Below, piece by piece: positions 1 to 64,000 of a DNA stretch of 64,000 nt. The position numbers and the translations under genes are program-made. Where the stretch lies: the NCBI GenBank assembly GCA_012295275.1, contig CM022671.1:14384001-14448000 (forward strand). The letters are read 5' to 3'. The notes beneath the pieces were generated by a model, which made no database searches, was not told the DNA's origin, and saw only the letters and a program-made list of their open reading frames with translations. Positions within the stretch are counted from its first letter, which is position 1. Each line of letters begins with the position of its first letter. This stretch comes from Chrysomallon squamiferum (Eukaryota; Animalia; Mollusca).

Positions 1-1249
1 CAGTTTATTTGAATACACATTAAAAATGTAACCTCACTTTTCCATTGGGAGTGAGGATGAATAAATTCTTCCTATTTTGAACCTTTTTAACAGCCAACAT
101 TTTTAAAGACAAAAATATAATATTTATATTCTGTTTCCGGTTAATTTTCAGTCAAAAGATAAAATAAAAATAGATTAATGTTGTTGGGGTTTTTGGGAGG
201 GGTTTTGTTGAAAAAATGTTCACATTTTTGGTTGAAAATAGATAAAGACACACACTTCTGCAACATTATGCTTTCCACATCATCTAACCAAACTCGTTAC
301 GTTATTAAATTAACAGAAATTACGCAAGCAGGTATGAGATGATTGGCGAAAGACGCTAGAGGGCCGCGGCCTGCATGATAGAGTGACTGACACAGTTGTG
401 GTCAACACAGTGGCTACTTTGATATTTGTATTGTTGTATTATAATTTTATTAACACAAGAATAGATATAACAAGACAATTTTGTTATTTTGTGTGTGTAA
501 TCCTATCATAATGGACGATTTCAAATAAATGAATAATTATTATTATCGTTACCGAACCTTCAAGAGGAAATTACAATCACAAATAAAGTGCAATGGCGGC
601 GCTCATGAAGCTAGTAACGTGTTGACTTTCATTATCATTAGTGAAAGAAAAGGAAGAAAATCAGCGGGTGTAAAATCTTTTTATTTACTTTGTAGCTGTG
701 CTTAAACAAAATATTAATGCATTACTATTATTAATATTATTAATATTTAATATTTATTACAGTTTTTTACACTGTTTACCGTCCTTTAAATCTTCAGTGA
801 TTGATGATGACGTTTGAATTCTGTGTTTTAATTTTTTATTTTATCCTGTCATCAAGTCACATACAATACGGAAATATTTTGAGAAATAAAATAAATGATT
901 TAAGTATAATCTTTTATAATAAAATAAAATAATGTATTATTTAAAGACGATCTGGGAAATCGTAAGTGTCCTAGACTCCTACGTAACTACTTTATGTTCA
1001 TACGTTATATTATCAATTGTCGATTTAAAACACTTACAAATATATAAAAAATAAAATAAATAAATATAATTATAAAAAAGTAAATTTAAAAACTAATAAA
1101 TAAATAAATAAACACTTCACTAAATGTGGACAAATGTTTATATGAAACCTTTAATATAAAAGGTTTCTTAATGATTAGAATGTTGTTAAAAAAAAAATTT
1201 AACTTATTAAAAAACACCCCTAGACGTCTTCATTAATATTTTTAACAAA

Positions 1250-1280
<31 letters not shown>

Positions 1281-1362
1281 AATTTGGAAATTACTTCTTC
1301 TATATTTTAGGACTGTCCACACAAGTAAAACAGAAACATGAAAATTTGCTGTTAATGTGACA

Positions 1363-4199
<2,837 letters not shown>

Positions 4200-4649
4200 C
4201 CTGTCTAATAAAATTGTTATTTTCATATAATAAAACAGTTTTGTTTCAAGTTATTTTGACCAATATTAGTATAATTTATTTTTGTATTACTTTTATTTAC
4301 ATCAAAGAATCGACTTTTATGTGCTTACTGCAATTGTAAAATTATATATATATATATATATTATTATTACTATTATTAGAAGAAAAGCATTTTCTGATTT
4401 ATCCAGTCACTGTTCCAAATAAAGTGATATGACAATTACAGTTATCTCCCCTTTTTATGATAACGTATAAAATAAAATAAATTATTTTTAGCAGTAGACG
4501 TTATTGAATAAACCCCTAAATAATATTTTAATTGACACTTGGTGAAAAGGTACCTGAAAATTGTTTAATCATAAAACAGTTATATATCTAAGAATGATTT
4601 AGAAAGAATAATACAGATCTTTCCATGAAAAAAGCAAACAATGAACATC

Positions 4650-4688
<39 letters not shown>

Positions 4689-4955
4689 TATATAAATATA
4701 TAACTTCACCTCAGTATTTATAAAACAAAAAGATGCAGAGCCATGTTAATATACGTTTGAACGAAATCTCTTTCACCACTAATGCGTCCCTTCGTCTTTT
4801 CCTTCTGTTCATTACGTCATGAAATGCTGTTTTAGTGTATTTACCCTAGTATACTTTGATACCAACCAGATATACGTACATAAAGTTCAGCAGAAAATTT
4901 GTGTCTTAGGAATAAAGTTCACTTTCCACCATATTTACACCACGTTCCGTTCATG

Positions 4956-7378
4956 CTACGCACGCTTTGTTTTTTCTTTGTAAACCTCACTAAACAATGC
5001 ATCGCACAGACTGGTTAGTGTCATTGTCAAATAAGCGAAATATACTGCAGCTAATTTCAGTCTTTCGTTGATGTTTCTTGGCGCTGGGACGTCGCACTTG
5101 CTGAAATCTTCAAACATGGTCATGGACAAGACGGCGATGATCGATGTCAGCATGTGCATAGAAGATACTATTGATGGAACCTGAATCCACGGGCAAATGG
5201 CAGCACCTAAAGGAATATTATATCTCAGATTTAAAATATATTTATTATTATTACTATTATTATTTATTACTTATTTACTTACTTACTTACTTACTTACTT
5301 ATTATTTTTACTTACTAAAATTTATTTATTATTTAAAACAAAAATTAATACAATATATAGACATATATCATCAAACTTTTGTTAAATTTTATTTCAACAT
5401 TATTTGCGGTTTTATTTTGTATTTCTTCTGTCGTTGGATATTTTGACTAATATCCAAAGTGTATCATCCTCAAAAAAAAATAAAGAGAACGAAAGAACTA
5501 CGGTTTTATACAGATTAAGAGAAGATTCAGCAAACAGAATACAATTTATGTTAGTCTTCAAAGAAACTCTTATCTCTGAGCTGCAGCTCGCTCCAGCCTC
5601 CACATAGATAACCTAAGTAATTCCCTAAGTATAATGATTTTTTTAATCCACTGGACCCCCATAAGCAGGCGTGGATCGAACGGGATCTGTCAGCTGTCTG
5701 TGCTCTAACAGCGGATCTTAAACTCGTTTTAATATAATGTTGTAACAACGTGAAAATAAATAACTCTGACAGCTAAATTACTAATAATAAAATGACTCAT
5801 GTTGTAACCATCTTAATCATGTTTAGCTGGTTGCTTTCGTTCAATGCAGTTGCTCAAACATTTAAGTGTCGTAATTTTTGAAATTACGAGCATATTCCAT
5901 AATGCAAATCTGCTCCTATTACCAGTATATCAAAAACAATATGAGCTAATGGGAATATAATCACATCGCATTTATTAAATGGCAACCCAAATTTGTATTT
6001 AATGTTTTGAAACAAAATTATTCATGCACTCTACGGATGTAAAAATATTTTTCTATATCGCAATGACTTTCACTAAGCATTTTGAAAAACAAGAAGAAAA
6101 AATGTTGTTAGTAAGCTTGAATAATCGGTTCATTTTATTAAGATGTACGAGATTTTCAGCTATTAGGCCTTTATCTGAAAAATATTATATGCAGCATATA
6201 GGCCTTTTTATAGGCATTTTTTATTTTTATTTTTTATTTGTTTTTAATTTTATTATAATTATTTTTTTAAAATTTACTCAACAAATATTAAAATTGTTAT
6301 TTCCAATCAATTGATATATTGGTAAAATTGTTCATAAATAACTATTTAGCACGAACTATCAATGCATGTTAGCGAGGACGTACGTACGTACATACTCTAA
6401 TTTTATTATTTTTATTATTCTTTATTTATTTATTTATTTGTTTGTTTGTTTCTTTATTACTTTTCCCCCCAGGTTTCTGTCTGAAAACTAGAACAATGAA
6501 TCATTTGATTATTGAGCAGATTGTTTGGCTTATTCTGACTTTATTTTATAATGTTTATCAGAGAACTATTCACGTGACAAACATGTCATATCTTTTGATG
6601 TAATCCGCTCCGTTCGAAATGAAAATGAAAGTACACCAGTTTGTTACTCTTTATCATCACATGGTGTGTTAAGCTTATTTCTTACCTTTATAGAAAGCAT
6701 ATGTTGCAACAGCAAAGAAAGGTATTTGCAGAGTAAACTCCACCAGACACGTGCTCAAATACCAAGGGAATTTATTCACAGCTGCAAGAAACGGATCCCG
6801 ATGACTTTCCAGATACCAGTGAAATAAACTTTGAAGCTAAAAAATGTCAGATTATATTTTAAATTATGTCAGAATAAATAATACCACAAATATTTCACGA
6901 TATTTACTTTGATTTATTAAAATAATGGATCAAGATATGATTGAAGAATGCCTCTTTTCTTTTTCCTTTTACTTTAGAGCAGTTTGGACGTAAGAAAATT
7001 CAGCTGTATATTTATCTGTTTAGTTTTTAATCATAAATTTACGTTATATCATGAAAAATATTTAAACCAACACTTATTTATCCTCCAAATAATCTATTAA
7101 TGTGCATATAATTTTATATTAATTATTGATGTTTCTGATAGGAATGTTATAATGTTGCTAGCTTGCTTGTGTCTGTGTGTGTTTGTGTGTATGTGCGTGC
7201 GTGTGTGAGGTCGCGCGCGCGCGTGTATGTATGTGTGTGTGTTTGTTAAAATACTCACTGGTTTTGGGTACAGCCATGCTGGCAGTAGACACTGGGTATC
7301 AAAAAATATTGTGGAAACAAGCTGCCAGAGGAAATATCCGAATAAAATTTTATCAATAAAGCGCAGGCTCCTCGCCAT
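4956..7378 (-). CDS. TMEM97: TMEM97/sigma-2 receptor-like EXPERA membrane protein, divergent paralogue; exons 7378-7259, 6836-6686, 5206-4956
   Basis: MARSLRFIDKILFGYFLWQLVSTIFFDTQCLLPAWLYPKP / LQSLFHWYLESHRDPF...EFTLQIPFFAVATYAFYKG / AAICPWIQVPSIVSSMHMLTSII...ERLKLAAVYFAY...KEKTKRA. Same 3-exon layout as its neighbour; ends in a KxKxx ER-retrieval motif. Confidence 0.85.
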
Positions 7379-9141
7379 CTTTTAAGAGATTCATACGTTC
7401 TGCAGACTTTCAAGTACTCAAATGTGTGACCGCCGGAAACATTCGCCCTTTTATTAGTGAGTAAGCTTATTTTTATCGTTTCAATCTCCTCGGTTATTTA
7501 GTCGGCGAGCGAACTACATAGACGAAGCATATTACCCTCCTCCAGCCAAATGAATGACAAAAGGCACTCCCATGTTGATTTCCATGGGAACAGCGAGCCT
7601 GTTGTTCCTGAAACTGCAAGGGGCTATCGAAGTTGACACTTCCCATTATACACACAAAGAAATTACATAGATTATTTTTTGTACATGAAAATTTCACCGA
7701 TTCACTGTAAAGATTATTTTGTTCTGTTATATAAATTTTCTTTTCTGTGATAAACAAGGCTAAACTATTTTAATTATACTTCTGATACTCTGAAAATGTT
7801 CTTTTTACTGTTATTTGCAGATTTGCTGTAGATGTTAATGTCTTGAACTTCCCACTTCCATTCGATGATTAGTTTTCCATTAAATTTTGTTTAGGTGCTT
7901 TCCGATACGTTTCAGTTTTGTTATTTACAAATATTTTAATGCTTCTAACAACGAATCTCTTTCATCCATGCCAGTATTTTGCGGGATGATAAACATTTAC
8001 GTACCTACTTTATTTTAACTATGGAATACGTGTATTTCAAAACCAAATTAAATTACAAATATGACTTACTTGATTAATACAGATTTTAATTTTATTTATT
8101 TATTTATATAAAAACGAAGAAAGAAAACTGGTCGGAAAAAGTCGAATGTTGAACACGTTATATTTATTGTTATTGTTCAGTTTTCAGTGTGGACATATCT
8201 ACAGGTTTTTTTTTATCTCTACAAACAATCTGAAACTAACACCAGTGACATTTACTGCAACAAAGGATCTTTTATCTGAACGTTCTAACAGAGATGACAA
8301 CACGTAACAAATAAGTGAATGGAAAAGAATGTAAACAACTATTATGCAGTCACTCTTGCCCATCTTCTTTACATTAGATATGAAATCTTCACCATGCAAA
8401 ATCGTTTCAATCTAAATAAATTTTCAAACCATTCAAATCTATACTGAATATAGATAAACTCCCATCAACATTTTTATTTAATGATTTTTCTTTCAAAATA
8501 AATAAATAATATCAGTGTCCTTTTTTCTGTTAATTTCTTTTTTAAATAAATATCAAAAATACAACCCACTAATCCCAAAATAAACAACATTTACTTTAAA
8601 AACAAAATATAACTAAAAACTTTGTATGACTATAGAGATGTAATATCCATCTTTATAATAAATTACCATTACAATACTGACAGTTATTTTAGATGATGTA
8701 TTTTTTTGCATCAGATGTCATTTCGGCATCTTTGTATTTCTTAAACACCACAACAAAGACAATGTCACAGTGTCAACCTTAGACCTGCTACCTAGTACAC
8801 AGAGTAATGGAATAATACAGAAAAATGAAAAACACAAGATCAAGAAGTATACTGACATTTATTTTTCTGTACAAAAATTGTATACTTCACTTTAGCTAAA
8901 TTTGATTTTTAAAAAGGTACAAAAATAAATAAATAAATTCTATAGAAACTGTCCTATCTATTTAAAAAAAAAAACGTATTCCATCATTTCACTAAGATTG
9001 TACCGTTTCATAGTATTATAACATTAAAATATAAAATAATTTCATATAATTTTTGTAACAGTTTAAATAATTGTTAAGATATAAGTACACATACATCAGC
9101 AAATCACTGAATTATAGTCTTACATAAAAACCCTAAAATAG

Positions 9142-10659
9142 TCAGTGTTTTTTTGGCTTCTTAGGAAGCTGGTTATAAACTTTACTGAAAAGGGCATCAA
9201 CCAGCATCATTGCAGGTAGAATGAAAAATGGTGAGTACACTGCCAGCAGAGCAAGCCGTTCTTGTAGAGTGGATGGTCCCAGAGACTTTGACGTGCTGAA
9301 ATCATTGAGTAAAATGTGGAATGCGATGGCAATAACAGTGGTCATCACATGAGACGAATAGACTATCACAGGCAAACGGATCCATCTGCATGATGCTGCT
9401 CCTAAAAAGAAATTATTCATAAACATTGTTTTGTGTGTTTATTTATTAATTTACATTTCAATGGACCTATTAAGAGAGAAAAAAAAGTGTACTTATTTCT
9501 ATATTCAAAAATTTATATTTTTATTAAACAATCTGTTTTCATCTTATTTGGTGATTTTTGAAAAAATATTAAACAATAACATTAAATTAAAATGAAAATT
9601 ATAATAGAAACATATTAAAAAAAAAAAAGTAATTAAAAGTTCTGTATAATGTCTAGAAGTATTACCTTTGTAATAAGCATAGGAAGCAACAAAAAAAAAA
9701 GGGAATTGCAACAGTGCTTCACATATACAGAATGAGTAGTAAAATGGAGGTGTATCCAGAAACATTGAATCTTTAAACTCTCGACAAAACCAGTCTCGCT
9801 GAGCCACAAACTGTAAAATAAACATGTCACAGTTATATGTAATTATAAATAATTTTTGATTACTACTTCTGAGCATTTAATACAATAGTTTTAAAATTCT
9901 GTTTACAGGGTTCTAAACTCTAAAACACACATAGACATTAAAGGTGTGTATGCATATTTAAATATATAATATATAACACATAAACAACACACACATACAC
10001 GTATATATATTATCATACATACACACATACATACATACATATATATATATATACACATATATATATTATCATACATACATACATACATACATATATATAT
10101 ATATACACACATATATACACATACACACAACAATGTGTCTATCATTGTTTTGATCTTTGTTTGTATGATTGAGTAAAATTATTAAAACTACAAGAAGTCA
10201 CAGATATGAATTTTTCTGGGGGGTTCCATTGCCAAATATCCTTCACCCACTAGGATATCAAAACTGAAAACATTTACATTTTTACATTTTCTTTTCCCTA
10301 GTAAAAGTAGTAAGTTAATAAGATACAATATACGATTTTAAATTCCTGTCTTTGAATGAATGTTGTTTGTGTTAGCATTTTCATTTCCATTAAAGGAATG
10401 CCGTTAATCTGGGCTTAGTTTATAGTTATAGAGAGATAATCATAAATTGGGATATTCAGGGATGCTTTTTTTCTGCAGTTCGGTTAACTGCTTATTTCTG
10501 TTATGATGTTCGATGACAACGCTTGATGAAACTTACGATATTTGGGAACATCCATTTGGGAAAAACTGCCTGTAAGTCAATAAAAGCGCTGATTGGTATG
10601 TGAGTAATAAAGTACAATAAAAATATCTTATCCAAAACACGAGACCGAGACTCTGCCAT
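9142..10659 (-). CDS. TMEM97: TMEM97/sigma-2 receptor, canonical-looking paralogue; exons 10659-10537, 9810-9666, 9401-9142
   Basis: LYFITHIPISAFIDLQAVFP, EFKD, CEALLQFPFF, CRWIRLPVIVYSSHVMTT, TLQERLALLAVYSPF and a lysine-rich C-terminus are TMEM97 hallmarks. Confidence 0.92.
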
Positions 10660-11515
10660 TTTAAGTGAACTTATGACAACCGAAGGGGAAACAACTCTCA
10701 CAGGTTGTTTTTTGCCATATAATAACAATATAATTATTTTAAAAGTACTAATAATTGCATAATGAATATGTAACTAAAAGTGATGTCTGGAATGTAAAGG
10801 ACCGATTAGCAGTCAGATCCGTCGCTCAGATCAAGTTGCTTTAATAATTATCGAAACATTCCTGTCATGCTTTCAGATTTTAAACAGAGTTCTAAGACAG
10901 CCAGATTGAACAGAACGTTATTAAAAATTACGTCAGTAATCATATTTATTGTTCATTGTATCTGTGAAACAGAGAGGAGAGAACAAAGTAGGAAACCATT
11001 TCCAATATAAGCACTCTTAAATAATGTGATTTTTATTTTGATTCCCAGTTTCAGTTTTAATACCACTGACTTCGTGGAATTTTTCTGAAAACAAACAAAA
11101 ATAAATATAATAAAAATCTACGCATGTCTGTGTGTTTCGTGCATGAATGTGCATTCGCGTAACAAAAATCAGCCGTACCATAGGATTTTTTTTTTTTTTT
11201 TTTTTATATATATGTATATAAAAAATAAAAAAAAATAAAAAAACGAAAATAAAAATAAATAAATCAAACAAACAAACACCAGAAACAACAACAAAATTAT
11301 ATTAAAAAGCCAGAAATATCTGGAAAGGACGTATTGTTGTTTGGATTGAGTTGTAATAATAATAAAAAAGTAATACAGTACTAAAATAAAATGACTGAAA
11401 TGCATGTTTCTGTACATATGAATGTATTTTGTTTGCATATTTAAAAAAAAAAAAAAAAAACCCCAAAATGACCATATGAACCCTTTTTATTATGAGAATC
11501 ATTTTAAAGATGATT

Positions 11516-11549
<34 letters not shown>

Positions 11550-11989
11550 ATTTTACATACATACATACATATACACTTACAGAGAAAGTAAGAAAAAGGA
11601 ACGGTAATAAAGGTGTATTTTAGAAGTGAACAGAAAATGATCGGCAGAAATATTATCGTCATTGCAAGTTTTAAATTCGTTTATGACGACAGCAACCTGC
11701 AACAACAACGAATAATATCAGATCTTACGTATCTGTCGTATACGTATTTTTCAAATTTCATTTTGTATTATTTATTTTTGGCGATCAGTTTTTGCTAATA
11801 ATAATGTTTTACGTTGACACTGCGCATTATATATTTTTTCGTTCAATATTTTGTATCTGCTCTTGAATTGTGTTCCAGTTTTGAATTATTTATGAACAGA
11901 ACTCATTTGAAAACAATATGCTGATAAAAAATCTTGAAAGCTACAGCTATCTGGGACAGATATAAAAGATTCTAAGAAGATTATCTACA

Positions 11990-12365
11990 ACTCATGTGAC
12001 ATAATGTTCGGAAACATGGACGCTAACTAAACAAACAAAGGCAACACTAGCAGCAGCACAGACAAAGATGGAAAGAAATATATTAAACATGACATAATTT
12101 AGCTGGGTAAAAAAGAAAACGAACGTTAATGATCCTAGGCATGGTGGGACAGAAGTGAATAAAAGATAACCAATGCACATCACGTACCACCTATAGGAAA
12201 TCATAGGAAGGGAAACGATATAGTGGAAGACAAGCGCAATGATGGAGGAATAAACTAGATAACTGTTGGAAAGAATGATAGCGCAAGACAGGAAGATGTG
12301 GAATCAACATGCTGAAGTTTCAGTCCAGCAAATGGAAACTGCTGCTGCTACTGCTACTAATGATG
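11990..12365 (+). mobile_element. Decayed 3' fragment of an RTE-clade LINE reverse transcriptase ORF
   Basis: Reads ETWTLTKQTKATLAAAQTKMERNILNMT and later AQDRKMWNQHAE, with stops and frameshifts. This is typical of the RTE ORF C-terminus. A short trinucleotide-like tail follows. Confidence 0.75.
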
Positions 12366-13414
12366 TTGATAATGAGTTTAATTAATTTTCAACGTTTATT
12401 CGAAACTGCAAATACTTATTTGTTAAATTTTGTATTCAAGTTTAGTGTGTTTTTATTTATTTTTATTTTTTATTTATTTTTATTTTTTTATTATTTATTT
12501 TTTCGATAAAAAGGAAAAATAATAAAAAAAATGTATTCACTCCGTTATATTTCAAAGCCAAACCTTCCTGCATAGACAAGGAACAATGAGAGACTCTTAA
12601 TAGTTTCGTTCGTTTATTTGTTGTTTGCTTATTATTATTATTATTAAATTATTATTAAAATAATCAAGTAAATAAATAAATTTGATCATTTTTATAGGGA
12701 TTGTTATGATATTATATTGTATTAAAAATATTTTTAGAGTATTGAAATACCACCCCCTTAGTTAAGATTTAATTGATTTTGAAATTCGGTAAAGCCGTTT
12801 TTTTGTGTGTAACCCCATTATTTGAACACGTTTGACTATTCTGTTAAGTATTTTTTATTCATTACTTGCTTCTTTCACAATACATTTTAATAAAACCTAG
12901 CAGAACGGAAGATATTAATATATGAAAAAAAGGTGGGGGGAAAGGGTTAAAAAGATAAAAATTAATGTCTGATTAACTTCACCAGTATTTATTGTAACGG
13001 TTTAACTTGCATAGAAAGAATCTTGTATATGTGAATTAAGGACTTTTAGCTGTGTCTTTGCTTCTTGATTGCAGTAGGACAAGATATCCCAGCAAATTCA
13101 GTGATAAACAACTCCTATAATGTCGCTGTAATGCTATTTTGAAATCTTAAATTCAAGCTCTAAACTTTCCAGTTCCGACATTAAAATACCGAGCTACTTA
13201 TTTTCTCAGTATATCGAAAGAATCTTTGTAATTTAACAGTTCAACCGGAAAATCATTTCATTCAAAGAATTTATATTCGTAAAGTTTGTATCTCAGTAAA
13301 ACTACAACGAGAAGTAATTGTGCAATTATATCGGGCATGCGTAGAAGGATATTTAGAAATACATATTTAGCAGTGTCGGTCCACTTAAGGAATGCAGTAC
13401 TTAGGCCTTTTCAA

Positions 13415-15600
13415 TGAATGAAATGAAATGAAAAAAATTAACGTGCTAATCAGAGCAAGCTGTTGTGAAGCACATCTATGACGGGCACGCTTTCTGACAG
13501 GTCAGCGGGCATGTCTGTCGCAGAAAAGAGTTTTGGGTAAGGTAAGAGAATGGGTTCTCGTTACGATTGCAGGATACAAGGGAGTGTCCAGCATAACGGA
13601 TCGTAACGAATCAGTTGCAATGTTTCGTTGATGTTTTCCGCTCCTTGTTGTTTCTGGCACTTTTCTAGCTCATTGAAGATCTCCTAGTCATCACTGGGTC
13701 CGTGTTGGTTGGGTCCTGTTTGTTTGTTCTCTTCTCGGCTGCTGTTGATGTCTCCTTGTTCTTTTTGGCTGCTTCTTTCTGGCCCAACAATTCCAAACTT
13801 TTTTTTTGCCATTGGTCTTTTTATTGATTTAAAAGATGCTGTAAACACCTGTAACTAAAAAGAATAAGAAAATGAATGCAGTTAACTTACATTTTATTTT
13901 ATTTTATTTTATTTTAAAAGATGTTATAAATTCCTGCAGCTAAGAATAAGAACATGAACTTATTTACATTTATTAAGTACATTTAAAAAAAAAAAACCCA
14001 CCTAAAACCGGGTTAGTATGGTCTGAAAGTAGGTACGTATAGTACGTATAGTTTTGTTTTTAATTATTAATTTAATTGGCCATTCAAACTGATCCGTCAA
14101 TCAGCCGATCCATCCATAGATTCATCGGCTGTTCAACCAATTAATCTGTAAGTCAGTAAATTCATATAATTGTTGTTTGTTTTTGTGTCATAATAAACAA
14201 AACAAAACAAACAAAAAAAAGTCTAAAGTTTTGTTCACTGTTGTTTGTTTTTGTGTCATAATAATAATAAAAAAGAGTCTAAAGTTTTGTTCCCTGTTGT
14301 TTTGTGTTTGTGGGATTTCTCTTGTCTGTGTGTAATTTAAGTCTTTTGTCGTCTGTGGAGATCTTGAAGCCCAAGCCGTCTTCGATTATTTGGGCTACTG
14401 TGTACTCCAAATTGGAGTCGTCATTGGTGTTTTCTTGGTTGGTTCTAATGTTTGAAGTTCTATGAGGAGGCAGACAATGATTTTGTGGATTTCTGCAATT
14501 CTGACCTCCTTGTCCAGATTGTCTTATGGTTTGTTGTTGTGGTGGTCAATTTTTTCTATGATGGTTTTGGTTTTTCGTTCGATTTTCTGGCATTTTTTGT
14601 TGACATTTCGTAAAATTTTGTTTTCTCTTCTGTTATATTCAAAGTTGTTGCTTGCTGTAATTTTTGATGGGCACATTTTATAATGTGATGCATGTGGACC
14701 CTGGCAATTCGCGCACTTTGCCAGAGAACGGCATTGGCCTGAGTTTCTGTGGTGAATTCCACCGCAGAAACTGCATGTCAGCGATTTCGGGCTGTGTCTG
14801 TGGGAGCACTGGTTTGTGATGTTCCCCCATTTCTGACAGTGGCTGCACTTGGGCAATTGCAGCCTCATTTCTGTCAGTGTGTATCTGTACCCATAAATGG
14901 TGATAGTTGTGTTTGTTAGTTTCCTGCTAAACGTCAGTGTGGTCCAGTAGCTTGGATTTTCCCACATTTCCACACTGACTAATTTAGCTTTTGTTTGTTC
15001 TATTAATTCTTTGTTGAACATCTCAAAGAAATCATGCTTGTTTGCACACGGGTAATAAAAACCCAAATCTTTCGAGATGTATTTGTGTTTTGTTGTTTCT
15101 TTTGTTGTTGTTTTGTGATGAGTGTTTGTTTTGGCTGCTGTTGTTGAGTAATGAGTGTTTGTTTTGGCTGCTGTTGTTGCGTAATGAGTGTTTGTTTTGG
15201 CTGCTGTTGTGTGAGCAGTGATTTTTGGGGGTTGTGGTGTGGGTGTTTTCTTTGTTTGTTTGGCGTCAGGGGTTATTTTTGGTAAAACTCTGACAATAAA
15301 TGTTTCATCCCGGATAGTTATGTTGGGACCGATAATTTTTAGTGATTTTGTGTCTACTTCGAAATATATTTCTTTTCCGTTTTGATTGTTGTTAACTTTA
15401 GTTGTTTTGTCTATTATGTGTATTTGAACTTCTAATAAGTAACGCAACTTTTTTTTCGATGTCTGTGTGGGGTTTTGTGGTGGATGGTGGTTCGGCTTTG
15501 AATATGTTTTGTTTTTTCCTTTTTATCGTTTCCCAAATGTTTTGATCGTTTTCGTTTTCGGTATCTGTGTCGCGTAGCCTCGCCAATACGTGTAAGTTTC
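13415..15600 (-). mobile_element. Non-LTR retrotransposon-like element (I/Jockey/Nimb-type gag-like ORF1) with 3' stem-loop and (TTTCA)n tail; no ORF2 seen
   Basis: ORF1 with three zinc knuckles. The minus-strand 3' end reads ...CTGACCTGTCAG...GATTAGCACGTTAA-polyT-(CATTT)n. The same 3' end recurs at 18598-18692. Confidence 0.65.
14524..15586 (-). pseudogene. LINE ORF1/gag-like nucleic-acid-binding protein, frameshifted near 15400-15450
   Basis: CSHCQKWGNITNQC, CSFCGGIHHRNSGQC and CANCQGPHASHYKMC form a triple knuckle. Internal 33-bp repeat (TTAAKTNTH x3). The upstream ORF 15398-15586 supplies the N-terminus in another frame. Confidence 0.75.
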
Positions 15601-16552
15601 TGTTAATAATTTGTTGTTCCTCTGTTTCCTCCGAGTCCGAATGTGTGTGGTGGGATGTGTTGTCGTTTATCTTTTTTTGTTTCCTGTTACCTTTTTTTTC
15701 TGAGCCTAGGTCTTTTAATCATCAGTCACGGTGCTGTATGTTTTTGTGTGTTTAGTTGCCATTGTGTAGTGTAATTGTTTTGTTTTTCTTTAAAAAATAG
15801 ATCGATTTCAAATATATAGACAAGTCTATATTAATTATAAAAAGTCTAAAGCTATCATAACTCACTTTTAGATCGAGGTAAAGATAAAAGGTATATTGGT
15901 TATTTATGATACCGGAAAGTAAAAGACAAAAGAACAAACTGTAAATAAGAAAAAAGAAAAAAGAAAAGTAATTAAAGTAACAATAATACAAATACCTACA
16001 AATAATATAAATAAAAATCTAAGGCCTTTTAATTACTACAGCCCTTTTTATACTCCGGCCTAATTTCAAACTGATAAACACTGATTTAATTAAATCAAAT
16101 ATGTATTTAAAATAACCTGCGCTATATATTAGATTAATCTTATTAATCTTCTCGACGACGCAGTTATTACGTCATGGTTAGCAACGATTATTAATTAACA
16201 ACGTCAAAATGTATAGTTTCTATTATTAGAGTTTATAAAGTATTTCAGTAACACACACACACACACAACATATCACAGAGTTGGACTTCCGGTCAGTCGT
16301 GACAATTGTGGGAGAAGGTGATAGATTATCAACAGGATCTTTGGATGACCAAAGCAATGAAAGATGTGTTTTGTCATGGACATTTACTAGACAGCCAAAA
16401 TGATTATAGAGAAATATGTAAAAGAATTGCTCCTGTTGTGAAATGTAAATCACTTGGATGTTTGTATACTCATAAAAAATAAAACTAACAAAGACTTTAC
16501 GTTTTATGTGATTCTTTGTTTGTTGAAAACAATAATACAAAGAATAAACATA

Positions 16553-17370
16553 TTAATCATTATCGTCTGAACTTGAAGGATCAGTACGAACCGGATCATC
16601 ACTTAAGCAACCTTGCCAAGTATCCCAAACCCAATCTAAGTAGATATAAACATCATCTGAAAAAGGTAAGTCATCAAAGTGTCGAGGATGTAAGAAAAAC
16701 CAACCAATCGTTAGATCAAAGTTATTTATATCGCTCATAAGAATCAACATATCAGTTGTTCTTAATAGGTAATGGATTCATTTATCTTGTCTCCATTGGT
16801 CAGTTTTAACTTTCGCAGCTTCTGAGACGTGGCCGTCGTCTTTAATAAAATCATCCCCTAGCATATCTGGACCAGTGACTCTGTGCTTCATCATTCTACC
16901 CCAATTTTTCACATTTTGACCAAGATGTATTCTGTTTAGTAAATTATGTCTCCAAGAATGTGTAGTTCTTCTGTAATGTTGTATATCAGTTCTTGGGCCA
17001 AATGCAATGCCGTCTTGGTCGTCTAAAGCATCATGGTCTTTAGCATCACCAATCTTAGGATTTTTTTTTGAGAACATCAATATCCGGTCTACCCAACCAA
17101 TTTAATTTTCTTTTTGGTTTAGGTAACACCGAAAGACAAACAATCAGGTATACAGTGTATAACAGAAGGACTAAATCGTATATTATATCTACCTCGATCT
17201 TTAGCATCTTTAAGCAGAATATCTTTATATCTTTTAACATCGACACCTGTAGTAAATTTAGAATAATCTAAGTTCGTTCTTGCCAAATCTCGTCCAAGAA
17301 AAATAACAAAGAACCACGTTCTCTTCTCTAGCAAAGCCGGGTTACAAACGTGCACACGCTCTTCGAGACA
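16553..17370 (-). pseudogene. Decayed ~265-aa uninterrupted ORF of unknown family (possible endogenous viral or large DNA-transposon gene)
   Basis: ORFs 17119-17355, 17055-17246 (C-terminal part), 16778-17080 and 16553-16750 join through two frameshifts and one in-frame TGA (DK*IHYLLRTTDML) into a protein-like sequence. Confidence 0.55.
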
Positions 17371-17399
17371 TGAAATAAAGAAATATAATTAATAAATCG

Positions 17400-17435
<36 letters not shown>

Positions 17436-18597
17436 CAGTGGTGGAAATTACGCAATAATTAATAAATACATGCACTGAATTATCTTCCTTTAATTAGTTA
17501 TATTTTGATTATTCCGATCTTAAAGACAAACAAGGGTTGTTTCCCTTGATCATTACTAATTTCACGGAAGCATTATAAGAAATTAAAAAGACGATGACAT
17601 CAGCAAAAGATGGACATCATTTGAGGAAAAGGCGCATTGATAAGGACCTCCACATCCCGGTCTCCGAACTTTCTCACTTAGGGAAGAAAGGTCAACCGGC
17701 GATGTCTAATAGAGTTTAAGTATGACAATAAGATGGGCATGTGTCTTAATACATTCACCTGAAGATTACCTGAAGAAGACCCTGAAGACGTTATCTTTTC
17801 TTAAGAAATCTTAAGATCACCTGAAGATTACCTGAAGACGATGTCCATATTCGGAACGTTTAACAATCACCTGTAGTTAAATATTTTCAGTTTCAGTGAA
17901 GTACAGCAATCAGATAAAGTTATTGATATAATTAAATTACAAATTATTGCTGTACCAGTGCACTGGATCTCTGTGAGACGCAGAACTTCATTAAACAAAT
18001 AAAGAAAGAAAGAAAGAAAGAAAGAAAAGAAAAAAGAAAAGAATCAACAATCGCCTGCCAAAAATAATGATAATAATTATAATAAATAAATAAATCAATC
18101 AATAAATAAATAAAATAAAAATCAATAAATAAATAAAATAAAAATCAATAAATAAATTTGCAACAAAAATAACAAATACTGAAGTCACAACTACTTACTG
18201 CTACCAGTACCACTGTTGATATTACTATGCAACTTTCATTTCTACTGTGACAGTGGGGAAAAACGTCTCGCTTGGACATGCCATAAGCAGATTAATATAT
18301 AATATATTTAACTATAGGAACCAAAGTTATACAGCCAAAGTCGTCAAGTTACAATCCATCCAATCTAACAACAGACATATAATTAATTAAAATACCTAAA
18401 TACATTAATACGTAATGATATGAGCCGGTTCCAGTTAATGGGTATGCGCGATTAAGGACCGCTGTAGATAAAAGATGTCTTATCCAGAATAAACTGATTA
18501 CGGCAATAATCTTGACAACAATTAAAATACCTAAATACATTAATACGTAACGATATGAGCCGAGTGCTATAAAATAACGCACAGACTAGTGTCCAGT

Positions 18598-18692
18598 CTG
18601 CGACGGACACGCCCGCTGACCTGTCAGAAAGCATGCCCGTCGAAGACGTGCTTCACAACAGCTTGCTCTGATTAGCACGTTAATTTTTTTTT
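18598..18692 (+). repeat. Second copy of the ~95-bp LINE-type 3' end, inverted relative to 13431-13524
   Basis: The reverse complement of TCTGCGACGGACACGCCCGCTGACCTGTCAGAAAGCATGCCCGTCGAAGACGTGCTTCACAACAGCTTGCTCTGATTAGCACGTTAATTTTT matches 13431-13524 with few substitutions. Confidence 0.9.
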
Positions 18693-19710
18693 TGAAGTTC
18701 AAGTTCAAGTGTCCAGTTACAACGCACTTGGCTGACCAGCAATAAACACTTCGGAACTCGGCTCATCTCTCTTTCATTTTTGTATTTAGACTGGACCTCA
18801 TTGCTACCAGACTGCATTCCCCAAAGTAGTTCTACAGCAAGATAACCAAAGACAAAATAATCACGGTTACAAAATAACACGGTTATACTACTATCACCAC
18901 TGCTTCTGCTGCTGCTAATACTGCTGACTACTACTAGTACTAATAAAATGGCGTAAAAAATATTATAAATATTCAATATCATCAGTACCCTTAAATATGA
19001 TTTTAAATGAATGAATGAATGAATGAATACATTAATAAATGAATAAATTTTACATAAATAGTGTGTGCGTGTAAATTAAAATAATAATGATCAATATATA
19101 AATATGGTTTTGAATGTAAAACAGACTATATCTATGGTATAAACATTTCTTATTCTGCTAATGGTATTAAACAGTTTCTACATTTTATTCCATATATAAA
19201 TATATTTATCATACATAGACAGTCTTGCATTGATCACTGATTTACATATCTGGAAATAATTCGACATTTTAAAGAAATAGTATATTATGCATAATCAACG
19301 AGTTTAAATGCTGTTTTTCATTCTTATTATTAGTGTTGCTATTATTATTCATTATCATGGTAATAATTTATACCACAGTTGTTTACAATAAACAAAGATA
19401 ACAATAATAACTAATACACTGGTCGAATTAAAAAATGAAACCATAAAATGAATGAAGCAAAATTTAGTATATATATATATATATGTTTTTGTTATTTTAA
19501 ACCATGGTTAGTCTTTGTCCTACATCATAAGGGATATTTTATTTACGCATTACATCGTCAATAAATCATATATTAGATAAACCGATCGTACATCAATGGC
19601 TGGATCGGGAAACTGACTAACAAGATAATCAAATTGGATTGATCCTGTGTCCAATCAAGTATCTGGTATCTGCTCAACAAATAGGCCTATGCTATAAGCT
19701 CATAAATCTA

Positions 19711-19822
<112 letters not shown>

Positions 19823-20261
19823 CTGTAATCAGCGATGCTGTAAAAATAATTATTCACTAATCGATTTAATTTTGTTTTACTTATTTCATTTAATAATCTA
19901 AAATATAAATAAATACATAAATAAATAAATAAATAAATAAAGAGGAGCTAATTTTAATACTTTTATGTTTATTACTATACTAATTATTGATTAAACCTAA
20001 TGTCTTGAAAGGTATTATTAGGCGAACAACGCGCACAATATATCTGTGCTGCCCGTTACTATTGACTGACATTGTTAGCTCTTCCCTTAAAGTAAAGCAA
20101 AGTATAACAGATGTATACGAACTCAAAAAAACAGCTGGATAAATTAAAATTAAAATCAAAACAATCACCCACTGTTGACATTTGAAGTAAGTCAATTGTA
20201 CTGAGGGGAACTAACTATTTTTGTATAATTTGCATCAGATTGTACAAATTACAATATCACG

Positions 20262-20339
20262 ATGGAGGAGATTAAGCAGAAATTTGGAGGAACGTGGAAA
20301 ATGGACCGAGCGGATAAACTTGACGAATTTATCAAGTTG
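20262..20339 (+). pseudogene. Isolated first coding exon of a fatty-acid-binding protein (FABP/iLBP)
   Basis: MEEIKQKFGGTWKMDRADKLDEFIKL followed by a GTGAGT donor. The FxGxWK..D.F motif is typical of iLBP exon 1. I recognised no downstream FABP exons. Confidence 0.6.
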
Positions 20340-20722
20340 GTGAGTTCATGCCACGTTATTAACACGTTTAATATTCGTTCGTTTTCTCGAGTACTGCATT
20401 CGTTTCGGCCTCATCTGTGAAATCCGCGAACGATAACTCCAATGGAACTCATTGTCGTTATGCGTTTGCTTATTCTTCCGGTGATACATAGCCACCAATC
20501 AATATTTTGTTCAGAGGAATTTAATAATGAAACACCATTTGCATTTGATTGGAGCTTTCACTGCTTAAATAAATAAAATATGCTTTTTATTTTGTTGTTG
20601 TTATTTTATTAATATCGGTAAAACTTAATATAACATTATTTTTGTCGAATTCTACAAAATATAACCGCTTCCGAATCTGAACGCATGCGTATTACACGTG
20701 GCTGTAAAAATAAAACTTCGCG

Positions 20723-21800
20723 ATGGCTGCTCATACATTTCAGCAGGAGTACATGCAAATGCCTCCTATCACAAGAGCATATACAACAGCATGTGTTCTT
20801 ACAACTCTTGCAGTGGTAAGAATTAAAGTACCTTTGCTGAAATTATAGATTTCCCAGAAAGATAATATTTTATTGTCATTATAATTTCATTCCATAACAA
20901 TTAACATGGCAAAACAAATCTTTTAAATTTAACTTTAAATGTTTGAGATTTTAATAATTAATTTATTTATCAGAATTTAGATATTTAATATTTAAAATTT
21001 TATACAGATAATGTATAGAGAACTATAAACAGATAATGTAGTAATTGTAATATAGTAAAAATCGGATTGAATCCCAACTTAATTCATTACAGTGACATTA
21101 ACGGAGTAATAAAGTTTATATAATTGTTTAATAGGAAAAAAAATATCAGTACAAAAGCAGCTTTTGATATGTTAAAGTTCATTAAAATCAGTTTAAACAA
21201 TAATTAATCTTTTATCACATTTTTAAATCCGTATTCCATTCATTTACGATTTCCTAAAATATAATTTAAAATTAAAATAAACAATAACAAACAAAATAAT
21301 AAATAAATAAACAAATTAATAAATACAAAAAATTTAAAAATATATAAAATAAAAGATAATAAATATGATAGAAAAACTGTCAGCTACGGGAAAAACGATA
21401 ATTATAAACTAGTCATAAAAAATACTAGTCAAATTATGGCTACCATTTTGTAGAAACCTATAATACCATGTATTTAAAAATGTGTTATTTATTTATTTAT
21501 TCATCTTTTTTTTTTTTTTTTTGGTAAACCAGATATCAGAAGCAACAAACAATAATAAAATTCATTTCTAAATGTATTTATTTATTTATTTATTTATTTT
21601 CAGCAACTGGACATAGTAACACCTTTCCAGATATATTTCAACCATGATTTAATACTAAGACACTACCAGGTACATTCAGTTTCTCTTTAATTTTTGAAAG
21701 TTGTATATGTTTTTAAATATATTATTTATTTATAACTAATTTTATAATAATGTCATTTCTTTTAATTACACACACAGACACACACGTTCCTTAACATGCG

Positions 21801-21839
<39 letters not shown>

Positions 21840-22342
21840 ATATATAACTATATTAAAACTTAAATTCTGTTGCTATTATGTTTATTTATAAAATATCCGA
21901 TACAGATAGTTTTTATACTATTAATTTCAGATTTGGAGACTGATAACTAATTTCTTATACTTTGGGCCCCATTGGTTTTAATTTTTTCTTCAATATGGTA
22001 TTTGCTTACCGATACTGTCGCATGCTGGAAGAAGGGTCTTTCCGTGGAAGGACAGCTGACTTTTTCTTTATGTTTTTCTTTGGAGGGGCATTAATGGTTG
22101 TATCCTTTTTATATATTTGATATTTCAGATATCTTCATGCATGCACATCCACTGAAGTACATATTTTAAATGATCCTAATGGTTATTTCCTGCCAAGTGG
22201 TTTTTTTTTTTAAATGTCTTAAATGTCTTAAATCTTGATGTAGGTAGCTAATTTTGAAAATAATGAAAAAAGTATTGTCATTAACTGTGATCATATACTT
22301 TGTATTCCATATTTTTTTTTTTTTTTTTTTTTTTTAATATGT

Positions 22343-22377
<35 letters not shown>

Positions 22378-23151
22378 ATAACTTTGTGGTATACATTTAT
22401 ATTCAGATGTCACATTTTTGAATTATACATCCTTAATTAAAGATCAGATTGTAGCAGTTTTTGTTAATTTAGTTTTCCTTGGTAGTGCTTTCACAATAAT
22501 GCTGGTTTATGTGTGGAGCAGAAGAAATCCTTATATTAGAATGAATTTCTTTGGTTTGATGAACTTCCAAGCACCTTATTTACCCTGGGTGCTTTTAGGA
22601 TTTTCATTACTTCTTGGAAATTCTGTGATTGTTGATTTAATGGGTAAGATTTATATAAATATATATATATATTTATCAAATTATTATCTGCATTGTAGTA
22701 CTCAGTATATTTAAAGAGAACTTTAAACAAAATTAAAGTAAAAATGACAGTTGATAACGATTATTTGGAAAAAGAATTTTTGATATGAAAATTTGAAAAA
22801 CATTTTGAGTTCTGAATCTTATGTATTTTCTTTTTTTTATTACAAAATTTAAAAAAATTCTATTGATGTCATTTACAGCAAATTAAAAATATGCCAAAGT
22901 TATAACTCAAACCAATAAATAAATAATATTCATAATTTTTTATACTATGTGATGGTTTTGTTACAGGCATTGCAGTTGGACATATTTATTATTTTCTTGA
23001 AGATGTATTTCCACAGAAACCTGGAGGATTCAAACTACTGAAAACACCAAAACTATTGTAAGATTGATGCTTAAATATTTTTTTTATATATTACATTTAA
23101 TCATATTCAGCAGCAATGAAATATGCTTAATTTGGTTTGTAAATATAAAGA

Positions 23152-23201
<50 letters not shown>

Positions 23202-23473
23202 TGAAAAGACTGATAATAAAGTAGTACAGTTATACTGTCCATGTTAGCAGTTGAATTATTTATTCAAATGAAACTATTTAATTTAATTTGTATTTTCATT
23301 TGATTTTATCATCATTAACTTTATCTTTCTTTTTTTAATTTTTTTCCAGTAAATACTTATTTGATGCAACACATGAAGATCCCAATTATAATCCATTGCC
23401 TGAAGACCGTCCTGGTGGGTTTGACTGGGGCCAAGGAGCACAGCTGGGAGACCAAGACGCTCGAAGAGACTGA
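20723..23473 (+). CDS. DERL2: Derlin-2 (ERAD rhomboid pseudoprotease); exons 20723-20815, 21604-21669, 21931-22099, 22448-22643, 22967-23057, 23350-23473; one extra C at ~21970
   Basis: [83 protein letters not shown] and [11 protein letters not shown]. Confidence 0.95.
22100..22447 (+). other. U12-type (minor spliceosome) GT-AG intron
   Basis: Donor GTATCCTTT at 22100; branch-site TCCTTAAT at 22430-22437, 10 nt before the end of the intron (AG at 22446-22447); no polypyrimidine tract. Confidence 0.88.
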
Positions 23474-24369
23474 AACTGATTAAACATCACAGAGATACAA
23501 GTCATTAGTGCAATAAAATTCAGATGGTGTATAATGAAAAAACTTTCAGGCTGTTTTATTTTCATTGTGTTTCATGAGGAAAATACCCACGCTTGATAAT
23601 TTAAACTGCACAAATTATGGAAATTATATTTAATAAATGTCAGAGTATTATCAACAGCCTCAGGTAATAAACATCAATTTCGAGTAATGCATAACAGAAG
23701 GATTACTGAGAAGGACTACAGTAATTATATCTGAAGTAAAATATTGCATGATATGACAGATTTCTTTAATCAGCCTAACAGCCCACAAAATCATTAAGGG
23801 GTATAAAAATATATACCAGCAAAAACTATTTCATAGTCTTTAGAGTGAGTTCAACAGGTCAAGCTCATAATAGTATACAATGTAGTAATAAGCCATGTGC
23901 TTGTACTTTTTCATTCATCAGTATTCACACAAAGAGGAGGAACTCATAAAATAATATTGTATTTTCCATTTATTGTTTATTTATAATCTTATTCATTGTA
24001 ATAAATAGGATGTCTTAATATGTTACCCAAAATTTATATTAAAGAATTTAAGTATTTTGATTCAAATGTTGAATTTAGTGTTGTATCTGTATATAATAAC
24101 AGAAAACAAAACAGTAATTTGCAGAATGTCAGTATGTAACATAACAAAAATAAAGTAAATAGTTTAATTTCATAACTAGGAAGTTTTTCTAAGCTACCAG
24201 CATTTCATTATAAAATTAATTTTGAAGTAAAGCTTATCTTGGTCTTATACTTTATATTAAGGTTTGTAATTAAGGTAATAACTATATCATTACCATGGTG
24301 AAAAAGAAAGTATTTAAACATAAGCCAAGCATTTTCATTGATTATTTTTAAATGCTTTTTTTTCTAAAA

Positions 24370-24410
<41 letters not shown>

Positions 24411-25314
24411 ATGCATTTAAAGTTATTTATTTTACATGTATAAAATTCAAGTCTTGAAAGAAAGAGCAAACCTATTTCGACAGAGGTATATTTTTATGTA
24501 TATAATTCAAATCCAGTACTGTTTGTACAGTTTTGTGATAATAAATATGAACAATTGTTTTTCTTGTTGTTTTATTTATCAAATATCAGATTTTGCAAAA
24601 TAACAAGTTAGTTCATCATAACAATACATTTTATACATTAAGTCTATACACATGTTATACATATTATATTTATTATATATCACAAAATACAAGTATGTTT
24701 ATAAGCACAACAAAATTTAAAAATCTGGATGTCTGTTCATGGGTGTCTATAAACATGTTCTCAGATTCATCAATATATAAATCATGTGATAAAAGCTCTT
24801 TTTTTCTGGGCACAGGGTATTAGGAAAAATTAATTTTGGTGAGAAATAGTTTTGACATCTGTTAATGTATCTGAACAGTGATATGAAATAAAGTTTGCAC
24901 AAAATGTGAATTAAATGATTTCTCTTTAATTTGATACTCAGATGGTTGCAGATTTCATTAGTAAATATTAGTAATGAATAATTTATTGCTAATGCTTCCT
25001 GAGTGTTTCGCCAACCTGAATTTGATAGTAATATATCTTTTTAAATTCTTTTATTTTGTCAGTCTTGTTATTTTAAAATGAATTAGATATCTATTTTTTA
25101 TCCATTAGATTTTTAATTATAACAGTATTAAATAATTTTGTTCTAATTAAAGTATTACTATAATCAATTATATTAAATTAATTAATAAATAACAAGAAAT
25201 TAGAAATTATACAATGCATCAGAACATAATTAAGCGCTAGTACTTTGTGACAGAGAGTTATCTCCCGACCGTTGTTCCAATAGATGTCGCCATAAGCACG
25301 TGATATTTGCAAGT

Positions 25315-27851
25315 ATGGCAGCAACCAGGCGGCTTCAAAAGGTGAAATATCAGTGTCTTGTTGACTAAAAAACAGTATATTTTGAAAATTTTATCTATTA
25401 TTTGATTAGATAAATAATAATGTAATCTCTTTATGACTGAAAGAATTCGTGCAAAAACAAAGATTTGTTTTAATTTTCATTATTATATTTTTTTGTTTGA
25501 ACAATTTCATTATAACCATTTTGAGGAATCCGAAAGTAATGGATTATCATTATGGAGTGAAAGTGAAACAACTGAAACAATCATAAATCGATTCCAGACT
25601 CCTATTGCTTTATTCAGTCGAATAGACAGTAGTTATTGCTTACTCGTTCAGTGTAGAAAGACATGTAAAATTTAATTTGATTTTAGAATGAAATTGTCAT
25701 AACATAATCTCATAATCTTAATCACAAGTAATAACATTAACAGTTTGTCCGTCTTCCTTAATAATATTTGACTAAAACGTAGTCCAACTTTAATTTTAAT
25801 TTTGTGTCATCAATTACATTGTAGTATTAAGTAGCAAGTGTTACAGTGAGCAGAATATTTCATCTGTAGTAGCTGTTACAAAATACAGATTTATGTGATA
25901 ACTGGCAGTAGAGATATGTTATCACCATTATAATGTAACATATTAATAAACTACAATGACAGTTTTATAAACAAGTTATAAATATTAAATATATAATTTA
26001 AAAAAAAGAAGAAAACAAACCTCATCTATCAGTATGTATGGAGGGGGCAAGCAAAATTAGCTTTTCATATTGTAATAGTGTTAGTGTTTTCAACATATAT
26101 CTGGATAATAAATATTAACCCATACAACTTAATCATGAAAGGTGATATTAAATACTTTTTATTTATTTTTATTTTTTTCTAATTTGATCATGAAAGGTTT
26201 TCCATGCAAGGCTTCTCTTAAGCATTAAACACAGTGCTGAAAATCTGTGATTAAAATGTCAAATAAATGGTAGAAAACAATGTGATTCACTGGCTTTAAT
26301 CTAATCTGATTTGAAATGAGTGACATAATATCTCCTTTGAAATATATTGTTTATGGTAATTCTAGCGTGAAGGTGAAAACTATTTCTGAACCAAAAAGAT
26401 ATTCTGTTCTGATCTAATTTAGATGAGTCAACAGTAAAATGTTCTGAAAACTGTTGTTATGTGTCAATACAAACAATAAACTCTAAAAGAAGAGCATGTA
26501 TTTGATAATGTACTTATTACTTATCGACAGCATTTCATTTGCATTTGTTAATGCTGCGAGTACCATTATCTTTTCATAATCTAGGTATTTGTATTTAACT
26601 TTTTATTTTTCATTATTATTATTATTATTATATATTTTTTTTTTCTTCTGAAAAATGTCCTACAGTTTTCATTTCCTCTTTAGAAACAAACCCTAACTGT
26701 AATGTTTAATGTTTGAAAGACGGGACCTGACAATGTTTATTAACACAAGATTTTAAATTGTTTGTTTCAGGAGTTGGGTGACATTCAGACATCTGACATG
26801 AAAGTGTTTAGAAATATTCAGGTGGATGAGACTAACATATTGCAATGGCAGGGTCTAATTGTACCTGTAAGTATTCTATACCACATATTTACATAAACCA
26901 TAATAACTAAAGTTTTAAAACACATTTAAAAAAAAAAAAACTAAATACTTAAAAAATTTGAATTTGATTTTTAAAGTTCTACCAACTAAATGATATTTTT
27001 CTTAAGGTTGTGGTCAGTGTAAATTGTGTGTGTATGTATGCATGCATGTATGTGTATTTATATATTTCTTGTTTTGTCATTGTTGTACAATATTTAGTCA
27101 TTTCTCTTTGAAGTGGAATAATAACTTTGATATATTTTTCATTTATCTTCTTTAATATTTTCAGTAGTTACTATTGTAATATATATATATATAACAATGG
27201 CACATGTATTCATTCATATAGGAAAATCCTCCTTATAACAAAGGTGCATTCAGAATTCAGATAGATTTTCCTGCAGAATATCCCTTCAAACCTCCAAAGA
27301 TAACTTTTAAGACCAAAATCTACCACCCAAATATAGATGAAAAAGGACAGGTGTGTTTACCAATAATCAGTGCAGACAACTGGAAACCTGCCACAAAAAC
27401 AGATCAAGGTAATACTAATAAACTGAGTTTAGTACAGCTAAATGTGTTAGGTTGTTTGCATGTTTTAAGACAAAAGAAATGCTGATGGACAAGCTTAAAT
27501 ATTTTAAAATTTGTAAATGTAAACAAAGAAGCCTTTTTCAAACACAGACTTTTTTCTTCTTTTTTTTATCTGCAAATACTTAAAAATAATTTAAAAAGAA
27601 CAAAACAAACTCTTATCTCATTGATATTATTTTAAAATGTTCTAAAAGACAATAATATTAAAAACGTTAATATATTTACTGAAATTGTGTTTCTAGTCAT
27701 TCAAGCACTGGTTGCATTAGTTCATGACCCAGAACCTGAACATCCACTTAGAGGAGAACTAGCAGAAGAATTTACAAAGGATAAGAAGAAATTCATGAAA
27801 AATGCTGAGGATTTTACCAAGAAACACAGTGAAAAACGACCCAGTGATTGA
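25315..27851 (+). CDS. UBE2L3: Ubiquitin-conjugating enzyme E2 L3 (UbcH7); exons 25315-25341, 26771-26866, 27222-27408, 27697-27851
   Basis: [11 protein letters not shown]...[92 protein letters not shown]. Confidence 0.97.
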
Positions 27852-30312
27852 GGATTTTCCACAGACTAAAACAAATACACCACAACATCATCCTGCCATG
27901 TTTTGAACCAATTGCATCAAACTGTACTATCATTCTTAAAAAAAATATTCTGTTAGTCTCTAAATTAGTTTCTTGATAAATATTTTTAACAAATGTTGAT
28001 GCATTTAAAAATAAATTTCTTAAATATATTTACAACCTCTATAAAACATAAATTAATACAATTTTTTTTTTTCAAGAATTATATTGGGGGAAATAACTGA
28101 TTCTGGCCAAACTTTCCAGTGTCTGAGTTATGTTCCTTTTATTCATATATAAATGGTTATTTCTCACACAATAGTGAACACAAACATAACTGATGAAATT
28201 TACCTTTCTGTGATTGGAGGGGGGAAAAGTAAGTTCTGATGAAATGAATTTCCGGTGTTTATAGAAACACAGTAACTGTACAGAAATCAGTAAGATTTTT
28301 TTTTTTAAATTGTTTTGTTTTATAACGTTCATTTAGGCACACAGGTCTGATTGCAAAAAGTAACAGGTGGTGTGTTTTTTTTTTTAATTGGATATAAATG
28401 TGTATCTGGTGTGAAAATGTTGAATCAAATATTTAGTCATGATTTATCCGAATATTATCTACACAATAAACAGTCAGAGTGCATAACATTTTATTTTTAA
28501 GTTGAATATGACTTAATCTGGCCTGTTGGTTTTGGAAAATGTGGCAAAATGTACAAATAATAAAATTTAATTTAAAATGAAATCTTGCTTTTTCTATGTT
28601 ACGGTTTGAGAAAAGATCAAAGAGTAACAAACTTATTGTGTTGTGTAACAACTTTATGATTTATTAAGCTGAACAGTATTAGGATGTCCTAGGGAAAACA
28701 GTAATCTGAAAAGGACCTGGACAAGAAACATAAGCTTTATATTGGAAATTCAGTTGTTCTAATACTGTTTTGATTATTAAATTCAGTGCATATAATTTCA
28801 CTTTCCTGTACAGTATTCACTGTAAATGTCTGTTATAAAAAGATAATGTATTAAGATAAAAACTAGGGGTTTAGTTTTAATAATAATTGTAAATCTTTAG
28901 TTCTCCTTTTTCTTAATTTATATTCAGTTTTAAATAATGTTAAAGGGTCATTCTTTTCTTCTTGTTTATTTATTTATTTTTTCTAAAATATTATGTTAAT
29001 ATGAGGCAGAATATTTCAACTTTATAACTCAGAAATTATAATTTTTATAGATTTTTTTTAAATTTTAGTTCATTTATATATATATATATATATATGAAAC
29101 AAATATATATATATATATATATATTTTTTTTCTTTCTTTTTTTTCTATTTTAAAATTAAAAAAATGACTAATATTTATGTGTTTTGTAATTTTTTCTTTT
29201 TTTTCTGGTTTATTTACCATTGTGGAAAGTCAGATTGAACTGTAGTAAGAAGACCCTGAATAGTTTTTCTAAGGACATTTGTACTAACTGTAGGCACTTT
29301 GATTTTAATAACACAGTCCCTTCATCTGTAATTACATTCACTTGGCGTCATTTGTAACTTATTTTAACCTATTTGTCTAAGAAAAAAACACTACATTAAC
29401 TGATTTTTATTTATATCTATGTTTAAAAGCTTGGCCACACTGATGAAAAAAAATTCCTTGGCATTAAATTGCAAACTGTGTTATGTATTTTAGAAAGTAA
29501 TCATATGTATTTTTTTTTCCATTTTAGGTAAACCACTGACATGTTCAGTGTATTTAAAAATGGGATTTTGAGGATTATTCATCTAAGTAAATGTTGTTAA
29601 AACGTTTCCAAAAACTAAAGATAACTTGCATTCATTTCATTATAAAATATTGAACAATGTATGCAGTTCAGACTCATCGATTTGTTTATTTTGCAATAAA
29701 TATTTATATTACATTTTTGAGTGAAATACTGTTTTTATTTTTTTTTATAATATTTAATATAATTATTTTAACACTAATAATTGTTAGTATTTTGTAACTG
29801 TCACTACTTATGCTACTACTTGTTTGCATTGATACAAATACCCTGATATGCAGAATTCAGGAAAAGCAGTTGTGGTTCACTGACTGGGTTGGAAACTAGA
29901 CCAACTGACATACATGAGAATAGATTCTGCAGTATATCTAACTGCTAATATTGTATTGTTTCTATTCAGTTTTTTAATCATGTTAGTCAAAAGTTAAGAT
30001 ATTTGATAACATGCAAATATTTCTTTTCTTCTCGTGTATGATTTTTCTCCATGTTTAGAGAACCAAATAAAGTAAATTGGTGTTGCCAGTCTTCAGATTT
30101 GATTAGTAAAACTGTAAACGTAACATAACAATGATATAACTTCAGAATGAATAGAATGTTATAAATGTTTTATTTACATTTATTACAAACAAAACAGTCC
30201 TTGTTAAGTTGGAATGCTTCATCATGCTGATTTTTGTGTACATCTGTGCTACTTGTTTCTGTTAATTTAATGAACTGAATCTGATATGTGCTGAAAATAT
30301 GATAATCTTTGC

Positions 30313-31720
30313 TTAAGGACAAGCATCATATTCTTTTATGAACAAGTCTCTGTCAGTGCATCTTGCTTTTTCAAACAGACAACTAGAAGAAAAAAAAATA
30401 ATGATAAAATTAGCAATTCAAAAATAAACTTAACAAAATCAAACTATATTATAAAATACAGCTATCTTATCTTCTTTCGTGTGTACATTCATTACTAAAT
30501 ATTAATTTTACATATATTATGTGAAAAATTAACAGTAACCCCCAAAATTATGTTTCTAAAATATGGTAAATCCATGATTTAGTTTAATAATATGTAATTA
30601 CTTCTTTTAATGTGTACCAGCAGTACACAGAGAGTATAGAGAAATAGATGATGTTAAAAATATAAATATTACAAATATTATTCACCCAAGTGAGATAATT
30701 CTTGATAATTTGTGAATTTTATGAAATATGGTTAAAAAAATATTTTCTTACAAGTTGTTGTAAGTCGTTCCATCCGAACCACAGACCAGCTCCACGTCGG
30801 TGCCACAGTGACTGTGGTGAAGATTTCTGCAGAAAAACTCGTATGTGGCTTCACTGCCATGACTCGCCCCCTGGTTTCCTGTGAAACACGTGCCGTTGTT
30901 AATGACGTGAAGGTCGCGATCTTGACAGTGGGCCTTAGAGAACATGCATCTGAAAAGACGTGCATGTAAACGATTTTATTATTTGTTTATTTTAGACATC
31001 ACCATCTTCATCGTCATCGTCCTCGTCATTTTTATTATTTATTTACAAATTATAATGTACTTAATGTCAAACTGTATTACAAAATATAGTTGTCTCTCTT
31101 TTCTCTCTATTGTAGACTCATTACTGAATTTTATCTTTACATATATCATACACAAACAATGTAACAATAATTAAAAATGATGAACACTTCGAGATATATA
31201 TTAAAAACATGCATACACACACACACACTCTCACATACAACACACAGACACAACAGGCTGAAGAAAAGATAAAGTACTCACCGACTGTCATATGTAATGT
31301 AGTTGCTGCCACAGACTGGGTGGTTTGCAAACAGATTACAGTCTAACCGAGCAACATACTTGCAAATAATTGTCAAATCTATTTCTGGTAAACCGAGGCA
31401 TACTGTAATATAATCAAACTCAAGCAATAAATCTCAAGCAATAAACTTTGATTCTTATCATCAGTTAAGGCCTGAATTTCTATTTCAGAGTATGAAATTC
31501 CAGATGTTTTACGAACAGGTTACTGTACCATTTATTCAAATCATGCAAATTAATCCCCTGCTTTTGATAAACTGTAGAAAACTTTTTTTTTTTTAAATAA
31601 ACATTAATTTACTGTATAAATGTAACTCCGATAATTATTAATTATTGTAAACGTAAATGTTATTAGGCTGACTGTTGTTGTACCTGTCAGAAGGTAACAT
31701 GAGAAAATTATCTTCAACAT
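30313..31720 (-). CDS. Secreted two-domain Kazal-like protein A; exons 31720-31684, 31402-31282, 30949-30752, 30382-30313
   Basis: Signal peptide MLKIIFSCYLLTVCLG, then CKYVARLDCNLFANHPVCGSNYITYDSRCMFSKAHC...GTC and CRNLHHSHCGTDVELVCGSDGTTYNNFCLFEKARC...C (six Cys each, VCGSDG.TY motif). Confidence 0.88.
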
Positions 31721-32591
31721 CACGGTGATTAAAACAGTGTGGCACACGCTATTTTCATAATCACTATCGTCTTTTAATATTGGCTGAAACATTAACAGCT
31801 GTTTGAAAATATAAGAAATATCTGACGGTATCTAGAAAGATAAGGCAGGATGATAATATATCTAGGGTTAATGATTGGAGTCAAATGTGAAAACGTGTCA
31901 AACTGCACGCTGTTACAGAAGGGAGGGGTTTTCTTAGATAAAGCACTTCCCACTCAACATGTTCTTTTGCAAACAGAACTTTTAACATAAATAATTTCAC
32001 CCCACCTCTCTTCTTTCTCTCTCTGTGTTGTTTCTTTCTTACATGTAAATTCAAAAATAATGTAATTATATAAACAATTTACAAAACAAAGAATGACATT
32101 GAAAGATAGCATAAATTTATTTCAGATCAAACAAATATATTTGATTCAGTGACGGCAAGATGATGGAAGTTCCAGATTCTGAACACACCTATAAAAAAAC
32201 GGAAATGAAGAGAAATTAAAATATATATATATATATATAATTTTAAAAATATTTTAATTTTTTTTTTTTTTTTTTTTAATTTGACTGCTTCAGTTCTATG
32301 TAATATTAGCCAGCTTTTGATTTTCCATATATAAGTCTCTTATATATAGATCTTTATTAGATATGTATATTAGGTATGCATATATGTATGCCTGTGTATG
32401 TGTGTCTGTTTGCACCTGTGTATCATATCAGTTCAAATCACCATAATTATAGGTATATATCGTATCATGTCACATCAAATCACATGATAATTATATGTAT
32501 GTGCTGTTGGTCTGGTCTATCTAAAACACTGTACATTTGTAATGTTCTGATATAAAATGTTACTACTTACTACTGTGCTTACTGTGTTTCG

Positions 32592-33891
32592 TTACATGCA
32601 GGCGTTGTATTCTTTAACGAAAAGGTCTCTGTTGTTACATCGAGCTTTTTCAAAATAACAGCTGTCGAAGAAAAAATATTTACATTAACTTGAACAACAA
32701 GCTCTACAAATGATTAATGGTTAAATTGAAATATACGTTGATCCTAACTTAATTATTATTTATATGATTTAATTAGATCCAGCTTTACAAGAACTGTTTT
32801 TCATTAAATATTGTAAATACATGGTATCTGAAAAGTCAGTATCTTTTTTGAAAAATAATTCGAATCACGAAAGATCGATTTAAGAAATGAAAAATATATC
32901 TGTTTCAAAGTATATACTGCAAAGAATTAGTGTTATACAAGTATTTCTAAAAACAAATTTGCACTAAAACACAGCATAGCAATTCATTTGAAAAAACAAA
33001 AACAAAAAAACCCCCCCCCACAACAAAAACAAAACAACACCAGTGAACAGTTTACTTAAATGTTTTGTTTATTTACTTATTTATTTACTTACAAGTTGTT
33101 ATAGGTTATTCCGTCAGATCCACATACCATCTCTATGTCGGTGCCGCAGTGTGTGTGGAGGAGATTTTTACAGAAGAACTCGTAGGTCGCCGAACTACCG
33201 TGACTGCCGTGTCCACCAGCTGCTTCACAAGATGTGTTGTACTTCAGATGTAAACTTCTGTCTTGACAGTGTGCTTTAGAAAACATGCAGCTGTACGAAT
33301 AATAATAATAACAATAACAACAACAACAACAGCTGCAGAATAATAACAATAACTAAAATAACAATAGTGAGAATTACAAAAAAACCCAACAACAACGACA
33401 TCAGCAATAATAATAACAATTACTACTACAATAATAATAAGAAGAGAACAAAAAACCCAACAACCCCCAAAAAAACCCACCCCAGTCAGAACAACAGCGA
33501 CAACAACGATGATGATAATAAGAAAACGAACAATAATAACAACAGAGACGATGATTATAAAAACAACAACAAAAGCGACGATTATGACAACAACAACAAC
33601 AATAATAATATGCCGTCATTCATTAATCTAATGGCGATAATGTTAAAAATGTTTAGCTATTTTGTGATTCATTTGTTTATGGTAAGTACTGTGTGGTGTA
33701 CTTACTGACTGTTGTAAGTTACGTTGTTGCTGCCGCACACTGGATGGTTTGCAAACAGGTTGCAGTCAAGAATGGAAACGTATTTGCATACAAGTGTCAA
33801 ATCTACTGCTGACTGTCCGAGACATACTAAATAATAAATAAATAAATAATCAAATAAAAATAATATATACATATATGTGCGTGTTATGCAG

Positions 33892-33982
<91 letters not shown>

Positions 33983-34142
33983 CACACACTCACACCCACC
34001 CACCCACCCACACATACACGTACAATCACACACACAAAATCAGAAAAAAAGAAAATTTAAAAAAATGATGCTAAAGACATCAACAAAGGTACATTGTACA
34101 TTTACCTGCAACAAGACATGCACAGACGACGAACTTCCACAT
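32592..34142 (-). CDS. Secreted two-domain Kazal-like protein B; exons 34142-34106, 33826-33706, 33290-33093, 32661-32592
   Basis: Paralogue of A with identical exon sizes and phases; MWKFVVCACLVAVCLG signal peptide; HPVCGSNNVTY and MVCGSDGITYNN. Confidence 0.88.
33895..33980. repeat. (CT)n microsatellite in Kazal B intron 1
   Basis: Direct reading. Confidence 0.95.
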
Positions 34143-34631
34143 TTTAACACTATAAATGATGACCAAATCCGAGGTAGTATTTGAGGAATGACAAAAATAA
34201 TGTGTACTGTGATCTTTATGCCATGAACAAAAGCTGATAACTTTGAAAAATAAGACTTTATATAGATAAGGAGAGGCTTAATTGCAGCTGTCTTTTTATG
34301 ACCATTCCCCAACTTCGCGTGTTCAGAATATGATATGGGTCTATGTCCAAATAAATACATTTGCGAATTTTTAATACCGACTGCGGCTGTCATTTGAATT
34401 AAGTAATTAAATTATGTTTTTTAAACTGAATCAAAACTTGTGATGATAATGGTGATGATGATGATGATGATGACAAGAACAACAACACTAACAGTTATGA
34501 TGATAATGATAATTTGTTGTTATAACAACATATCAACACCCTTTCATAAATATATATATATATTAATGTACTGGCCAAGAATATATCTTTTAATATACAT
34601 ATAGATGTATGATGCATATTTTATACTTCAG

Positions 34632-34686
34632 TATCTCTTAGCCTGAATGACGTCGACGCCTCAACCTTCTGCAAATATGTCTCAAT
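34632..34686 (+). pseudogene. Truncated duplicate of Kazal C exon 2
   Basis: cag|TATCTCTTAGCCTGAATGACGTCGACGCCTCAACCTTCTGCAAATATGTCTCAAT closely matches 35651-35705, then breaks off. Confidence 0.8.
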
Positions 34687-34982
34687 AAAATAATTTAAAA
34701 TCAACTAAAATATCGATTTTTATTAATACGATAATAGTAAATATTTCAAACTAAATCCAGCAACTTCTTGAGCCTAGGAAGTTGATACAATTAATGCAAC
34801 ATTAAAGCTCGGTTTCCATCTTATCTATAATTATACAAAATAACGTAGTGTATTATTAGAAAGTAGATATTCTTCAGCAGGAAATCGACATCTGCTAGTT
34901 CCCTGTATGTCGTGGAAAACAACTTTTGAACACGATCGTTCGATAAAACACTTCATCTGCCTGTGACTGGAAAGTGCAGAAG

Positions 34983-35314
34983 ATGTGGAAGTTCACCGCA
35001 TTCTGCTTTTTTGTGACAGGTATATCTTTCTTTAATAATAATATAACAAAAACTATTTAGGTGTTATTGTTACTTACGTTCTTTTCAGTATTTTTGGAAC
35101 ATATAAGGTAAAAATAGATGTGCCTATGAAACTGAGACAGTGAGTTACTGAAATATATATATATATATTTTATTATTATTATTATTTTTTATTTTTTATT
35201 ATTTTTTTTTTTCGGTTGAGCAAACGTAAGTTACATTTACACAACTGTTGTATTCATATCGGATTGAAGAGTCTAACTTTTGGGATACCTTTTCATAAAA
35301 GCAGTTCATTTTTA

Positions 35315-35345
<31 letters not shown>

Positions 35346-35446
35346 ATTCTATTGTATTCTATCTATTCTATTCTATTTATTTTATTTTATTTTCTTATTT
35401 TTTTTAAAATACTTTTTTATATCCCAAAACCGCAACGTCACACACA

Positions 35447-35492
<46 letters not shown>

Positions 35493-36077
35493 AAAGAAAT
35501 AAACAACAAAGAACTTTGTCTGAAATGTATATTTTAATAAGCACATACATTTGTATGTATGTATGTACATGTGTGTGTGTGGATGTTTCTGTGTGTGTGT
35601 ATGTGTGTGCGTGTAAATATCTATAAAACATTTTTTTTTTACTTTTCCAGTATCTCTTAGCCTGAGTGATGTCGATGTTTCAACCATCTGCAAATATGTC
35701 TCAATTATAGACTGCAACCTCTTTGCCAACCACCCGGTTTGTGGCAGCAACAACATAACTTACGATAACCAGTGAGTTCTGAATTAAATTTTAAATCTTC
35801 GGTGTGGAAAATAATCATCCTTTTTGCACTGTAAATAATAATGCGAATTAATGAATGAATGATTAACAGAAACTAACAAGCTATTGATTATTAAACGTAA
35901 ATATTGAAAATGAGAATATTATCATTTCTACACAGATGGATGACGAAAAAGGTGATGAACTCGATTTATTTACTCTTTATAATAAAATTATTTCATCTTC
36001 GAAATTATTTATCTTTTCAAGCCATTTAACATTAACCGTGAAACACAGTTTTAATGAAAAACATTATTATTTTTTTA

Positions 36078-36116
<39 letters not shown>

Positions 36117-36683
36117 TTCACAGCTGCTTGTTTTCCAAAGCGCATTGTCAAGACCACGATCTACACATAACATTCAATGGTACATGTGACAGTCAAAACC
36201 ATGGAGGCGAAGTAACTCATGGCGGAAGTGCAACCTATGAATTTTTCTGTAGAAACCTTGTCCACACACACTGTGGTACTGACATGCAATTAGTATGCGG
36301 GTCAGATGACGTCACTTACGATAATTTGTAAGTAATTTTTGTTAGAGTTTAGACATGATAATTAATAGGAACATTCATTTTTTATTTTTTATTTTTTTTA
36401 AATGATTTGAAAACCTGTATTACTTCGACTATCTTAATGTATGACAAACTTTTCTCACTTCTCATCATATTATTTATTATTCAAGATTTCTACTCTGTAC
36501 TGTTAATCATGTTAATTAACTTCCAACGTATAACATTCAGTTAAGCTATATTTCTATAAATGGAAATCAGTTCATATACAGACGTACTTTGATAGCCTTT
36601 CTCATTCTTTCAGCTGCTACTTTGAGAAAGCTCGTTGTCTTAACCGAGATCTGTTTATAAAAGAATACAGCGCCTGCATTTAA
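34983..36683 (+). CDS. Secreted two-domain Kazal-like protein C, head-to-head with B; exons 34983-35019, 35651-35771, 36124-36327, 36614-36683
   Basis: MWKFTAFCFFVTVSLS signal peptide; DCNLFANHPVCGSNNITYDN, HTHCGTDMQLVCGSDDVTYDN and CYFEKARCLNRDLFIKEYSAC. Confidence 0.88.
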
Positions 36684-36692
36684 AGGTAATAA

Positions 36693-36695
<3 letters not shown>

Positions 36696-36778
<83 letters not shown>
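36696..36778. repeat. (TA)n microsatellite
   Basis: Direct reading. Confidence 0.95.
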
Positions 36779-36780
<2 letters not shown>

Positions 36781-36857
36781 TTCTACACGATTTGATAGTT
36801 AAATTTTCTAAGAAACTTATTTATTTTTAGAAAAAAGTGTTCAACCGAAAACACACA

Positions 36858-36888
<31 letters not shown>

Positions 36889-37225
36889 AGAGAAAGAACC
36901 CAAACACTCTTTCAGATTTTCTTCATATTATAAATACACATTTAAATTTTATTAAACTTTCAGTCGGCTGTTTGTTATGAAGATATTACCAGATGGAAAT
37001 ATCGTGAAGTTTCTGTCAAATCTGTAATTTAATTTTGTTAATAAAGTCCTTTGTGAAATATTACATACAGATAACATTCGACGTATCAATGAATTGGAAT
37101 AAATTTAAACTGTGTTTAATTCATTTATGGAGAACACATTTATGATTTACAAGATGCCTTTCCAGATTCCTTCTAATAAATAATAATGTAAATGTCCTCA
37201 ACTCAGTTCATACGACAGACGCCTG

Positions 37226-37269
<44 letters not shown>

Positions 37270-39007
37270 TGAACTAAAAGCAGTTTAATATTTTAACGTT
37301 GTAGTGTTTTTATCTTCATCATCATCATCATCATGATAATCATTATCATTGTTATAAAAAAATATTTTAAATGGTATTATAAACGTGTGTGTTGGAGTGG
37401 GTTTGGAATCGTCCGTTTACTTAGAGAAAAATCGTAATCCCTGCATTTGTAGACACAATTCAATATAGTATTATAACTGATATTTTTACTGTAACAGTCT
37501 TTGGCAATATCCAAAACGCACATTTCGTATCCGAAAACACAGAAATTAGAATTATACACAGAGAAATTAAAATTTAACTGTCACATAATATATTTTGTTT
37601 TTATAACACGGACAACATGCTCGATCACTGTTAATAATTAACCCTGAGGCCCATGTTTTGTCCGATGCCTTATTAGCGGTTTTATCATCTCGTTCAAAAC
37701 GAGACTGGTTAAAGTCCGGTGGATCGGCTACTGGGCGATGCTGGAGTAATCAGGATGAGAAGATTGCAGCGGTCTGCGGAGCCCGAGCAGCTGCGGCTTC
37801 AATCAGTTCACACAAAATACTTGATAAGGAAACTTATTTATTTACACTGTGAACTCGGTCAGTCATTTATAAAAATATGTATATATATATATATAGATAA
37901 TGTTGATATTTGTATTTGTGTATGAATGAACATCTTAACCTTCAGAAGTTTTATCTACTGTGAAAATCCAACAAAAAGGACAAAAAAAAAAAAATAAATA
38001 AAAAATAAAAAATAAAAATAAAAATAAAAAAATAGTAATAATGAAAAAAAGGAAAATAAATAAATAAAAATATATATAAATACCAACAAAAAACTATATA
38101 TTGACATACAAGCGAAAAGATATAAAGATAAAGATAACAAGTTATTTTTAAATTCTATTTAATCTCTTCCAAAGGGTACCCTTTAGGCATCAAAATAATA
38201 AAAAAAAAAAAAAAAAAAAAATAGAAAAAACAAAAATAAAAAATAAAAATAGAAACCAAACAACAACAAACCTCCCAAAAAAAATCTTTGTTAGAGTAAC
38301 CAAACATAAATGTTATTATTTATTTAAAGTGTAAAATTATTTTTTTTCTAAAATCTTTGTTGGATTTCTCGTATTATTTCACATTAATATTATTACAGAC
38401 CTATGAATAAATTACATTAAATGTTCAACTATATTTAAAAAAGAAGCAAAACAGTTCTGTGCTGGAAATGACCTCATGAAAAAGGATGGTAATGGACTCT
38501 ACATATTTTTTTTTATAAATATTTGTCTCATTTCTCGCCGTAGACTTTTACTAAAAATAATTGTACAGTCATATGTAATAAATATACAAAGTATACACTG
38601 AAGGCGCGTATCTTCTCATAAACTATCTGAAAACGTCACATTACCAATAGTAGATTTCTTATCTCTTACAACTACAAGCGCTAACGATAAACATCCTTAA
38701 ATTACATTAATACTACCTTAACACTGAAAACATACCGGTGTTTGTTTGTTTTTTTAATTTTAAAGTGCACTGATAAAGAACCTGTTTGATATTCCCTAAC
38801 TTCAGCACGTTTACATAACCAGATTTATTTTATTGACATTGTCGACTCATGGTTAAAATAAATAGTTTCTTATCTAAATCATGCTGATTCTGAATACTTG
38901 GAGAAAAACAAAAAAAAAAAAAAAAAAAAAAAAATTCTCCAACGTTCGACCGAAACTGTACATGCTTGTCGGGAAATGTAAATATTTGATTCAAATTTTT
39001 ATAAACC

Positions 39008-39661
39008 ATGGCAGTGTTCAGACTGTGTATTTTGTCCTTGGTTCTGTACTGCACTTTTATGTGTAACAAAACAATCGGAAAACGTCGGAAATTATCATGG
39101 ATGAGCGATGCACCAGAACCGGAATGTAACAACGATCATTTTCAATCGTGTGTTAATTACGAAGGCAACATCACTGGCTGGATAAAATGGTTCAAAGAAA
39201 GAAAGTTATCCGTTCCTACTCTGCTTCTGGGTTTGCATGTGTTTCCTCTTCTGGCGCAAGGGAATTGTTCCCAGGATGCACAACGTTTCCTGTGCTCAAA
39301 ATATTTCCCCATGTGTTCAGAGGGAAAACCGCAAAGGAAAATCGGACCTTGTAAAAGTTTGTGTGATGACGTCAGAAGCAAATGCGAATCAAAAGTCAAC
39401 AAAGCAGGTTTCAAATGGCCCCAAATTCTCAGATGTGACGAATTAGCAATTTTCGAAACAAAAGATACGTGTATTGGAAAAGCAAATGATGACGACCGTG
39501 ACGCTGTTAACAGAATGAAACCAACCTCGGAGACGAGTCGCGAAGTTAACACTGGCAAACAAAGGAGGAAGTCGAAGAATCTGTCGCGTTTTCAACAACG
39601 CTTCAAATCAGCTCTCGGACAGATTGTTGCAGTCTTGTCAAGTCTTCGTGACGACTTATAA
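39008..39661 (+). CDS. Secreted Frizzled cysteine-rich-domain (CRD/FZ)-only protein, single coding exon
   Basis: Hydrophobic N-terminus; 10 Cys with FZ spacing, including CSQDAQRFLCSKYFPMC, PCKSLCDDVRSKC and GFKWPQILRCD. No TM or netrin domain. A branch point plus acceptor (CCCTAACTTCAG, ~38795-38806) suggests a 5'UTR intron. Confidence 0.85.
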   Translation: MAVFRLCILSLVLYCTFMCNKTIGKRRKLSWMSDAPEPECNNDHFQSCVNYEGNITGWIKWFKERKLSVPTLLLGLHVFPLLAQGNCSQDAQRFLCSKYFPMCSEGKPQRKIGPCKSLCDDVRSKCESKVNKAGFKWPQILRCDELAIFETKDTCIGKANDDDRDAVNRMKPTSETSREVNTGKQRRKSKNLSRFQQRFKSALGQIVAVLSSLRDDL

Positions 39662-40110
39662 CCAGTGTGTGTGAGGACATATAATATATATATATTCTAT
39701 ATATTAGCTTTTGGACGAAATAGGTGTAACGAAATCTTCACTTTTATAAAATGCTTTTTATTTCTCATTAATATGTTTAATTTAATTTAATTTAATTTTC
39801 ATAATTAATTAATTTATATTGACATTGTATAAAAGTAAACAATAGTTACTTCGTACTAATACCTTTTTTCGGTTATCTGTACTTTCAGATTGTACAATTG
39901 TCTGATAATGCATGAATCAAAATATTTATAAACTTAGTAAAAATATATAATAAAATGGCATGAAACTACTTTGTAGCTGCTTTATTTTCTCTTTACTCTC
40001 TTCTAAAAAAGATGTCCAGACAAATAAAAAAAAAAACTCCCAAAAAATAACAATCCAGCATCCCTCAAAAAAAACAAACAATTAAATTAAATAAAAAAAG
40101 TAAAAAGGGA

Positions 40111-40150
<40 letters not shown>

Positions 40151-40477
40151 ATAACAACAATAACAATAACAATACTAATAACATTAAAAAAAAAAAAAAA
40201 AAAAAAAATAATAATAAGAACCAGTTATATCTGTTAGCAATAATATAATTTTTATTTATTTATTTATTTATATAATATAATCATTTTTTTTTTTTTAAAT
40301 GTATTTAAATGTCAGAACTGCAAATGTTGACTAAATTACTTCAACTGAATAATGGATCGATTAAAAATAAGCAATAAGATAAGGAGATAAAAGTATAATT
40401 ACGATTTACAATTTTTTGAAGATTAAAAAAAAATGTATATACATATTTAAAAATGCACACATTATGACAATGTTTTG

Positions 40478-41605
40478 TTACAGAAATTTACATTTAAATC
40501 CACAATACATAGCTGCAGTAATGCATAACATAAAAATGGAAGATAGATGAACGGAGGTTGAAGCAGACGACACAATTTTTGGACAGTCAAATTTAATCAT
40601 GTGATCGATGTCTAAGGGATGTTTCATCCATTCCACCAACTGATGCATCGTCACGATGTACACGTCATCCAGACTCAGCAAAGAGTACAAAAACCTTTCC
40701 ATGGCCCGGTAGTGATAATCAGTATTTAGCCAAACCGCTTTCATATTTACAACAAATGGAAATTTTTTGTCTCGATAATAGTTATAAAAGTTATCCCAAA
40801 TTAACTGAAAAGCTTGGTTCTCGTTCTGCGGGAGGTTGATACACCCGTCGATGTAAATGCAAGGATACTGATGTTTGTAATCAAAGTACGAGACGGGAGG
40901 AACTTCCCACAGTGAATAGTTAGTATCGGGGCAGCGGTTTCGTTCACAGTGGTAAGTCCAGGCGTAATCCAGAGTACCTGGAGTCGAGAACGGATCGGTA
41001 GGTTTTCTTCTGATGACGTAAAGACTAGAATCGTATTCGAAACCTTCTTGCTGGAGAATTCTAAACTGATCATTTCCTACCGGAAGTAGATGTGGAGTTC
41101 TCCATCCACGGATTTCTGACATCGGTATGTTTGCATTTTTAGAGAGTTGTTTTCTGTTTTCCACAATTTCATATTCTATTTCTTTCGTCGTTGCATTTTT
41201 CCAGTAAATATACATCGGGTTCCCAGAATGGCTATATCCAGCAATTTCAAATCCACTTCGGTAAAGATCGTTTACCATCGTAAAATTCGTATAACGGCTT
41301 TGAACGAATAAAGTCGCACTTATTGGACATCCATTTGCATTAATTCGTTCTGCGCTGAAGAAATGTTTGTAATATCCAAAAACGTCAATGTTAACTCCGC
41401 CGCTGAAGGCAAAAACTACCATCTGTGGAGACTTAGAACGCGAAAACTGTCCAGGAGCTTTTGTATTGTTGAGACAAAAACATTCTGGGAGAAAGCATGT
41501 TTCACCTTGAATACACTGACTTTGAGATGTCATACTTCTTATATTATACATAATTAAAATGATTATCACTCTCCATATATTCATCATAGTTATTTTGAAC
41601 TGCAT
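40478..41605 (-). CDS. Chitin deacetylase-like (CE4/NodB) protein, single coding exon, catalytic motifs degenerate, hydrophobic C-terminal tail
   Basis: CFLPECFC, PQMVVFAF, NANGCPISATLFV, GFEIA, EIRGWRTPHL, FEYDSS, PGTLDY, LWEVP and DDVYIVTMHQLVEWMKHP are animal CDA hallmarks. The exact start Met is uncertain. Confidence 0.9.
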   Translation of the reverse strand: MQFKITMMNIWRVIIILIMYNIRSMTSQSQCIQGETCFLPECFCLNNTKAPGQFSRSKSPQMVVFAFSGGVNIDVFGYYKHFFSAERINANGCPISATLFVQSRYTNFTMVNDLYRSGFEIAGYSHSGNPMYIYWKNATTKEIEYEIVENRKQLSKNANIPMSEIRGWRTPHLLPVGNDQFRILQQEGFEYDSSLYVIRRKPTDPFSTPGTLDYAWTYHCERNRCPDTNYSLWEVPPVSYFDYKHQYPCIYIDGCINLPQNENQAFQLIWDNFYNYYRDKKFPFVVNMKAVWLNTDYHYRAMERFLYSLLSLDDVYIVTMHQLVEWMKHPLDIDHMIKFDCPKIVSSASTSVHLSSIFMLCITAAMYCGFKCKFL

Positions 41606-42088
41606 TTTTTGCCTTGACAAAAAAAACCAAACTTTAAAGGTGATTAGCTCTATCTTACAAAATACATAATTCGTAACATCTTAAAAACACTTACTAGTCC
41701 TCAGACTTCGGAACACAGACTAGTTATACTTGTTTTTATAAAACTCGGAAACGAAATGCTATGATTTAATTTGAGAAGAACACGTTACGCAATATATCAC
41801 TGTGCCTGAGGCATAAAGAAACGCACCCTGAAAAAAGATTTATACGATTAACAGCTATCAAACTGTTGTTGATGTCTGCAGGCAAGCTATTTTTGACGTC
41901 TTTGTTTGTCTTAATGTGAATAAAAGATAGGGAGCCCCGGGTTAGATCCGTGTCTTGTTTGATTTTAACTTGATTACAGCGCAGGGTTAAATGAGTTCGG
42001 AGCCTGTAGCATGTGTTATATAGTGGCGTAGAATTATTATTATTATTTTTTTTTTAGACATATATATATAGAGAGAGAGAGAGATAGA

Positions 42089-42123
<35 letters not shown>

Positions 42124-42264
42124 CTTATTTGAATAGTGTACTAAATTATTGTTATTACTATTATAATTATTTTAATTTGCTTTACATTGAAATAATAATA
42201 TAGCCCAGCTTTGCTCGATCTAGAAAACACAGCTCATATTACAACAACATTTAACATGTCATAT

Positions 42265-42375
42265 ATATGTATGCATGTATGTATGTATGTATGTATGTAT
42301 GTATGTATGTATGTATGTATGTATGTATGTATGAATGTATGTATGTATGTATGTATGTATGTATGTATGTATGTA
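42265..42375. repeat. (ATGT)n microsatellite
   Basis: Direct reading. Confidence 0.95.
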
Positions 42376-42614
42376 TATATATAATAAACCTCTAGGCGTT
42401 CAGTATTTTCAAATGCCTTAGCTTGCCTTTGTCGTTTGTTTGCTGTATGTCATCCCACCTTTTGATTTTATCTATAAGTAACCTGAACTGATGCTCGTTG
42501 CACCCACCACAGATAACACTTCTCTGTGTGCCCTACAGATGTGATTTTCCTAGGAGATCCGCAAGCCATCATCATTCGTTTGTCTTTTGTTTTATTTATC
42601 ACATAGCGTGTTGA

Positions 42615-42770
42615 TTACTGTGAACGAAACCGCTACCTGACACTAACTTTTCACTGTGGGAAGTTGCTCCTGTCTCGTATTTTGATTACAAACATCAGTA
42701 TCCTTTGCATTTATATCGACAAGTGTATCAAGCTCCCGCAGAACTAGAATCAAGCTTTTCAGTTAATTTG
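42615..42770 (+). pseudogene. Inverted, decayed duplicate of part of the CDA-like gene (source ~40797-40955)
   Basis: ACTGTGAACGAAACCGCT...CACTGTGGGAAGTTGCTCCTGTCTCGTATTTTGATTACAAACATCAGTATCC...CAAGCTTTTCAGTTAATTTG matches the CERNRC...LWEVPPVSYFDYKHQYP...QAFQLIW coding sequence, with indels and a GAG>TAG stop. Confidence 0.88.
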
Positions 42771-44333
42771 TCTTATTGGAATTTATTTATTACATAGCTG
42801 TTTTGAATTCCGTTTTCTTATTTGGTCATAATATATTTATACAAGATAGTACACACAAAAATTGCATTCTAATGGATGACAACGATATTTTACCTTTTTT
42901 TTTTTTTTTTTTAATTGTTTTTTTTTTTGTCCTGGAGTTAACAATGGGAGTTGGTGATTTTAACGTTGAAAGGAGTGGGAAAGAGACTTAATCTTACGTT
43001 GTATATTTTTACTGTATTACATTAAGCATTTCTTAGGAAATCGGGCATGTTTCTAAATGATCCCTTCAGGAGAGAACTCCGGAAAAGTACTGAATAAACC
43101 ATCATACAAGAAAATTTAATATACTGCTCGTATTTCCATTTCTTTTTCTATGTTTTACTTTCTTTTTTGTTTTTACTGTGGTTCCACAGAAAATATTTTA
43201 GACCTTTTAAATAAAAACCTGCAGGCTAAATTTACGATAGAATCTGAATATAAATTAAATATTTATGGAATTTAATGCGAAAATTTGTTTATACGTGGAT
43301 TAAACTGATGCAGCCATTCATTTGTTTTTTCTTTTACCCGTAGATTTTTTTTTTAATTAATTTGTATTTATTGCTATTTCTTTCTTTATTTCTTTATCTT
43401 TCAAAACCACAGCTGATATCAACCTTCAGGTGAAACGCGAATTAATTACGCTGCTTTTTTGTATGTCGAAAAGTATTTAGCTGTAACTCATCCTATATAT
43501 CAGGGATTCAACTTGCAATAAAAAAAAAAAAAAAAAAGATAAAAGGTTCGTAAAAGCTAAGAAAATTATTACTTTACAAAAAAAATTAAAAATAAGTATT
43601 AATTTGAACTATAATATTTACCATACTGCTTATTTATTTATTTATTTATTTCTGAATTCAGTTATATTATTTTCGCTGCTGCAGAAATGCAGCTATAAAA
43701 CACTAAAAATACAGTGTGAGCATTTAATCTATTATTATTATTATTATTTGGTTAATCCTGAAAATGTAATATAAAAACACCACTGAATAACCGTAATTTT
43801 ACGTTTTTCAGAGGAACTGTTTTTTTTTTTTTTTAAAGGAACGACCACAAATAAATAAATAAATAAAGAAAGAAAGAAAGAAAGAAATAACAACAAAAAA
43901 TAATAAATAAAAAGGGTTTATATGATGTGGAATGTATGTCTCTGGATTCACATATGGAATAATTACATAACTGAACCAATGTGTATTTAAATTATTGTAT
44001 TAGAAAATAATTAAATACCTATCTTGATATCACTTTAAATCTTTCCATCTCACTGTACATAGCGAGATAACGATTAACTTCAAAATGTTTTGAAACAGTA
44101 ATATGATTCATATGCATTATTTCAAGTATATGAATATCGGGTGCATAAAGGTATGTTGCTGCTAATACATACAAACACATGCTCACATTTAAATAAAATA
44201 CTAAACAACAAATAGCCGTTACTATTCAAACACGTAAAAGTGTTTTTTAAAGAAATAATATATTCATATTCGTGACATACATGTCATTTTGTTTATCGGC
44301 AAGCACCTGTTTGGTTTCACCATCTTTCCAGAC

Positions 44334-46746
44334 ATGGTTCGATCTATTTTAATTGTTGTTGTCACTCTGTTTCTAGGTAAGTATGAAACGAATTATAATG
44401 TTGACTACTAAGTATGTAACGAAATATTAATTTTGAAATAATTATAATAATAATAAAAATACAATAATATCGTTTGTTCATCAGAATGAAAGAAATTTAA
44501 AGGAAATGAAAGAAATATATTTAAAAAAAAAATTTAAACATTTTAAAAATTATCAGTGGGCATATTCATTCATTCATTCATTCATTCAGTTATGTGTGTA
44601 CAAAGATGTATTGCTTTCGCTGCTGTAGAAATGCAGATATAAAACCCGAATAGTACTGTGAAAGTATTTCTTCTTGTTTCTAGCCAGAACCAGCGCCGAG
44701 CACCGGAAACTTCCAGCAGACGTCTGCCTTTTCTTTCAGTCCTCAGACTGCGCCACATTCAGACCGAGAATCATATGCGCTTCAAATGGAATCAACTATC
44801 CCAATGAGTTAGTATGACCATGCACATTTGTATGAATTAATAAGTTTTGGTTGACAACAACGAAAAAGATATACATATATATATATATATATATTTTGAT
44901 CTAGTTAATATAATTATATTTAATTAATTATGACATTTGTTGGAGCTTCAGAGATACTGCTAATCAAATTTACAAGTATCTTTCATTATATTTGTAGAAT
45001 AATGATTTTTAAAATTTCATAATTAATATTAAAGGTTTTATCATCATAATTTCAGATGCTATTTCTCAAAAGCCCACTGCAATGATACTTCAATACACAT
45101 GATATATGACGGAAAGGAGTGCCTACCGACTACAACAACATCTGATCATTTGTTATCAACAGTTCCAATATCAAGTCTTGATTGCAGTGTTATTAACAGG
45201 TTCAATTGCAGCTACTATAAGCCGAAACTTATCTGTGCGTCAAATGGACAGACATATAAAACTGAGTAAGTTAAACTGAAGACAGGCATTCAGCTTCTTC
45301 TTCAGGTCAAACACAGCAACTAATCAGTTAATAAAACCGAAAAACATGTCTGAAATCTCACACTCGCCTAGATTTAAGAATCAATTAATACTTAAGTATT
45401 ACGATGACGTTGAGTAATAACGGTGCTATATATATTACTATCACAAATACCGCTACTACTATTACTACTACTACAACTAAAACAAATACTATTATTTTAT
45501 TACTACTTTTTTCAGATGCGATTTTGCTAAAAATCGGTGCATAGATCCATCGCTTACGATAGTATCTACTGATCATGAGTGCCCATTGACGACACAGACA
45601 ACAGCCACAACCACAAACACGCAAACCAATGTAACATCGAGTACAACCGTCATCACTTCTCAGATATATACAAGAACCACAACACCTACACCAAGCACGA
45701 CAGCTGTAAACAAAACAGCAGCTAATCCCAATTCTTCGTTTGTTCTTCTCTGCCGTCTGCTTCACGCGGCTGAATGCTCGGATAACCTAAATGTTGTGTG
45801 CACAACAAACAACAATTATAGAAACACGTAAGTAATTAAACCACTATGGGAAGATGATGTATGTTGCTAGGTAGTAAATACATTAATAAACTGAATAAAA
45901 ACATATCAATAAAGTATATTGTTATCTTTTTTTTTATGTGAGTTATTTCAATATAATTTTATAATGTAATGTGATTTCACATTTGAATGTTTTACTGCTG
46001 TTTTTTTTGTTGTTGTTGTTGTGTCTTTTATTATTATTATTGTTGTTGTTGTTGTTGCTGTTTTTGTTGTTGTTGTTCGTTTTCATTTTCTGGACTCTGA
46101 AATAACAACATTTTATTTCAGATGTGAATATCAAAAAGCTAAATGTTTAAATCCCGAAATTCAGCATTTACATAATGGTTACTGTGGAGTGGGCGAAGGT
46201 ATTCCAAATAACCCGTCAGCCTATGAAATCGCGTGCCAAGATGTACTGAACACCACTTGCCCTAGCAACGGACCAGTTGTCTGTGACAACCACGGACAAA
46301 CCTACGCAAACCTGTGAGTAATTAAATACAATTAACGGAATGTGGCGTTTGTTTAAGATGTGACATTATCAGTTACTGACTAAATTTATTTATTTAGTTT
46401 TTTAAACTTAAATTCATGAACTCCAGTCATTGATATTTGAACTCTTTTAACATTTATTTTCTGGTAGTTTTGTTGTTGTTGTTGTTTTTCTTTGAAGCAC
46501 CAGAACATTATATAAACTAATGAAATTTGGTATCATAAGAAACGGATAAAACGGTAAAATATTCAGTTAATTTAATCGTATTACCATTTTACTGTAATGC
46601 TAGGCAAAACCAAAACAGTTCCAACTGTCAAATTTAAGGGATAAATTTTTTAATATTTCTTTCTTTTTTTCTACTATTGCAGTTGTAAATTTCGGAAAAC
46701 TAAATGTCTGCTGCATGGAATCGAATTAGCTGCCTGTTCTACGTAA
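44334..46746 (+). CDS. Secreted four-domain Kazal-like protein D with Thr-rich mucin-like linker; exons 44334-44376, 44684-44807, 45056-45265, 45516-45827, 46122-46313, 46683-46746
   Basis: Signal peptide MVRSILIVVVTLFLA; ICASNGINYPNECYFSKAHC, ICASNGQTYKTECDFAKNRC, VVCTTNNNYRNTCEYQKAKC and VVCDNHGQTYANLCKFRKTKC. Same intron phase as A-C. Confidence 0.85.
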
Positions 46747-47203
46747 CTTTTGATCCTGAATGAAAACCAGAATTACAGCTTAATAACAGAAACATGTTTT
46801 AAAATGCACAATGAAAACATTTCAATTATCCAAAATAAATGCATTTTGTAATATTATTTTTAATGTTTTGATTGTGTTGAGACTTAAACTTTAGACATAA
46901 TCGTAAATAAATATTTATAATAGCCACACTTGTTCGCTGTTCTATTTGGATCTTACTAAGCAATATATTATTTTAAATAGGCCTACATTGTGTGTGTGTG
47001 TGTGTGTTGAAGAAAATTAATTCGTACTACAAAATTATTACCGTGATGTAGGATTCATCAGCTACATATGACAGTATAAATGATTTAAAATATCACGCAT
47101 AAATGATGAGACAAAACACACACACACACAATTATAATAATAATAATAAAAAAAGACCGAAAGGTGAGCATCATTCCACATTCAGACAAATATGCACACA
47201 CGC

Positions 47204-47492
47204 ACAGGGCGTTGTTAACGCGTGAGAACGCAGAACAATTGCCCGGGGTCCAGTGAGCAGAGTGCCTCCACACTAATCTCTGCATGGTGTAACTTACTAT
47301 CAATAAATAAATAAATAATACTGTACTAAACTATAAATATGTGTTAATGGAAAATGCGCATTTAGTATGCGTTTTATTAAAGATAATGAACAATATTAAT
47401 GTTATTTTTTATAACAAGTGGGGCATTGTATAGGTAGGGGACCCTGTGTACTGCTTTGCCCGTGGGTCTATAAAGCATAAAGACAGTCATGT
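47204..47492. mobile_element. Possible degenerate MITE
   Basis: The ends CAGGGCGTTGTTAA... and ...TAAGACAGTCATG resemble decayed terminal inverted repeats. TTGCCCG-GG occurs near both ends of this GC-richer patch. Confidence 0.35.
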
Positions 47493-48000
47493 ACGAATAT
47501 AATGACAAACACACACACACACATTCATTTTGAATATCAATATGTACATGATTAAGTCCTATATCTTTGTTATCGACCAAATACCTAAACTTCGGAAGAA
47601 AATATGCTCCACTATGGAAAATTTGTTAAAAACTAAAATTTAATTTTTTTTTCATTTGCCGTACAGCAAAACTATTTGAATGCAATTTTAAATGGATCTA
47701 TTTTTAATGTAGTCATTGAGATTGTCTAAGGGGACGTAACTAACGATTTGGTATGTTCTGATTTCCGCTTAGTTCCCGCATTTATTCGAAATTGGCAATC
47801 GTACTAAATACTTACTTCTTTTGAATGTGATTACATCAACACCGTGACAGCAGACGTATTTGAGTAAAAGCTATTAGCAGTTTGAAAGGAATAACTGAGG
47901 TAACGATAAATATTCATTAGCAATGGTGTAATTTCAACACTCCTGTCGTTCTATCGTTTTTGACGACACTGATTATTTTGAATTTTATCTTCGCTTAAAA

Positions 48001-48041
<41 letters not shown>

Positions 48042-48285
48042 GCACACCCACATACATGCACTATTTAAATAATTTTGTCACTACATTTACAATGCTTCAT
48101 AATTTCTGAATTAAAAATGTGTCAACAGTTTGAAAATACCATAATGATGATAATCAAATAATAAATTACAAAGTGAAAGTAATAATATAAAATGATTTTT
48201 CATTGCTTGAAATCTAAAAAAAAAATGTCATTATTTAAATTACCAAAAATTTGTTTATTTCGTAATCATGTAGGAACAATACACA

Positions 48286-51200
48286 ATGTCTGAAGAAGAC
48301 ATTGATACTGCTAGACACCAGCTGGCTTGCTTTTCAATTGAAGAAAAGAAACCCTTGCAAGGTAATACTGTTTCTGTGCACTGTGTTTGAGACACAGTTT
48401 AGAAACCAGAACAAAAGATTTTAGCAAGATTTATAAGTCGAGTGTAAGATTTAATAGTGACTAGACTTTCTATTCATGTTAATAAATTTACAGATAGCTA
48501 CAGATATTCATCATTACGTGTATATTGAGGATGGTGAGCAAAAGAGGAGTATAAAGATTTGTGGAGCACAAGTGAATTTGTTTTATTCTTTTTTTTGGTG
48601 TAAGTATAAATACATGTTTTGATTTCTATTCAACATTTTACATTCTGAATCACGAACTTCTAAAACAATGGAATAAAAAATACATTTTTGCTATATATAT
48701 TTTCAGAGGTTCAGAACCTTCCTCAACGAGGGACTCCTATTAAACATGAGCCTCACTCAGAACTGCAGGTGAAAAGAGAAAATCCAGCGAGATCAGGTTC
48801 TGATTCCTCACCAAGTTTAACTGACCAAGTCAGATACAACAAACTAATTGCTAAAGGAAAAAAACTGACGAGTGAGGGATTCATTGCTGAAGCTTTAGAG
48901 ATCTACAGAAAAGCTTTGAAGCTTTTTTACAGTGAAAAACTTGCCAAAAAAATAAGTAAAATGGAGGTGTGTGTCATACTAACAGTATGAACATAAAAGC
49001 ACTAGTTGCACTAAATATACTGTATTATCATTTCTGTGCCCTGACATATTAATGTTTTAATAAACTATATCAAACATTAATATAGCATTTTTTAGTATAG
49101 TACATATCTGGATATTATTATTTAAATTGTTGTTTTTGCAGTACTGAAAAAGATAACACAATATCAGGACTACTTTTAATTGTTTTAAAATTAATTTATT
49201 TTTGGGAGGTCTCTATGTTAACAGCTGACCTTGGATGTATTGTTTCTTGTTTCATGTTCTTTTATTTAATTTAGGCTTATTTAAAAGTGTGCTCTAAAGA
49301 AAACTCTGATGATGATGATGATGATGGCAGTATGGTTCAGTTAGGAGATGGCTTCTACTTGTTCAAAGATCTTTCTAAGAACTTGTATGCTCACCAAACG
49401 GAAGGTGTTCTTTGGCTGTGGAGACTGTACCGTCGCCGAAAAGGTGGAATTCTTGGAGATGATATGGGGTAATGTCATCATTCAAAAATAACCTAATTAA
49501 GATTTTTATTAATTTTATTTTGTTGAAAAATTTCTTTTATTACATTCTTGTGTTTATATGCAAAACAAAATTAATTATTATAATATTTTTGCTTCCCAAA
49601 CTTATGAAAATACATGTTCATATTCAGCATGTAAAAAAACCCAAAATATTGATTGATTATTTTTTTATATTATTATTAATTTTCATTTATTTTTCTAAAA
49701 TGAAAAATCTGATGGAACTTTTATTTCAATGACATTATTTTGTGTTTTCAGTTTGGGAAAGACTATCCAGGTGATAGCATTTCTGTCTGGAATGTTTGAC
49801 ATGGACAAAGTAAAAACTGTTCTGATCATCAATCCTGTGTCAGTGATGTCAAACTGGCAGAAGGAATTCACAAAATGGTATTTCTGTTCCATGTAAAAAA
49901 AATTCTAGATGCATCTGTCACGAATCTGTTTTCTTAGTTCATTTGGCAAAACAAGATATTATATTTTTGTTTCAAATGTATGTATGTTCTCATCGTTATT
50001 TGATTAAACAAAATTTTAACACCAAAGGAAATGGTATGCCTCTTATTTTCTAGTTGACAGTTTCTAAATTTTATTATGTGTGCTGTTAGGGCCCCGGGAA
50101 TCAGAGTAACAGATTTTCACGGAACAAGTAAGAGAGAGCGAGAGAGATCGCTGGAAAAGATCCAGCGGCGAGGTGGAGTCCTGCTGACAACGTATGGAAT
50201 GGTGGTAACCAGCTGGCAGCAGCTCTCACAGCAAGATGGCAGAGAATTTGTCTGGGTCAGTTGAAGAAGCACTCGATTTATCTTTTAAAATATATTTTAT
50301 CCATTACAAAAAGCACCAAAACACCCAGGAATACTTTTCTTTGTTTTCCATTCAAGATTAACTGGTTAGAGATATACTAATGAGTAAAAGAAATTTATGA
50401 ACAGGTTTCTGATTTAAGGTTGAAATATACAGAAATACCAAGTCCTTTGTGTCCTGTAATGTGTGTTAAATATTAATTACTGAACTGTGATTCTCAATTT
50501 TTTCTAGGACTATCTTATATTGGATGAAGGTCACAAAATCAAAAACCCAACAAAGACCACTAAAGGAGTTCATGCCATTCCTGCTGTTAATCGTATTATT
50601 TTAACAGGGACACCAGTACAAAATAATCTACGTGTAAGTATTGTTCTTCTGTAAACCAAAAATCAAATTACATAACTAGAGTTCATTTGTATGTGGGTGA
50701 AGTGAAAATGATATTTTGAAATTTTAATTTCAGTATTCTTATCTTTCAGGAACTGTGGGCTTTGTTTGATTTTGTACACCAGGGGTCCTTGCTAGGGACA
50801 TCTAGGACATTCAAAATGGAATATGAAAATCCAATCACAAGAGTGAGATTTTGAATTAATTTTTTTATTGAAATTTTCCTTTTTATTTTATGATGCCTTC
50901 ATAGAGAAATTAAAAATGTAATTGTTAAATAAATTAATTTTATCAAGATTTTAAAATAATTATTACAATCTTGTTTACCTTTCCTATATGTATTTATGAG
51001 TAATATTTTTTTAAAGCTGTTATCTTTAAGCATTGCAATTGCATCAACCTTTATTTTAGTAATTATAATCTGAAATGTTAATTTTTGTGTTTAGTTTTTC
51101 AAGCATTATTAATGTGATAATAATGTTTTAATTTTATGAGTTTTATTTTAATAGTTTATGTATTAAAATGGATGTAAATTTGAAATGTTTCAGTCACGTG

Positions 51201-54200
51201 AAAAAGATGCAACAAATCACCAAAGAAAACTGGGTGAGGAGATGGCGCGTAGCTTAAAGAAAATCATTGAACCATATTTCCTACGTCGAACAAAAGATGA
51301 AGTTCAAGAAAGGAATCAGAACCGAAATGAAAATGATTTACAAGAAACTGATCAGGCAAAGTAAGTACTGCTCCTGATATTGAGAGAGCAGTGAATATCT
51401 TTGACAGATTTCATTTATTTATTTATCAGTGTTAAAAATATAAAACCAATCATTTTTTTTTTTACACATTTTCGCATGGTTTAATTTTTTAACTGGTTTA
51501 AGGCATTGAATCATTGAATAAAATATTACTTGCTGATAAAAGTAACCTGAACTAACTCTAATACTTTACTTCTGTATACAAAGAATATTGTCATATGTTT
51601 AGTCTTGATCTATATTTCACAGAAAACAAAAAACAAATTCATTTCATTAAACAAATTTATTAAATTTTTCTCTTGTACTAAGAATAGTGTCATGTGTTTA
51701 GTTTATTATTTGATCTATATTTCTCAGAAAACAAAAAAAACTAAACAAATTCATTACATTAATATAATTTATATAAAAAAATTGAGTTACAAGACAGTAA
51801 GAGTAATTTTTTGTTGTTTCTTTTTTAAAGAATTCCTTCAGTATTTCCATATATTTTTAAAATTAAAATTTTTTTTTTTATTTATTTTATTTTTTTTTAA
51901 TACTGTTTTCTAGAATGCCCTCATTGACAAGGAAAAATGATTTGGTGATTTGGCTGTTTTTATCTGCAGCTCAACAGAAAATATATGAAGACTTCCTTGC
52001 ATTGGACAGTGTTAAAGAGGTTAATGAATATAATTTGTATGAGAAGTGTGATAAACGCTGTTTGAAAAAACATTATCAATGAAAAGTATGGTTAAAAATA
52101 TGTATAAAAGGAAGGAGAAAAATATGTATAAAAGGAAGGAGCCTGATGTGATCATATGGTAACTGATATTATGGAATCTGTTAAGAGGTTTTTGCACTTG
52201 TAGTCATATGAATAATTATATGTATTAAAAAATATTTAGCTCTGATTAAAAATATCTTTTTTCTTCTTAAAAATAATTTTTATACACATTATATATTGAA
52301 ATATAAATTTATTGAAATAAATATTATCATAACTCCTTTTTCCAAACTAGACTGTTTTGAAATTAAACTTTTCATGATGTTTTTCAAGTTAAGTCCTTTT
52401 GTATTTTTAATTTAGAATTTAAAAAAAGATTAATAATTAAAATTATGTAGTGGTTTTCCTTTTAGTTGCTGATGACAACGAGATCTCCACTAGTAGCATT
52501 AACAGTGCTGAAGAAAATTTGTGATCATCCAAGATTGTTGTCAAAGAAAGCTGTTGCCCAGCTAGGTCTGGATGGAGCTGAGGGGTATGTAAAAATAATT
52601 ACACACTATTAGACAGACAGAAGTAATAAGTGTTCAGATATAAACAAATATTAAAACAGCATTTATCTTGGTTTGTTGCAAGAAAACAACAATAACAATA
52701 ATCACGTGTAGGTTTAGTGATGTGGAACACAACAGAAAATTATTCATAAAACTTGCTTATTGCTTCATGTTATAAGCAGAGAACAGAAATGAAAATATAA
52801 AAAATAGTAATAATAATTTAAACTAACAAAACCTCAACAAACTATAAAATAATTATGAATTACTAAATTATTAATAAAATGAAATTTAAGGTGCAAACAT
52901 TTTTTTTTCTTTTCTTATAATGAAGTGGGATGAGTGTAATTTTTGGTCAATTGGTTTTATATATATATATATATATGTAAACAGCATGTTATTTAATGAT
53001 GTTTCAGACTGGATGATTCTATGGTAGACAATCCTACTGCTTTGGAGAGTGCAGTGATGAACATTCACAATATAGAAAATGAAGTTCTCATCAACGAGTC
53101 TGGAAAACTTCAAGTTCTGATTCAGTTGCTGGACAACTTGAAGAGTGAGGGTCATCGAAGCCTTGTCTTCTCTCAGTCTCGCAAGATGTTAGACATTATT
53201 GAGAAAATCATCAGTACCAGGGTACATATAATTATACATAAAAGTAGATTTTATAAGTTTTTTTATTCAGCTTAAAAATTACACCACTGATTTTGAATCA
53301 GGGTCAGATGGTGTATAGTGTATTCTTCAGTATTTCTTTTAGAATGTTAATTCCTTTATTTAAATTTTGGGAAACCTAATTTTAAAAAATTGTAAAATAA
53401 TATTGGTAAATTCTACAAATATATACAATATTTAAGAAAAATATCTATATATTGCCAAATTTGAAATGCTTTCTGAAATATTCCATTTATGTTCAAGAGA
53501 TGCAGAAACCAAATTAACTAATATTAAGTTTTGCAAACTTGAAAATAAACATCTCTGCTCTAAACTGTTTTTGAACTGTTTCAGGGTCACAGAGTGATGA
53601 GGCTTGACGGAACAGTGAAACTGATCTGTGACAGAGACGAACGGATTAGAAAGTTCCAGAACGATGAATCATATTCTGTGTTTTTACTTACAACACAGGT
53701 TAATACACACTGAAAAAGTACATTTTAACATCGGAATTTATATAACAAAGGAGAAAAATATTTTAAAAATTAGTTTGGAAATTTAAAGAAAATTAATACA
53801 TAGAATAGTGAACAGAACATTTTTTAAACTTTCATTGCATTAGAATACTTATTGTGTGTTTTTAACGTGAGTCAGTGATGTGATTTCATTTCAGGTTGGT
53901 GGTGTTGGTTTGACACTTACAGCTGCAGATCGAGTCATAATTTGTAAGTTTCTTTTTTACTTTTTAAATATGAAGTTTTACATCTAAAGTTCTTTTGTTT
54001 AAAATAAAATATATTATATTGATACTAGATACAACATTACTATTATATGGTTTTTATTAAAATTAAAAAAACACAACTATTTTGTAACATTAGATGATCC
54101 AAGCTGGAATCCAGCAACTGATGCTCAGGCTGTGGACCGAGTGTTCAGAATAGGACAGAACAAAAACATTGTCATATACCGGCTGATCACATGTGGCTCT

Positions 54201-57119
54201 GTGGAGGAAAAAATCTACCGCAGACAGATTTTCAAAGATTCTATTACCCGACAAACAACAGGAGCCACGAAAAATCCTTACAGGTGAGTGGAAGCTATGA
54301 GATCTCAAAATGTTATAATTTCTGACAAGTAATATAAAAACTGTTTTCCTTGTTTCTAAAGAAAATAATTTTGGACCTGTTTTCTTGTATGTGGATTAGA
54401 ACAGTGATATGTCAATGACTTTACTACAACTGCTGGAGTTCCATTTCATTTCCCCAGCATTTGCAAGTGCTAATTTAATTGTTTCACATTAGCACATCAC
54501 TAATACTAGGAAGCTTCAATGGAATAATTTTCTTCAAAAATCTGTATATATATTGTGCCCTCCAAATAATAATGCATTTTTAGGTTATTTATGATTCCAT
54601 GAGCTTTCTTTTTATATTTGTATATTTCACAGTAACATATAATAACTAATTAAACAAAAAAGAAACCATAAGAAATAAAAAAAAAAAAAAAAATATGAAG
54701 TAGAAGTGTTAATTAAAATAAGTAAATAAATAAGTTTTTAGATAGTTTTGTTTTGCTAACACGATTTTAACCTGTTTTGTGCCTAGCAGCAACAAGTGCT
54801 AGTATTAATTCAAACCAGTACATTGTTGATGCTGGGAACAATTAAGGATACCTTCTGTTTCTTTCACTTCAAATCCTTTGTTTTTCTGTCAGCACTGATT
54901 GTTGTGGAATAATGAATATCTGAAATTGTGAAGGAGAAACCAACACTTGTCAAGTACCAGTGTTGTTTCATATTGAACATACTGTTTATTGTTTGTTTTC
55001 TCAAAGCAGATCTGTGGATATCAAGTCCAGATAGATCCTAGCAACAGCAAGTGCTTGTGTTAATTTCCAACATGCACACTGGTGTTTCCAGGAGTCTTCA
55101 GGATTCTTTCATTTCTTTCACGTTGAACGAGAAATAGTTATATTGTGGCCTAGCAACAGTGAGTGCTTTCGTTAGTGACATACAGTCTTACTAGGAATCT
55201 TCATGATTCTTTTACTTCCTTCCTGTCTCAAGAGATAGTTATATCGTATCCTAGCAACAGCAAGTGCTTGTGTTAATTTCCAACATGCACACTGTTGTTA
55301 CCAGGAACCACAGAACCGTGTATAGAACAAAATGTTCAGAGTGCTATTTTTTGTAGTGAATGTAAGTAAAAAATCCCTAGCAACAGCAAGTGCTTGTGTT
55401 AATTTCCAACATGCACACTGTTGTTACCAGGAACCACAGAACCTTGTATAGAACAAAATGTCCAGAGTGCTATTTTTTGTTGTGAATGTAAGTAAAAAAT
55501 CCCTAGCAACAGCAAGTGCTTGTGTTAATTTCCAACATGCACACAGTTGTTACCAGGAACCACAAAACTTTGTATTGAGCAAAATGACCAGTATGCTATT
55601 TTTTGTTATTTTTTGCTAAGAAGTGAATGAAGTACAAATCCCTAGCAACAGCAAGTGCTACTGAAACATTCACTAAGTAACACTGTGGTGTTGCAGGGTC
55701 CTGTATTTCATATTTTTGCTTCTGTCTATTTTATATAATTATTTTTGATGAATTCCTAATCAGCATATTCTTAGAGATAGCAAAAAAAGGTGTGTGCATG
55801 CGTTCGTGTGTGTGTGTTTGTGTGTGTTTAAAACTAATTTGTTTTAACCTTTCTCCTTTTCAAATAAATTCTTAACATTTGCATTCCTTAGGTTATATGA
55901 TCACATAAGTACAGTGACAGTTAGATCAGTAATGAAGTTAATATAAGCATTTATAAATGTGTAGCATTTACAGCACCCAGTCTATTTGCACAGCTCCTGA
56001 AGGGGATACTATCATACATACTGAGTAGCACAAAATATGCAGATTCAGAACTAAAATTGTTTCTCTCAATATCTTGATCACAAATTTCCAGGTCCCTAGC
56101 ATCTGTAAGTGCTAGTAGCTGTATTGAAACCATCACAAACAAATGCTAGAAAACTGGAATTCTTTTTCAATGTCTTAAAATTCATCTTTATTTTAATACA
56201 GCATAATGTATTGAACTGACAAAGCTAATTACTTGTCTATTTTTTTTTTTTTTTTTCCAGTTACTAATTACAGCCTAAAGTCTCCAAATATACAGTCATT
56301 ACTAAAATAGTATAAATATCCTTTAAATGATTTTTCAAATAATGTGATACATTATGGTATAATGAGAATTTTGTAAATTTGTCTTGAAAATAAGAATCAA
56401 TTCTTAATCTTTGAAGGTGCTGATTAACAAACTGATTATACCTGGCATCAAATTGGTGCAGGAATTGCTTTTTTTTTCACCTGCAACAAAATGATACAGG
56501 TATGATTAGCAAATTCTTGAATTATAAATTACCACATATAATCATTAGTGTTTAAAGACTTTATTATTTGTAATTGGTTAGTTTTTAATTATCAGTATTC
56601 ACTGTTAATTTTAAATTTTTAACATATATAAATGTTATTTATTTGTAATATTGTTTTCATACTTACAAGAACCACTAGTTCATCAGTATTACAAATAACT
56701 TCAAAAATCCATGTAAAAAAAATCTAGTTAAACATTTTCTAGTATTTGTTTTGTTAATCTTTTTGTTTTCTTCTTTTAGTTCTTAAAAATAGAGTTGTAT
56801 ACTTGTCAGATTATCTGGCAGGTGTCAGATTTGGGGACATCAGGGGACAGAACTGCCCCACCTGGGTCCGGCATTTACAAGTGCTAATGACTCATCTTTG
56901 ATTAGCACATTGTAAATGTAGACACAGGGAGGGTGTCAAGGTGTATACACAGTCTATATAAACATACATACATCTATATCTATATAAACACTATAATTTT
57001 AATAAAGTGTTAAATAAGAAGTAATATTTTTACTTGTTAGTTATTTTAAAATAATTATGAAAAAAAAACCCTCAATATAATCATAACCCAATATTAAACT
57101 TGTATATTATTTTATTAAA

Positions 57120-57161
<42 letters not shown>

Positions 57162-57781
57162 AAATAATAATTATTGTTCTTTTTGAAAAAATATATTAAT
57201 AAAATTACAATATATTATTTTAATTCCAGACACTGACAGATGTTATTGTATTTTCAGTACAGTCATTATGAGTCTTGTCAACTGGCATCAAATTGGTGCA
57301 GATCAGTTATCTACCTTCACACTCAAATTGGTGTCAGTGACAAAACAGATTAAATCTTTTAACTCCTGCAACTCCTTGAATACCTAAATACATTCCTCAG
57401 TACACAGATCATCCCAGACACACCAGTCAGTGAGAGTGTGTGAATTAAATACTCAATACATCAATCCATCCATCCAACAATACACATGTGAACAGGTTGT
57501 GTGTACCAGTGACATCACTGTTGTGTATTCCTTAATCAGTTTACTTCATTTGTCATGATGGTTCTAATACACAAGAGTAAATAATGTTACTTATCAGAAG
57601 AAACTCACCCCTGGTTTTTTGAAGAAATCAAGAGTAAATTATTATATAACAGAAACAATAAATACCTAATATGTTGTATTGTTTCTGCTTTTGTACTCTG
57701 GCATGTAATTGGTGCAGAACTGATTTGACCAGCAACAACTAGATACCAGAACAAACACAGCATTAGTATAGTTCTATATGT

Positions 57782-57820
<39 letters not shown>

Positions 57821-60452
57821 TTTATCAATTTGTATTCTTCTAATGTAATTACACTAGAAGAAGTGTGTGTGGATAATTACCTACTATGTTTAACTGCCAT
57901 TATCCTAATACTTTTTGTCTAATACTTATTTGATACAAAACACAAGCAATTTATTTTTAAAAAAAATTAATATTCTCTAGGGAACAGGAAATGAGTATTA
58001 ATTTAAACTAGGCTTAGGAATGTGGGGTCTGCAGGCTAATGCAAAGTGTTAATTGGTCCTTTGATGTGGGAGCCAGTTGTTTCCAACTGGCCTTTGTTAC
58101 AAATGCTTGTGATTCACACATACCTTGTATTTGACTGTATATATCTGTATTTAGTAAAATGCGTGTATGTGTGGATCACAAGCTGTTCTAACATTTTATG
58201 TTTTTATTAACTGATTTTGTTAACAGCTATTTGTAATTTATAATATCAAGATGGAGATGTTAGAAATAAAATAGTGGATGTTTCACACATTTAGTACGAC
58301 CAATTCTTAATTTAAAGAAAATATATAAATAAATAAAATATAATTGTTCAGCTGAATTTCTGATATGATTTAGAATATCTAACATTCAGGAATCTAATTC
58401 ATATGCAGAATAATAATAACAATAATAATAATAATAATAATAACAGACTCTAAGAAGCAATTAAAAATATTTCAGCAGAATGTAAATTAAAACTTACCTA
58501 TCTGAATGTAGACATCATTGTTGTTGTTGGGGTTTTTTTATATAGAAGAGGACATTTATCTTATATAAATGTTCAGAATATAAAACAGCAAATTACTCAG
58601 TGTTATATCTTGGTGATGTCCAACTGATCTGAATTCTCACAGGTACCAGAATGAAGATTAACCATCACAGTGGCCCCTAACATACAACAAAGCAACCTGC
58701 CACTCTTTAACTCCATCCGTAATGATTGGTTCTTAAATTTGTTCTTTGCCATTTGATTGGCTAGATTTGATGCAGGTCCACAATGAACCACCCACCTCCA
58801 GTTTGATTGGTTCCTTGTGTTTATGTAGCTAAGTGTCTGCTCTGTGTATTACTGTGATTTACCTGAGTCCTAATAGGGTATTTACTTAGCTTGTCTGTAA
58901 TCACCCGCCTGCTTGACATCTTGTATTAATTAGTCATCCGTGTATTTTCAGCAATTTGTGTTTTGTTCAGCATTTGTCATTTCACAGAAGCTGACAATAG
59001 CCAGTGTTGTGGCATTTGGCACTTCTTAAGATCATTTTGGCTACTTGCTAAATAAATGTTTTGCTTTTAAATTTTGGTCTCAAAAACAAATTGAGTAGTT
59101 TTAATATTAAAAATGGCACAAAAGTAATGTGTTCTTAATAAATTTGTTTTTTAAAAAAGAATATATTACTGTACTTCCATTTTTTTAAATGAAAAATATA
59201 TATTTAATTAAGTGACTTAAATAATTTATTTTTCAAAATGAAAACATTTTGTATTCTAATTAGTTTTTTAGTTTTTACCTGGGATGCTTGTTATCCAGTG
59301 TCTGTTTTGCTGTACATTTTTACAAAAATAACTAAAAGTATCAAACAATATATGTTAATTTTTAGACATCACTGATGCTGGGAGTTTTGCAGGAAATAAA
59401 TAAAGGCAGACCAGTTATAATTTTAAATATAAGAAATATTTTAAAGGATAATTTTAATCGTAATGAAGACTTACTTAAGGTTTTTAAATTATTATTTTAG
59501 GTAACAGATTATGATATTTGCAAAAGTATTCCATCTGAAAATATGGTCTGTTATAAAAGTATGGGTATGTATGTAATGTACATACACTGATGGAAAAATC
59601 CTGTTTATTTCTAAATTATTATTTTATTTAATTCTCAGAGATATAAAATAGTGTGTGTGGATAATGCTTGAAGGCTGAGTAAGTTGGAGAATGTATTGTT
59701 GTACTCAGAAACAAAAGAACCCCTGTCATTTGGAGGTAGACAGAAATGTATTAAAACTGCTTGTCACTTTAAAAACAAAATGTTGTTCATTGTTTTTCTT
59801 TCTTATTATATCTCTCTTACAATGAAAAAAAAAAAAAAAATCCCTTTATTTGTATGTATTTTTTTTCTTCTGTGTAACTGATCTTTTAGTTGAATGATTA
59901 TTTTTATATTTATATTTTACATTATTTTGAAGGTGCAATGACCTCTCTTTCAACACAGACTTTATTTTTCTATGCAACTATAGATAGGTGTTACCTAGGC
60001 ATTTTCATATTTATCTTTGGATTTAAAAGATTATATAAACTGGTAGCCATTTTCCATATAACACCTGTAGCAGACTTTAAAATGATCCAAGTCTTTCACA
60101 GAATTCAAAGTTCAGAATAACATATTAGTAATTGAGATCAATTTGTAAAAAATATATAAACAGAACATTCTAAGATTACTGCAGTTCATGAGAAATAAAT
60201 TCCCATTTACATTGTAATCTTCAATGAAATATTAATTTATTCTCCTTGTGGCCATTTGTAATTAGATTTTATTGTCTCTTTTTATACTTTTAATTGATGA
60301 AAATATTAAAAATTTATAAACTATTAAACTATGTGTTAATTTACTGTTTAATCAAAAAATAAGTATTCCTAATGCTTAGATATTAAAACCAGCTGTTTTG
60401 ATTAGTTATATCAATTTATAGCTACAGCATAAATATTTATCTTATTATTATA

Positions 60453-60500
<48 letters not shown>

Positions 60501-62026
60501 ATCCACTGAAGAATTTATTTAATACTGATGAAAAAAAAATTGTTTCACCTGTTATTTGTGTCATTTTAATTATTAAAGAGACATATGTTTCCACATACAT
60601 GTTATTATACTCATGTTAAAGCAGCTAATCTAAGTAGGGGAAAATAAATGAATAACCTTTAACAGATGGTCAAGACTATGTAAATAACAGTTTTCTGGAT
60701 TTCTTTTTTCTTGCCATGATGAATTAGTACAGATTTAGCTGTGCGATATTCAACATATTTGTAGTTTGTTATTTCTTTGTTTATTATGCTGTATCAATTA
60801 TTCCCTGCTATTAATTGTAGAAATATAATTTTAATAAGACACTGAAATGTACAAAATTCAATCCTAAGTGCATGTAACTTTTGTTTTAAAATGTTTTTCA
60901 GTTCTGTGTGTTTTATTTTCTTTCCTCCATTCACTCTAATCAATTTTAATAGAATTCATACATATTTTTTTTTAATTTTAAAGTAAAACTAATTAATGTA
61001 TCATCTGAGTTTCTCAATAGATATTTTTTTGCATGACAAGTTGTTCTTCAAGCTTATTAATTTTTTTAATTATTCTTTTTGTTTTTAATTAAAAATTACA
61101 GATACTTCAGCAAATCAGAACTGCATGAGTTATTTATTTTGGACAACCCAAGATTTTCAACAACACAGGAACAGTTGCAGCAAATGCATTGCAATCAGCG
61201 CAAATCTGATGTTAGTCTAGATGATCACATAGCATTTCTACATTCTCTGGGTGAGTTGTCCTGATAATTAGTTGTGAATTACCTGCATACCTTCATTAAA
61301 TATTAATTCTGCTGATACCTACCCCAAAGCCTCACCCACCCACACACAATCACACACACAACACACGTACAAATATACAGACACACAGACAAACAAAACA
61401 CATAAACATACACCCATCCACAGACACAGGTGAAATTATATATTTCTTTTTATGTGAATATGTTTTTATTGTAATATATATATATATATATATATATATT
61501 TTCATATTTCTTTCTTTTTTTTCTTTTTTTAAATTAGACTATCTTTATTTCCTGTTACAATTTAAGAAAGAAGTGGGGTTTTTTGTATTTTTTAATTATT
61601 ATTGTCTTTCATCTGTTCTCCAGGTATCCTGTTGTATTTCTAGTGATTAATAAGTAATTGAAAATTTGCATTGCCTCTACTTTGCTAATTGTCGTTGTTC
61701 AGGTCCAGACCAATCAAGGCTAAGCTTAATGGGTGTAATACAATGGCTGCTTGACATCAAAGACTGCTGTGCTAATTACACCAGAGTATTGTTTTATTGG
61801 GTCAAGGTGACACCTTGTAAACAAAACAATAACACTGGTGTTTATTAAAGACATGAATTCTGCTAGATAATTTAAATTTACAAATGAATTGGAAGTGAAA
61901 ACCACCTTTGTTTGTAATTGTGTTAGTAGTGCTATTTATTTTTTTATATATCTCACTAAAGCTACCATTTATGAGAAAATATTTATTTATTTATTTATTT
62001 GGGTTCTTTAATACTTAAAAAAAAAA

Positions 62027-62098
<72 letters not shown>

Positions 62099-62844
62099 TA
62101 ATAATAATAAATAGAATAATAATAAAAATAATAAAATAAATAAATAAATGTATAATCTATTGATTTAATAAAATAATAATATAAAGACATAAAAGGTAAT
62201 AACAGCACAACTCTCCCAGCTAAAGAATAAAAGATATACATATATATTATTTATTTAAAATACTAATTCCAGTTTCAAATATTTTAAAAATCTCTATTAT
62301 ACTTGTTAAAGGCTAAAAATTATAATTTTGAAAAAAAAAATTAAAACAAAATAAAAAGAATAAAATTAAAAAATAAATAATAACATGTAATAAAGAAAAC
62401 TTAAAACCCTTCAACTTTGGAAGTGTGTTTTGTATTGCTCAGTACAATCTTGTTTACTGATATTTGTCACCTCCTCTCACCCTTTGTTTCATTTTGTCCA
62501 GACTTTATCTGGTCAGCATTGGCCATGTTATTCTCTAAGCACTGATTAAACATGGACTGTTGATGTTTCTTATTAGCAGATTAGTGTTAATAAGCATGGC
62601 TTTTGTTCAAAGATTATTCAGGCTTTTGAGTTTGACTTTTGGACACCTTGCAAAGTATAATGGAAATGTTTTGCTTTGGATTATATACTAATAAATAAAT
62701 AAAGTGGGATGAAAATATTTTGTTTTGCATCATTTTCTGATGGAATAGTTTTGTTATGTGGCCAGAGTTTCCAAGTTACAAAATACTGACTGTTAAATAT
62801 TACAAAAGGATGTAAAATATTTGTTTTTTAATAACTATAAAATA

Positions 62845-62932
<88 letters not shown>

Positions 62933-64000
62933 CAACAACAAAAGGTTAAATGAAAAGAACAAATTTCATTAAACAAACCATAAGACTTTTGCTAGTGAGC
63001 CTTTGACCTTCATTTCTCATATAAAATATATACATAAACATGTTGCAGCTATAAATATTCATTTTTTTTTTTATTGAAGTTGTTGTTGTTGTTGTTATTA
63101 TTTATTATTTTTTTTTTTTTTTTTTTTTTTTACCATGTATTGTTATTCATGTTAAGGAATAAACTATAGGTTGCCATTGTTTGGTCACTGTATGTGTGAA
63201 TCATGATCAGATATTTTAGACAGCCTGGTACAGATTAGATGTAAGATATTTTAGATGGTTTAAATATTTCCCGTTAAACCATGTATACAGAAGATTTTAC
63301 TTATTCAAATTCAGGAATATCAGTATTGTAAATCTTATTTTCAATTTGAAAGATAGGCTTTATTTATATATTACTATTTTCTTCAATAACCTGTTTCAGA
63401 TATTTTTGGTATAAGTGACCATGATCTGATGTTTACAAAGGAAGCTGAGGCAGACGAGGTTGTGGAAGACAGTGAACACACGGAAAGCACTGACTACATT
63501 CAAAACAGAGTTGGTCCTCCTACACTTACATCTATTAGTGATAATTCAATTTTTGTTTAATTTTGTCAAGCCCTTACAATTTCATAACTGCTCTTTGATT
63601 TAATCTCTGTAGTTATAGTTTGGTTGTTTGTTACTGTGAAAAGTATTATGGATTTAATATTTAAATAAAGATATTTCCAAAATGACACACACACACACAC
63701 ACACACACATGCACACGCACACACTGCTGGCGTTTTTAAAATCTGTTTTGAAAACAATATATTATAATTTTTTTTTTATTATTCATGGATTTAATTATCT
63801 TTGAAATTATTTGGTTTTATGTTCTTTGGCCATTTTGAATTTAATATTCTTTGTTTTTCTGTGAAACTTTTGCAAATACTTTCTAATGAGACAAATTATG
63901 ATTCAGGTGCTAAAAGCTCAGGAACTTCTGCAGCTGGAGTCTAACGTCCCAGCAACCCGGGAAGAACGATTGGGCTCACTTCCAAAGATTTATGGTGAAG
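48286..64000 (+). CDS. ERCC6L: ERCC6-like/PICH SNF2 DNA translocase, 3' part beyond the window; exons 48286-48361, 48707-48966, 49275-49468, 49752-49877, 50090-50255, 50508-50633, 50750-50842, 51194-51360, 51914-52019, 52466-52584, 53008-53221, 53585-53698, 53895-53943, 54094-54283, 61102-61250, 63400-63509, 63907->
   Basis: N-terminal TPR-like helix pair; [93 protein letters not shown]; PICH-type NPYRYFSKSELHELF and GISDHDLMF. Confidence 0.95.
54450..57752 (-). ncRNA. Candidate cluster of ~13 pre-miRNA-like hairpins antisense to the ERCC6L intron (54450-54512, 54778-54840, 55033-55097, 55149-55195, 55249-55306, 55374-55435, 55500-55560, 55639-55700, 56089-56158, 56438-56503, 56866-56923, 57276-57342, 57696-57752)
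   Basis: Each is a ~60-nt imperfect inverted repeat with a ~22-bp stem. One arm is conserved and the other varies while keeping pairing. Most copies gain G-U pairs on the minus strand. Folded by hand only. Confidence 0.7.
55249..55620. repeat. Three near-identical 126-bp tandem units, each carrying one hairpin
   Basis: CCTAGCAACAGCAAGTGCTTGTGTTAATTTCCAACATGCACAC recurs at 55250, 55376 and 55502 (period 126) with conserved flanks. Confidence 0.92.
57783..57820. repeat. (GATA)n microsatellite
   Basis: Direct reading. Confidence 0.95.
58490..58815 (-). promoter_or_regulatory. Putative antisense Pol II promoter and first exon for the hairpin cluster
   Basis: Three minus-strand CCAAT boxes (GATTGG on + at ~58724, 58755, 58805), TATATAAG on minus at ~58560-58567, and a perfect minus-strand donor AG|GTAAGT at ~58492-58499. 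Confidence 0.4.

Follow-up and report, generated by a model that had tools for sequence, protein, structure and literature searches.

Hairpin cluster in an intron of ERCC6L

The 64 kb stretch of DNA analyzed here (the window) comes from an AT-rich gastropod. It carries a gene for ERCC6L (PICH), identified by 98% identity between the exon preceding the intron of interest and ERCC6L of Gigantopelta aegis. This intron runs from 54284 (GT) to 61101 (AG). When the G. aegis protein is mapped onto the window, it is the largest exon-exon gap of ERCC6L. The original prediction put it at 6.8 kb against less than about 0.6 kb for the upstream introns, and both figures are borne out: it is 6,818 nt long and the upstream introns are about 110-550 nt. 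The next intron downstream is about 2.1 kb. The window also includes a single-exon chitin deacetylase gene; it is about 50% identical to those of abalone and limpets, and identity to Gigantopelta aegis reaches 75%.

On the minus strand of the large intron there are 12 intact related hairpins and one decayed copy. They are listed below from the 5' end of the cluster, after the two features of the host gene. The pre-miRNAs and their 3p arms are predictions; m0315, m0316, and m0317 are oyster precursors and organism B is a related species, both described later.

54093..54283, plus strand: ERCC6L (PICH) coding exon, helicase C-terminal region, upstream of the cluster; from the G. aegis match and the splice donor
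54284..61101, plus strand: ERCC6L intron, 6,818 nt, with the cluster on the opposite strand
57695..57750, minus strand: pre-miRNA 1, 5'-most; predicted 3p UGCACCAAUUACAUGCCAGAGU, seed GCACCAA; kept in organism B
57279..57338, minus strand: pre-miRNA 2; 3p UGCACCAAUUUGAUGCCAGUUG, 3 mismatches in 23 nt to oyster m0315_3p; short organism B piece
56865..56922, minus strand: pre-miRNA 3; 3p UAGCACUUGUAAAUGCCGGACC; no 3p-arm change among the organism B changes listed
56439..56500, minus strand: pre-miRNA 4; 3p UGCACCAAUUUGAUGCCAGGUA, m0315 class; CNNC at +17
56093..56150, minus strand: pre-miRNA 5; 3p UAGCACUUACAGAUGCUAGGGA, 2 mismatches to oyster m0316_3p and also to m0317_3p
55639..55697, minus strand: pre-miRNA 6; 3p UAGCACUUGCUGUUGCUAGGGA, 3 mismatches to m0317_3p; CNNC at +16
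55500-55557, 55374-55431, and 55248-55305, minus strand: pre-miRNAs 7-9, in a 126-bp triplication spanning 55248..55557; 3p beginning AAGCACUUGCUGUUGCUAGG
55137..55212, minus strand: decayed copy; seed altered to AGCACUC, fold does not surpass shuffles
55035..55092, minus strand: pre-miRNA 10; 3p AAGCACUUGCUGUUGCUAGGAU; CNNC at +18
54937..54990, minus strand: possible remnant, missed by the family model and with no significant fold
54780..54835, minus strand: pre-miRNA 11; 3p UAGCACUUGUUGCUGCUAGGCA; kept in organism B
54451..54510, minus strand: pre-miRNA 12, 3'-most; 3p UAGCACUUGCAAAUGCUGGGGA, 3 mismatches to m0316_3p and also to m0317_3p; apical UGUG, CNNC at +16; not seen in organism B at the 80% threshold

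A covariance model of the hairpin family was built from 10 copies and scanned over the 64 kb window. It gives 13 minus-strand matches between 54441 and 57767, of which 12 score 37-71 bits and one, the decayed copy, 24.6 bits. Throughout the window no match below E 0.07 lies outside the intron. Of the genome-wide dispersal that the original prediction had named as refuting it, there is no sign within these 64 kb. The prediction itself counted about 13 hairpins plus a degenerate copy near 54940. The count stands as 12 intact hairpins and the decayed copy at 55137-55212, while the copy near 54940 is supported by neither the model nor its fold. The arm sequences quoted with it are correct on re-inspection of the copies.

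All 12 intact hairpins fold better on the minus strand than their shuffled versions (z from -2.5 to -7.1, 200 shuffles), which answers in favor of the prediction the comparison with shuffled controls proposed with it. No advantage over shuffles is seen for the copies near 55150 and 54940 (z -0.3 and -0.1). In canonical animal microRNA hairpins, at least 16 bases pair between the arms and the loop measures 8-40 nt. In each of the 12 intact copies, 17-21 of the 22 bases of the 3p arm are paired and the loop is 12-19 nt, within these commonly given limits. Three of the hairpins belong to a recent tandem triplication of a 126-bp unit, whose units are 95% matching. In an alignment of 10 paralogues, 85.9% of the cells pair and nine of the 17 pairs have two-sided changes; the percentage paired is reached by none of 500 shuffle controls and the two-sided count by seven of 500, and slid controls are exceeded as well, in a test that leans toward structure because the structure was derived from those same sequences.

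Folding energy is better on the minus strand than on the plus strand in seven of the 12 copies, equal in one (57276), and worse in four (54778, 55639, 56438, and 56866). The minus bias claimed earlier is therefore not seen at 55639 and 56438. Since energy alone does not settle the strand, it is assigned here from the oyster homologues.

Seeds and processing motifs

The two seeds predicted for the snail follow from oyster reads, which set the 5' ends at (U/A)AGCACUU and UGCACCAAU. One class, AGCACUU, is found in nine copies and the other, GCACCAA, in the three UGCACCAAU copies. The single seed AGCACU(U) first proposed thus applies to nine copies, and a second class has to be added for three.

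A CNNC motif starts 16-18 nt past the 22-nt 3p arm in six of the 12 copies, compared with a background of 6.7%; the earlier statement had been at least five copies. When recent duplicates are counted once, the proportion is 4/9 (p = 0.002). The apical UGUG described for the 54450 copy is present at its 5p/loop junction. A junction UGU(G) is clear in this one copy, and UGU closes the 5p arm in four others. No consistent basal UG motif is found among the hairpins.

Conservation in a related species

Sequence of organism B comes from two runs of one sample; the other nine of the 11 listed runs belong to organism A (seven samples), and none of the 11 is recorded as RNA. Against the ERCC6L exon, organism B has 31 differences in 200 nt; among the third codon positions in the rows listed, 20 of 46 are changed. 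The intron comparison consists of eight listed pieces among 18 records at an 80% threshold. The three longest of the eight pieces listed are all hairpins (54778-54840, 56813-56940, and 57672-57760), and the other five are short AT-rich or microsatellite stretches of 37-44 nt. Further copies, 55639, 56093, 56439, and 57279, come from loose ends and joints; for 55035 there is a hint from depth. Organism B thus keeps at least seven of the 12 hairpins, with their order partly preserved: contigs join neighboring hairpins in the same order from 56117 to 56438 and from 56940 to 57276, by 25-26 letters each. At 80% there is no cover of the 54450 copy or of the triplet (none across 55084-55539).

Changes in organism B fall at 0 of 37 positions of the 3p arm and at 12 of 63 positions elsewhere nearby (Fisher p = 0.003), as counted in three pieces picked by similarity and only at positions at least 30 nt from piece ends. 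The guide arm is more conserved than the star arm and loop in this comparison, and the paralogue alignment agrees. Unlike the neighboring microsatellite, the hairpins show no pile-up of organism B contigs, which argues against a dispersed repeat, with depth here being no measure of copy number.

Homologues in the Pacific oyster

A related cluster is found in the Pacific oyster. Cluster20 of Xu et al. 2014 (PMC4138081), on scaffold370 (NW_011935983.1, near 642.7-643.7 kb), consists of m0314, m0315, and m0317. A further precursor, m0316, lies between its members and was set aside by the authors because it lacked the 2-nt overhang (PMC4138081). The precursors m0314-m0317 all lie within 1 kb, antisense to the host gene CGI_10025557. 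Mature sequences of three of the four recur in the window, m0316_3p and m0317_3p at 2 mismatches and m0315_3p at 3. No match within 3 mismatches is found in the window for m0314_3p, though it has the seed in common. None of 100 shuffled controls gave any match. The oyster order m0315 to m0316 also recurs in the snail, as 56439 to 56093.

Both arms were sequenced in the oyster and three of the four precursors were accepted, with 3p to 5p reads of 3,245:421 for m0314 and 29,937:367 for m0315 (PMC4138081). The snail and oyster clusters resemble each other in having both seed classes, in lying antisense within a host gene, and in their 3p arm, which is conserved in the snail and dominant in the oyster. 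They differ in size, four hairpins in about 1 kb in the oyster compared with 12-13 in 3.3 kb in the snail. Judged by sequence, the snail hairpins very probably belong to the cluster20 family, and in all likelihood they are real microRNA genes. The reads and 3p dominance of the oyster homologues support the polycistronic minus-strand cluster with a 3p guide that the original prediction described.

The near identity of oyster and snail mature sequences implies a family older than the split of gastropods and bivalves. This split is Cambrian, and the family is accordingly that old. The authors of the oyster study called cluster20 oyster-specific, with members of different origin (PMC4138081); the near-identical snail relatives contradict both readings. 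They also overturn the original description of the family as lineage-specific and novel, as near-identical oyster matures were published in 2014 in the form of unnamed oyster-specific precursors. The family has already been sequenced in the oyster, and as a system it is of a familiar kind. What appears to be new is that it is common to gastropods and bivalves, and that it has expanded to 12-13 copies in the snail. Our literature search found no embryonic microRNA cluster described as conserved in molluscs, and 12 arm fragments had no match in the main text of published papers. MicroRNAs published as oyster-specific are shown here to have near-identical counterparts in this gastropod. Embryonic microRNA clusters (miR-430, miR-302, and MIR-36) are usually regarded as separate inventions of each lineage.

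Expression in the oyster is confined to early stages. For m0315_3p, the tabulated values are 84 RPM in egg, 2,330 in blastula, 2,712 in trochophore, and 959 in D-larva, falling to 6 in umbo larva and to 0-0.5 in eight adult organs (PMC4138081). The three accepted precursors rise 20- to 50-fold between egg and blastula (PMC4138081). Summed from the rows of PMC4138081, with m0316 scaled from read counts, the cluster makes up about 0.4% of blastula reads. Such restriction to embryo and larva agrees with the early-embryo activity that had been thought likely. By analogy with the oyster, expression of the snail cluster is likely to be restricted to the embryo.

Expression of the oyster host gene has an RPKM of 10.3 in hemocytes and 14.3 in female gonad, two tissues that lack the microRNAs (PMC4138081). 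Expression of the host gene where the microRNAs are absent points to a separate antisense promoter. CGI_10025557 is expressed in blastula too (PMC4138081), a pattern compatible with ERCC6L though not diagnostic of it. Searches returned neither a name for CGI_10025557 nor an ERCC6L record of the Pacific oyster; it is probably the same gene as the snail host.

Relationship to other microRNA families

Rfam has no match to the 64 kb window at gathering scores, and the four weak matches obtained at E up to 10 include no plausible family. PMC11067994 gives the m0315 hairpin's 5p arm as the mature sequence, with the label miR-96-5p; this arm has the seed of the other miR-96-labeled rows there. The 3' arm of the same hairpin nearly equals three arms in the window. 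MIR-96 was rejected as the family of the snail hairpins. Their 5p arms lack the miR-96 seed, and the oyster 5p arm accounts for only 367 of the 30,306 m0315 reads, about 1%, in embryos.

MIR-29 has a similar 3p-arm guide, starting (U/A)AGCAC. Its seed differs from the snail seed at positions 7-8. It was rejected on this comparison with its generally known seed and because Rfam, at E up to 10, returned no mir-29 match; the snail family may descend from MIR-29.

The main snail seed is the reverse complement of the miR-430/302 seed. Membership in MIR-430/302 was rejected, since the predicted seeds AGCACUU and GCACCAA differ and Rfam gives no match. The miR-302/367 cluster is reportedly antisense in an intron of the housekeeping gene LARP7. 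It is reported that miR-430 in zebrafish is activated in the blastula and represses early mRNAs via its own seed (PMC7283388). The snail cluster, together with its oyster homologues, resembles miR-430 and miR-302/367 as an amplified cluster with a common seed that is switched on in the blastula. Unlike these, it is far less abundant in the oyster, and the snail cluster is an analogue, not a member.

Another tandem cluster is that of Capitella teleta on CAPTEscaffold_488 (125.8-132.5 kb), which is embryo-expressed and 3p-dominant (Khanal et al. 2022, PMC8915122). Most of its matures start UAAGCAC(C/U) among the 30 of 95 supplement places covered, and the authors compare the cluster with miR-430 (PMC8915122). 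By eye, the Capitella and snail clusters have the AGCAC core in common, the Capitella seed being shifted by one base (AAGCAC..). MicroRNAs are known to change by seed shift (PMC12257675). The one Capitella mature compared, 19 nt long, has no match in the window within 3 mismatches. Homology of the two clusters is thus no more than a lead.

The family name MIR-12096, considered as a candidate, was dropped as no support was found. The family table of MirGeneDB 3.0, which is without sequences, lists MIR-2722 (Mollusca), MIR-1984 (Conchifera), and MIR-12588 and MIR-1988 (Gastropoda) (PMC11701709). Among the node names searched it also lists seven oyster-only NOVEL families, numbered 2-8 (PMC11701709). 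Whether the present family is already named in MirGeneDB is about an even chance. In metagenomes, an arm of the GCACCAA class matches 67 loci. Since none of them has a match to an ERCC6L exon or a hairpin that convincingly belongs to the family, they are treated as chance matches. Viral contigs gave no match.

Possible function and evolution

With moderate confidence, we favor an ancient gastropod-bivalve microRNA polycistron, expanded in the snail, which would be activated zygotically and repress maternal and early mRNAs in the manner of miR-430. An antisense Pol II transcript would run from its own promoter above 57750 to below 54450 and would be made at zygotic genome activation. Microprocessor and Dicer would process each hairpin, leaving the 3p arm to be loaded into Argonaute. 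The nine AGCACUU copies would then act on 3'UTR sites AAGUGCU and the three GCACCAA copies on UUGGUGC, repressing the mRNAs, with the dose raised by tandem duplication. The established parts are the snail hairpins, their conserved 3p arms, and the processing and timing of the oyster homologues. By analogy, clearance of maternal mRNA may be the main job, a proposal that we put somewhat below an even chance. The named seeds make such clearance in spiralian embryos testable with existing oyster time courses, and the locus is a good handle on microRNA control in early spiralian development.

The main rival accepts the same real microRNA cluster and gives it a job in larval patterning or timing from blastula to veliger, tuning zygotic transcripts (for example in the slowing of the cell cycle or the trochophore program) instead of clearing maternal ones. 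The oyster cluster supplies no more than about 0.4% of blastula reads, and its level remains high in trochophore and D-larva, so a burst in the style of miR-430 fits less well, and this persistence at low abundance is what makes larval timing the main rival. In the oyster, expression peaks in blastula and trochophore, continues at modest abundance to D-larva, and then stops (PMC4138081), and the authors see a link between the trochophore-to-veliger transition and young microRNAs (PMC4138081). However, the 20- to 50-fold jump from egg to blastula is as expected of a product of genome activation. Mature microRNAs are also stable and could simply persist. We consider larval timing as the main function rather unlikely.

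It is somewhat less likely still that, within a real family, local duplication left several snail copies as neutral by-products and the expansion means little. The 95%-matching 126-bp triplet, the one decayed copy, and the lack of organism B cover across 55084-55539 would be explained in this way. On the other hand, seed and fold are intact in all three members of the triplet, and 7-8 copies outside it are common to the snail and organism B.

Processing of the hairpins from the sense ERCC6L pre-mRNA, or an antisense transcript acting mainly on ERCC6L in cis, is very improbable. The plus strand does fold better in four of the 12 copies; however, the oyster reads lie opposite the host gene with an arm sequence equal to the minus strand of the window, and conservation is centered on the 3p arm, as trans targeting would predict. 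A MITE or satellite-like foldback repeat without RNA function, for which the repeated hairpins and the 126-bp tandem unit could be cited, is largely refuted and extremely improbable, given no copy outside the intron within 64 kb, no contig pile-up over the hairpins, asymmetrically conserved arms, and the oyster homologues reported as sequenced.

A broader form of the polycistron that we favor would make it miR-430's counterpart in lophotrochozoans: a single ancient embryonic family with an AGCAC core that has stayed antisense in ERCC6L since the common ancestor of gastropods and bivalves, is seed-shift kin of the Capitella embryo cluster, was amplified independently in each lineage, and clears maternal mRNAs. 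We regard this as speculative and rather unlikely as a whole. If it were so, the family would have been overlooked because it has no adult expression and because its copies were filed as species-specific in each lineage.

A possible sister cluster in oyster

A further microRNA cluster of the Pacific oyster, cluster19, consists of m0146 and m0148 (scaffold150:1133587-1134055; supplement to Xu et al. 2014, PMC4138081). Cluster19 lies antisense within the host gene CGI_10028653, as cluster20 (the oyster homologue of the main cluster opposite ERCC6L) does within its own host, and the two share their blastula-to-D-larva timing. The 3p arms of cluster19 start at the 5' end with (U/C)AGCAUCA (PMC4138081). 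Cluster19 is possibly a sister cluster in the same superfamily as the main cluster and cluster20.

The seed of the vertebrate embryonic microRNAs miR-430/302 is presumably the exact reverse complement of the main predicted seed (window 54451-57750), a relation that is probably a coincidence.

Other features of the window

The ERCC6L intron also contains a long hairpin at 58105-58183, separate from and unrelated to the minus-strand microRNA cluster. The plus (sense) strand gives its best fold (-41.5 kcal/mol, z -7.5), and this hairpin may represent an intronic microRNA on the sense strand or the remnant of a foldback. The comparison with other sequencing runs covered a different stretch.

By eye, Kazal/follistatin-like cysteine-rich repeats occupy several exons on both strands (30700-36400 and 45400-46400). 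Two other genes adjoin each other:

39005-39661, plus strand: Frizzled-like cysteine-rich protein, single-exon (by eye)
40478-41680, minus strand: chitin deacetylase-like gene, single-exon

On the minus strand, two adjacent and mutually similar small membrane-protein genes were seen by eye (4950-5270 and 9140-10780), which we take from their appearance to be TMEM97/EXPERA-like. An open frame of 332 aa with cysteine-histidine knuckles (14279-15720, minus strand), also recognized by eye, appears to resemble a non-LTR retrotransposon ORF1.
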